From NCBI GenBank assembly GCA_001600695.1, contig BCKQ01000001.1, positions 1,418,826 through 1,482,825 of the forward strand: a stretch of DNA of 64,000 bases, given 5' to 3'. Below are positions 1-64,000 of the stretch, piece after piece. The stretch's first letter is position 1. The number at the start of each line of letters is the position of its first letter. The notes below the pieces were generated by a model that worked only from the letters and a program-made list of their open reading frames with translations, ran no database searches and had not been told where the DNA came from. The DNA is from Ascoidea asiatica JCM 7603. Taxonomy: Eukaryota; Fungi; Ascomycota. The position numbers and the translations under genes were made by a program.

Positions 1-1100
1 GGTTCAATATTGTTATCATCAGAAAATAATTGTGAATATTCAGAGTTTGTAGAAGAAGAAGAATTTGGTCTTTCAAATTTATGAGATTTATTTAAATTTT
101 TTTTGAAATTTCTATTGGTTATTTTAGTTGATTCTGGGAAAAAAGTTTCTTCTTGAAACTGGTTCAAAGAATTAATCAAATTCTTAGAAAATATTGTATT
201 TTTCATTGGAGTAATATATGATAAATTGCACTTCAAACTTGAATCAATAAATTTTTTTTCTTCAATAATATTTTTTAATGTTTCATATAAAGAACTATAA
301 TCATTTGATTTTATGGTAACCAGTTTATATTTTGGTGATAAATCAAATGAATTTTCAGAAATTATTTGAATTATTTTATCTTTTCCAGTCAGTGAAATAA
401 TTTTGGTGAAATGATTGATTTGTTTGCGATTTAAATAAAAACGAATTTCATTTTGATGGATGAAACTGATTAGAATTTCAAACAGATTTGAAGCATTTTT
501 AAATTCCAATGATATAAGAAATTCTGTTGAAAATTTTGCTAGTTGCTCTATTTCAATATTGATTGAATCCTCGGACAATACCTTTTTATCATAACTTATA
601 TTCATAATATTTTTATACTGGAAACGTGTGCTCAATTTTTCTAGAGACTGTTGTAATAAAAATTTTGGAGAGATTAATGAAATTTTCAAGTTTGGATTTT
701 GATTTTTCAACCACAATTCATCAGAACGAATGAGATTTTCTTGCTTTAAATGAATTGATAAAGTCATGGTTTGAATAAGAAATAAATTTTTAATCGCCAA
801 AGAAACTTGGGAATTATATTTTTCGGTTTGATTAATTAGTGATTGATTATTTAATGATTCTCTTGAATCAATTTCCAAATCCGAAAAATACATATCATCA
901 TCATAATCATCATCGTCATCATCGTCATCATCAGATGAATATGAAAGTAGTTTAGTTGTCCCTAAAATCGGATTCAAACTCTTAGCTGGTATTGAAAAAG
1001 ATTCAATTTGCTTTTTTGAGCTGAAATTATCATCGTTAATGCCAGTTGAATCAACAGAATTGGAAACAGTGTCATAGTAATTCACCAATGATTCATTCAT
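1..1100 (-). CDS. Hypothetical protein, 5' part; runs off the left edge of the window
   Basis: ATG at 1100 (MNESLVNYYDTVSNS...SSDDDDDDDDDYDDDMYF...). By manual translation the frame stays open to base 1. It is absent from the ORF track, presumably because no stop lies in the window. No family recognised. Confidence 0.75.
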   Translation of the reverse strand, partial: MNESLVNYYDTVSNSVDSTGINDDNFSSKKQIESFSIPAKSLNPILGTTKLLSYSSDDDDDDDDDYDDDMYFSDLEIDSRESLNNQSLINQTEKYNSQVSLAIKNLFLIQTMTLSIHLKQENLIRSDELWLKNQNPNLKISLISPKFLLQQSLEKLSTRFQYKNIMNISYDKKVLSEDSINIEIEQLAKFSTEFLISLEFKNASNLFEILISFIHQNEIRFYLNRKQINHFTKIISLTGKDKIIQIISENSFDLSPKYKLVTIKSNDYSSLYETLKNIIEEKKFIDSSLKCNLSYITPMKNTIFSKNLINSLNQFQEETFFPESTKITNRNFKKNLNKSHKFERPNSSSSTNSEYSQLFSDDNNIE

Positions 1101-1408
1101 TTTGCAATTGATATTTTTTCAGTCTCAGAATGCTAACGCTATAAATAATAGAAAAATGGATATATTTAAATAAAAACAATCAAAAAAAGACGTGAATTTG
1201 AAGTTATAAAGAAATTAAGCGCCGAAACATACTGACATACTTAGAGTTTGGGGTTGTTTACTATTCTGGAACTTTGTAACTTCACCGCTACAAGCTGAAT
1301 TCGAAGTATTTTGAAATCCTATTTTTACATTCTATTCTAGAAATCTAATGACTATATAAATTTAATTTAATACAAATTTTTATTAAAAAAAAATAAAATA
1401 AAATTTCT

Positions 1409-4390
1409 TCAATATTTGAAAGAGGAAAGTTCTTGACAAAATCCTTTTTCTTGTAAAGATTCAATATATTCTTTCCAAAGACTCGATTTACAAAGAGTCC
1501 ATTTATTTCCAACAATAATTAATCCAAATTTAGCTCTGGTTAACGCGACATTTAATCTTCTTGCATCATCTAAAAATCCAATAGTTTTTGATTTATCCTT
1601 TTGACTTCTAACACAACTAAAGATAATGAAATTTTTTTCTTTTCCTTGGAATGCATCTATTGAAGCAACAGTTAAACCAGATACAATTATCATAGTTGCT
1701 GATTTAACCAATTCTTCTTCAATATCTGTTTTATTTATAATTTCTTCTGAATTTGGATTCAAGATTACATTGTTTTTAATCTTTTCAGCTAATAATTCTC
1801 TTTGTCCAGAATATGGAGTAATGATACCAATATTTTCTTTCGATATTTTTTTTTCTATAACTAATCTAATCAAAATATTCACAACCATATCTGCTTCTCC
1901 TATATTTTGATAAGAAAGTCCAGATTCCTCTCCAAAACCAGTTTTAATTTTTGATTCAAGAAATTGAGGTTGTTTACCTGTATTTAAGAAAACTAATGGA
2001 TTTGGAATATTTTCAAGTGTTCTATCTTTTACCGTAATTCCATCTTCCAAATCTTCATAAAACTTATTTCTTGGAAATTGAGAAATAAAAGGATGCATTC
2101 TATATTGCATATTTAACATACAAGGTTTTATACCTAATGTTGGGTTTTTTAAAGTTCTTTCAAATAAAGAACAACTAAGTTCTTCAACATTTGTAAAAGC
2201 ACTTAATTGCTTTTCATCTCCAACAAGAATTAATTTGGCAATTTTAGATATTTTAGCATTACTCAATAAACTTAATGGAATTAATGATGTAACTTCTGTA
2301 GATTGAGTGGCTTCATCCATAATTATAGCTTCAACTTTTTTCAAACTTCTAATAAATTTACTACCACATGTAACTGTAGTAACAAAAATTACTTTTGCTT
2401 GAGAAATAAGTGAAGTTCCAATTTTAAAAACTTCTGTATTATATTTCTTGAAACCAGTTTTACTAATTTTTCCATTTCCCCTTCTTAATGATTTTTGAAT
2501 ATCTTTTTGTTCAGGTGTTAATCTTTCATATATTCTATTATGCAAAAGAATTGGACCTAATTTATGGTTTTCAGAATATTCAGATTCCTTGGTATCTGAA
2601 ACTACTCTTATAACATCTTTGGAATGATCTTTTAAAAATTTCTCTGCAATATTATCAACTGCTGTATTTGAAGCAGCAACAACTAAAATTGGAAATGTAT
2701 GAATCTCTTCTAATAATTGAAAAATAATTTCATAAATAGTAGAAGTTTTACCAGTACCTGGAGGACCCTGAATCAATGTTATTGCATTATTTAAAACACT
2801 TTGTATAGCTTTATTTTGACTTGGATTTATATTTCCATTTGGTTTAAAAAAATTTCTGAAAGTATTTTGAGTGATTTTTTTATCTCCTAAAAGTAAACTT
2901 TGAAATGAGGTTGCAGTATGAAGATATATTCTTGTCATTGCATTCATAATTCTTGAAATTTGAACACTACAAGGGAATAAATCAACATTTTGTTGATATG
3001 GTAATGCATATGTTGTCCAAGGATATGGTTTTACTACCATGTTAACTTTTTCAATCATTTTTCCTCTAGTTCTATAACTTACTAACTCAGATTCAACAAC
3101 AATCATATAATAAATTTTTGTTGAAGTTTTCATTATAATTGAAGAAAATTTTGGAAATGGACTTCTACCTAATTCTTGATGTTTTTGTGGTACTTTACTT
3201 TTAAATTTTTCATCAATATTTATAGAAATTACAAATGAATCAGAAACTTGACCAAATTTATTTGCTTGATTTAATAATTTTAAATCTTCAGGATATGGAC
3301 CACCTTTTCTTCCTCTTTTTTTTTTAAGAGAACTAGAATCCCAATCAACAGAAAAATCTTGAATTGGAGAAAATGTAACTTCTTCTTCTTTAAAAAGATT
3401 GAAACATAATAATTTAAAATATTCAGTTAAATCTTCATAAGTAGTTTTTGGCTCGATTCCTTTAACACTAAAATCAATATTACCTTCTGCAACTTTTGCT
3501 TTGCTTTTTCCTTTTAATTTCATTAAATTCAAAAGATTCGACAATTCATCAATTTCATCAGCGGAATCACTTTGGCTGGAATCATCAGTTTCATTATTAT
3601 TATTAGAATCAATAGAACGAGGTTTCCTCAATTTTTTATCCTGTAAGGTTTTATTGGATTTGGTATTAGGAGAATTAGAGTCAGAACTATTTAAATCCTT
3701 TTCTTGGAAGTCAGGAATATTTTCTTTTTGATTCTCACGAGAAATATCTCTTCCTCCTCTACCACCTCTAGTACTTTTAGACCCTCTTGAGCCTCTAGTA
3801 CTACCACCACCTCTACTTATACCTTTACCTCTACCTCTACCTCTACCTCGTTTACCAGAAAATCCCATATCTTTACTCTTTTCAATTTTTTCAGTAATTC
3901 CAAAAAATTGATTTATATATGAAGTACTAACTGTTGATAGTAAATTTTTTTTTTCATTATCTTGAAGGTTCATATCCTTTATACATTTATTACATAAAAT
4001 TTTATTATTATCTTTTTTTAATAATTTCTTTGATCCACAGTTTGAACAACATAGTTTATTATATTTAAGAAATATAGGATATTTTGATAAAAGAGCTCCA
4101 TTTTCTAAAGAATATTCTTTTTTAATTTTCAAAGGAGATGATTTTTCAATACAATTTTTACAAAGTAATTTTACTTCTTGATTTTCATGAGGTGAAGCTA
4201 ATAATATTTTAAGTATTAATATATTTCTATTATTACAAGTTTGACATTCAATTAATTTAGATTGTGAAGAAAACTCAATTAAATTATGTTTTGTATCTTT
4301 AATATGTTTTAACATATCTTTTTCAGAATATGAAGATGAAATATCATTACGATTTTGACATTTTTTACATTCATAAAAATAATCCACCAT
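1409..4390 (-). CDS. ECM32: Upf1-like superfamily 1 helicase (Ecm32/Mtt1-like)
   Basis: Walker A LIQGPPGTGKT, VVAASNTAVDNIAEK, IIMDEATQS, LVGDEKQL, QYRMHP, IGIITPYSGQR, SIDAFQGKEK, RRLNVALTRAK. N-terminal Cys/His clusters and an RGG tract. Too divergent for Upf1 itself. First ATG at 4390; the track start is non-ATG. Confidence 0.8.
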   Translation of the reverse strand: MVDYFYECKKCQNRNDISSSYSEKDMLKHIKDTKHNLIEFSSQSKLIECQTCNNRNILILKILLASPHENQEVKLLCKNCIEKSSPLKIKKEYSLENGALLSKYPIFLKYNKLCCSNCGSKKLLKKDNNKILCNKCIKDMNLQDNEKKNLLSTVSTSYINQFFGITEKIEKSKDMGFSGKRGRGRGRGKGISRGGGSTRGSRGSKSTRGGRGGRDISRENQKENIPDFQEKDLNSSDSNSPNTKSNKTLQDKKLRKPRSIDSNNNNETDDSSQSDSADEIDELSNLLNLMKLKGKSKAKVAEGNIDFSVKGIEPKTTYEDLTEYFKLLCFNLFKEEEVTFSPIQDFSVDWDSSSLKKKRGRKGGPYPEDLKLLNQANKFGQVSDSFVISINIDEKFKSKVPQKHQELGRSPFPKFSSIIMKTSTKIYYMIVVESELVSYRTRGKMIEKVNMVVKPYPWTTYALPYQQNVDLFPCSVQISRIMNAMTRIYLHTATSFQSLLLGDKKITQNTFRNFFKPNGNINPSQNKAIQSVLNNAITLIQGPPGTGKTSTIYEIIFQLLEEIHTFPILVVAASNTAVDNIAEKFLKDHSKDVIRVVSDTKESEYSENHKLGPILLHNRIYERLTPEQKDIQKSLRRGNGKISKTGFKKYNTEVFKIGTSLISQAKVIFVTTVTCGSKFIRSLKKVEAIIMDEATQSTEVTSLIPLSLLSNAKISKIAKLILVGDEKQLSAFTNVEELSCSLFERTLKNPTLGIKPCMLNMQYRMHPFISQFPRNKFYEDLEDGITVKDRTLENIPNPLVFLNTGKQPQFLESKIKTGFGEESGLSYQNIGEADMVVNILIRLVIEKKISKENIGIITPYSGQRELLAEKIKNNVILNPNSEEIINKTDIEEELVKSATMIIVSGLTVASIDAFQGKEKNFIIFSCVRSQKDKSKTIGFLDDARRLNVALTRAKFGLIIVGNKWTLCKSSLWKEYIESLQEKGFCQELSSFKY

Positions 4391-5049
4391 TATAATCAAA
4401 ATCAAAAATAGATTCTTATCTATTTCAACTTTTTTTTTTTCTCTTTTTGAACTTAAATTTGAATTCTTTAATATTTACTTGAAATTGATTGAATTTTTGA
4501 TTTTATTGATATAATTCTTCTTCTTCTTCTTCTTCTTGGTATTCTTCTTGGTATTCTTTGTCTTGTATCTTCACAAAAATATTGTAATAAAAGTATAAAT
4601 ATAAATATAAATATAAATAATAATATTTATAATATAAATTTATTTTAAATCACGGGATTTTTCAGTTATGAATGTCTTATCTTTCGATGAGTAACTAATA
4701 ACTTATATTATATATATATAGTATAAGTTATACAGTATATTAGCAATCAAAAAGCATAGAAAATGAACTCGATAAAATAATTATAATTTATTTTAAATTT
4801 GTATGGGGAAATAATATTTCATTTTTAATATTTCAAACTTCCTTAGTTTTGTAACATTTAAGTCAGCTTCATATTATGTAACTGAATTAGGCGTTCAATT
4901 TTCGTAATTTTCATAAATGGTTAGTTAGTAAACATTCCGTTTTAGTCAAGTTTAATTTAATTTGTATTTAACTTTTAATTGTTTTAATAAATTTTTAAAA
5001 AGTTTCTATTGTATGAATTTTTTCTTTTTATAGTGAAAAATATATTGAA

Positions 5050-6366
5050 ATGACTATAGATGTAGAAGAGTTTGACCCATTATCATTTTTTGAGTCTAAA
5101 ACACATAAAGAAAGTTTAAAGACTGTATATGATGAAAAACCAATAATATTATTAAATAGTAAAAAAAACATTGAAGTGATATCAAATAATGATAATATTA
5201 ATATTAATATTAATATTGATGAAGATGAAGAAGAAGATGTTCCAATTCTGTTTTTAGATTTACCTTCAATTTCTATGAAACCACCATTTGAAGTATTAAT
5301 ATTTTTATTGAAACAATTTAAATATAAAGAATATTTTAATTTTAATGAAGAAAATATTTTAAATGAAGATGATTTTAAAAAAGAAGAAAAAAATTTAGAA
5401 AAATTAATTCCATTACTTAAAATATATTGTCCAAAATTATTATATAATAAAAAAATTCAAGAATTAAAAGAATTACCAATAAGAAATAAAAAAAAATTTT
5501 TTAGATATGTTACATCAATAATTAGTTCAGAACTTAATTGGATTAAAGATAATGAAATTAAAGAAAAAATTTGGAAATTAGCAAGTTTAAGAATTTCAGA
5601 AAATTGTGGTAGAAGTGGAGAACCATTAAAATTTAGAAAAATTAAATTAAAAGCTTTTAAAAAACCAGATATAAGTTTATCATTGAAAGAACCTTCTTTA
5701 ACAGGAGATAATCTTGGATTAAAAACTTGGGGATCATCATTAATATTATCAAATAAATTATATAAAGAATTAGGTAATGAAACTAAGATTAATTATCCAG
5801 TACTTGAATTAGGAGCAGGAACTGGATTAATTGGAATATTAATTGGACTTTTACAAAAAAATGAAAATAATAAAAATGAAATGAACATTAATTTTTCAAA
5901 TTTAGATAAAATAGATTTAAATAATCAAATTTGTCTTACTGATTTAAAAGAAATTATTCCCAATTTAAAAGAAAATCTTAAATTAAATCAGGTTGAAGAA
6001 TTGTGTATTGCAAAAGTACTTGATTGGTCAAATTCAAAAGATTTTGAAAATTGGCTTTTAGAAAAAAATCCAAGCTTATTAAGTACAAATATTTTCAAAA
6101 CAATAATTTTATCAGATTGTTTATATTCAATTGAACATCCACCAATGATAGCAAATATGATTTCAAAATTCCTTCAATATAACTCAATATCAAAAGTTTT
6201 ACTTCAATTACCTTTAAGAGAAGGATTTGAAAAAGAAAGAGAATTATTATTTTCATTATTTGAAAATGATCTAAAACTTAAAATTGTTCGAGAAAGTGAA
6301 GAAAAAGGTTATGATGACTTTGGAGAACAAGAATTTCTTTTCAGAGAATACAAATACATAATATAA
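5050..6366 (+). CDS. EFM2: Protein-lysine N-methyltransferase (elongation factor methyltransferase 2, family 16)
   Basis: FDPL N-terminus, LDLPS, RISENCGR, LKEPSLTGDNLGLKTWGSS, SAM motif VLELGAGTGLIG, LTDL, LDW, C-terminal GYDDFG. Confidence 0.88.
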   Translation: MTIDVEEFDPLSFFESKTHKESLKTVYDEKPIILLNSKKNIEVISNNDNINININIDEDEEEDVPILFLDLPSISMKPPFEVLIFLLKQFKYKEYFNFNEENILNEDDFKKEEKNLEKLIPLLKIYCPKLLYNKKIQELKELPIRNKKKFFRYVTSIISSELNWIKDNEIKEKIWKLASLRISENCGRSGEPLKFRKIKLKAFKKPDISLSLKEPSLTGDNLGLKTWGSSLILSNKLYKELGNETKINYPVLELGAGTGLIGILIGLLQKNENNKNEMNINFSNLDKIDLNNQICLTDLKEIIPNLKENLKLNQVEELCIAKVLDWSNSKDFENWLLEKNPSLLSTNIFKTIILSDCLYSIEHPPMIANMISKFLQYNSISKVLLQLPLREGFEKERELLFSLFENDLKLKIVRESEEKGYDDFGEQEFLFREYKYII

Positions 6367-6430
6367 ATATATAAATATATAAATATATAAATATATAAAT
6401 ATATAAATATATAAATATATAAATATATAA
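6364..6430. repeat. (TAAATATA)n tandem repeat directly after the EFM2 stop
   Basis: About 8 copies of an 8-bp unit are visible. Confidence 0.9.
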
Positions 6431-6574
6431 TAGACCTTAATAAACTGCAATAGAATAGAACAATGCAACAATCACTGGCCACTTAGAAATAAGCTTAATT
6501 CGAGCTCTCAAAAACTGAGATTAACGCAGTTTTGTGCCGAGCTTCAAAAGAGAAGAAAAGAAAAGAATCAAAGT

Positions 6575-6830
6575 GGTTAGCTATACAGCCCTGCATATGC
6601 ACAGCAGCCCTAGCTGGTTTCACCTGACCTCGTTTTGAAAGTGACTGGTCTTTCTGCTGTGGTTTTTCCTCTGTGGCAATTCCACGCTTTTCTCGAGTCT
6701 TTGCACGCACCGCCAGTTCAATTTCCAGCGCAGGCCGGATTTCCTTTTTTCCAACCCGGATTTCGCCCGTCCGGCGAGCTAGCTCAAGATTCCATCGCAG
6801 GCCTTTTTACTCTCTCTGACTGTAGTCAAT
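6575..6830 (+). promoter_or_regulatory. RPL7 upstream GC island with Tbf1-like AGCCCT sites and a Cbf1-like TCACCTGAC
   Basis: AGCCCT at 6587-6592 and 6606-6611; TCACCTGAC at 6620-6628; GC-rich relative to flanks. Confidence 0.5.
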
Positions 6831-6959
6831 CAATTATTCACCAAAAATATATCAATCAATTAGCATAATATGGTAATTATATATATATATAAAAAAAATT
6901 TAAAAGAACTTTAAGGTCAAGGCATTAATAGAATTAAAGAAAGTAAAAAAATAGCACAA

Positions 6960-8442
6960 ATGGCATCAACAGCACCAAAAGTTACTCCAGCCAAAGCTCC
7001 AAAGGCCACTCCAAAACAGTATGTGCTTTTTTTTTTTTTTTTTTCTGGTGAATTTGGATTGAAATTAATGGTTTTTAGATAATTAATAAAAAAATATAAG
7101 AAAATCAAGTTAAGAATACTATCATTTAATCAAATACATTTAAAGATGATAGTAGTATTTTGTTCCTATTATAGATTGAATCATTATATCATTATATCAT
7201 TATATCATTATTTATGTTAAAAAACTCATTTCAAGTAATTCATAGTTAGGAAGAAAACTAATGTTCAATAACTCCACTTTTTTTTTTTCAAATAAACCTT
7301 ATTTATTGAATATGAACAACAATGTATTATAATTTTATTTGTAGAAAACTATGAAAAAATCAAAGAAAAAAATATACTAACTACTTTTTTTTTTTTATTA
7401 ATAGGCCTGTTATTAAAGCTGATTCTATTTTACCACCAGAAACTTTATTAAAAAAATCTAAAGCTTTAGCTAAAAATGTTAAAGCTTTAGAGTTAGCTAA
7501 AGCCGAACGTACAAAAGTAAGTTAGAATATTATTATTACTTTAAAAATTATCAATCAATATCATTATTATCCATATTTAATTTTTTTTTTTTTTTCATTA
7601 TAAACTACTTGATGATAATTTTACCCATAATGAACTAGCTAAAAGCGATGTTGTTATTATATACCATCTTTCGGGACTGATAAAATTTTAATGAAATCAA
7701 ATAAATAATTAATTGATGAATTTTTTATATTTCTTAGAATCATTAAACTAACAAATTTTTATTTTTATTTTTATTTTTATTTTTTTTTTCTTATTTTTTA
7801 ATCAATTTATAGGCTTCAAAAGCTAAAAGAGAAACTATTTTTAAACGTAATGCTTCTTATCAAAAAGAATATTATGAAGCTGAACGTGCTTTAATTCAAG
7901 CTAAACGTGATGCTAAAAAAGCTGGTAGTTATTATGTTGAAGCTCAACCAAAATTAGTTTTTGTTGTTAGAATTAAAGGTATAAACAAAATGCCACCAAA
8001 ACCAAGAAAAGTTTTACAATTATTAAGATTATTACAAATTAATTCTGGAGTTTTTGTTAGAGTTACAAAAGCAACTTCTGAATTATTAAAATTAATTGAA
8101 CCATGGGTTGCTTATGGTTATCCATCTTTTGCAACTGTTCGTAAATTAATTTATAAAAGAGGTTATGGTAAAATTAGAAAACAAAGAATTCCATTAACTG
8201 ATAATTCAATTATTGAAGAAAATTTAGGTAGATTTGGAATTTTATCAATGGATGATTTAATTCATGAAATTGTTACTGTTGGACCAAATTTTAAACAAGT
8301 TAATAATTTCCTTTGGCCATTTAGATTATCAAATCCATCTGGTGGTTGGGGTGTTAGAAGAAAATTTCAACATTTCATTCAAGGTGGTTCTGTTGGTAAT
8401 CGTGAAGAAAAAATTAATTCATTAATTAATTCAATGAATTAA
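6960..8442 (+). CDS. RPL7: 60S ribosomal protein L7 (uL30); exons 6960-7018, 7405-7516, 7813-8442
   Basis: Intron 1: GTATGT 7019, TACTAAC 7375, TAG 7404. Intron 2: GTAAGT 7517, AACTAAC ~7746, TAG 7812. Phases join in frame: [37 protein letters not shown]...[24 protein letters not shown]...[24 protein letters not shown]...[14 protein letters not shown]. Confidence 0.96.
7605..7685 (+). ncRNA. Intronic box C/D snoRNA of the snR39/snR39B family (25S rRNA 2'-O-methylation guide)
   Basis: Box C (T)TGATGA 7609-7615; box D CTGA 7677-7680; guide ACCATCTTTCGGG 7663-7675 is complementary to the conserved LSU rRNA sequence CCCGAAAGAUGGU. It lies in RPL7 intron 2, about 65 nt upstream of the branch point. 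Confidence 0.9.
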
Positions 8443-8695
8443 ATTATTAAAATTATTAAAATAATTAAATAATTAAATAAATATATATATATATTTGATA
8501 ATGTATTTTAATAATAAGAAAAAAAATCTAATCATTTATTTCTATTCTTTTGTTTTTATGTTTTTTTGTTTTTTTCTTGTTATTTATCTATTCAATATGT
8601 AAAGTGTTTTTGAAAACTTGGAAGATATCAACAAGAAGAATAAAATAAAATAAAATAAAAAGAGATGCAAATTTATATGAATATTATAATGAATT

Positions 8696-9418
8696 CTATA
8701 TTTCTAAATCTAAATCTAAATCTAAATCTAAATCTAAATCATTTATTGGTGCAGTACTATTTTTCGCACTATATTGATTTTGAGAAGATTTTTCTTGAAA
8801 TAAATTAATATTTTGTATTTCATCATTATCATTATTGATATTAATATTTTGATTTTGTTGAGAAGAAGATTCTATTGATAAATTTAATTTTCTTAATTGA
8901 TCCATAACTTTTATTACAAAAGGTCTAATTTCATTAATTTCCATATAACTTAAATTATTAAAAGTTAAATTACTTTCATTTAATTCTTTAAAACCATTTC
9001 TTGCTTTAATTAAACGAATTTCTTTTAAATCTTGAATTATTGAACGTAATAAATGAGAAGGATCAATTAAATCTATTGAAAAATTTTTTAAAAAAATTTT
9101 TGTAATTTCAATCCAATGCCATGGTAAATTTGAAAATTTATCTTTAAATTTTAATTCTTCATCATATTTTATTGATAAATATTTAAAATTTAACCAAAAT
9201 GGTGGTAAAATTGTAATTTTATTTTGTTTTTTTAAAATTATTGCTATCCATAATGGAATTTTTAATTTTTGATTAATTTTTTGTTTTGATAAATTTGTAC
9301 TTATAAGATTTAAAGAATCCATTTTAACTTTTGGTAAAATTTCTATTAATTCATTTTCTGCTAAGAAATTAATTTCACTTGATAAAAAAGTATCTAATAA
9401 ATTATTTGGAAATGACAT
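8696..9418 (-). CDS. PSF2: GINS complex subunit Psf2
   Basis: EINFLAENELIEILP, IPLWIAIILKKQNK, PPFWL, LPWHWIEI, IQDLKEIRLIKARNG, NLSYMEINEIRPF. Confidence 0.95.
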   Translation of the reverse strand: MSFPNNLLDTFLSSEINFLAENELIEILPKVKMDSLNLISTNLSKQKINQKLKIPLWIAIILKKQNKITILPPFWLNFKYLSIKYDEELKFKDKFSNLPWHWIEITKIFLKNFSIDLIDPSHLLRSIIQDLKEIRLIKARNGFKELNESNLTFNNLSYMEINEIRPFVIKVMDQLRKLNLSIESSSQQNQNININNDNDEIQNINLFQEKSSQNQYSAKNSTAPINDLDLDLDLDLDLEI

Positions 9419-9563
9419 TTATATTTATATTAATTGATATATTAATTATTTAATTTATTGTTAAAGAATTAACCATTAAATATTATCCATTAAATATTAT
9501 CCATTAAATATTGTATAAAAATATTATCCATTAAATATTGTTTATAAATATATATTACGTATT

Positions 9564-9620
9564 ACGCGACAGACATGTTTTGAGTGAATTAAATGAAAAT
9601 TTTAAATGGAATTAACGCGA
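9564..9620. promoter_or_regulatory. Two MCB-like ACGCGA elements upstream of PSF2
   Basis: ACGCGA at 9564-9569 and 9615-9620, 150-200 bp upstream of a DNA replication gene, in otherwise CpG-poor DNA. Confidence 0.65.
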
Positions 9621-9919
9621 TTTTCAATATTTACGGGGATTTTATCAGTATATTAAAGTCGGTGTTAATAAAAGATTTTGTAAATTGAAGGTAAAGTTGA
9701 ATATAATAACTGTTAAGTTATTATATTCAATAAATTTAAGAAGATATTGAGTAAGTTGAATTGAAATATGAAGTAGATTAATATTTGAAGTAGATTAGTA
9801 TTTGATAAGATAATAGGATAATAAGATAATAAGATATTGATTGAGATAATAAATTTACATTTTTTACATTTACAATTCGGATATTTTCATATTTTTTTCA
9901 TAAATTTAATACATTGAAT

Positions 9920-9926
9920 TGAGTCA
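9920..9926. promoter_or_regulatory. Gcn4 site upstream of ARG2
   Basis: Perfect TGAGTCA about 120 bp upstream of an arginine biosynthesis gene. Confidence 0.7.
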
Positions 9927-10043
9927 TAACTTAAGGTATATCAAATATTGTCTGTATAAATAGGAGTAAAATTAGTATAAAAAACAATATAATTATAATA
10001 TTTTTTGTATATCTTTAAATGAAATCAGTTTTAGTATATTCAA

Positions 10044-11915
10044 ATGTTGTTTATTAGAAGATTTAATAGTTTTAAGAGATATAATATTTATAATAATGTA
10101 TTAAAAAGAAGATATAGTATATTAAATTTAAAAAAGGTTGAAAATAGAAATGAGGAAATAAATTATTTTAATGAAGAAAAAAGGGAATTAATATTAACAA
10201 TTTTAAATTCAGCAGCAACTAAAAGAGAAGCTAAAACATATTTTGAGAAATATTCACCATTAATTGGTATAAATGAAATGAATAAAAAAGATGAATTAAT
10301 TAAGATTTTATTAAATAATTTAAATTTTCAAAAAAAAGAAAAAGAAGAAGAAGAAGAGATAGTTATGAAGAATGAATTAAATAAAGTTTATAGAATTTCA
10401 ATAATTAAAATTAAAGATATTAATAAAATTTCTAAAGATATTTTAAAAAAAATTTGTTTAACATTATTAAAATTAATTAAATTAGGAGTTAGTCCAATTA
10501 TAATTCTTGAAAATTCTGAACTTTTAAATTATTATAATAATAATGATATTAAAGAAAATGAAAATGTATATAAAGAAGTTAATTTAAAATATTTAAAAGA
10601 ATATAATTTATTAATTGAAACAATTGAAGAGATAAATAAAAATGAAATTAAAAAAGGAAATTTTAATAATATTATAAATTCTAAATTTCTTAATGGAATT
10701 TTTTCAATATATGAGGATGAGGAAGATAAAATTAAATTAAATTTTAATGAAAATATTTTAATTTCTTTAATTCAAGAAAATTTATTAATAATTTATCCAA
10801 ATGGTATTAAAATTAAAAATAATAAAATTAAATTTATTTCAAGTAATTTAATTATAAAGATTTTATTTAAAGATTTAATTAAATTTAAATTTAAAAAATT
10901 ATTTAAAATTGAAAAAATTATATTTATTGAAGAATTTGGTGGTATATCATCAATTAAAAGATTTAATGGTAGTCATATTTTTATAAATTTAAAACAAGAA
11001 TATAATAAAATTATTAAAGAATTAAAAGAGAATGAAAATTTAAATGAAATTTATAAAATTGAATATATAAAAAATTTAAAAATTATTAAAGAAATTTTAG
11101 ATTATAATGGTGATTATAATGGTGATTATAATGGTGATTGTAATGATGAATGTACATTTATTATAACTACAGGTAAAATTGCAAGTAATAAATTTCAAAA
11201 TCCAATAATTTATAATATTTTAACAGATAGATCAATAATTTCATCATCATTACCAAATTATTTTAAAAAAACATCAAAATTATCAACAACAATAATTAAA
11301 AATGGATTTAATGTTAAAATTTTAAAACATGATAAAAAATTAAAAAAAAATGGAATTGATTTAATTGAAGAAGATAAATTAGGTAATATAAATTTAAAAA
11401 AATTAAAAGAATTAATTGATGATTCATTTAAAAAATCAATAAATTTAAAAAATTATTTAAATAGAATAAATGGTAAAATTGCATGTATAATAATTGTTGG
11501 AGATTATGAAGGTGGAGCAATAATAACATATGAAGAAAATTTAAATGATAATAATAAATTAATTAAAGTACCATATCTTGATAAATTTGCAGTTAAAAGA
11601 AAATTTCAAAGTTCAACTGGAGTTGCAGATATTATTTTTAATTGTATTGTTAATGAAATTTTTAAAAATGAATTAATTTGGAGATCTAATTTTTTAAATC
11701 CAGTAAATAAATGGTATTTTGAACGTTCAAAAGGTAATATGTGCCTTATTGGAACAGAATGGAGATTATTTTGGGTTGGAAATGCAACAAGAGAGACTGA
11801 GGGAGCATTAGGGGCATACGCCGCAATCTGCCGCAGCATACAGCCCTCGTGGGACACCGAGGAGACCATTCAGGGACAGACCATTCAGGGACAGACTGAT
11901 ATATGTAGTAGTTAG
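10044..11915 (+). CDS. ARG2: Mitochondrial N-acetylglutamate synthase
   Basis: Arg-rich presequence, RELILTILNSAATKREAKTY, GSHIFINLKQEY, NPIIYNILTDRSIISSSLP, GDYEGGAIITYE, VPYLDKFAV, NPVNKWYFERSKG, IQPSW. Confidence 0.93.
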   Translation: MLFIRRFNSFKRYNIYNNVLKRRYSILNLKKVENRNEEINYFNEEKRELILTILNSAATKREAKTYFEKYSPLIGINEMNKKDELIKILLNNLNFQKKEKEEEEEIVMKNELNKVYRISIIKIKDINKISKDILKKICLTLLKLIKLGVSPIIILENSELLNYYNNNDIKENENVYKEVNLKYLKEYNLLIETIEEINKNEIKKGNFNNIINSKFLNGIFSIYEDEEDKIKLNFNENILISLIQENLLIIYPNGIKIKNNKIKFISSNLIIKILFKDLIKFKFKKLFKIEKIIFIEEFGGISSIKRFNGSHIFINLKQEYNKIIKELKENENLNEIYKIEYIKNLKIIKEILDYNGDYNGDYNGDCNDECTFIITTGKIASNKFQNPIIYNILTDRSIISSSLPNYFKKTSKLSTTIIKNGFNVKILKHDKKLKKNGIDLIEEDKLGNINLKKLKELIDDSFKKSINLKNYLNRINGKIACIIIVGDYEGGAIITYEENLNDNNKLIKVPYLDKFAVKRKFQSSTGVADIIFNCIVNEIFKNELIWRSNFLNPVNKWYFERSKGNMCLIGTEWRLFWVGNATRETEGALGAYAAICRSIQPSWDTEETIQGQTIQGQTDICSS

Positions 11916-11928
11916 GACAGTACGAAAT

Positions 11929-12204
11929 TGTAATAAGAAATTGTAATGAGAAAGAGAGAGAATGTAATGAGAGAGAATGTAATGAGAAAGAGAGACGAGA
12001 GAAGAGACGAGAGAAGAGAAGAGAGAAGAGAGAAGTGAGAGAAAGAGAGAGATTGTAATGAGAGAGAGAGAGAAAGAGAGAGGAGAGAAGAGAGAGGAGA
12101 GAGACTGAGAGAAAGAAAGAGAGAAGAGAGATTGTAATAAAGAAATTGTAATGAAGAGAGACTGTGAGAATGTAATGAGAGAATGTAATGAGAGAGAGAG
12201 AGAC

Positions 12205-12238
<34 letters not shown>

Positions 12239-12280
12239 GGAGAGAGAGAAAGAGAGAGTGTAATGAGAAAGAGAGAAGTG
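11929..12280. repeat. Polypurine (GA/GAA) low-complexity tract punctuated by about 10 TGTAAT(G/A)A units
   Basis: Read directly from the sequence. Confidence 0.9.
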
Positions 12281-12364
12281 AAGAACTGTTCAAAGTGAGA
12301 CTCGCACGTTTTGTTTCTTTCCCGTGTTTGTGTCTGTTGTTGGGAAGCAGTCAGGTGACCGCAC

Positions 12365-12372
12365 CACGTGAC
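12365..12372. promoter_or_regulatory. Cbf1-type site CACGTGAC upstream of SRP72
   Basis: CACGTGAC about 210 bp before the ATG, followed by TATATA and a (GAA)n tract at 12463-12520. Confidence 0.6.
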
Positions 12373-12578
12373 CAGTAGTATATATCAGTTGAAGTGATCA
12401 ACTTTTAAAGGACTTTTAAAGGACAGCCAGTTTAAACGAGATTCAAAAGAAGGTCTAACCACAGAAGAAGAAGAAGAAGAAGAAGAAGAGGAACAAGAAG
12501 AAGAAGAAGAACAAGAAGAACAAGCGCTGATAAGAGGAATACACAATACTTCAATCCATCAACTTATACTACAACACA

Positions 12579-15080
12579 ATGGCAACATTAACTGATTCTG
12601 TAAATAATTTGAATCTTGGTTCAAAAAATCTTGAAAATAATCAACTTTTCTTAAAAGGTAAAGCTTTATTACAACTTAATTTAAATTCATTTAATAAAAA
12701 TTCTTATATTCAATTTAATAATATAATAATTGATTTAATTTCAATTGATAAATATAATTTATCTTTAAATTTAATTAATCTTTTTAAATCTTCAAAATTT
12801 AATAATTTAAAAATTTTAAAAAATTTAAATTTTAAAAATTTTTTAATTTTAGAAACTTCTTATATTTATTATAAATTAGCTGATCATAAAAATTTTAATA
12901 ATTTAATTTCAAAAATTAATTTAAAAGATAATAATAATGATAATAATAATGATAATTATTTTAAAAATTCTATATTACATTTAAAAGCTCAAGAATTTTA
13001 TACAATTGGAAATTATTTTAATTCATTTTTAATTTATAATTATTTAATTTCAATTTCAAATTTAAATAATTTTGATAATAATTTAGATCTTTTAATTAAT
13101 CAAAGAGCTTCATTATCTCAAATTAATTCTAATTTTTTAAATTTAATTTCAAATTCAATTTTATTTAAAAATTTATTTAATAATAATTTAAATTTAAATT
13201 TAAATTCTTATGATTTATTATTTAATAATTCTTTAATTTATTTAAATTTAAATAATTTAAATTTAAATTCAAATAATTTAATTCAATCAAAAAATTTATT
13301 AAATTTAGCTAAAATTAAATCTCAATCTCTTCTATCTAATCAACATAATGATAATGATAATCAACATAATAATAATGATCAAGATATAAATTATTTTCAA
13401 GAAATTTTTCCAATTTTTTTACAATTATCTTATATTAATCAAATTTCAAATATTAATGATAATAAAGAATCTTTAAATATTTTAAATAATTTAAAATTAA
13501 AATTTAATTCAATTTTATTTAATAATAATATTAATAATCCTTCAATAAATTTATTAAAATTATTATTTTTTAATAATTATTATTCTAATTTTAATGACAT
13601 AAATAATAAAAATTCAAATTTAATTTTAAATCAAATTAATTATAATAATTATATTCCAAATTTAATTAAAACAACAAAATTATTACCTTCTCAATTAAAT
13701 ATTTTAAAAAGAAATGAATTTTTATTAAATTTTAAAATTTTAAAAAATTTTAAATCTCAATATTCTAATTTTTCAAAATTATTTAAAAATAATATACAAA
13801 ATAATAATACCATTACCAATAATTATGATATTAAAAATGATTTAAATGATAATGAATTTAATATTTTAAATAATTATCTTAATAAAAATAATATTAATTT
13901 AAATTTAATTCAAAAATTTAATTCCTCAATTTCTTATGAAAATTCTTTTGAAAATTCTTTTGAAAATTTTAATACTTTAGGTTTAATTTCTTTATATGAA
14001 TCAAATTTAATTAATAATATAAATTTTAATGATAATAATGAATCTTTAATTAAATTTAATCAATTATCAAAAAATTTTTATAAATATTTAATTAAAAAAA
14101 TTTTTTTATTATTTAATAATAAAAATTTTAATTTAATTTCAAATGAATTTAATTTTAAATTTAAAAAAATTATTTCAGCTTCTTTAATTTCTTCTCATTT
14201 ATTAATAACTTATGATAATTATAATTATAATGCTTGTATAAAATTATTAGAATCTTTAATTTATTTTCCAAAATCTAATGAAGATCTAAAAAATTCACAA
14301 AATTCACAAAATTCATTTTCAATTTTAATTTCATCTTTAAAAATTTCTTCAAATGAAATTTTATCAAAATATTTCTCAATTTTATCAATTTTATTATCTT
14401 TATATATTTCAATTGGTTCAAGAAAAAATTTATTAAAAATTTTTAATATTGTTTATAATTTTTATAAAATTAATAAAATTTCAAATTTTAATCAATTTAA
14501 TTTCTTAAAAAATTTCTCAATTAAATTTTATTCAATTTCAATTTCAAATTTAAATTCAAATAATCAATTTTCAAAAAATTGTAAAGATTTATTTCAAATT
14601 TTATTTCAATTTAATAATAATGATCAATTAATTAATGATTTATTAAATAATAAACTTTCAACTACTACTATTATTGATATTAATATTAATATTAATAATA
14701 ATAATAATAATTTAAATTATGATTCTTTAATAACTAATGATTTTGAAAATTTATTAAATGAAAAATTAATTGATGATTCTACTTTATTAAAAAATATTAT
14801 AAAAGAAAAACATAAAAGAATTAGAAAAATTCCTCAACATCCTTCAAAATCATTAAAAATTGATAATGAAAGATGGCTTCCAATGAAAGATAGATCTTAT
14901 TATAAACCAAGTAGAAAAGAAAGAAAAGCTCTTCAATTTACTCAAGGTGGTAATGCTGATAATACAACTGAAGAAAGTGGAATTATTAGTAATAATAATA
15001 ATAATAATAAAGTTTCAAAACCTTCAAATAGAAGTTCAAATATGAATAAAAAAAAGAAAAAAGGTGGAAAAAGAAAATAA
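12579..15080 (+). CDS. SRP72: Signal recognition particle subunit Srp72, Asn-expanded
   Basis: LETSYIYYKL, ILHLKAQEFYTIGNY, INQRASLSQ, and the C-terminal SRP-RNA-binding signature KHKRIRKIP..P....IDNERWLPMKDRSYYKP...TQGG with a KKKKGGK tail. Confidence 0.9.
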   Translation: MATLTDSVNNLNLGSKNLENNQLFLKGKALLQLNLNSFNKNSYIQFNNIIIDLISIDKYNLSLNLINLFKSSKFNNLKILKNLNFKNFLILETSYIYYKLADHKNFNNLISKINLKDNNNDNNNDNYFKNSILHLKAQEFYTIGNYFNSFLIYNYLISISNLNNFDNNLDLLINQRASLSQINSNFLNLISNSILFKNLFNNNLNLNLNSYDLLFNNSLIYLNLNNLNLNSNNLIQSKNLLNLAKIKSQSLLSNQHNDNDNQHNNNDQDINYFQEIFPIFLQLSYINQISNINDNKESLNILNNLKLKFNSILFNNNINNPSINLLKLLFFNNYYSNFNDINNKNSNLILNQINYNNYIPNLIKTTKLLPSQLNILKRNEFLLNFKILKNFKSQYSNFSKLFKNNIQNNNTITNNYDIKNDLNDNEFNILNNYLNKNNINLNLIQKFNSSISYENSFENSFENFNTLGLISLYESNLINNINFNDNNESLIKFNQLSKNFYKYLIKKIFLLFNNKNFNLISNEFNFKFKKIISASLISSHLLITYDNYNYNACIKLLESLIYFPKSNEDLKNSQNSQNSFSILISSLKISSNEILSKYFSILSILLSLYISIGSRKNLLKIFNIVYNFYKINKISNFNQFNFLKNFSIKFYSISISNLNSNNQFSKNCKDLFQILFQFNNNDQLINDLLNNKLSTTTIIDINININNNNNNLNYDSLITNDFENLLNEKLIDDSTLLKNIIKEKHKRIRKIPQHPSKSLKIDNERWLPMKDRSYYKPSRKERKALQFTQGGNADNTTEESGIISNNNNNNKVSKPSNRSSNMNKKKKKGGKRK

Positions 15081-15305
15081 AATTAAAAATGAAAAGAACA
15101 AAAACTTTCATAATGTAATTAATATTTATAACTAAAAAAAAGAAAAAACAATTTTATATTTTTTATATACAGTAAACAGTATATATATACAATTTTATTG
15201 ACCAAATTGAAAAGAAAAAAAATGTGTATTTACCAAATTTTAATAAATTAATAGATTTTATTTTGTACATTTATAATTCATAAATTTTTTTTTTTTTAAA
15301 AACAT

Positions 15306-17033
15306 TTAATCAAGTCCAATGATTTTATTGAATAATTTTTCACAAGGAACACTTGCACGTAATCTAGCACATAAAAGAAAAACTCCACTAAATTTTCTAT
15401 GTAAACTATAAGTTTCTTCAGGTGGTGGTGATAATCTTTCATTAATCATAACACCTACATTACCTCTAACTCTATCTGCAACATCTTGTGTTGAGAAATC
15501 ATATGAATTATTTTTATCATTATTAAATTTTCCAGAAAATGGTTCACCTAAAGCTAAAACTGAATTTATATGAGCATTAATCATTTTTGGAGATTCCATT
15601 CCAGTTAAATAACCTAATTTTTTTGAAAAAAATTCTATACCATCTCTATCTTCTTTAACAGCAGCTCTTAAAACAGAACAATAATTTTTAATAAATTCAT
15701 CACTAAAATCTCTTGAAGCACCAAAATCTAAAAGTTCAATTTTTTTTGTTTTTGAATTATATAAAAAATTTGCCCAATTTGGATCAGTTTGCATAAATTT
15801 AAATTTTCCAATTTCTAATAAACAAAGTCTCATAATATTTGTTGCAATCATATTTCTTATTTCTTGATCCCAATTTCCTTTAACAATTTCAATTCCATTC
15901 ATTTTTTCCATTGTTAAAACATGTTCACTTGATAAATTATGAATAACTCTTGGAACTATAAAAACTGGATCATCTTTTAATAAATCATAAAATCTAACTA
16001 AACTTTGAGATTCACGTATATAATCACATTCCCATTTTAATTCAATTCTTGCATTTGCAACAGATTTATCTAAAAATAAACCAGCAGGTAATAATCTTGA
16101 AGCAGTTAATAACATTAAAAGATTATTCAAATCAGAATCAATAGAATCTACAACACCAGGATATTGAACTTTAACAACTACAGGTAAATGAGTTTCTTTT
16201 GTAATTGCAGAATGAACTTGACCAATTGAAGCAGCTGCCATTGGAATATCTTCAAAACTTGAAAATAATCTTTCACGCCAATTTTGTCCCAATTCAGAAG
16301 ACATAACTTGTTCTAATTGTCCAGCAGGCATATAATGAGCAGAATTTTGAACTCTTAAAAGAATTTGTTGAATTTCTTTTGGTAAAATTGAAGAATCTTG
16401 AAAAGACATCATTTGTCCAACTTTTAAAGCTGCACCTCTCATTTTTGAAAATTTTTTTGCCATTCTTTCAATATTTTTAGGTGATAATATTAATGAATTA
16501 AGTGAGATTGATTGATTTGAACCAGATGCAAATCTTTTAATTCCTTCAGTTGCAGCTCCATAACTAACCCCAGCGGCTAAAGATCCATAATGAAATAATC
16601 TTCCAAGTCTTGAACTTGGAACTGGAGAACTTTTCATTTCAAATTCTGGTTTTTCTTTTTCACCAATTATACCTGAAATATTTACTTTATTTTCATATTC
16701 ATTTAAACAATTTTTATAAGTTGAAAAAGATCTTGAACCAAATGGAATATTTTTTTTATCAGTTGATGAATTTAAATTATTAATTTTAGTTGAGGAAATT
16801 GCAAAATCCGATTTTTTTCTAGCAATATTAAATATATCATTTCTATCATTACTAGTTTTAACAAAAATTGAATTTAATACATCATTTTTATGTCTCAATA
16901 TTAAATTTATTATATATGATTGATGTATTTCATTACTTATTTCATTTTTAAATACATTAGCAGAATTACATGTAACTTTCGAAGCCGATGAAAGTACACA
17001 CGAAATATCATATAACTTTTTCCCTAAAGACAT
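15306..17033 (-). CDS. COQ8: ABC1/UbiB atypical kinase Coq8
   Basis: VPSSRLGRLFHYG, MRGAALKVGQMMS, AAASIGQVH, VKVQYPGV, MQTDPNWANF, LLDFGA, PPPEETYSLHRKFSG. Confidence 0.96.
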   Translation of the reverse strand: MSLGKKLYDISCVLSSASKVTCNSANVFKNEISNEIHQSYIINLILRHKNDVLNSIFVKTSNDRNDIFNIARKKSDFAISSTKINNLNSSTDKKNIPFGSRSFSTYKNCLNEYENKVNISGIIGEKEKPEFEMKSSPVPSSRLGRLFHYGSLAAGVSYGAATEGIKRFASGSNQSISLNSLILSPKNIERMAKKFSKMRGAALKVGQMMSFQDSSILPKEIQQILLRVQNSAHYMPAGQLEQVMSSELGQNWRERLFSSFEDIPMAAASIGQVHSAITKETHLPVVVKVQYPGVVDSIDSDLNNLLMLLTASRLLPAGLFLDKSVANARIELKWECDYIRESQSLVRFYDLLKDDPVFIVPRVIHNLSSEHVLTMEKMNGIEIVKGNWDQEIRNMIATNIMRLCLLEIGKFKFMQTDPNWANFLYNSKTKKIELLDFGASRDFSDEFIKNYCSVLRAAVKEDRDGIEFFSKKLGYLTGMESPKMINAHINSVLALGEPFSGKFNNDKNNSYDFSTQDVADRVRGNVGVMINERLSPPPEETYSLHRKFSGVFLLCARLRASVPCEKLFNKIIGLD

Positions 17034-17616
17034 TGCAAAGAAAACAAAGTCTACTTAACTAAAAAAAACAGTCAATTTAATTGAATTGAAACTGAAAGTA
17101 CTTGAAGCATTGAATGAATCAATAAATAGAAAGAGACAAGAAAAGAAAAGAAAAGAAAATAAATCAAGTTCATCACTTCCATCAATTCCATTTGCCTTTT
17201 AAACTTCTAATAAATTATTCACTTTCCTCGAAATCAACTGGAGAAAGGAGACCCGAGAAAGTGGTGTTGATTCTGGCTGTGGCAGTTTAGTCTCGTGACC
17301 TCCATTAGACTTTACCGCTTTTATAATTTTATTGTTTTGTTTATTCGCTTTCCTTTTGTTTTGTTTACTTTTTTGGATCTCTGTTGGCATTGTGATTAGA
17401 GTTGAAGACATTCAAAAATTAACTTGAAGATTAATTACTGAATTGAATTTGATCAATTAAAATTGAATCAAATAAAATAAATTTAAGTTGAATTAGCATT
17501 AATCAAATCTCATCAAATTGAATTAGATTAAATCTCAATAGACACTCGTTTTTTTTCTTTCTTTCATTTTCTTTTTCAGTTAATCACTCAATGAAGTTTT
17601 GATTAGTTCAATTCAA

Positions 17617-19698
17617 ATGGCTAGAAAATCAGGTATAAAAATAATTGAATTCTTAAGAGGTCGTATTTACCTTGGTGCTTATGATAATACTCCTCAAGAT
17701 ACTGCAGAAACTGTCTTTTTCACTGTAGAAGATAATCTTCCATATAACTCATTTCATCTTGATTTTGGTCCTCTACATCTTGGAAATTTGTATAGATTTG
17801 CAGTTGTTCTTCATAATATATTAAATGAAGATTCAAATCAGGGAAAGGCAATTGTATTTTATTCCTCAACTACTTCTAAAGATAGAGCTAATGCTGCATG
17901 TTTGCTTTGTTGTTATATGATTTTAGTTCAATCTTGGTCTCCACATCAAGTATTACAACCTATAGCTCAAATTGATCCTCCATTAATGCCATTTAGAGAT
18001 GCAGGATATTCTCATGCTGATTTTGAAATATCAATTCAAGATATAGTTTATGGAGTTTGGAGAGCTAAAGAAAGAAATATGATTGATTTAACAAATTTTA
18101 ATCTTGAAGAATATGAACAATTTGAAAAAGTTGAAGAAGGTGATCTTAATGTAATTTCAAAAGATTTTATTGCTTTTGCTTCTCCGCAACAATCTAGACC
18201 TGGTGCTACTTTAAATAAACCTTTTACAAAAGTTTTAGATTTTTTCGTGAAAAATAATATTCAATTAGTTGTAAGATTAAACTCTCATTTATATGATAAA
18301 AGAGAATTTGAAAAAAAAGGAATTCAACATCTTGATATGATTTTTGATGATGGAACTTGTCCAACAATGGAAATTGTTCAAAATTTTATTGGTGTTGCAG
18401 AAGGTGTAATAGCTAATGGTGGCAAAATTGCTGTTCATTGTAAAGCAGGTTTAGGTAGAACTGGTTGTTTAATCGGTGCACATTTAATATATACACATGG
18501 TTTTACTGCAAATGAATGTATTGGTTATATGAGAATGATTCGTCCAGGAATGGTTGTTGGTCCACAGCAGCATTGGCTTTATTTACATCAAAATGATTTT
18601 AGAAATTGGAGATATACAATGGTACTTGATCCAAAACCTAAACAATCTTTGGGTGGATTTTCAACTTTAATTACTTATGAAGCTTTCAAAGCTAGACAGA
18701 GATCAATTAAAAAATCAATTGTAACTCCAGTTCGAAGAAGAGTTTCAACACAAATGAAAAAAAGTGTTTATACTGCGGTTCCTATGCAATCTCCTGGTCA
18801 ACCTCGTAAAGCTCCTGAAATTATTAATGGAATATCAAATAATTCTGATGATGAAGAAAATTATGATGAATATGATTCAAATATAATTGATCAAAATTCT
18901 GATCATAACGAAATATACAATGATAATAATAACAATATTAATAACAATAATAGCAATAATAATCATAATATTAATAATGATCATGAGTCCAATAATGGAA
19001 ATAATGAAGATAATACCAATAATGAAAATAATATTGATAACATAAACAATAGTAATAGTAATAATAATAAGAGTCCCAGAAATGTAGGAAATATAAATAA
19101 TGTTAATAATCATGATTCAAAAAATAAAAAAAAAGACTCATCTCCTCCTAATTCTGCATCAAAAATGACAAGTATAAATAAAGTTCATGCAAATGGAAAT
19201 AATAATAAATCTTTAAGAGATATAAGTGAAGAAAAAAATGATTTAATTAATCAAGATTATAATTCAAAATATAAAATTCAGGATACTCATAAAAATAATC
19301 AAAATAGTAATAATAATTCAAATGAATTCGATCATCTTCCTGAAGAATCTAAAGAAAATTTATTAGTGATGAATAATCCTCAAAGAGAAAAAAGATCACC
19401 TCCAACATCTTGGAGAGTTCTTCGTTCTATAACTAATCCAAATTCAAGAAGATCATCTTCCCCACCTTCTAAACCTACTCAGGTAGCACAATCTACAGGA
19501 AAAGTACTTCCATCTTCAACACAAATCCCAGGTTCTATCTCATCTTCGCCTGTCACAGATGGAAATCAAATTTTACCAAAATCTAGGCCTCGATCAATGG
19601 GTAGAACAAGAAATTCAATGATAACACAACAAGGTTCAACTGAGAAAGTGATCAATGGAGGAGGAATTAGAAAAACAAGTTCCTCAAAAAGAGGTTAA
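17617..19698 (+). CDS. CDC14: Dual-specificity phosphatase Cdc14
   Basis: IEFLRGRIYLGAY, FHLDFGPL, PFRDAGYS, catalytic AVHCKAGLGRTG, RPGMVVGPQQHWL, SPGQPRK. First ATG at 17617. A forkhead-like TTGTTTAC lies at 17361. Confidence 0.97.
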   Translation: MARKSGIKIIEFLRGRIYLGAYDNTPQDTAETVFFTVEDNLPYNSFHLDFGPLHLGNLYRFAVVLHNILNEDSNQGKAIVFYSSTTSKDRANAACLLCCYMILVQSWSPHQVLQPIAQIDPPLMPFRDAGYSHADFEISIQDIVYGVWRAKERNMIDLTNFNLEEYEQFEKVEEGDLNVISKDFIAFASPQQSRPGATLNKPFTKVLDFFVKNNIQLVVRLNSHLYDKREFEKKGIQHLDMIFDDGTCPTMEIVQNFIGVAEGVIANGGKIAVHCKAGLGRTGCLIGAHLIYTHGFTANECIGYMRMIRPGMVVGPQQHWLYLHQNDFRNWRYTMVLDPKPKQSLGGFSTLITYEAFKARQRSIKKSIVTPVRRRVSTQMKKSVYTAVPMQSPGQPRKAPEIINGISNNSDDEENYDEYDSNIIDQNSDHNEIYNDNNNNINNNNSNNNHNINNDHESNNGNNEDNTNNENNIDNINNSNSNNNKSPRNVGNINNVNNHDSKNKKKDSSPPNSASKMTSINKVHANGNNNKSLRDISEEKNDLINQDYNSKYKIQDTHKNNQNSNNNSNEFDHLPEESKENLLVMNNPQREKRSPPTSWRVLRSITNPNSRRSSSPPSKPTQVAQSTGKVLPSSTQIPGSISSSPVTDGNQILPKSRPRSMGRTRNSMITQQGSTEKVINGGGIRKTSSSKRG

Positions 19699-20225
19699 AA
19701 ATAATTTATATATTCATAATGAATCAATTGAATTTTCTATTCAGCTTTTCAAAATTTTCTTCAATTCTGAATTTATTGGTTAATAATATCAACTTTCTTT
19801 TATATTTATTAATTTTCATTACATTTTCTTGATTGCTTATATCCATAATGTTTATATCCCTTTTATTTCAATTTTATTTTTCAGTTTTATTCTCTTTTTT
19901 ATTGTTCATTTTAATTTTTTTTTTATAAATTTTTATCCTTCTTTTTATAGAATACAAAAAATACCAGACATCTCAAAACACAAATCAGTTTGTTTTGAAA
20001 TGAAATTATATAATATATTAGAAAATTTCTTGTAGGTCATTTTACATCATAATGATTATTAAAACGCTTTATAAGAAAATTTCTTTACAAAAATAAATAT
20101 CAAAATAGCATAGATAATGTTACATTAAAAGACATTGATTAATCTATATAAATTTCTCTCAGTTAAAATAGATTTATATGATAAAATATAATAAATTTTG
20201 AAAGAATATAACATAAACAAATCGA

Positions 20226-21090
<865 letters not shown>

Positions 21091-21199
21091 TTTGAACTAT
21101 TATTTCGATAATCTATTGTTTTCTATAACTCTAGTTGAATATCCAATTCTTGAAATAATATATTGAAATGCTTTTGTTGTATGACCTACCACTTTCAAT

Positions 21200-21440
21200 A
21201 TTATTCATGGTTTGCGATCGTTTGCAGAGAGACTGATTTGGTAAGCAAACACTGAGCTTCAGCAAACTTCCAACATCCATTCCAATCTTTTTCCTTGGTA
21301 ATTCAAAATACCCACACGTGCAGAGCATGTGCCAAATAATGAAACCAGTCCTGGAGGGCGAGCGTCTCACTTGAAAAATAAAGTGCCCTTACTGTAAACA
21401 CGTGTAGGGGTTTTGTTTTAAGAGCCCTTTGTGTGCTGTT
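21200..21440 (-). promoter_or_regulatory. RPL40 upstream GC island with two CACGTG and several GCCCT/AGGGC sites
   Basis: CACGTG 21315-21320 and 21399-21404; AGGGC 21355; GCCCTT 21385; AGCCCT 21423. Confidence 0.6.
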
Positions 21441-24400
21441 GTTATTAAAACAACCCAGAATAATAAGACTACTTTGGATTTAAGCCAATTTCCTTTAAAA
21501 ATTACCCTTTTTTGGAGTATTAGAGGAGATTACCACATAATGTTTCAACTTTTTTATCCACTTATCTTAAAATTTGGTATATTTATTCTTATATGATAAT
21601 CGAATGTTAAATAACTTGAAGAAAAGTGGTTTTTGTGGCAATAATCAAAACTAGTTTTGAAATTCTTTTCAAACTTTAGGTAATTCAATTTCAAGAAATA
21701 AGAAAAGTGCTCTTGATTCAATAAAAGCATAGTGGTTTTTATGAGCGTTATTTTTTGAAAAGTTATTGATTGGAGATTCACCCATTTACGTATTTAGCAG
21801 AATTTGAACTACTATTAAAATAAAGTATGAAATTGAAACTTCGAGTTTTAAATCTACATTGATATTATATGTAATAGAAATATTTCTGTTATAATTCTTT
21901 TTTGACTCCTTTTATCTTTGTGACCTAAATTCATATTTATTCTTCTTTAACTTAAATTGAATTTTTTTTCCAAAATACGTTTCTGTTATTTTTGAAAAGT
22001 TAGTTTCTCAAACTAATCTTATACTTTTGGATATATCAAAACTTGGTACTCTTTGATAACATTTTTAATCTTTTATTTTGTTGATATGGCTTAGTTGAAG
22101 TTGAATTTCTTTTTCTTTCCCAGACTTCAACAACCCAAAAAATAAAAGGATTTACATTTTCATGATGTCAATAAATGGTCATTTCTGAAATCGGAATTTA
22201 AGATTCTCAGATTTCTGCAGATCTCGTCTGCAGAGATTAGGTTTTGGTATAGAAGGCTTCCGTGCATTAAAATAATGCATAGAATACTTCCATGCATGTA
22301 CACACAGTAGTGGCTGTTTCCATATTGAATATTCGAAAATGAAACGTGGAATGGAAGGTTACAAAAAAAACAAGAATTTGGTAAAGATAATCAATTTCCA
22401 AAAACAAACAATTTTAGAATTCAATTCGCGATATAAAAATTAAAAATACAAAGTTATTCATCGAAAATCATTTTTATATCAAATAGATTATTTATTTCGA
22501 TAGGGAAACCTGATATTTATTCCAATTCGCTAAATTTTCTAAATACATAGTGACGTTCGATAACAACATACCTTTTAACAATTAGTGAAATATTAGGTTA
22601 TGATTAGATGATTTGAAAATAGTGTTAGTAGAAAAAGTTCTTACTAAAAAATCTTTTATTATAACTTACAAAAGGTTATTTCCTAAATAATATTTTCAGG
22701 GAAGAAATGGAGTGGCTTCAATGAGTTTTTTTTTAATTCGGTATCTTCAAAAGCAGCTATTCGTTATTGGTTTCAACTTTTATCTGAAGAAGCTAGTTGT
22801 CCTGGGATAGATTTGTTGTTTATATTCAATTGGTTTTCAAATATGTTAAATTTTTAATGAATTAAAAAAATGGTTTTTAGATTGTACCCACTACTAGAAT
22901 TCTATAATTATAATTGATGGTAGTTGTTGTAACGATTTAGTAAAAATTTTAACTTTATCAATATTTTCTATAATAAAAAAATATATTTTGAACCACTTTT
23001 TCTTCTTTGGTATCTTTTTTGAATATTCATTTCCCTTTGGGGTTCAAATTTAAATTCAACCAAGAAATTATTCACTTTTTTAAACTAGAAAATCAAATAA
23101 GAACTTTTGATTTTTGATACATTTGGGCGTATAGTACCTTTTTTAAAAAGTTAACTCTCATAATGTTATTCAATTATTTAACGAAATGAGGGGAATTGAA
23201 TTATATTTCCACGAAAAAAAAAAAAAATAGATATTTTCTTTATTTATTATTCATTAAAATTATCTTTGAGGTACAAAAAATTTATCAACTCCGAGAATAT
23301 TGGTAATTCAGTTTGTTTTAAAAAATAATTTTCTTATAATATTTTATAAAAAACTTGGATTTAAAACCTGTTTTAGAAAACAAAACAACTAATTGTAACA
23401 ATATTGTTGCAAAATCTTCTAAAAACAAAAATATATAAGAAAATCTTTTTCTAATAAATGAAGTAATAAGTGACGAGAATAAATAAAATCAAAAATTTTA
23501 AGAATTTAAAGAACTCTAAAGCATCTATTACTAGTATAAAATAATTATAGAAAAAGTATTATAGTAAAGTACAATATTATTAGAAACGTGAAAAAAAAAA
23601 AGTTAACTTGCCAAATATTCGATGTTTTTTTTGCATGTATCCTGCATCGTTCAGTTTTGCAAAAAAAGTACAACCAAATCCAAAACTATTTGTAAAGTTC
23701 ACTTTCAAATAAAATATTTTGGCCTGAAAAGGAACAATAGTAATGATAGAATAAATGTTCCCAATATATTAATCAAAAATATATATTTCATACGTCTCAA
23801 TTGGTAAAATCTTTGTTATTGTTCAAAAGAACCATATTACAATTATTATTATTCATAATTTTTGCTAAGAAATAGTGTTTTTAAGACAATTCTGAGTATT
23901 TGTATTAATAGTGATATTTTCACAGTTTTTGTAAATTTTTGTTCCGAAAACTTGGAGGTGAAAAAGTCTTTGCAAAGGTCAGAACACATCCAAAGCTACT
24001 CCTCAAAGAGGCTCAATTTGCAAATTAAGGCATTCGTAATTGAGATTTCACTGAATTCACTGCCAAAGTCCACAAATCACAAGTCAGGCTTGTCTTCTTT
24101 GGGACGGAAACAAAATAACGGGACAGACCAGCTCACCTGAAGTCAGGGTAACCAGAATTCAGTCCAGGAAGCTAGTGTCAAAGTTAATGTTAAGTTAACT
24201 TTTGTTTTTAAACAAATGTTGGTTACTTACACAACCTGGGTTACTGGGGTAGTCAGTCTGCATTACATAGAAGTGCATTTACACCGGTTTTAGGCAGTGC
24301 ATCACTTCTAACATAACGTTAACACATAGGGGTCAACGTACTGGAGGAGAGATAAAAAAAGCATCCACGCTCTTAGGCTCGTGGTTGGCTTCCATGAACA

Positions 24401-25620
24401 TTCGCAGACGTGGAGAATCTTTAAACACTTACAGACGTGGAGAAACCAGATTGTGCAGTGCTCTGCAAAGGTGGTGGGTGTAGCAAAAACTTATTATTTC
24501 GTATAGCCTGCAGTACTTCTGTGTATAGTTCTGAATTGAACTGTATTTATATGTTTTATTATGTGCTATACTGTATCTTCATATGCCATTACATTATCTA
24601 AGGTACTGTACTGTATAATTAACAATTCAATACAATTATAACTTATTGGTATGACAATACCACTTTGTTAAATACCTTCAAAAACAACATTAATTGAGGT
24701 AACCTGAATACTATGGTAGACAAGAAATGATAACAATCAAATTCATGAAAACATGTTACTCTTGTAAAGTTATTCACTTTCATTATCGAAAAGAATCACT
24801 ATTTCATCAAAATCACTCGAAGGAAAGAATATTGTATGTGGAAAGCTTAAAAAGGTTTAATTTTTCAAAAAAAAAAAAATCTGACAACATATAAATATGA
24901 ATAGTCTGCTTAAGAGAATATTCAGGATTTAAGAGCATAAATTTAGAGGAAAAGGCCTGAACAATGAATCCTTAATCGAATAAAGAAAATTTGGGGAAGC
25001 GATTCGTAGTGATTGTTTTCTTTCAAATTAGAATCAAATAATTGATAATAACGAAGTTATAACAAAGGTATGGTGATTCTAGATTGAAATAATGAATATT
25101 TTCTAAAGATTTCAAAAAAAAATAACAAGATATTTTATTCTTTTGCTTCTTAGAAAATTTTTGTTCCTTTTTTTTTTTAAGTGAATGGATCTCTTTTCAA
25201 AATTGAAAAAAAAACTATATCAAAATTATTGAAAAAAATTTTCCAGTAAATTTCTCCATTGATTCAAATATGATGGCGATATAAAAGAGGCTGTGATATG
25301 GGGAGATAAAAATTATATTTCTGGTTGAAAAGTAGATTATTTATCTTTGTATAATCTTAATAGGTTCAATAATTACCTTTTTTTATTAATTCTCCTCAGA
25401 AATATTTTCACTTGACATGAATAAACATTATTTATGAACTGATATTTATTCAAACAAATTTTTGTGGTTCAATCTACTTTTAAAATCAATTAACTTTAAA
25501 TCAAAAAAAAGAAATATTTATTATCAGTTGAAGGTGATCACAACGGGGCTTGTAGTCTTTAGATTTAGTTAAAGGGTTTTGCGAAAAATTTATTCAATTA
25601 ATGTTTTTCAAATTATCCTT

Positions 25621-25730
25621 AAAACTATTCTTGTAACTATTGTTATAACTATTGTTAAAAGTATTCCTGTAACTGCTGTTAAAACCGTTACTTAGACTGT
25701 TATAAAAACTGTTATTAAAACAGCTGTTTA
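25621..25730. repeat. Degenerate 12-bp tandem repeat (consensus near AACTATTGTTAT)
   Basis: About 9 imperfect units; the minus strand reads NNSF/NNSY-type tetrapeptides. Confidence 0.65.
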
Positions 25731-28700
25731 ATCTGATTTTGATTCAGAATCGAATAAGATAAGGGTTAAACGTTATGTAACAGATTTTTTTTTTCAAACA
25801 CAGCTCATTTTATATATCTATTGGGTGATATATTTTTGATTATGATGTGAATTTTATTAATTAACTCCTTAATGTTTTTAATAATTGTTTTATATGTTTT
25901 AAATTCTCTACTGTTATCGGTAGCCTGGAAGCGTTATAATAATACTGTTTTTCATGGGCTGAATATAATTATGTATCTAGATAACGATCCTTCTTTTGTT
26001 TGAATTTATTTTCTTATATTGAGAGTACTATTGTTGTATTAGTAATACTAATAATAGTAATTATACGTTATAAATGGTTGTAAAAAGATGTTGCAAAGTA
26101 AAGCTACAGAAATATTCAATTGAATCTTTCTTTGGAAGTAAGAAAATTATGCCCAATGATTTTTAGTTACAATAAAAATTCTAAAACCTCCTAAATTTTC
26201 AAAATTTTCTAAACCATTATTCAATATAAGGAATAATAGTAGTTATAATAAAATAATATAGTAATATAATACTTTTTTGAGAAAAAAGTAGTGAAGTTAG
26301 GGCAGTATTAAAACATAAAAAGACTCAAAGGTATTTTTTTTGCCTCAATAAAAAATAATTATTTTATTCTAATACTTTTTCAATACGAATTTACTTCAAT
26401 TTTTGAAAAATAGTATGCTAAACATGCAACGTGTGACCTCGCCTTTAATTAAGTTTATTACTGATAATTTTCATAATCATCTTGATAATTATTTTCATAA
26501 TTTATTTATTATCCTGATTTTTTCAAATAATATTAATAATAATAATGATGTTTTACACAAAGAAAAAAAATAAACGATAAAATTATTTACTATATTAAAA
26601 TCCAAACATAACTTATTCAAATGATAATTTTCCAGAGTAAATATAATTTGAAGTTATGGATTTTTATAAGGTTAAATAAAACTTATAATTTGATACTAAA
26701 TTTATTTTACAAAAAACTATTTTTTAATATTTTAATAATGAACCCTAGTCAAATAAATAGTTTAGTTATCAAAAAGTATTAGATAACTTATTCTAGTTAG
26801 GAGAATATCCATAAAGAGGTTATAAACTGAAAAAACTAAAGTAAAATTAACCGAGAATATTAGATATTAAAACTAATATATTTATGACTCTGAAAAGAAA
26901 CTAATAATCTACAATAACTTTATTAGTCTTATTGATATTAAATTAGATATGTAATTGCTATTCCATTATTTCCAAAGGATTTTTATTTTCTTTTTCATGA
27001 TTTTTCCTGTGAATAAATGACAAACATATATTTTGTGTTTCTGTTTTAAAGAATTCAAAAATGTTTTTTTTTTCAATTATTATAAAAGCATGATAAACAA
27101 AATCTTGAATATAATGCTTTAGAAAAGCTTCAATAATTCGGTTTGTTAACAGAACTTTGATAACTAAAAACTATAAGATTTTTGAGGTTTTTAAGAATGT
27201 TAAAGACAAAATAAAAAACCTTTTAGATTATCATAAAATCACAAGATTTGTTATTTATCTATATATTAGCATACATAGAAAGATTGAAATAAATAACTAA
27301 GCACTAAGCAAACCTACGAAAGTGTTAAATTAAAATAAACAGCCAGCTTTTGAATAAAAATGAATGCTCATTATCCAAGGTCAATTCACCACCCAATTCA
27401 GTTCTATTTATCATTTTGATTCAGCTCAAAACACACCTTTTTTTCAATCCGACACAGACTAGATTTGTTGGCTTTGGAATCCTCAGAGGTTTAGAGCAAA
27501 ACAACCTTTGGGTGGTGGTCTGGGTGTGGGCAATATTTCAATATTTTGGGACTACAATTGAGTCTAAAATAGATCCGAGAACAGTGCAGAGCTCGGTGTA
27601 TTATGTAAGCAAGCCTGGAATAATGGAACCTCTGCGTGCCCCCAAGGAAATCTGGCTAGGCTGTTTGAGGGCGCTTGTGGAGGCAAACATGCAGATAGCC
27701 AGCATCTCTACGTGTACACCACTGACAAAAAAGTAAAGTAATCAAACATGCTTCGCCGAAGAATTGTAAAACCAAGTCTAATTTTGCCGATCATCTCCGG
27801 GAATTATGTTTTTCCGTTCAATGTTAGAATTTACCAAAAACATCCCGTGGGCGTCACTGGTACTTGAACTCTAATGGCATTTGGTTCACTGTCGGGATTT
27901 GACTACGGTAAATAACCTATTATGGTATATTTTTAGGGTAAGCTTGTTGGTAATATAGGACAGTAGCTATCCTGGAATTATTTTCCTAGCTTTTTCAGCA
28001 ATATTATTTATTATTATTATTATATGATAATTTTATAGAAAGCAAACAAAATGAAAAGAAGTTTCAAAATCATTTGATTTGGTATAGTGGAAATTATAAT
28101 ATTGGACTTCTGTTGAGTGTTATCTTGATACAATCGTGAGATCTAAAAGGCCTTAGAATTAATTTATTCGATTCTTTTGTTTAATATTGCAGCAAAGTTT
28201 GAAACTTTTATTAAGACAGGTACTTAATTTTCCCCTGTATATTTGTAGTGTGTGTAGTGTAACTTACTATATTTCAATCTATACAGTTGCGGAGATTAAG
28301 AAATATCAAAATATATTAGCCTAGAAAAAAAAGATAAGATTATCTCTCTACAACTAGTACGAGTAGTTTAGTCACAATTAAAAAGTTAAAGGGCATATTT
28401 GTATCAAAAGTGAGATTTTTTGTAAAGTAAATTGAACAAAAGTCAGTATTCCAGTACTATTCAATCTTTTTTCTATTCCATATTTGAATAATGAAAACTT
28501 CTCGTAAAACTAGTTTTTTGTTCTAAAAGAAAAAAAATAGAATACTACTACTATCTTGAAAAGACATTTTAATTAAACTATTAGCAGGGCTCATTTTTCA
28601 AAGGCTTTGACAAAATAGACAAAGTATTAAAAGGATTAATTAAAACAACGATAGTTAAATTTGAAAGGTACTAAAGAACGCAATAAAATTCAGTTATGTT

Positions 28701-30919
28701 TTTCAGTGTAAAATGTTTGTCATTTTTTTTTTTTTTGGCTTTGGTGTAGATGAAAAAAATTATTGACCAATATTATTACGGTAAAAATTCTGTGGTATTT
28801 ATTGATTTTAGTTTACTCGGGATACCATTTTCAAACTATGCAGACACTGTTATATTCTGATACGTTCTTTTAAATTGAAATCAAATTACTGCTTGAATCT
28901 TATAATTGATAAAAAAAAAAAATATCCATTACCTAAGATTTTATTATTCATATATTATTATTCATCAATACTATAAAACACTATCATATCTTTTCTAATT
29001 AGCACTAAACATTTCTTTTGTATTATACTCTTACCCTGATTAAGCTTAAATGAGGAGAGGTTGACTTTAATTTAAATCTTTTTTTTTTTTTTTGGCCGAA
29101 TTTGAATAATGTTATCCTAACAAAGCAGCTAGGCTCTTTCGGATCAATTGAGAAGTAAAACGTAAAAAATAACGTTAACGTTAATTTTCATCACGCAGTA
29201 AAACAAACGCGTTCAAAATAAAAATTAGTCTTTAAGAAATTGTTCTCTTGCCGATTTTTTCTTCCAAATAAATTCATTAGAACGGCATATTCCGTTCTTA
29301 GAAGCGTTGCAATCTTTGAGCATTTGTGAAAGTGAATACTTTTTAAATTTCATTTCCCAAAATCGAGAAACCTTATCAGGGTCGTTCACATAAAGTACTA
29401 TATTGTATACTTATAGATTTACAGTGGGTAAATAGCAAAAATGTATGAGCAACTTCATATCTTGAATCTTGGAATAAGATTCTTTCTCTTGTACTGTGGT
29501 TTTACGTGTATACAACTTAGCCATGAAAATAAACAAAAAAGAACTAGTCTGCTATTCGCCTGTGCAATCAAAACATATGCAAAAATATGCTTACAAAGCT
29601 TTATTCACAGTATACTGCTGCACAACTGTGCAAAAGAGAAAACTCACCATGTACAAAAAACTATGTTTAATTAGAAAATTCTCCATCCAAATAAAAACTT
29701 GCACAAAGTTATTCATTTTATTACCGTGTACAAACTTTACCATCACCATATCCACACGTTCGTACACTGTTAACTTCCTTTTTTTTTTTTCTTTACTCTT
29801 TTCTTCTACTGAATGAATGTGGATGTGTACAAAATAGATTTTTGCAGTTTGAAACCGGAGAATACAGACAGCAGGAAAGCTGGACCTGTATAAAAGATGT
29901 CATTGGCAAAAATCCGTAGAAAACTTTCTTGTAACCTCAACAAAAATATATCGCAGAACTTGTGGACATCTACAAATACATAACTTTACATTAAATAAAC
30001 CTAATTAAAAACAAATCTCACACAAACAAACAAAAAGATAGAAGATAATGTATGAAGTGTACACACTTCCAAACACACTTTTGCGCAGAGCCAAATAGAA
30101 CAAATTTGAAAAAAGGGGCTTTGATTATCAAAAAGTATGTTTTTATTAAGTTAAGCTAGTTGCAACTCTAAACAAACCTAGCGATTTATTTTGGGTTACT
30201 ATCAATATTGTTGTTACATACTACTACGAATAGTACACTACACAACACTAGTAGTAATAATGATATCAAGATTCAGTATTAAAAAAACTACATAATATAC
30301 TAAATTTATGAGATAATTATTAAATTACAATTTAAAATACATACTTCTTGTGGTATACGTATGCACGTAAACTAAATATTAATTAATAAGTATTTAATAT
30401 CAATATAATATTATTTATGAGAGAATAACTTTTGGTATTATTCTGCAAGACCACGCACCGAAGAAACTTTCGCTAGATTCTATACTTTTACTGCTTGTAA
30501 CTTCGCAAATTGTTATTACTATTACTATTGCTTGAGTGGTAACTAAGCAATAAATTAGTAGAAATCTTCTTCCCTGCCATACGCGCAAAGCAAAAACACT
30601 CTCATTTTTAAAAAAATTGATCTCAATTATGAGCAAACAGTTTGAATATAAAAAACCTTGTTTTCCTCTCGAATTATTCTATTATTCTTTTTTTTGTTTT
30701 TTTATTATTTTTTATTATTTGGTTAATCAATTAATTTATTCAAATATAAATTATTATACAATTATAAATACTCTCTATATTAAGCATATTTTCAAATTAT
30801 ATTTTTTTCATTTTATATCATTATACTTTTTTTTCCTTATTATATATTCTATTTTTCAAAATTTCCTTATAAATATTCAACTTTATAAATTAGCTATATT
30901 ATACATTTTATAAAATCAA

Positions 30920-32767
30920 ATGCTGCAATTTTCTTCTTCAAATATTCCTCCATTTTTCGATTTTGATAATATGAATATAAATAACATGAGTTTAAACAAT
31001 TTCAATAATATAAATGGTGTTAATAATTTAAGGGTAAATACTCCAACTTTAAATTATGAGTCAATTAATTCTCCAAATCCTTCAGTTTCAACCAATACAA
31101 ATCAAAATTCAGATAATTTGAACATGAATTTAAATTTTGATCAATTTATAAAATCTGAACCTTGTAATACTCCTCCACTTCCTCCAAATCAAATGAATTC
31201 ATTATTAAATCCAAATATCTTTAATAATCAAATCAATAATCAACTTTTATTTCAAAATATTTCAAATGAACAATTTTCAAATTCTAATTATAATATGAAT
31301 GATGATAATAATAACAATAATAATAATAATAATAGTTTACTTAATCTTAACTTGAATGCTCAAGATGCTAAAAATCAATATATTAATATGATTGGTTTAC
31401 AACAACTTCAATCTCAATCACACCAACAACAACAACATTCACAACCTCCATTATTCAATTTAAACAATCAATTATTTCCACATTCAAATCAATCTTTATT
31501 ATATGGAGATTTTTTCATTTCACAACAATATCTTCATAATTCAGATCATTCTGATTTTGCTACAAGTACAACTTTAAATAATTTCTCTGATTTTCCAACT
31601 TCTCCTGCTTTAGATGATACAATTTCAACTAGAAGAACTAGCATTATCAGTGAACCTTCAACTATGTCAAGTATGCTGGGTTCTCCATTTTCTGTTTCTT
31701 CAAATGCTACTGCTATTACTGATATGAATATTACTCCTTATACTCATACTCCACAAAATAAATTATTTTTAGATCCTAATGTACAATTTCCTACAAATAA
31801 TTTCAATATTAATAATTATAATCTTAATCATAATATTAATCCAAATCTTAATCATAATCTTTTAAATATTAATTCAATTCAACAAAATGATCATACTCCA
31901 CTTATGAGTAAATATCCTTCAAGTAAATTTAGAGTTGTAAGAGGTGTTAGTTCTGGTGGTAGTGCAACAAGACCTCCAAGAAGTTCAAGAAGTCATTCTC
32001 ATGTTCGTTATATTCCAGTTTCATTAAATTTAGAAAATATTTCTGTTAAATCTTTATGTAATCCAGATTGGAATAAAGAAGAAAAACTTGATCAAAGAAG
32101 AATTATTAGAATTGAAAGAAGACAAAGTGGTTCAAAAATAACGGCAACTTTTTCAATTGTTGGATCTGCTAAAGAAAATCCAAAACCTAAACCCGCTTCA
32201 AGTGATTGTGAAGTTTTAGAAATTAGTTGTCTTGAATCTTTTAGTGATATAGATAATGGTAATAGTGCTGAAGGTAAAAAGAAAGCATATTATATTACTA
32301 GTGTTGAAGTTATTAAAATTGTTGAATTATTAATTAGTACTGAATTAAGTGATGCTGCTGAAAAAAGACGTGAAAGAGGTAGAATAAGATCTAATTTAGT
32401 ACCATTTTGGTCAAAAAAAATCTCAACAAGACCAACATCAAGATATACATCTCCAAATTGTAATTCTTCAAGTTCTGCTTCTAATTCAAGTTCAAGTTTA
32501 AGTCCAAAAGTGAAATGTAAAGAAGAATCTCCTGAAAGTTCAGGAATAAATTCAAGATCAAGTTCACCGATTTCAAGTTCAACAAAACCAATTGAAGAAT
32601 ATAAAGTTCTTTTAGCTAAAAGAATTATGGGATATGAAATTAGAAAACCAAGAGGTTTTGATAAAGAAGTTAGAATTTTACAATGGGAAAATCTTGAATT
32701 AGGTTTAAAAAGAGCATTACAAAGTTATTATGTTGAAATACCTTATAGTGAAAATATCAATTTTTAA
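30920..32767 (+). CDS. Medusa/MedA-like fungal developmental regulator (N/Q-rich N-terminus, conserved C-terminal domain)
   Basis: W..EE....RRIIRIERRQSGSKITATF, ISC, YYITSVEVIKIVELL, E..RERGRIRSNL, IMGYEIRKPRGFDKEVRILQWENLELGLKRALQSY. These parallel, in order, the MedA motifs as I recall them: W..EE...RRRIV.F.RSQSGS, ISCI, CYVTSVDTI.LLE.L, EEKNRIRRNL, IMAF..PKPRNIEKDVKVFPW..L..ALKKII.KY. Confidence 0.78.
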   Translation: MLQFSSSNIPPFFDFDNMNINNMSLNNFNNINGVNNLRVNTPTLNYESINSPNPSVSTNTNQNSDNLNMNLNFDQFIKSEPCNTPPLPPNQMNSLLNPNIFNNQINNQLLFQNISNEQFSNSNYNMNDDNNNNNNNNNSLLNLNLNAQDAKNQYINMIGLQQLQSQSHQQQQHSQPPLFNLNNQLFPHSNQSLLYGDFFISQQYLHNSDHSDFATSTTLNNFSDFPTSPALDDTISTRRTSIISEPSTMSSMLGSPFSVSSNATAITDMNITPYTHTPQNKLFLDPNVQFPTNNFNINNYNLNHNINPNLNHNLLNINSIQQNDHTPLMSKYPSSKFRVVRGVSSGGSATRPPRSSRSHSHVRYIPVSLNLENISVKSLCNPDWNKEEKLDQRRIIRIERRQSGSKITATFSIVGSAKENPKPKPASSDCEVLEISCLESFSDIDNGNSAEGKKKAYYITSVEVIKIVELLISTELSDAAEKRRERGRIRSNLVPFWSKKISTRPTSRYTSPNCNSSSSASNSSSSLSPKVKCKEESPESSGINSRSSSPISSSTKPIEEYKVLLAKRIMGYEIRKPRGFDKEVRILQWENLELGLKRALQSYYVEIPYSENINF

Positions 32768-33528
32768 ATTTTTAAATTTTTGTTTATATATAATTTATTA
32801 TTTTTTTTAAAAATTTTTTTTGTTTATTAATGCTGTGTTTATTGTGAATATTCTTTATTCTATACATTTTTATTTGTTTATTGCTTGCTAAATTTTTTAA
32901 TTATAGTATCATCACATTCTTTCCTTTAAAGTTAATTGTTAATTCCCTTGTTATTTTATTTACACTAGTTTTCATTTCAGTGCGTTTTTTTTTTCAATTT
33001 TATTTTTTAGTGTTTTTTTTTTTGTTTTCGTTATTATTATTTTTCAAAAAAATAAAAAAAAATTTATGTATTATAGAAAATAATTATAAATAATTTAATC
33101 AATACATTAATTATATTTATTAGTCAATCATTCAATCTATTATGTAATTACTTGTATTCAATTCGGTTTTTTGTTTGAAAATACTTGAGAGGGAATTGAA
33201 AAAAAAAAAAATTAAATGAATCTGGCCGCCATAATTGGGTTGAGTTGTTAAGTACTTGTATTGAGTAATAATACTTCTGACTATTGAGGATCTGCGAAAA
33301 GAATCAATTGAAATTGATATTATGTGTTAAGAAGGTATTAATGATGAGCAAGAAGAAAATACCTTTATGAAATTATTATCAGTGGTCAATAATTAATAAT
33401 ATTTCAAAATGAGTAGAAGTATTAAAGTATCTTAAAAGGAAGATAAATTGTGAAAATGTGCAAGATGAGAGGAATTTAAACTAAATTACGATACGAGTTA
33501 ACAAACCAGGAAGAAATCAGAAAAAAAG

Positions 33529-33580
33529 AGATGAAAAAAGATGAAAAAAGATGAAAAGAGATGAAAAGAGATGGAAAAAG
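33529..33580. repeat. 10-bp tandem repeat (AGATGAAAAR) x5
   Basis: Read directly from the sequence. Confidence 0.8.
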
Positions 33581-34832
33581 AAGGTGTATACAATTCATTG
33601 ATGTTCAATGATTCCAATAGTGATGAATTTTGAGTATTCACCTATGGTATTATTTAAAAATACGAGAGAATTTAACATTACTTACTTCATTACATCTCAA
33701 AAGGTAAGTAACCAACTTACTTGTCTAGTGACTTGTATGAGCAATGAGAATATTACAGAATATTGTAGAAAATCAATTTGATAAAATTCTTTATGTTGGT
33801 GTTCACAAGTTAAAATAAAAATTTAAGCGAAATGAATGATTAATCACAATGTTATTCATAAGAAGTAATGAATGAAAATTTTTCATTTTATAGGGTATTC
33901 AAAAATGTTTTCAAAAGAGTTTTAAACAAGTAGTGACTGTGACTGTGGTATTCAAACTCTTTACACCTTTCACATTTTCATTATCAGAGAGATAAGAGAT
34001 GATACACACATGCTTATCGTAAACTGAAATAGAAGACAAAAGCAAATTATCAATGTGATATATTACAATGAGTGGTTTTATCATTTTCAGATCGTATTTG
34101 AATAAAAGCTAGCTAACAATTCCAATAAAGCAAATCAAACATCAAACAATTGAAGCAAACTACTCAAAGTAAACAATTCTAGGCGAATAATCGAACCGAA
34201 TAAATAAAGCAAATAACTCGAATAAAGCAAGTTTTGAAACGATGCTGAGGATTTGAGGGAACGAAAGATCCATTATTTTGCTCCTTTGTGCCGGTCCCAG
34301 GGGGCTTACACGGGTGTGGATAGACACAAATAGTGCCGAGGAGTGCATTTTGGTGGTAGCTGCCTCAATACGACAGGGGATTTTTATTCGTCAACTCTCT
34401 ATCTTTTAATTAGTGGAGAATAAAGAAAGAAGATTCAAGATTTAAATTCCAATATTATATTATTTATTGATCATTTATACTTATATTCGTGTTTATATCT
34501 ATTGATTGAGATTCACATTCATATTCTCAAATAATTTACGAAACAAACAAGTTTGCTTATTTGCAATTAAGTTCTCTGTCTTATTATTGAAGTTTGCTCA
34601 ATTGAATCAAATAAAATTGAAGTTCATAATGATTTCATTTTAACGTTTTATTACTTTTTTATATTGCAAATTTCATTTACAAGTACTTATCTATTTACGA
34701 GTTTACAAAATTGAATTGAATTAAAAGAAAAAAAAAAATTTTAAATTTGGTTAGAATATGTTTAATTATTGATTAGTTTTTGAATATTTGTGAATTTTTT
34801 ATTTTATTATTTTATCATTAGTTTTTATAGTT

Positions 34833-36305
34833 TCATTCGGATTGATGTGTAAGTACGCTATCCAATTCAAAACTATCATTATAATTATTATGATTATTAT
34901 GATTAATTTCATTATTTTCATTATTCTCATTATTTAGATTAGAGTTATTTAAAGATAAATATTGAGAATTTTCATAATCTTCTTTTGGAATACCAATTAA
35001 ATAAAGATAAAATTCTAATAAAGATAAAATCCAAAGATAAATTAAAAAAGCTGCGGATGTAATTACCATAATATATGCAGAATGATCAATATGAAATGAA
35101 TTAACTAATTTCAATTGCTCTTCATTTGCAGACATGAATAATAAACCAGATTCAACTAAACCAAAAGAAGGTAAATATTGAAATGATAAAATTTCATTTA
35201 AATATGATTTTTTATCTTTTAAAATAAATGAAATTTCTATAATTCTTGAAATTCCGGATAAAATTAAAGATAAACCAAAAAAAAAATGAATTTTTGTACT
35301 TAATTCTAATTTTTGAACATGAACACTCATTGCCCAACCTGTAAATATTAAAATTAATGAAGGTATAAAACTTCTTTTATTTTTTCTTGATAAAAAAATT
35401 CCAAGTAAACCACCAGACCACCAAATTATACCCATTGAAGTATGTTGAAAATCTGAATGACTCCAAGGTTCTTTACCCCATCTATGTTCAGTCCAAGTAT
35501 TTACAAAACCCCAAGCTGTGATAACAATTGAATCATAAAATTCTTGAGAATTTTTCTGATTTTTACCAGTTCTTAACCATGGTATAATTAAAATTATTGC
35601 CATTATTGAACCATATAAAATAAATGAACTACCCATTATACCATGAGCTAAACATTGTCCAGTATGAGAATCTCTACAAAAACCTAATAAAGCAATAGGA
35701 GCTAAACAAATTTTAACCCAACCTGTTAATAAAGTTAAAATTGATAAAATTTTATGTAAAATTATTAAATTTTTTTCAGTTGATTTAATATAAAAATTTT
35801 CAAAAATTTTATTTTTATTTAAAAAATTTGAACCATTTGATAAAGAACCTATAAAAGATGTTAAACATGATAAAATCATTAAAAACCATGCAGTTCCTCT
35901 TGAAGTTCTATTTTCAATATTATTTGAATCTGGAAATCTTAAAAAAATAGCTTCCAAGATTGAATAAATAGTTGAAATATATTGAATAAAAATAAAAGAA
36001 ATATGATAATTAGCTAATGAAAAAACCATTGAAATTGAAGGTAATATTAATAAAAAAAATAAAGATGCTAATAAATGAAACACTTTTGATCCAACATTTT
36101 TAGGATGAGAAGTATCTGAATCATTATCTGAACTCATATCCATACCCATATCCATATCCGAAATTGAATTTGAAATTGAATTAGGAATTGAAATTGCAGA
36201 AGAATCTGGGGATGCAGTAACTAAACAGCCAAGAAATAAGATGAGCAAATAACTCCACAAAAGTGAAGAATGCTTATTTTTAACAGGAAAAGGAATTGAA
36301 ATCAT
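34833..36305 (-). CDS. YTP1: Ytp1-family polytopic membrane protein
   Basis: Signal peptide, MDMGMDM, GQCLAHGIMGSSFILYG, SQEFYDS, NTWTEHRWG.EPWSHSDFQHTSMGIIWWSGGLLGIFL, FQYLPSFGLVESGLLFMSANEEQ. Confidence 0.88.
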   Translation of the reverse strand: MISIPFPVKNKHSSLLWSYLLILFLGCLVTASPDSSAISIPNSISNSISDMDMGMDMSSDNDSDTSHPKNVGSKVFHLLASLFFLLILPSISMVFSLANYHISFIFIQYISTIYSILEAIFLRFPDSNNIENRTSRGTAWFLMILSCLTSFIGSLSNGSNFLNKNKIFENFYIKSTEKNLIILHKILSILTLLTGWVKICLAPIALLGFCRDSHTGQCLAHGIMGSSFILYGSIMAIILIIPWLRTGKNQKNSQEFYDSIVITAWGFVNTWTEHRWGKEPWSHSDFQHTSMGIIWWSGGLLGIFLSRKNKRSFIPSLILIFTGWAMSVHVQKLELSTKIHFFFGLSLILSGISRIIEISFILKDKKSYLNEILSFQYLPSFGLVESGLLFMSANEEQLKLVNSFHIDHSAYIMVITSAAFLIYLWILSLLEFYLYLIGIPKEDYENSQYLSLNNSNLNNENNENNEINHNNHNNYNDSFELDSVLTHQSE

Positions 36306-38467
36306 TTCTAAAGATTATTATCAGTAACCAAGGAACAAAATAACTTTTTTCATTTAATAAACAATAATGAATAACCTAAAAAAAGAATTGAAATATATAA
36401 GAATATATTATTTTCTCAAGTCAATGATTAAATATATTAAACCCCATGAATAAATACAGTATATTAATACAATCAATGTAAATAAAGAGAAAATTGCCAG
36501 AATGCTGCTGAACCAAATTATTGTTAGGCTATTGCGGCTAGCTTTTTGCAATGCTGCACCTGAGACTAGCCAGTAACAATATTAGTGGTACTGTAACTGT
36601 TACTGGAGCTGGAGCTGGAGCTGAGTCTGGAACCATTTAAAAGTGCCGAGAGACCACATCCACGGGTCTCCTTTCATGGACTAATGAAAACAATTTTGAA
36701 ATATCGTTTTTAATGGGAATAGAAATGATAATCAGAAGAGTAAATGAGGATTGTAGTTGAAGGCGAAGAGTAATCAGTTGGATTTACTTCCAGGGATATA
36801 ATTCTAAAGTTCTTCTGTAAGTAATTATTTGAAGGTGGATACCCAAACACTCCTATGTTAATTGAATCAAAAGATGAAAACATTAAATAGCAAAATGATA
36901 AGTTTTAATGAATATAATGAAATTAATTTTTCATTATTAGTATTTATAAATAGTGAAGGATTCTAAGAAGTGAAACTTTTCAAAATAGAAAGTAAATAAC
37001 AAAATTAAAAATTACTTTTAAATTTGAAAAATTTTATTCATTGGAAAAAAATAGTTGATCTAATTGAGATGGACATATTTTTTGAAAATTTATTGCTTTT
37101 GAAATACTGATTTCTTTTACAGAATTTATTTTCTTAAAGAAATTATTTCTCAGATCTGAATAACTTAGAATATGAGCAAAGGATATTTTTATTTTTCCAT
37201 ATTCAAAATAGCTTTTTGAAAATTTCAGTATTCTGGTAAATTTTTAAATGATTAGATTAATTGCTGATTGTTGTTATTCTCCAAAATCAAATCTAACAAT
37301 ATGATTCTGAAAACACAAAACATGCAACTTCAAAAACTTCAATATATAATCACAATAATCAATATGCCATGAATAAGATTGTAATTTTTGCAATCTTTGA
37401 GAGTACAAAGTATTGATTTAATTTGAAAAAAAAGTTTGTGAGATTTGAAATAAACATATACCAATAAAATAGATATGTACAGTAAGTATGTTTATAAAAG
37501 TCTGGTGAATTCATATTTCCTGATTTGAAAACCAAAGTAAAGATTTACATATTTGACAATTTCATGAATCCAATTTGATGATAAACTATTGAACTTTGAA
37601 AATACTTAGGATTTAAATGATTTCTTTAATTATTATTTCCAGTTTGAAATGGAAAACTAATTTTAATTTGAATTTGAATTTATCATTAAAGAACTTTAAC
37701 ATTGGAAAATCTTTCATTCAAGTACCATTTGTATTTAAATCTGAATTCTTTTTGACAACACATTTTTTGTTAATCAGATTGATTTTTTCCAGAACACTGT
37801 AATGCTGTATCTTAAAATACTGCCCTCATCTCAGATGTAACTTTACAAAACTTTTCTAACCTGTCTATTAGTAGCAGCTGGTGAATTGTATTTGCAATCG
37901 CATTGCATTGGCAATTACAAATTGAATTAAATTCTCAAATAAATTCTTGGAGCCAAGACCCTTCTTCTGTCCCTTTGAATAATTTTTGTTCCCGAAAATG
38001 AGAAAAAAAGTATCCAGGTTCAAGTAATGCAAAACTGCTGCAAACCGCTTCTATTTGCATCTGCACTCTAAGTTTTATTCGAGTCGGATACTGTCTCAAA
38101 GAACGTAGAAAAACGCAGTAATTCTGTACACAGTCCCCAGGGGTGTCCATAGAAGGTTCCCAACCTAGGTGACCCAAATTGTTTGTTGTTTTCAGTTTGT
38201 AATATACCATATTGGTTTTGAGATTTAAAAATATCCCAGTGAGATTGAATATCAAAATTATACAGCTAATTTTAGTCAAATTTCCATTTTGGCTGTTCTT
38301 CTTGGTAAACCTAATAAACCCAAACGATGCCTTGAAAAAAAATATCAATATTAAAAACGTTTTGGACACTAAAACCAGGAATGTTAACATTGAAAATCAT
38401 TTAATGTAGATTTGGAAATACACCGTATTTGGAATGTGGCAAGTGAGAAATAGGACAGTGGCTAGTT

Positions 38468-38512
38468 CAGTGTACAGTGTACAGGTCAATGTACACTGTA
38501 CACTGTACACTG
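38468..38512. repeat. Perfect 16-bp inverted repeat built from 7-bp TGTACA(G/C) units
   Basis: CAGTGTACAGTGTACA (38468-38483), spacer GGTCAA, TGTACACTGTACACTG (38490-38505), then one further unit. Confidence 0.92.
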
Positions 38513-40365
38513 TGTATTTGTCCCCTTTCTGGAACCACAGTTCCATAGAAACCACTTCAAAGTCTGGTAAACCTTAACTTAATCCCTTTCTTGTGCTTCC
38601 AATTATCCGAACCCATGGATATTTAAATCCGTAAGTATGGGTTTGAGCCCTGGTAAGTTTTTGGGACAGAATTAATCACGGAAGTTCCTGTTGTAGATGC
38701 ATTGTTGTTGCTACAGTACTGCACTATACAGTTGGCTTCAAAGCTAAAACTTACCAAAAATAGCCATTTTCAAGTCTAGGCTACCCCGTGACTTGAACCC
38801 CCTTTTTGCCAATTTAGACCCCAATTTAGTCACGTATTTATTCGAGACCGGCCACTAGGGTCACCTCGTTTTACTTTTGACGCGTACCTTGTTCATTATT
38901 TCTTCTGTTTACATTTTTTTGTTTACATTTATCTACTTTGGGCTCTTTCGCGTCTGGAATGAGTTCGTCTAGCTTCAACTCTTATATTCTTTGCCTTGGC
39001 TCATTGAAATCTACCAATCTCCCAGCATGTTAACAAAACAACCCTGGAACTTCAGAGCTTTGACGAGTCGATGTAAAAGGAAAAGAAGCCAAATATAAAA
39101 AAACATTTATTCTTCATATTCTTCATTCATCATAATAACAACAATGATAATAATATAATTAACAAATAATAGTGAATATTCTTATTCATATTCTTTAATA
39201 ACTTCATTTATTTCAAGTTTCTCGTAAAAGTAATTATTATATCTTGTAAACTCACATTGTGAAAAAAGAATAAATAACAAAAAGCCAAAAAACCAGTAAT
39301 ACAAAATTTTAATAAAAAACCATGCTAGAACGAACATAAATAAATGTCATTTACTTATTCAATTCTGATACTTTTATTAACTAAGTTCAATAAAAATAAT
39401 CATTTATCTCGCCATTATTGATTTTTTGAATGTTATTTGACGTTGTTAGACTACAATAGTTATTCTTCTTTATATCTCAAACTTATACAACAATTATATT
39501 AATAATAATAACAATAATAATATATTTATAACATACATCATATCATATCATATCATTTCTTATATCTTACACTTCATATCATCGAAAAGAATTTAATTTA
39601 TTCTTTAATTTGATCTTTTCAATTACGTGTAATCATAAAACTAACCTCTTCTACAAATATAAATATTCAATTAATTAACCTATATTTTATTTTAATTTAT
39701 TTTCATTTCATTCAACTAATTAAATCTAATTATCTAAGATATTAAACATTTCTGAAATATATTACAATATATATTGTATATATATAAAATATAAATATCA
39801 ATATCAAATCAATATATAAATAAATAAAATATATAAAGCAGTAATATATCTATTACTTTTACGGTATCATTAAACTTCCAACATTAAACAGTTTATTCTT
39901 GTCATATTCGTTCCTATTCTCCCTTTAATTTCAATCAAATTTAATTACATTCAATACAGTCCAATTAAATTCAATTAAATCTGATAATCAATTTTATTTC
40001 TATTCAAAAAAATAAGAATTAAAAAAAAAAAATAAAGGAAATTATTAATCAACTCAAAGCAAATTAGAAAATTTAAAAATTTACTTAAGAAAATATTAAT
40101 TATCTTATTACTCATACTCAAAACAATAAAATTATTTTAAATTTTCCTTTTTTATCACTTACTTTAATAATAAAAAAAACTTTTTTTTAGGTCAAGTTCA
40201 TTTTCACTACTTCTTAAAGTTTAAAACACCACATCACTCACTTTTTTTTTTTTTTTTTTTTTTCACCCAAGAATTCATTAACTCTCTTTCTCTTTCACTT
40301 TCTATCTCTCTCTCTCATACTCTTCCTTTTATACTTTACTTGATTATTATTCTTTTATATATATA

Positions 40366-41367
40366 ATGTCATTTTATCCAAAAAATAAAAATTATTATTC
40401 TTCTGATGATGATGATGATTATGAATGGGAAAAAGTAAGTATAGATGAAAATTTACCAGGCTCATATCCATTTAATGATAATCAATCTACAGTTGCTGAC
40501 TATTCAATAAATAATAACATAAATTCTAATCCAAATCATACTCATAATCACAATCATAATCATCAATCTCATAATAATAGTAATCCATATTATCCTCCAA
40601 ATCAACCAAATAATTACGATAATTTCTTAAAAAACTTTTATCAATACTCTTCAGATTCAGATTCACCTTCAATTTCAATGGGTAAAAATAATAATAATAA
40701 TAACATTTCAAACAATAATAATAATAATAGTAATGCAAATAATAAAAATCAAAAAAAAAAACATTTTGAACCTGTTCAGGTTTCAATTTATGATGATAAT
40801 ATAACACCTTCTTTTCAATTTCCATATGAAGCTGTAAAAAATTGGATGGGTTTTCAAATGGCTATAGAAGCTGCTTATCCTTCTTATATTCCTCAAATTA
40901 AAAAAAGAGAATTAAGTTTAATTTCCAAAGAACAAAATGCTGCTTTTATTCCAAATCATTATGAAACTTTTATTAAACCAGGTTCAAAAATTGCAATTAA
41001 ATTTAAAAGACCAATAAGAAAAAATAAAAGATCTTCAATTAATAATTCAGTTTCAAATAATACACCTTATAATAATGACAATTATATTACTAATTTATAT
41101 GAAAATGCTGCTTTAGAAGAACCAAATCTTATGAATGTTCCAATGAGTAATGAATTACCTGGTTCAATGAATAATGATCAATTTCATTCTCCTTATGAAG
41201 CTGTATCAAATAATTCAATCATTCCTGATGCTTCAATTACTTCTCCAAAAAGATCAGTTTCATTTAAGAAAAATCATGTTGATATTCCAAGTTCAAATAA
41301 AAATAATAATTCAAATGGCCGTCATTTTGGTTTAAGCAGACGAGCATTATCTTGGATTGCCCAATAA
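40366..41367 (+). CDS. Hypothetical protein with a probable fungal ubiquitin-like domain in disordered Asn-rich flanks
   Basis: Central SFQFPYEAVKNWMGFQMAIEAAY...IPQIKKRELSLI....AAFIPNHYETFIKPGSKIAIKF resembles a filamentous-ascomycete ubiquitin-like domain pattern I recall as KFSFPF.LC.TW.GME.LI.QAF...IGPHV.EG.YDLI...IILPQVWE..I.PDW.ITM. Confidence 0.65.
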   Translation: MSFYPKNKNYYSSDDDDDYEWEKVSIDENLPGSYPFNDNQSTVADYSINNNINSNPNHTHNHNHNHQSHNNSNPYYPPNQPNNYDNFLKNFYQYSSDSDSPSISMGKNNNNNNISNNNNNNSNANNKNQKKKHFEPVQVSIYDDNITPSFQFPYEAVKNWMGFQMAIEAAYPSYIPQIKKRELSLISKEQNAAFIPNHYETFIKPGSKIAIKFKRPIRKNKRSSINNSVSNNTPYNNDNYITNLYENAALEEPNLMNVPMSNELPGSMNNDQFHSPYEAVSNNSIIPDASITSPKRSVSFKKNHVDIPSSNKNNNSNGRHFGLSRRALSWIAQ

Positions 41368-42221
41368 TTTATTTGATATTTTTATTTCATCTAATTTATC
41401 ACGTCTTTGTTTCTCAAATTTTATCTTTTTTTACTATATAAATTCAAAAGTTTTTCAAAGATATTATAATAATATCTCCTTTAATAATCTAGTTTAAGAT
41501 GAATTCAATTGAAAACCATATTTTCAAATTTCATATTAGTCTAATTTGTCTTCGGTATTCAAGATTCATTATTTTTGTTAGCTAATTTATTTTTTAAGAC
41601 ATTTTATTTTATTTTTTATTTCACATGTCTTTCATCATTCTATTTATCATATAATTGGCTTAAGTTTTATTTTTTGTGTGTTCACCTCTGGTTTTTTCTT
41701 TTTTTTTACTCTAAATATTTTCTCTTATATTTTCAATTCTTTTTTTTACCTAGTATACTATATATATTACAAAAAAATAAAAAAAAAATTCAAAAACTTT
41801 AATTAGTTCTCATATTATAGATGAGGTCAATAAACTCTAATGGAGCTTTCAAGTCGACAATCAATGGCTCTGCTCTCTATTTTTATAAAAAAAATAACCG
41901 AAATAAACAAATGAAAATTGAAAGAAATGTTTCAACTTGTTCGGTAATTAAAAATATTATCTGACAGGTTGAAAAGTTTCGTAAACGATATTTTTTGTAT
42001 CATTTATTAACACATAATTTTTTCTGGGTCGAAATTCTTCACAACAGTCAACAAAATTGTTTACTAAAAATATTAAAAGTAAAATTAATTGATTTAGAAA
42101 ACTAAAAATAAATAAAAAATACAAAGAAAAATAAAATTTGAATACAGAAAAAAAACTGTAACAAAAAGAACAAAAAATGAAAAAAATAAAGTTCATCAAT
42201 CCATATATAAAAATAAAAAAA

Positions 42222-45200
42222 TCAAGCTTTTCTCAGAGTGCTTTCAGCTTCTTCCTCAATTGTATCAATTCCACCTCTTACATAACTTCCTGGAATATTT
42301 GTTTCTGCGTTAAGAATTGGGGCAGAGTTTGATTTCTGTGAAATCATACCAAGATCATTACCGGTCAGATTCTTTCCAGTAACTGCATCATAATATCCAG
42401 TGTAATTATCACCAGAGTCAGTAGTATAATTTTGTTGAGTCTGATTTCTTCTGGTATTCTTATTCAAATCATTCATAGAGCTACTTATTCTGGTTCCATC
42501 ACTATTGAAATTATTTGTGTTGTTAATGAAATCAACATCCTTATTCTTATTGGTTAAATCTGATTGAATAAAATTATTATTGTTTGACCCGTCTTGATTG
42601 AAAGCACCACTAGTTTGCTCTAATTGAGGCTCTGAAATATCTTGTTTTTTAGTCGAATCTCTTCCAAGAACAGTATCAATTACAGCTCCTAAAATACTTG
42701 TTTTGGGAGCAGATTTTGGCTGACCGACAGTACTGGAGTTTTGTCGAGTATCAAAATCTTGATCAAGACCTTTGGAGTTATCATTTGAAACTAAACCTGA
42801 ATTCTGATTTCCACCTTCAACAAAATCTCCTTGGTATGATGGTTCTGAATAGTTTTGATTTACTGGTGAAGCACCTTCTATAGGTGAGGTTTCAGAAAAA
42901 TTTTCAAGTCCATTTCCAGTTGCTGTAGAATATTCCTGAGAGTTGAAATCGTTTCTATTGTTTTGACCAGTTGATGAAAGAAAGTTAAGTGGTGGTTGAT
43001 TTGAAGAGTAGGTTTTGACATTATTTGGAGAATTAGTCGAGACTGCCTGGTTTACATCATTTCCTATTTCAATTTGATTTACCGTATTATCTTGTTCAGA
43101 AAACATGTTTTTGGGAGTACTTTCCTCAAAGGCATTTTGTTGTGAAAGCATGTTTGTTGGTGGCTCTGTATAATATTCATCTGAAGGCCCTGGTAAAGAT
43201 TGCTTACCAACTGTATTGGAGTTACTGATAGAATCTGACCGAGCTCTTGTAGTATTCGAGAAGCCTTTATTGAAATTACTAGTTTCAGCTCCAGAATTGG
43301 AATTTTTTGATCCCATTAAAGAGCTAGAAGCGACACCAGCTAAACCGGAAGCTGCTAAAACACCAGAAGAAGAAGTTTTCCCAGAATTGAGAGGATCTGA
43401 TTGATTAAAACCATGCAATTGTTTTCTTGAAACATTACTATTTGAAGGTTCATTGCTGGCTAAAATATTGCCTCTCCTTCCAGTTGTTGGTATATTGGAT
43501 CCAGTATTAATATTTGTGTTTATATTCTCAGAATAACCTTTAGGACCAGTACCTGAGTGTGAAATTGCACTTTGAGCAGCTAATGCAGCAATTGGATTAC
43601 TATTATCTTGCCCTTTTGTTGGATATTTAACTTCATTAGTTTTTATATTATCCAGTTTTCCAATTTTTGGTTTTGCATTGAAACCACTAGATTCAGTTAA
43701 AGGATCATTTGATATATTACTTTTTCTTTGATTTTTTAGACCTTTATGAGAAGAACCTGAAACTATTTTCTGATCAATAGTGGATTTACTAAGGGGAAAT
43801 CCTGAATTAGCCATACCTTTATCACCTTTATGTTCAAGACCACGATTAACAGTTGGTTCCACAGAATGTGCTTTATCATTTACCATTGCTTTCCTACGAA
43901 GTTCTCTTGTTATTGCACTATCACCCTGAGAACTAGATCTGATTCTGGTATTTGTATCTTCTAGAATCTTCTTGTTATAGTCTTTTTCCTTTCTATTTCT
44001 TATTGGAGTGGATTTTTGCTTCAAATACTGATTTTTCGCAAGTTCATAATCATTATTTTCACCAAAGTCTGAATTTCTTGTAGCACTATAACTAGGAGAG
44101 ACTCCACCAATGTTAAGAGGAGCTTGGTTTTCCATATAAGTTTGATTATCATCTGGAAGTTGAGTAGATACACCACCTGCAGCAACATTGGTATTACCAA
44201 TATTTTTAGTATTTGTTAAAGAATCAGGCTGAACAGGATTTGAATGTTGATTTGCAGAAATATTATCATTGAAGCCATTATTATCAGAAGTTAAAACATC
44301 AGAATTAGTTTGATCATAAATTGGATCTTGATTTAAACTTTGATCCGTATTTTGCAAGGCAGAGTCTTTATCTGCAGTATTGTCAGTTTTATTGAAAAGT
44401 GCAGCAGAAAGTCCACCAACAATACCACTAATTCCCATTGTTTCCATTAAACTACTTTTTCTTTCCCCAACATGAGATTCAGAATTTAACGAAGTATTAT
44501 TTTGATCAACAGTTGAATTAAGGTTCTCCATATTATTATTACCAGTAAGGTTTTTATCATAATTATCTGTGATAGGATTGCTTGTTTCATATTCTGTAGG
44601 TCCTGTAACATTTGAGGCAAATTTAGGATCTAAAGTATTATTGACGTTACCAGAGTTTGATACTGTTGTATTTTCAGCATTAATATTGTTATCTGATCTT
44701 TCATTACCAATAATGCCAGTTCCAAGTCCAGCCTTTGGTGAATATTGTTCATCATATCCAGAAGAATTTGTTGCTGTGTTGTTGAAATTTCTACTATCTT
44801 TATTTCTAGAAGCATTATAAGCTGCTCCAGAAACAATTCCAGTACCCAAACCAAGTTTAGCGTTATCATTTGCACTAAAATTAGTTCCTTCATTTCTTGA
44901 GTTGTTAGAGTTATTGTTGTAGCCTAATTGGTTATCAGCATTTAAAGTTTTAAGATTATTTTGAGTTTTGTAACCAGCTAAATTATTTCTTTTTGCATTT
45001 AAACCATTTGTATAAGAATTAGAAGCCAAGGTACTTGATTTCAGAGATCTAGTACTTGAATCATCAAAAGGAACTTCATTTGAACTTAAAGCTCCGGAAA
45101 GATTCTTATTTTGAGATAACTCTTGATTGCCCTTAGAGTATCCTTCATTTTCAGAAATTTCTTCATTGTTGTTAGAAGTCTTTTTTCCGAACATTGAAGA

Positions 45201-46072
45201 AATTAATCCAGCCCCTAACCCAGCCCCTAACCCAGCACCCACTCCAGTACCTGATCCAGTACTTTCTTCAGTACCTACATTGGCTCCAGCACCAGAAGTA
45301 GGAGCAGAAGATGCAATATTTGTAGATTTAAGAGTGTTTCCTGCATTATATTGAGAATTATCATAATCTGTAGCAAGAGGGGTTACATTATTGTCAATGT
45401 TTCCATTATCACCAATACTTTCAGGACCTTTTGCTGTATTGGGACCAATATCATTTTCCAAATTGGAATAATTACCTGGAATTTGATTAGTCGTTGAACC
45501 CATTTCTTCACTTGAAAGGGGAACTCCATTAGAATGTAATCCTGAAGTACCCGCGTAAGTATTTTGAGGTTTTTCAACCATTTGTTCTTGAGTTCGAGTG
45601 ACTTGAGGATCTTGAAACACTTCTTCCCCATTGGAATTCAAAACCACATTCCTTTGAAGTCCAGGATCAACAATATTTGATTCATTAGAATCCAAAGAAT
45701 GAACATTTTTTTCCTCTCCTAATTCAGAATTGCTTGAATTTTGATTTTTATTTCTCGAAAATGCTGTCCAACCAGTTCCTTTTACCGCCTTTAAACCTTG
45801 CTTTCTCCTTTTAATATTGTAAAGATGAAAAAACAAGGCACCTAGAAGAAAAAGTATTAATAAGGGAATAACGACACACAAAGTAATCCACCATTTTCCT
45901 CCACCATGAGGATGAGAACTAGAAGAAGATTCTGAATCTGCCCTTTTTTCTATAATTTAAAAAAATTCAAACGTCAGTTAATAAAATAATTCCAACAATT
46001 TTTCAAATTTAAAGAACAAATCTAACTTTAAAAAAAATACTTACCAAATTTCATATAATAAATTGTACCCAT
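42222..46072 (-). CDS. ~1251-aa single-pass membrane protein with an RCR-like juxtamembrane motif and very long disordered tail; exons 46072-46045 and 45949-42222
   Basis: Exon 1 ATGGGTACAATTTATTATATGAAATTTG|GTAAGT; 95-nt intron with AACTGAC branch (45979-45973) and TAG at 45950. It joins in frame: MGTIYYMKFEKRADSESSSSSHPHGGGKWWITLCVVIPLLILFLLGALFFHLYNIKRRKQGLKAVKGTGW. Confidence 0.82.
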
Positions 46073-46731
46073 AATTAGAACTTATCGATTATTGATAAAA
46101 TATAAGAGATGTGTAAATTACTATAACTACTTAATTGTTAATTGATTGAAATGTATGAATTAATAAATATTATTAGTTATAAAAATGAGATTATGAAACA
46201 ATTTTTAATTAATTCTTGAAAAAGGAAAGAAGAAGAAAAATAAAAGTGAAAACATAAAGTATATATACATGTAATATGCGAAACTCATTATAAAACTATT
46301 TTCATTCATTATAAGATTTAATTCATATAAAAATTTAATTTATAAAGCTTTTCTTATCAAATTTATTGAGATTTTAAATCTTAGTAATAGTAATTGGATC
46401 ATAATCATTATAAATTTCATCATGTCATAACTAAACAAATCTTTTCGTCATTGAGCAATCAAAAAAAAAATAAAAAAAGGATTATAGAGTTATATTCATT
46501 TCATTGATTTCACTGGTTGATTTGAATTGCTTTGATTGAATTGCTTTGATTGAATTGCTCTAAATAAATATGCTAAAAGCTTAAAGTCTTTTGTTTCCTT
46601 TGCATTTATTGACATTCGAAGGAAAATGGAGAAAAAATGGAATTTAAAATCTTAAAATGAAGGAGACCCAGATTATTGGTCTCAATGCAATTTATATATA
46701 TATATTTTTATATATTTTTTTAAATATTTTT

Positions 46732-49223
46732 TTAATATTCATAATAATTATCATAAATTGAATGAGCTATTCTTTCACCATTTTTATTTTTAATAATTTT
46801 GAAATAAATATTATTCAATACTAAAATATCTAATTTTGGTAATTCATCAACAATTTTTTCAACAATTGGTCTTATAGTATGAATAAAACTTGTAATAATA
46901 AGATCTAATTCATGACCATTACAATTACAAATTTTTGAAATTGGTTTTAAATTTGAAGAATTACAATTTGATGGAGAAATATGATTTAAAGAAGAATGTA
47001 AATCAATTGGATAATATTTTGGAGGATAATCTAAATAATCTAAAAATGAACCAGATTGTAAACTATTATTTTGATAAACATTTTCTTTACTATTTAAATT
47101 TTCTTTTTTTGAAATTAAATTTGAATCTCTTAATTCAGAATAAATTTTATCTAAAAATGAACTTTCTAAAGTATCTGAACATAATTTATTAAAAAAACTT
47201 AATTTTGAACGTTGAAGTACATTAAATGAAACTTGAGATCTTGATAAAAGATAATTTAAAACAAATAAATAAATATAACTTAAACCATTATCATTATATA
47301 AAGAATTTAAAGAATTTGAAGTAGATGAAGGATTTGTAGAAGAAGTTGAATATAAATATTTTGAAATATCTGAATTTGGTTTAAAGAATTGTAAAGATTT
47401 AAAATTTGAAATTTTAAAATTTGTTAATTTACAATGTAAACAATTACAATTTTTAAAAACTAAATCTTTAAAATTTTTATTCATTAATTGACCAAAATAA
47501 ATTTGAATAAAATCAGGAATAATTAAGAATTTTAAATTTTTTTGATTTAAAATCCATTTATTAAAAATAAATTTAAAAGCAGTATAATTAAAAGTTGAAT
47601 TTGCAATATCACTTTCAATCATTTTATTAAAATTTTCAGAATCTGGATCTAAATCTGAGATTAAAATTCTTGAATTTTGAGGTTGAATTAAATTTGCATT
47701 TATAAAATTATTTGTATTTGTATGAGAATTTGTATTTATATTAGTATTTGTATTTATATTTGTATTTATATTTGTATTTTGATTTAAATTAAAATCTGCA
47801 TTTCTAAAATTAATAATATTATCATGAATAATTGAAAAAAAATCATTTGAATTTTCAAATTGTAAATTAAGATTTGAAAAAGGTAATGAAGGATTTGATA
47901 AATTTAAAAAATTATCATTTTGTAAAATTAAATCATCATTTAAATCATTTGAAAATTTTAATTTTGAATTAATTAATTCTAAATTAAAAGTATCAATTTT
48001 TGGATTTAAATAAATTAGAAGAAAATTTAAATTTTTTGAAGGAATTTCATTTAAGAAAAAAGTTCTTAAATATTTTTCCCAATTAATAATTGAAGTATTT
48101 AAATTATTTAAGTTTAAATTTGATGAAAAATTTTTAAATAAAATATCATTAATTGATTGAAAAGATAATAATTTATAAATAACTAATTTTTTTAAATTTA
48201 ATAATTTTGGAGCTAATTTTTTAAAAAATTTTAAAATACAATTACAATTTAAAACTATACAATCAATTCTTAATTCTAAATTTGATAAAATTTTTAAATT
48301 TATTGAATTATTTAAAATTTCAAAATTTAAAATATTTGTATTTAAATTTTTTAAATCATATTCATTAAGATTTAAATTTGAATTTAAATTAAAATCATTA
48401 AAATTATTATTAAATTTATTTAAAGAATGTAAATTTGTTAATAAAAATGAATTTAAATTTAATTTTTTAAAAGTTTTAAGAGTTTTAAAATTTTTTAAAT
48501 TTAATAAAATTTTTAAAAATTTTAAACCATTTGAAATTGGATAATCATAATTTAATGGTATTAAATTTGAATTAATATCTAAAATTAAATTTGAATAAGT
48601 ATAAATTTGTAAATTAATAATTTTATTTAATAATTTTAAACCAGATTTTTTTAAAAATTTTGGATATTTAAATTTATTTGAAAATTGAATAATTTGTAAA
48701 GTATTTAAATTTTTTGTTGGAATTGATAATTTTATAGTTGATAAAGAAATTAAATTTTGTAAAGATGAAGAATTATTAATTTTAAATTGATTAAAATAGA
48801 TTGAATTATATAATTTAATTAAATTATCATTATCATTATCATTATCATTATCATTATTGGTAGTGGTAGTGGTGGTGGTGGGAGTGGGAGATGTATTAAA
48901 TTGATGAAGAATTAAGAAAGATTTAAAAGTTTTAATATTTGCATTATGAATTGATAAAATTTTAATTAATTTAATTAAAATTGGTAAAGATTGTAAGAAA
49001 TATTGATCATTATATAAAGATAAAATTAATGGATTACCAGTTATTAAAATATGATTAAGATATTTAATATTATTTGAAGATTTATTTGATAAAGAATTAA
49101 ATAAAGATAACCATTTTTGTAAAATTAAAGAATTATGAATTTTAATATAATTTAAATTAATTTTTATTACTGACCAATTATTTTTAATTTGATTTGAATA
49201 ATCAAAATCATAATTTGTTTTTG

Positions 49224-49259
<36 letters not shown>

Positions 49260-49479
49260 ATATTGGTTGTAAAGTTAAAGTATCAGATAATAATATTTTT
49301 GAATATAATTTTTTTTTAACTAAAGTTGAAATTCTCTTATTTGATACACATAAGTTACATAAAGATTCTTGATCTAAGAAATAAATGATTAAAATTATAA
49401 TATTAATTGGTAAATCATTTAATGAGTGAGGTAATGGAATTGAATTATAATCATGGATATATTTATCATTTTGAAGCAT
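46732..49479 (-). CDS. F-box protein, Asn/Leu-rich, with C-terminal Cys clusters
   Basis: SLNDLPINIIILIIYFLDQESLCNLCVSNKRISTLVKKKLYSKI is F-box-like; LRR-like segments; CNCLHC and CNC..HELD. First ATG at 49479. Confidence 0.8.
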
Positions 49480-49531
49480 TGGTTGTAATAAGAGATTAAT
49501 CAATTGAGGCTTCTTTGCTATCTAATCATCA

Positions 49532-49590
49532 GTCTCCAGTCTCCAGTCTCCAGTCTCCAGTCTCCAGTCTCTAGTCTCTAGTCTCTATAT
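49532..49590. repeat. (GTCTCCA/GTCTCTA)n 7-bp tandem repeat in the F-box 5' region
   Basis: About 8 copies. Confidence 0.88.
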
Positions 49591-49730
49591 CTCTGTCTTT
49601 GATATATTATGTATATCTCTATTGAATGTATTGTATCTATCACATTTATTATCATTCATAAACCTTTATTTATTTCATTTGATAATTTCTGTCTTCAGCG
49701 GTTATTCCATTTTTATCTGATCTAAAATTT

Positions 49731-49816
49731 GCACGTGCACTACCGAGGCCATGTCCACGGGTGTTCTTGCCGCACGTGCACCACCGAGGCCATGTTTACG
49801 GGTGTTCTTGCCGCAC
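49731..49816. repeat. 41-bp tandem duplication carrying GCACGTGC in a divergent promoter
   Basis: GCACGTGCACTACCGAGGCCATGTCCACGGGTGTTCTTGCC (49731-49771) and GCACGTGCACCACCGAGGCCATGTTTACGGGTGTTCTTGCC (49772-49812); 3 mismatches. Confidence 0.93.
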
Positions 49817-50414
49817 ATCAACCCGCGGCTCTCCACACCACTCTGCATACACCACTCCCCTTCTTCTGGTCTCACCCAGGTCATGCTTTTCTGTCATCTT
49901 CTCCTTCTCCTTCTCTCCTTCTCCTTCTCCTCCCCTGTGTATCCTCCCTTCCCTCATCCTCCCTCATTCTCCCTCAAATTCTTGTTTCTTTCTTCTTCAG
50001 TGCCTTGCTTCAGCTTTGTGAGCAATGACGACTGCTCTGCTCTGCTCTGCCCTGGCTGTTGCTGCCCTTTCATTGGCTCTCTCTCGCTTTTATCTATTTT
50101 CTATCATCTTCACTTCTCTTTCTTAAACAATTATCGACTTAAATCTTCTTTTCAATTCAATTCTATTCAATTCAATTCTATTTACTCGCTTTAAAGATAT
50201 AACCTTTTTTATTCCTATTTCTCTTATAAATATCAATAGCAATATCCAAATTATCTCAATTCACTTTTCATTCAATCTAATTTCAATTCAAATGTCTTTT
50301 ATAACTCAATTAATTATATATAATTTTCATTTATTCATATTCTTCAATTACTTTTCATACTTTCAAATCTATAATATCTATAATATCTATAATATAATAA
50401 TATAATAATAAATA

Positions 50415-51305
50415 ATGTCTTCAAATTCAAATTCAAATTCAAATTCAAAATCAAAATCTGATTCTAAATCACAATCTCAATCACAATCATTACCAAAACC
50501 ATCACCAGATTTAATTAAAAATAATGAAAATATCTTAGATTTATTTTCTTTAAAAGGTAAAACTGCTTCTATAACAGGTTCATCATCAGGTATAGGTTTA
50601 GCAATTGCAGAAAGTTTTGCACAAGCTGGTGCAAATATTGCAATTTGGTATAATTCAAAATCAATTGCAATTGAAATTGCAAAAAAATTATCAAAAAAAT
50701 ATAATATTAAAGTTATTGCTTATAAATGTCCAATTGATAATTCAAAATTAATTGAAAAAACTATAAATCAACAATTAAAAGATTTTAATGGTAAAATTGA
50801 TATATTTATTGCAAATGCTGGAATTTCTTGGAATTATGGTGATATAATTAATCAAATTAATGATGATTATTGGTTAAATTTAATTAATTTAAATTTAAAT
50901 AGTGTTTATTATTGTTCAAAATATATTGGTAAAATTTTTAAAAATCAAAATTTTGGTTCTTTAATTTTAACTGCTTCAATGTCTGCTCATATTGTTAATT
51001 ATCCTCAAAGACAAGCTTGTTATAATGCTTCAAAAGCTGCTGTTTTACATTTATCAAAATCTTTAGCTATTGAATGGTCTGAATTTAATGCAAGAGTAAA
51101 TTCTGTTTCTCCAGGTTATATTTCAACTGATATTACAAATTTTGCTTCTCCTGAATTAAAAAAAGATTGGTGGTCTAAAATTCCTTTAGGTAGAGAAGGT
51201 TTACCAAAAGAATTAGCTGGTGCTTATCTTTATTTAGCTTCTGATGCTTCAACTTATACAACTGGTACTGATATTTTAGTTGATGGTGGTTATTGTTGTC
51301 TCTAA
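50415..51305 (+). CDS. NADPH-dependent short-chain dehydrogenase, sorbose reductase / mannitol dehydrogenase (Sou1/Sou2-like)
   Basis: LDLFSLKGKTASITGSSSGIG, AIWYNS, FIANAG, TASMSAHIVNYPQRQACYNASKA (YxxxK), RVNSVSPGYI.T, YLYLASDASTYTTGTDILVDGGY. Confidence 0.92.
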   Translation: MSSNSNSNSNSKSKSDSKSQSQSQSLPKPSPDLIKNNENILDLFSLKGKTASITGSSSGIGLAIAESFAQAGANIAIWYNSKSIAIEIAKKLSKKYNIKVIAYKCPIDNSKLIEKTINQQLKDFNGKIDIFIANAGISWNYGDIINQINDDYWLNLINLNLNSVYYCSKYIGKIFKNQNFGSLILTASMSAHIVNYPQRQACYNASKAAVLHLSKSLAIEWSEFNARVNSVSPGYISTDITNFASPELKKDWWSKIPLGREGLPKELAGAYLYLASDASTYTTGTDILVDGGYCCL

Positions 51306-51389
51306 TAAATTCATTTTTATTTTATTATATATATATATATATATATAAAACTATATACAGTAAATAATAGACTGTATAAGAGAGTGAAA

Positions 51390-52041
51390 TTATAAAATTG
51401 AAAAAACATCCCATAAATTTCTTGTTCTATTAATTCTACTTATACAATTATATTCTCTTTCTTTTATCCATTTTAATTGATTTAATTCATTTGTTAATAA
51501 TAATTCTTTTTCTTTACCTTTAACATCATCTCTATTAATTTTATATAATAATATTGAATGTTTTTTTTTCATATTATCTAAATTTAAAAAAATTTTTGAA
51601 ATTTCAAAAAATAAATTATTTCTTAAAATCTCAAAACAATTTTTTTTATTAAATTTATATGCAAATAATGTTCTTGAAGCTTCTCTATGAATAGTTTTTG
51701 GAATTTCTTGAATTAAAATACTTTGTAATTTAAATAATTTATTTAAACAAATTCTTAAATTTTTTTCTTCAATTAATGTTAATTTACTTAAATTTTTATC
51801 ATCAATTAAACCTTCTTTAATAATACAATTTAAAATTTTAAAACTTTCTAAATTTAATGAAGATTTTATAATATATAAATAAATTTTTTCTTTTAATTTT
51901 GGTATTAATTTTGTATATGGTATATAATATTTTCCTGGAGAAATTTCTTTTAAAAATGGTATTGAATGATTTGACATAATTCTTAAATGATGTGTTAATA
52001 ATTTTATTTCATTTTTTTTACTTTTTTTAATTCCATATTCT

Positions 52042-52075
<34 letters not shown>

Positions 52076-53702
52076 CATCATCATCATCAGATTCTTCGTC
52101 ATCATAATCATCATCAAAATCATCTTGTTCATTTTCATTTTGATCAATAATTTCTTCTGCATCTTCTGCAAGTTTTGCAAATACATTTTCTACATAATCA
52201 CCATTTTCAGTTTTTATTCTTTTAATAATTTTTGTTGAATTTTTTTTTTCAATAGATTTTGAAATTTTTGAAGATTTTCTTTTATTATTTAATTTTTTAT
52301 TATTAAAATATATTGAATTTTGTAAAGATAAAGTTTTTTTTTTTTTAAATTTATTTTTTTTTGATTTTTTATTTAAATTATTATTAAAATTAAATAAAGG
52401 TAAAATATCATTAATTGTAAAAGTATTAAATTTTTCAGATTCTTCATTAATTTCAATAAATTTTAAATAATTTATCATTGATCTTGAATTATCTTTATTA
52501 AAATCAAAATTATTTAAATTTGAAATAATATTAAAATCATTTAAATAATTATTAAATTCATATTGAAAACAATTTGGAGAAATTTTTTCAAATTTTATTA
52601 AAATTTTTTTATATATTTTTGATGGAATTTTACCTAAGAATTGATTTGAAAATTTTATTAAATTTTTTGTTCTTAAAGTTTTTAAAAATCTTTTAATATT
52701 AAATTTTAAAGAAATTTTTGAATTTATAATTTCTATAATTGATTCAAATGAATCATTATTTGTTTTTTTTTTTTTTTTTTTTTTATTTCCATTAACTTTG
52801 TTATTAACTTTGTTATTCTCTTTGTCTTTGTCATTTTGATCATCATCATCTTCTTCATTGGAGTCATCATCATCATCAGAATTGAAAAGAGATTGAGTTG
52901 GAGTATATTTTTTTATAAATTCATTAAAATAATCATTATTAATATTATTGTTATTGTTATTTAAATTGTTATTTAAAATTGAATTTGAATTTGAAGATTG
53001 AAAAGATTCAATAAATTTTAAATTTGTTAAATTTTTAATTTCTATAATTTTTTTAGATTCCGAAATATTTGATTTTGGAAATTTTAAATATTGTAAATTA
53101 TAAAGATTATTATAAATTTGAAAATTATTTTTAAATTCTAAATTTGAAATTGGTATTAAAAAACCATCAATATATAATTTTGTAAAAATTTTTTCAATTA
53201 ATTTTATTTGATTAATATTAGAATTAGAATTAGAATTAGAGTTAGAGTTAGAATTGGTAATTTTAAAAGTTTTTAAATAATTATGTAAAGTTAAATTACC
53301 AAAAGAAAGAATATTTTGAATAATTTCTGCAGCTTTATTATTATTATAAAAATTTTTAATATAATTTATTATTTCACCAGAATATAAAATTGTATATAAA
53401 CCTTCATTATTTAAGTAATAATAAGTTGGATTATTATTATTATTATTATTATTTTTATTGATTAATAAATCATCTTGCCAATAAGTTAAAATATTTAATT
53501 GTAAAAGAGAAACTAAGATTGATTTTATTAAATTTTTATTAAATTTAGATAATTGAGATAATTGATTAATTGATAATTTTCCATGATTAAAAAAAAGAGA
53601 AACAATAATAGAAGTATTATAACCTAAAGAATTTTTAATAATTGTTGCAAATACAAAAGAATTTGGTTCTTGAGTTGAAGGAAATAAAGAATTTTGATTC
53701 AT
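51390..53702 (-). CDS. RPC82: RNA polymerase III subunit C82 (RPC3)
   Basis: HGKLSINQL, IKSILVSLLQLN, LYSGEII, AAEIIQNILSFGNLT, FLKEISPGKYYIPYTKL, IQEIPKT.HREASRT.FAY, KINRDDVKGKEKELL. Confidence 0.92.
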
Positions 53703-53989
53703 ATTATAAATTCCATAATAATGTTTATGAACTTTTATGAACTTTTATGGAATTGAAGAGAATTCTTTTGAAATGAAGAGAATTCTTTTGAAAAAATGAA
53801 TGAATTCTTTATTCTTTATTGTTTATTGATTGTTTATTGAATTGTAAGATTAAAAGAATATTAAATGAATGAAGTAAGTTTATAAACTCAGATAGTCAGT
53901 TATTTACAAATATTTTCAGATTACTCGAATATAAAAGAATGAAAAAAAAAAACAATTGGAAAATTGGCGTAGGATAAAACAAGAAACAC

Positions 53990-54510
53990 AGAGAAGAGGG
54001 GCTGGTGTGGCTGGATATTACTGGTTTAGGAGGTGGGAGGCAAAGTGTTTATTATGTAAGAAGTGTGTCAGCCGGAAACTGAAAATAAAAGAAATCCGTG
54101 TATTTTTTGGGGGTTTACATGGATTAAAATAACCGTTCACATGACTAAAACGAGGCCATGATTGTGCCAATGGTTGTGGTCATGACTGTGGCAATGATTG
54201 TGGCTGGTCTGAGCGCGCCTCTCGTGGCCGAGTCAGGTGGCAGTCATGTGGCAGTCCCGTGGCTGGCCATGTTAGGGGCGTGCGCCTTCCGTTTGGTTTT
54301 GGTTTTGTGAACGAGGGCGGGAAGCGGGAAAAGAGGCAACAGCGGTCACGTGCCTCTCGGTTTCAGATTCTTATCAGCTTATCTTCTCTGTTCTTCTCTG
54401 TTCTGATTTGGTGATGATTTGAACTTGATCGGAGCAGAGCCTAACAAAACACACTCAGCAGGAAACACTCAACAGGAAATCTGAACAGGAAATCTGAACA
54501 GGAAACTGCC
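53990..54510. promoter_or_regulatory. GC island upstream of RPC82 with GTCACGTG and repeated GTGGC units
   Basis: GTCACGTG 54345-54352; many (T/C/G)GTGGC in 11-12-bp periodic repeats 54157-54270; CAGGAAA x4 at ~54459-54505. Confidence 0.55.
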
Positions 54511-54595
54511 AATTTCAATCATGATCCAATGAATGAATATGAAGAGAAGAGCATTAAAGGAATAATAAATAATAAATAATAAAATGATAATAAAT

Positions 54596-56783
54596 ATGAT
54601 GATAAAGACATTAAGAAGTAGAATTACAAGACATCAGCAAAGAGAGCGAGAAGAAAGGAATGTTTTGCAGTTGGAGCTGACTTTTTCGCCTCTGACTCCA
54701 CATTCGCCCACAACCGACAAATCGAGAAATCGAAGCCCCAACAGTCACTCGTGAACCTGCTCCAGGTTTAAGTTCCATACTTAAACCATTTGACTCTCGT
54801 TTATGAGTTGTCAATAATTAACCCCTAACATGATCTTTCAGACCTCCCTCTTCCAACCCCCAAAAAAACGAAAGATCCGGTGATTCAACTTCCATAACAA
54901 TATAATTCAAATTTACCACATATGCATCCACTGCAAAATTTTCACAAAAAAATAAAACGAGCCAAACAAAACAATTTGAATAATCAATCCAAAAATCAAT
55001 TAAAACCATTAAATAAATTAATATCATTTAACAATTGTTAAAAATATCAACAACTCAATTAATTCAATTAACTCAATTAACTCAACTAACTTAACTAACT
55101 CAACTGACTTAACTAACTCAACTAAAACAGTCAATTTAATTAATATTACTAATTTAACTAATTCAACAAACACAAATAGGTCAACTAATTTAAATAATTC
55201 AGCTAACTCAACTAACTTAACTGAATTACCGAATTCTTCCGAATCATCTAATTAATCTAAATCAACTAATTCATTGAATTCATCCAATTCATTTAACGCA
55301 ACCAATTCAAGTAAATTACCTTCAACACAGATCACACCTACGAGTTCTGCAACTATTAATTAAATCAATAGTTTTTCAACTATAGCTAATTTTTCTGCAA
55401 CTAATCCTTCAAATCACTTATCACTGATCAACAAAGTTAAACATCAACATCAAATTCGACATCTTCATTATTTCATAACAAGCAAATTTCAAGATCAACA
55501 ACAAATTTTTCATCCTCATCATCTCTCATTAAACATATTTTAAAGCCTACAATATTTCCCGATAATAATTTTTCATAATCCCATTTTGAAATTGAACCTG
55601 AACCACAACATATGTTTTCTCTTTTGCCTAATTCTGAGCAAGATTCACTCTATGCCCCATATATGTCAATAATTAATGACAATAGAGCTGATACTATTGA
55701 GGGGGGAGATACTGACATTATTGATATTTCAGACGATGAGATTCGATATATGTTAAATCTTAGTAAGCCTGTTATTTCCTCGGATTTTAACAAAAATGTT
55801 TGTAAAAACAAGGAACCTTGGACTATTGGATATACTGTTGCAAAAATGAGTGCTGTCAAGACACTAGTCGATACGCATATGCTTGAGGGTGTAGTAAAAG
55901 TTAAATTTGAATCAACTGAATCAATTTTCAAATTAATTAAAGCTGAATGTATGCCTTTAATGGCTAAAGTAAGAGGTAATAAAAATACTTCATTAATCAG
56001 ATCAGAGGATAACTATCAATATGATCAAATGATTGAAATCTTTTCAAAAACTACAAATGATTGTAAACATTTTGGGTGGATGTTCTATTTTGACACTGAA
56101 TATAGTGTTTTACTTGGTGTTAATGGATATGGATTGTGCAGATTTTATGATGCAAAACTTAAATCTGATAATATTGATATTATTCTTCAACTGACAAGAA
56201 ATAACATCAAAGAACCACTATCAATAAAAAAGTTTAACATCAAATATGATAATAATTCTATCAGTATCCCTTCAATGCTGGGTGGATTTCATTATCAAAT
56301 ATTATTATTGATTTACGGTCTTTTATATTAGCATTACTCTAACTATGCTCCAACAATTAATTATTTAAAAGTTTTTAAAATTTGCATAAAAGGTGTTACG
56401 CCTTCTATTTAAAAAAATAGGGCTTTTCTTTATCCGGTTTCATACCAAATTAAAGCAATTTTTAAACAAATTAATGCTGGATTTAAATTTGCATCTGCAA
56501 GGTATCTGATAAAGTATATGACTCATTTATGACAGATGCAAACAAAAAGAGATTAGAGATTTTTAGTCGTCGTCGTATCAGATCCAAAACGATATTGTCT
56601 TAGATAAGAAATCCTGATGATAAATACCATTGTGAGTCTGGGAGATTAGTTGTACCTCCAGAAGCTTTTTCTGCAGTTATGCAATTGTTTTTGTAATCAA
56701 ATCAATCAACTAATCTAGATCAATTTAGAGCACAAGCTAAAAAATTATTTTTCAACATTCCAAAAAGAATTGTTCAAGCTTAA
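54596..56783 (+). pseudogene. Decayed ~2.2 kb gene; the 239-aa ORF 55612-56331 is its longest intact fragment
   Basis: Protein-like reading continues on both sides of the ORF through isolated stops and frameshifts: MMIKTLRSRITRHQQRERE..., HDLSDLPLPTPKKTKDPVIQLP*QYNSNLP, (STN/LTN)n, S*SHFEIEPEPQH-MFSLL, LLY*HYSNYAPTINYLKVFKICIKGVTPSI*KNRAFLYP, ESGRLVVPPEAFSAVMQLFL*SNQSTNLDQFRAQAKKLFFNIPKRIVQA*. Confidence 0.68.
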
Positions 56784-57292
56784 ATATTAATATTTCAAGT
56801 TAAATTGAACAATTAAAACTTAAACTGGTTTCCTTAAATATTTTGTTACTAACGAAAAATGCAGTCCTGCAGTTTTCTCCAATATTATTCTTTTTCAAAT
56901 TACTTTTTACTTTCTGCAAGAACATGCAAATTTTTTTTTTATCAAAAATTATACGTTGTCCTTATAACTTACACCTTTCCGTCTTTACAAATTTTTATTT
57001 TATCCTCACTGTCTTTTCAGTTTTTTTTAGTTACTATTAGTAGCTTCAAATTTTCTTCTAAAAAAATTTCAAGTTTTACTTTTCTTTCTCAGCGAAGATT
57101 TTATTCAAAAACCTATTACATAGTTTTTGCTTTTAATCTACGTCTCAAATACACGGTTACTTTTATTTTTAAATATTTTCTACTTATTTTAGCTGATTCG
57201 TAATTATATTCCATATAATTAAGAATCATCATCATTTTCAATATCTTCATCTGTACAGCCAATTCAGAAGCCTCCCGCAACTTCTTGGGGAC

Positions 57293-57390
57293 TCGTCACT
57301 CGTCACTCATCACTCATCATCTATCACTCATCACTATTCTCTCTTCTTTATCTCTTTTATCTCTTTTATCTCTTTTATCTCTTTTATCAG
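57293..57390. repeat. Short tandem repeats (ACTCRTC)n and (TCTCTTTTA)n in a promoter region
   Basis: Read directly from the sequence. Confidence 0.75.
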
Positions 57391-57832
57391 TTACAAGCAA
57401 ATCGCAGATCGTGTTTGATCTATCACTAAAATCATCAATCTCACTGTTACCAGAAATATCTCCAGTAAACAACAATAACAACAATAACAACCATTAACTA
57501 ATATCATATCAATTCATATTACAAAATCATTTATATCTATAATCATTTATATTCATATTTATATCCCATAATCACCTCTGGTTTTTATTCCTCTTTCTTT
57601 TATTTGCTTTTTTATTTCTTTTATTTCTTACTTTACTATTACTATTACTGTATTACTAGTTTACTCTTAACTCTTTACTCTTAACTCTTTACTCTTTTAT
57701 ATCATATCATATCATATCATATATATATATATATCATATATAATTCAATATCTAATTACTCTCAAACAAATCTTACTATAAATTCACTATCAACTTACTC
57801 TTATATCAATCTTATCTTAAATCAATCAAACA

Positions 57833-58540
57833 ATGTTCAATTACTTATCAAACTTCTTCAATTCAAATTCAAATTCAATTAAACATTCAAATTCAAAATC
57901 AAATACAAATACAAATACAAATACAAATGATCAATTAAATTTTCAATCAATTGATAATAAAAATTTACGTTTTAATAATAATGGTGATAGAATATTAGAT
58001 GGTAATAAAGTCTTATTAATTAATAATCTTATAGAAAATAACGACAAAGATAATGACAATGACAATGATAATGATAATGATAATGATAATGACAAGGATA
58101 TCGATGACGATGATACTTTCTTAAATGATTTCATAGATGTCTCAATTAAAAAATTATCTTATGCTGAAGTTGCTGATTTAAATTCAACTTCAAAATCAAT
58201 TAATATCAATATTAATAATAAAAAAAATTTATTAAATAATAATAAAAATACTTCTAAAAATATTTCTAAAAGAATAGATAATCCAATTATTGATCTTGAA
58301 AATGATTTAGGTAAAACAATTTCTGATTATCAATTAGCTCAATTATTATCAAATTATAATAATGATGATAGAAAATTTAAAGAAAAATTATTTGAAACTA
58401 CAATGAATAATAATTTAAGAAAAGATTTAGATTATTATATTAATTATGCAGAAAATTTAAAATCTTTTAATATTAATAATAATTACAATAATAATTATAA
58501 TAATAATAAAAAACAAAAATCAAAAAATTTAATCTATTAA
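57833..58540 (+). CDS. Hypothetical Asn/Asp-rich protein
   Basis: Good start context (AAACAATG) and genome-typical codon use. Short non-repetitive islands GDRILDG and DFIDVSIKKLSYAEVA. Confidence 0.75.
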   Translation: MFNYLSNFFNSNSNSIKHSNSKSNTNTNTNTNDQLNFQSIDNKNLRFNNNGDRILDGNKVLLINNLIENNDKDNDNDNDNDNDNDNDKDIDDDDTFLNDFIDVSIKKLSYAEVADLNSTSKSINININNKKNLLNNNKNTSKNISKRIDNPIIDLENDLGKTISDYQLAQLLSNYNNDDRKFKEKLFETTMNNNLRKDLDYYINYAENLKSFNINNNYNNNYNNNKKQKSKNLIY

Positions 58541-58777
58541 ATTCTTTGTTTACTTTTAGTCTTTCTCTTACTCTTTCTTTACGTGTTCCGGATTACCTCT
58601 TTAGATCATCACGCTTCCTCGGTTCTCACTCTCACTTTTATTTCCAAAAAGATAACCAAATAGATATACAGTATAAAATAAAATATAAAATATAAAATAA
58701 CTCTCATAATGAATAAATGATTATAAAATGTCAATTGATATTTGTATTTGTATTTATATATACATAAATATATATAC

Positions 58778-59346
58778 TTAATTAATGTAACTGTTTTCAC
58801 TGATTGATCTTCTAGTAATTGGTCTATTATTCCCACTACCACTTTCTTTTTCTTTTTCTTTTTCTTTTTCCTTTTCCTTTTTATCTTTATCTTTCTCTAA
58901 AATTTCATTAACATTATTTAAATCATGTTTTGAACTATTACCAAATCTAAATTTATGTCTTGTAGTTTTTAATCTTCTTAAACTACCTCCAACATTACTT
59001 AAAACTTTATCATTAGCTAATTTTATATTACTTTTTATTGCTTTACCTTGAAATTCATTAATTGAGTTAGTAAGATTTTTATTAAAATTTTTAATTTCTA
59101 ATTTTTTAAAATTAATTTCTTCATTAATTTTAAAATTAAATTTATTTATCTCATTTAATTTTTTTTTTAAAAATTTTTCATTAATTAAAATTTTTATCTC
59201 TTCATCATTTTTTTTTTCTTCTGAACAAAATTTTTTAAATTCTAAATTTATTAATTTTAATTGATTTATAATATTTTCTTCATTAACTTTATTTTTAATA
59301 TATGAATCTCTTTTTTTATTAATTATACTAGATTCTGAAAATGGAC

Positions 59347-59408
<62 letters not shown>

Positions 59409-61984
59409 GAATTAGAACTTAACATACCACTTATACTATTTGTGGAAAATGATGATGAAATATTTATATTTGAAAAATTTATTGTTGAATTATATTCTTT
59501 TTCAATATTTTCAAATCTATTTTTCCATGCATCTTTAAATTCATATAAAATTAAATCTAATTCTTCATTTTCTTTAACTGAAATTATTTCATTTGCTTTT
59601 TCAATAGAAATTGATTGATTATCATTATTATTATTATTATCTTTTTCTTCTTCTTCATTACTATCTGATTTTTGTAAAAAACTTAATAAATTATCAACAT
59701 TTTCACTTTTACTTGTATATTTTTCATTTAAATCTTCAACTTTAATTTTTAATTCATTAATTTTTTCTTCTTTTTCTAAATTTTCAATTCTTAAATTTGA
59801 AATAAATTTCTCTTTTTGTTTTAATTCATTTAAAAATTCATTATTTTTTTTAATTTCTTCTGATAATTTTTTTGAAATTTCTTCTTTTTCAATTTTAATT
59901 TGTTCTCGATTTTCAATTTCTAATTGTAAAAAATTAACTTGTTCATTTAATGATTTAATTTTTCTATATAATGTATCTGAATTTATCATTATTGTTGTTT
60001 TTTCAGTCTCTAATAATTGAACTTTATTATTTAATTCTTTATTATCAAATTCTAATTTAAAAATTTTTAAATTATTCTCTTTTGAAATTTCTAAATTTTC
60101 ATTATTTTGTTTTTTTGAATCTTTAATTTCTTTAAGATATTCTTGAATTAAATTTACATTGGTTTCATTTAAATCATTTAAACTTTCAATAGTTTCTTTA
60201 TTTAAATTTAATTCTTTATTTAATTCATTAATTTTAAATTCTAATTTTTCAATTTCTTCTTTTGAAAAATTATTTGATTTATTCTTATTTAAACTTTCAA
60301 TTGAATTTAAACTTGAAGATCTTGTTAAAGCAACAGAATCTGTTAAATTTGTTATTGGTGAATCTGGAATTCTTAATGAATTCATTTCACTATTCTCATC
60401 TCCATTTGATGATGCAATTTCTTCTTTATTTGAATCAACTTTTGTAATAATTTGAATTGATTTATCTGTTGTATTAATATTTTTAATTGGATTTTCCTTT
60501 ATTTCTAAAGGTTTTTCAATTTTATCCATTACAGGTTCTTTAATACTTTCTTTTGGTTCTTCTAATGTATTTTCCAAAATTTTTTCATCTTTTATTTCTA
60601 AGTCATAGATAGTTAAATCTTTAATAACGACTGAATCTACTTCTTTTGGGATAATAGGAATGGTAACTTTAGTAGATATTTCTATTTCTTTTGGTTTTTC
60701 TAATAAAGGTTCAGATGAAATTTCTAATGATTTTTCTAATGTCTTTTCTAATGGTTTTTCCAATGATTTCTCTAAAGGAGTTTCTGATTGTTTCTCTAAT
60801 GTTACCTGTAAATCTTTTTCTAAAAGTGTCTCTAATGGCGTATCTGTTGGTTTATCTGAATGTGTATCTGTTGATTTCTCTAATTGTTTTTCTGATTGTT
60901 TTTTTAATTGTTCCTCTAAGGGTGTTTTTGATGATTTTTTTAATAAATGTTGAGATTCCTGGTCTGAAGGTTTTTCCAAAGCATTTTCTAAAGTGTCAAA
61001 TGGTTTCTTTAAAATCTCCAATGGCTTCTCTGGTTCATTTTCTAATGATTTTTCTAAAGTCTTAATTAATGGTTTATTTAATGAGGTCTCTAATGGTTTT
61101 TCTAAAGTTTCTAAAGTCTTCAAAGTCTTTACAGTCTTTACAATCTTTTCTGATGGTTCTTCTGATTTCTTTTCTAATGAGGTTTCCAATGGAGTCTCTA
61201 ATGGAGTATCTAATGGAGTATCTAATGATGATTTATCTAAGATTTTTAAATCTTTAATTGGTACCATATTTTCTTTATTTAATTGATTATTATTATTATT
61301 ATTATTGATTAAATTTTTTTGAATTGAATCTTTAATTAAATTTTCTTCAGTTGAATTAATAAAACTTTCAATTGGATTATTCAAAGAATATTTTTTATTA
61401 TCAATTGATTGAATTGATTCATCTGATTTATTAATGTTATTAATGTTATTATTAATGTTGTTATTAAAGTTATTAAGAATTGGATTTGATTTAACTCTTT
61501 TTGCAGGAGGTTGATCAATTGGATCTTTTGCTAAATTTTTATTTAAATGATCATCTGAATTATTTTCAATACTTTCTTCAATTTTAGAATTAGGTTCTGA
61601 AATAGGTTCTGAAATAGGTTCTGAAATAGGTTCTGAAATAGGTTCTGAAATAGGTTCTGGAATAAGTTCTGGAATAGTTTTAATTTGAGCTTTTGTTTTT
61701 AAATCTTGTTTAATTTCTTTCTTTATTTCATTTTCTTCATTCTTCTTTTCAAGTTTTTGATTATTAATTATCTTTTCATTGGAATTATCAGTTAAAGTAT
61801 TATTATTATTATTATTAAAATTAATATTTTGTTTAACTTTTAATTTTGTATTTTGTAATAATAATTTATAATCATTTAATTTTTTATTTAAAGATTTAAT
61901 TTTAATTGATTGTATAATAATTAAAATTAAAAAAATAAAAGATAATAATGAAGTTATAATTAAAGGTATTAATAATGGTGACAT
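58778..61984 (-). CDS. Hypothetical membrane-anchored coiled-coil protein with tetrapeptide repeats
   Basis: Hydrophobic N-terminus (LLIPLIITSLLSFIFLILIII), EPIS x5, many LEK(P/S/T) repeats, long E/K/L heptad region, poly-N. Confidence 0.85.
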
Positions 61985-62171
61985 TTTTATATTTTATATT
62001 GTATATTGTATATTTTATATTATATATTATATATAAGATAATATAATTTTTTTTTGAATTTGATAAAAGAAAAAGGGGATTAATATTGTATATTTATATA
62101 TTAAATTTGAAATTGATATTGAAATTGAAATTGAAATTAATATTAATAGAGGATAAGATTATTTGATATAT

Positions 62172-62209
<38 letters not shown>

Positions 62210-63106
62210 TATATAAAGATAAATATATAATTATATAAAGATGAATATATTAAAAGGATTAATGAAAATAACAATTGTCAAGATAAATTGATATTAAATA
62301 AAAAATTTAAGGGATTAAATAATTGAATGATTAACTGACTGATTTATGGATAGATTGACAGAGTGATATTTAAAATGAATATAGGGAAATGATAATTATA
62401 TGATAATGATAATGATAATGATAATGAAAATGCAAATGAAAATGAAATTATGAATGAGATATTGAGTGAATAAGTCAAAAAGAGTTATTGAGTTGTAAAT
62501 AAAAGATGTGATATTTACCTTTATTAAAAAGAGTTATTGAATAATTTTAGTTAACTTCATTGAAGAAATATAACAAAAGGTGAAAAAACTTTTGAAATTA
62601 AATTAAATGAAATGTGTAGAGTAATAAAAATTGTTTGTTAAGTTACCAGATAGTTCTAAAGTAGAGAAAGTAGAGAAAGTGGGTATGTAATACGTAGACG
62701 AGTAAATAAATAAATAATATTCGTTTAAGCTATTTATTGTTTCTCTGAATAATTTTTAGACTTAGTAAAGAAAGAAAAAGAAGGAATATGAAATTGTAAA
62801 TGAAATGGTAAACGTAATTTTCATTATATTTTTTAAAATAAAGTCTTTTTTAGATTCTTTTTTGGATTCTTTTTTAGATTAATTTATTACTCCATTAAAA
62901 AATCAGAGATTTACTAAAACTATTAATCGTTAGTTTATTATCAAAATATGGATGGGAAATGTAGTCAATACCAGAGTAAATTACAACAAATTCAGTTTCA
63001 CGATTAAGTCAAAACACATTTTCATATGATTAAAATTGGAATTTGATCATTTAATACTCCATTGATGATTATCTACTTCAATACTTCAATACTTGATAAT
63101 AGACAA

Positions 63107-63205
63107 TTGATAATTGATAATTGATAATTGATAATTGATAATTGATAATTGATAATTGACAATAGATGAATATGTGAATTGAATTGAATTGAATTGAATT
63201 GAATG
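63107..63205. repeat. (TTGATAA)n and (GAATT)n microsatellites
   Basis: About 7 copies of TTGATAA followed by about 5 copies of GAATT. Confidence 0.88.
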
Positions 63206-63778
63206 AATTATTTATTCGAAGATTGATGATTGTTTTGAGATTGAATGAATTGATTTGAGTCCAGTTTCTTGGGCTGCCTGTAGATATGTACCATTGGAGT
63301 GGTTCAAGCAAAGCTCTTCCCATTCCAAATAAACAATCAAATTTTATTCCTCGATAACCTTTTGGGTTTATCAATTGAATAAGCATTTTTTATTCAAAGA
63401 CAATCAAGTAAAAGATTAAAGCAATTTTTCTTTTCGAGACACTTCTAAAATTTCAGTTCAACCATGAAATGAATTAAGCTTATTCTTAATAAATAACAAG
63501 TTCTTTATCTTCACTTGACAACATAGATATAATTAATATGAGAAATCGTTATCACTAGAGGTGTGGTGAAAAAAGTTTAAAAATATTCAAAACAGGAACA
63601 ATTACAAGACAATGATTTTCATGATAATAGTAGTATTAAAATTTACATATATAAAATCGGGGATTTCTGAATTTGGATTTAAAATCATCAATTTATTTTA
63701 AAAGCGATTTGATTTTTACAGGTATATTGTATATCATCTTTATTATCTATAGTATATTTGCTAAATTCTATTTTATAT

Positions 63779-64000
63779 TTATAATTTATTATCACTGGGA
63801 TCATCTATCGAATTGTCTTTGGAAGTGTCATTATTGATTGAACTATTTTTGATAGAACTAATAGAAGAATCATTAAGAGAGTTATTGGGCTTAATTATAG
63901 ATTTGTTTCTAGATTCATTGATTGAGTTATTTGATTCATTGACTGACTGATTTTCTAAATCATTTGCAAAACTATTACTTTTGCTGGTTGTTTGATATCT
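63779..64000 (-). CDS. 3' end of a CDS entering from the right edge (S/N-rich)
   Basis: Open frame from base 64000: RYQTTSKSNSFANDLENQSVNESNNS...DDPSDNKL, with TAA at 63781-63779. Confidence 0.55.
   Translation of the reverse strand, partial: RYQTTSKSNSFANDLENQSVNESNNSINESRNKSIIKPNNSLNDSSISSIKNSSINNDTSKDNSIDDPSDNKL

Follow-up and report, generated by a model that had tools for sequence, protein, structure and literature searches.

Why does one gene in a compact stretch of a yeast genome sit behind almost 10 kb of DNA free of open reading frames, and what does it encode? We addressed this question in a 64,000-nucleotide stretch of Ascoidea asiatica JCM 7603 (hereafter the window), in which a preliminary description had proposed a retained developmental switch of the MedA type with a large multi-module promoter. 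MedA-type regulators steer development, adhesion, and virulence in moulds, and a DNA-binding motif has been found in none of them.

The gap is bounded on the left by RPL40, whose spliced exons give MQIFVKT. Because exon 1 places the RPL40 ATG at 21090 on the minus strand, the divergent gap extends over 21091-30919 (9,829 bp) to the ATG of a 615-aa ORF at 30920. In the ORF map, RPL40 alone represents the ATG-initiated ORFs of at least 100 aa between the end of the Cdc14-like gene (19698) and 30920. The spaces between ORFs of at least 100 aa, worked out by hand from the ORF coordinates, have a median of about 629 bp (n = 23 gaps); the largest, 10,313 bp, is the same gap taken to RPL40 exon 2, and the runner-up is 2,065 bp. 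No other ORF-free stretch within the 64 kb comes close to the gap in length, and the genes on either side are ordinary, with RPL40 on the left and a YTP1-like gene among the neighbors of the 615-aa ORF. Since long open frames are unexpected in any non-coding stretch of DNA at 24% GC, the value for the window, it is the length of the gap and not the absence of ORFs that is non-trivial.

The gap was screened for overlooked genes and elements. None of its 20 stop-to-stop frames of at least 60 aa reached the Pfam cut-off (there were three sub-threshold matches at chance level), and none of them contained a retroelement domain. No tRNA was found in the gap, and Rfam gave no match at the gathering score over the window and none at E ≤ 1 over 21000-31000. 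These screens and the ORF map bear out the earlier statement that no credible CDS lies between the RPL40 promoter and 30920. The gap also contains no canonically ordered GTATGT...TACTAAC intron signal and no notable repeat families or tandem arrays; its longest inverted arms measure 53 nt at 72%, and its GC content varies between 15 and 48% with no distinct AT trough clearly below background. The features of the locus are listed in Table 1.

Table 1. Coordinates of the features at the RPL40-DUF7082 locus (positions in the window).
Feature	Coordinates	Strand	Description
RPL40 (ubiquitin-L40 fusion)	20226..21090	-	exon 1 21083-21090, intron 20605-21082, exon 2 20226-20604; left bound of gap
Divergent intergenic region	21091..30919	.	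without credible CDS, tRNA, or Rfam RNA
RPL40-side GC island	21201..21500	.	39% GC; two CACGTG boxes, 21315-21320 and 21399-21404
Distal GC island 1	23951..24550	.	41% GC versus 24% for window
Distal GC island 2	27351..27950	.	41% GC, peak 48%
Proximal zone of mildly raised GC	29000..30200	.	~31% GC; candidate core promoter or leader
Very T-rich stretch directly 5' of ATG	30600..30919	+	12-17% GC
ORF, DUF7082 (likely MedA-family) protein	30920..32767	+	615 aa; PF23305 match and relatives
N/Q/S-rich low-complexity N-terminal region, residues 1-339	30920..31936	+	23% N, 8% Q, pI 4.95
Domain part one (larger), residues 340-500	31937..32419	+	beta-sheet plus two helices; conserved columns, pLDDT
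Ser-rich linker, residues 501-556	32420..32587	+	41% S; predicted disordered, pLDDT 46-64; length varies among relatives
Domain part two, residues 557-615	32588..32764	+	two helices and short strands packing back on part one

The two 600-bp distal islands (~41% GC) resemble the promoter islands of the window, and the island at 21201-21500, directly upstream of RPL40, is read as the RPL40 promoter. By our own counts, islands of at least 38% GC are present in 7 of the 13 other intergenic regions that bear a promoter versus 1 of 6 convergent regions, an association that is suggestive and statistically not firm; a comparable island in a convergent region (34151-34450) has no promoter to serve. The CACGTG box is found at 6 sites in the window versus 0.64 expected, all six in gene-adjoining GC islands and none in either distal gap island. 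Island 1 holds a tandem pair of (A/G)CAGACGTGGAGAA at 24404-24417 and 24431-24444, 27 bp apart (2 matches versus 0.11 expected), and island 2 holds a 135-codon stop-to-stop frame without an early ATG, which has no family match in Pfam or the Atlas. When both strands of both islands were analyzed for RNA structure, folding energy was no better than that of shuffles (z 0.22/-1.42 for island 1 and 0.84/0.18 for island 2).

The 615-aa ORF matches the Pfam family PF23305 (DUF7082) with 73.4 bits versus a cut-off of 27 (E 2.2e-20), in two stretches of which residues 378-503 give the best match. The profile check that had been proposed for the C-terminal domain thus returned a conserved fungal family, and the N/Q-rich N-terminus that had been described is confirmed by the composition of residues 1-339. 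This N-terminal region is unalignable among relatives, and conservation is absent before the RGxSxGG motif. Part one of the domain carries the motifs RRIIRIERRQ, EISCLE, YYITSVEVIKIVELLI, and ERGRIRSNLVPFWSKK, and part two carries RKPRGFDKEVRILQWENL..LKRALQSYY; the motifs are conserved across 134 aligned sequences. The invariant or near-invariant columns, taken from alignments of 18, 16, and 134 sequences, define a bipartite core that is present in the protein: W..E...RRI(I/V)R, (E/D)(V/I)SCL, ITS(V/I)EV, and ER(G)RIRSNL..(F/L)W, then R(K)P....K..R.L.W..L..A...A...Y. Residues 340-500 plus 557-615 are basic, with a pI of 9.5.

A length-limited search gave 139 relatives at E ≤ 1e-3; the best 120 of these 139 show 36-50% identity over residues 350-615, and all 120 have a precomputed PF23305 assignment. 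Among 1.84 billion proteins, 373 representatives reach E ≤ 1e-3. Among the matches listed, DUF7082 occurs in most yeast genera outside the Saccharomycetaceae. Komagataella, Ogataea, and Candidozyma, which are not known as hyphal yeasts, are among them, and this spread does not support the idea of a gene retained in a mycelial yeast. Because the family is common in budding yeasts, the 615-aa gene is an ordinary new member; judged by its sequence, it belongs to an already known family and is not a rare retention.

The domain was modeled with AlphaFold (residues 340-615), and the model is confident, with a pLDDT of 82.9 and a pTM of 0.78. The two halves of the sequence pack into one domain and fold together at pLDDT above 90; values over residues 340-500 are mostly 84-98, with one loop dipping to 69. 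A Foldseek search with the model returned nothing at E ≤ 1e-3 (best E 0.1). In VIA-align, the best match was 3eq5_A (Z 5.2, rmsd 4.1, 97 residues aligned), followed by 1l8r_B (Z 4.8, rmsd 3.7, 95 aligned), 6lth_M (Z 4.3, rmsd 3.4, 82 aligned), 6a6w_A (Z 3.8, rmsd 3.8, 96 aligned), and 1bm8_A (Z 3.3, rmsd 3.3, 75 aligned); all these Z values are in the range that the tool calls common and below its meaningful level, and sequence identity in these matches was 5-16%. All the best matches are winged-helix-like folds (the Ski/Dachshund DHD, the SMARCB1 N-terminal domain, and the APSES domains of Mbp1/Swi6/Bqt4), so the model may be said to bear a weak resemblance to winged-helix-like DNA-binding folds, which is not membership.

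The link to MedA was evaluated by architecture and orthology. MedA, ACON-3, Acr1, Ren1, and Ustilago maydis Med1 have a low-complexity N-terminal half followed by a basic C-terminal domain of ~210-270 residues (PMC3503810), and the 615-aa protein likewise has a low-complexity first half and a basic domain in its C-terminal half. In Aspergillus fumigatus MedA, the conserved C-terminal domain occupies residues 346-557 of 683, a position similar to that in the Ascoidea protein, and mediates nuclear localization and function; the MedA-type domain has no classical DNA-binding motif (PMC3503810). The MedA basic cluster KNRIRR resembles GRIRSN of the Ascoidea protein in a comparison by eye only. The OrthoFinder orthogroup around Aspergillus nidulans MedA holds one Candida albicans protein (PMC6231087, supplementary file mmc10), and C. 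albicans has one DUF7082 cluster among the matches listed (the best 120 of 139). No named MedA was among the matches listed in the homology searches, which comprised only budding-yeast or unnamed proteins, so the equation of PF23305 with the MedA domain is indirect. By way of the Pfam family and the published orthogroup, DUF7082 is likely to be the domain conserved in MedA, a developmental regulator. In filamentous fungi and smuts, MedA proteins govern conidiophore patterning, adhesion, or mating, and a budding yeast lacks such structures.

The C. albicans protein C1_01510W_A (XP_718161.2), an uncharacterized DUF7082 protein, shows orthologue-level similarity, with 46% identity over 98% of residues 350-615 (E 8.7e-60). 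C1_01510W may correspond to 'ORF19.3337', the biofilm target described by Nobile et al. 2012. In the C. albicans and the Ascoidea protein alike, a bipartite C-terminal domain follows a long N-terminus of low complexity, but the C. albicans protein is longer (717-733 aa versus 615 aa), its N-terminus is Q-rich and not N-rich, and its gene neighbors are an OM14-like gene and Mn-SOD instead of RPL40 and the YTP1-like gene. The C. albicans orthologue has functional data, including induction by fluconazole and C12AHL, and its promoter is reported to be bound by Bcr1, Efg1, Ndt80, and Rob1 (Candida Genome Database description quoted in PMC12510648). In the deletion mutant, filamentation, adhesion, biofilm, stress resistance, and virulence are all unaffected (PMC12510648, Table 2), and its sole phenotype is EntV peptide resistance (PMC12510648). 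The sole reported yeast mutant thus differs from MedA in having no morphogenetic defect. This speaks against the conservation of a role in development, adhesion, or the filament/bud transition, and the term 'developmental switch' is not sustained.

The upstream region is also long at the C. albicans orthologue. At locus L002, whose protein is 98% identical to XP_718161.2, 7.38 kb lie between the OM14-like gene and the orthologue and contain only one ORF, of 120 aa, with no Pfam match; upstream DNA is shorter at two relatives, ~2.2 kb at L001 and 1.9-2.8 kb at L004. Upstream length is thus not uniform, with 9.8 kb here and 7.4 kb in C. albicans but ~2-3 kb at the two relatives. Comparison of the gap with the upstream DNA of four relative loci showed no similarity (best match 46 nt at 76%, E 0.004). 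A precedent is WOR1, with ~6 kb of bound DNA upstream and a 2-kb 5' UTR in addition; Wor1-bound intergenic regions have a median of 3,390 bp versus 623 bp genome-wide (PMC2924316). As for WOR1-type Candida regulators, the upstream region here exceeds the local median more than tenfold and the gene encodes a putative regulator; the discrete gap islands could be factor-binding platforms.

We consider it reasonably probable that the 615-aa protein acts in the nucleus as a MedA-family regulator and that the 9.8-kb gap is its large multi-module control region. By analogy with A. fumigatus MedA, the basic bipartite C-terminal domain would provide nuclear entry and contact with DNA or chromatin, and the Asn/Gln-rich N-terminus would serve as an activation or interaction region. 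The islands at 24.0-24.5 kb and 27.4-27.9 kb and the proximal zone at 29-30.2 kb would be binding platforms for several transcription factors, and with them the gene would count as a heavily regulated target or node, not as a housekeeping gene. A bolder version seems doubtful: that DUF7082/MedA proteins are sequence-specific winged-helix/APSES-like DNA binders, and that in budding yeasts the gene is an ancient, heavily wired regulatory node. Its enhancer-like upstream region of several kilobases would then have been kept from the Candida lineage to the distant, AT-rich Ascoidea, and the two GC islands would be distal enhancers that work over several kilobases to the start codon.

For the window itself, the gain is chiefly one of clean annotation: it contains a DUF7082 gene that probably has a large control region, and no new kind of element. 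The leads lie in a domain kept in most non-Saccharomycetaceae yeast genera among the matches listed, predicted with confidence as one compact basic domain, and encoded behind an exceptionally long upstream region in two distant yeasts; these three leads point to easy yeast systems in which the biochemistry of the domain and its regulatory logic could be studied.

Other explanations of the gap were weighed against the proposed control region. The gap might hold unannotated units (lncRNAs, a divergent structural RNA such as telomerase RNA, or very short protein genes) whose promoters or bodies would be the islands, in place of enhancers of the DUF7082 gene. We regard this as rather unlikely, given that Rfam (E ≤ 1), tRNA, family (frames of at least 60 aa), and intron-signal searches of the gap were all negative and that the islands do not fold better than shuffles; yet the islands do look like the promoter islands adjoining other genes of the window, many long intergenic regions of C. 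albicans proved to hold transcripts that had not been annotated before, as well as long UTRs (PMC2924316), and Rfam is limited to described families, so that it could overlook a divergent RNA of yeasts. Transcripts of this kind might themselves act on the regulation of the gene, and to that extent this explanation is compatible with a control region.

In Candida-type yeasts, regional centromeres sit in unusually long ORF-free regions, and the gap, the longest such stretch here and placed between ordinary genes, might be or contain one (CENP-A chromatin), its proximity to the DUF7082 gene then being coincidental. The hallmarks of some yeast centromeres (long inverted repeats, clusters of retroelements, and a marked AT trough) do not appear in the gap, as the inverted arms, frames, and GC profile described above indicate. 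Regional centromeres are not known to carry a sequence signature that must show, and since epigenetic centromeres need no hallmark, this absence is compatible with a centromere. With only one centromere per chromosome the prior is low, and the C. albicans orthologue likewise has a long upstream region, which is factor-bound according to the database description (PMC12510648); a centromere is thus highly improbable. It is also very unlikely that the gap is decayed or neutral, non-regulatory DNA (dead genes, mobile-element debris, or expansion) with the real promoter in about the last kilobase. The undetected conservation against four loci and the two relatives that manage with 2-3 kb would fit such DNA, and the 135-codon frame of island 2 could be the relic of a coding exon, but no gap frame of at least 60 aa has a Pfam match, the 135-codon frame has no Atlas match either, and notable repeats are absent. 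Compact yeast genomes, moreover, would rarely keep 10 kb of inert DNA, and at the C. albicans locus 7.4 kb have been retained independently.

The divergent intergenic region between the start codons of RPL40 (21090, minus strand) and the DUF7082 gene (30920, plus strand), hereafter the gap, spans 9,829 bp and contains no ATG-initiated ORF of at least 100 aa and only two of at least 80 aa. The preliminary description, which reported no credible CDS between RPL40 and 30920, was therefore correct on this point. Most of the 64 kb is tiled by ORFs of at least 100 aa, and arithmetic on their coordinates gave a median inter-ORF gap of approximately 629 bp (n = 23), the second largest being 2,065 bp. 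Judged by their Pfam names, the genes on both flanks of the DUF7082 locus are ordinary housekeeping genes. The RPL40 intron is of the form GTAAGT...TAG, and the joined exons encode MQIFVKT. The GC content of the window is 24.4% and is lower in coding (23.2%) than in non-coding DNA (25.8%), which is an unusual order. Elsewhere in the window, GTATGT at 7019 and TACTAAC at 7375 lie upstream of an RPL7-type ORF (7990-8442); these signals in 7019-7990 would fit a canonical 5' intron with a short first exon that was missed by the ORF list.

Features of the gap and of the genes around it
Feature	Position	Details
RPL40 (ubiquitin-L40 fusion)	exon 1 21083-21090, intron 20605-21082, exon 2 20226-20604	minus strand
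Cdc14-type phosphatase	17617-19698	Pfam
ABC1 kinase, SRP72, GINS subunit		among genes flanking the DUF7082 locus; Pfam
GC island, RPL40 side of the gap	21201-21500	39% GC; two CACGTG sites
Distal GC island 1	23951-24550	600 bp, 41% GC
Distal GC island 2	27351-27950	600 bp, 41% GC
DUF7082 gene	30920-32767	plus strand, 615 aa
YTP1-like gene	34833-36305	Pfam

The locus is best read as a DUF7082 gene that very probably belongs to the MedA family and has a predicted large divergent control region. The gap would form this region, its far end would be common to the RPL40 promoter, and the two distal GC islands within it are candidate regulatory modules. The intergenic islands of the window are sharp (38-60% GC), and others were located at 6451-6900, 11701-12550, 36451-36800, 38401-39050, 49651-50150, 53951-54900 and 57251-57450. 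Counted from the ORF and GC maps, islands occur in 7 of the 13 other promoter-bearing intergenic regions versus 1 of the 6 convergent ones. CACGTG is found at six sites in the window, compared with 0.64 expected from shuffles; all six lie in gene-adjoining islands, including two in the RPL40 island (21201-21500), and the motif is absent from both distal islands of the gap. Island 1 carries a tandem pair of (A/G)CAGACGTGGAGAA (2 matches versus 0.11 expected), and the islands at 49651-50150 and 53951-54550 contain short motifs in tandem repeat, an arrangement that would be typical of factor-binding clusters. Because of their occurrence in promoter regions, the gene-adjoining CACGTG sites and the tandem motifs, the islands look like putative promoter or UAS-type modules.

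Several islands showed additional features. The 39%-GC island at 34151-34450 is part of a convergent region, bounded by the stop codons of the DUF7082 and YTP1-like genes, where a promoter is unexpected; the island is overlapped only by a 62-aa ORF. At 49751-50194, a 147-aa 'ORF' with no Pfam match falls within a 46%-GC island (peak 56%) and is probably a promoter rather than a gene; the island (49651-50194) contains a unit of about 41 bp duplicated in tandem, with one CACGTG box per copy, followed by CT-rich tracts. A short tandem array (49530-49590) with about eight copies of a 7-bp unit, CAGTCTC or TAGTCTC, is located just upstream of the 46732-49479 gene. The island at 53951-54550, located between RPC82 and the adjacent gene, reaches a GC peak of 59.5%. 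GTGGC-containing units are repeated in it, alongside one CACGTG and three or four tandem (A)ACAGGAAA(T/C)CTG units, and Rfam gave no overlapping match at E ≤ 10.

Among the alternatives, the leading one is that the gap carries unannotated transcripts starting at the islands, which we consider possible, if rather unlikely, and which would be compatible with a control region. Tuch et al. (PMC2924316) warn that some long 'intergenic' regions conceal unannotated transcripts. Folding of islands 1 and 2 on both strands was no better than that of shuffles (z = 0.22, -1.42, 0.84 and 0.18), which speaks against structured RNA genes while still allowing unstructured transcripts. Also against transcripts, ARAGORN detected no tRNA in the window, and Rfam gave no match at the gathering score in the window, nor at E ≤ 1 in 21000-31000. 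A search of both strands of the gap for canonical intron signals found no correctly ordered GTATGT/TACTAAC pair.

The next alternative, that the gap is inert or decayed DNA, is very unlikely, and the search for coding relics argues against it: none of the 20 stop-to-stop frames of at least 60 aa in 21.4-30.9 kb reached the Pfam cut-off, and the longest of the gap (135 codons, 27329-27736, without an early ATG) had no Pfam match and no usable Atlas match. The gap was free of notable repeats, whether direct, inverted or tandem. Last in order comes a regional centromere occupying the gap, to which we assign a very small chance.

The predicted control region was compared with the DNA upstream of the DUF7082 gene at five loci from a metagenome scan, one of which (L003) was too short to measure. 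Two loci (L002 and L005) are from C. albicans, with 98% identity to XP_718161.2 and 98-99% to each other. At the C. albicans locus, 7.38 kb separates the orthologue ATG (8786) from an OM14-like gene (800-1402), and the sole ORF in this region, of 120 aa (L002) or 152 aa (L005), has no Pfam match. At a third locus (L001), a 666-aa DUF7082 ORF lies 2.2 kb from an aquaporin-type ORF, and L004 has 1.9-2.8 kb upstream of the gene. The upstream region thus exceeds 7 kb in two of the four measurable species and is moderately long in the other two. What is mildly new here is only the recurrence of an exceptionally long upstream region at a distant yeast's orthologue. Any DNA similarity of the gap to the upstream DNA at the four loci was at chance level only, as expected at such divergence. 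Between the two C. albicans loci, L002 5051-5991 and L005 5254-5998 differ by an insertion/deletion or a change in repeat length, and at this site the sole ORF of at least 100 aa changes from 120 to 152 aa. The control regions of FLO11 and UME6 are long. WOR1 sets a precedent: PMC2924316 describes bound DNA over about 6 kb upstream of it together with a leader of 2 kb, and states that intergenic regions bound by Wor1 have a five-fold greater length than typical ones.

The 615-aa product consists of an Asn/Gln/Ser-rich part (residues 1-339, 23% N) and a conserved, basic C-terminal domain (pI 9.5), which is divided in two by a Ser-rich linker of 56 residues. Pfam assigns the product to PF23305 (DUF7082) at 73.4 bits, and no Pfam match to an STE domain was obtained at E ≤ 1. 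A word-indexed search with residues 350-615 returned 139 relatives, with 36-50% identity among the best 120. Among these best 120 of 139 matches, the named proteins are from budding yeasts throughout (Candida, Scheffersomyces, Spathaspora, Debaryomyces, Babjeviella, Saccharomycopsis, Wickerhamomyces, Cyberlindnera, Kuraishia, Ogataea, Komagataella, Metschnikowia and Candidozyma), and no name belongs to the Saccharomycetaceae. An HMMER profile search gave 373 representatives at E ≤ 1e-3, and the weaker matches among the best 150 of them are about 400 aa long and keep the core motifs. Sixteen proteins were listed in a search at 631-2000 aa (E ≤ 1), the named ones all from Candida or Lodderomyces, and the clusters of 10 distant representatives included two with names, both yeasts. 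The exact product was absent from a collection of 15 billion proteins, where the best match was 50% identical, so that collection contains no close sequenced relative of the organism. Among the matches listed, Komagataella species have several DUF7082 paralogues, and K. phaffii has four locus tags, of which CHR2-0001 and chr4_0003 have numbers that suggest chromosome ends; other yeasts mostly have one or a few named entries. None of the papers searched mentions 'DUF7082'.

The AlphaFold2 model of residues 340-615, based on 134 aligned sequences, was confident (pLDDT 82.9, pTM 0.78). The fold comprises a six-stranded sheet with two helices, followed by a disordered linker and then by two further helices and short strands that pack on the first part. 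The PDB gave no match by sequence, with either a single protein or a profile, or by Foldseek at E ≤ 1e-3. An exhaustive VIA-align search yielded weak matches only, and its top rows share winged-helix-like DNA-binding modules: Ski-like DHD (Z 5.2, rmsd 4.1, 97 aligned), Dachshund DHD (Z 4.8, rmsd 3.7, 95 aligned), the SMARCB1 N-terminal domain (Z 4.3, rmsd 3.4, 82 aligned), Bqt4 (Z 3.8, rmsd 3.8, 96 aligned), Mbp1 (Z 3.3, rmsd 3.3, 75 aligned) and Swi6 (Z 2.6, rmsd 3.9, 84 aligned). At Z 2.6-5.2, the likeness of the model to winged-helix-like modules is no more than a hint.

In A. fumigatus MedA, the conserved basic C-terminal domain comprises residues 346-557 of 683, according to Al Abdallah et al. 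(PMC3503810), and the window product has the same layout. Neither S. cerevisiae nor S. pombe has a MedA homologue, according to Ojeda-Lopez et al. (PMC6231087). A supplement of that paper, the MedA orthogroup figure judging by its number, contains entries from A. nidulans, A. fumigatus, N. crassa, M. grisea, U. maydis and C. neoformans and exactly one from Saccharomycotina, a C. albicans protein. C. albicans has one DUF7082 cluster among the matches listed. On this indirect evidence, the DUF7082 gene is highly likely to belong to the MedA family. The preliminary description had proposed a retained Medusa/MedA-like regulator; the kinship is supported indirectly by the PF23305 match, the layout and the orthogroup with its single C. 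albicans protein, but rare retention is not, as the gene is an ordinary member of a family widespread in yeasts, with relatives in many genera. Yeast Mfg1 was rejected as a MedA orthologue, as its counterpart is PtaB, a protein of the LIM-binding type (PMC4631450).

The C. albicans orthologue, XP_718161.2, is C1_01510W_A (in the cluster of search hit P0018). Its deletion mutant resembles the wild type in filamentation, virulence, adhesion, biofilm and stress (PMC12510648, Tables 1 and 2), and the sole difference is resistance to an EntV peptide (PMC12510648). For C. albicans at least, these data argue against the proposed developmental switch, taken to mean a master switch of morphogenesis. 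Induction of C1_01510W by fluconazole and by a Pseudomonas quorum signal (PMC7211000) and its presence in a table of a Crz1 RNA-seq study (PMC6942403) fit a much-regulated target.
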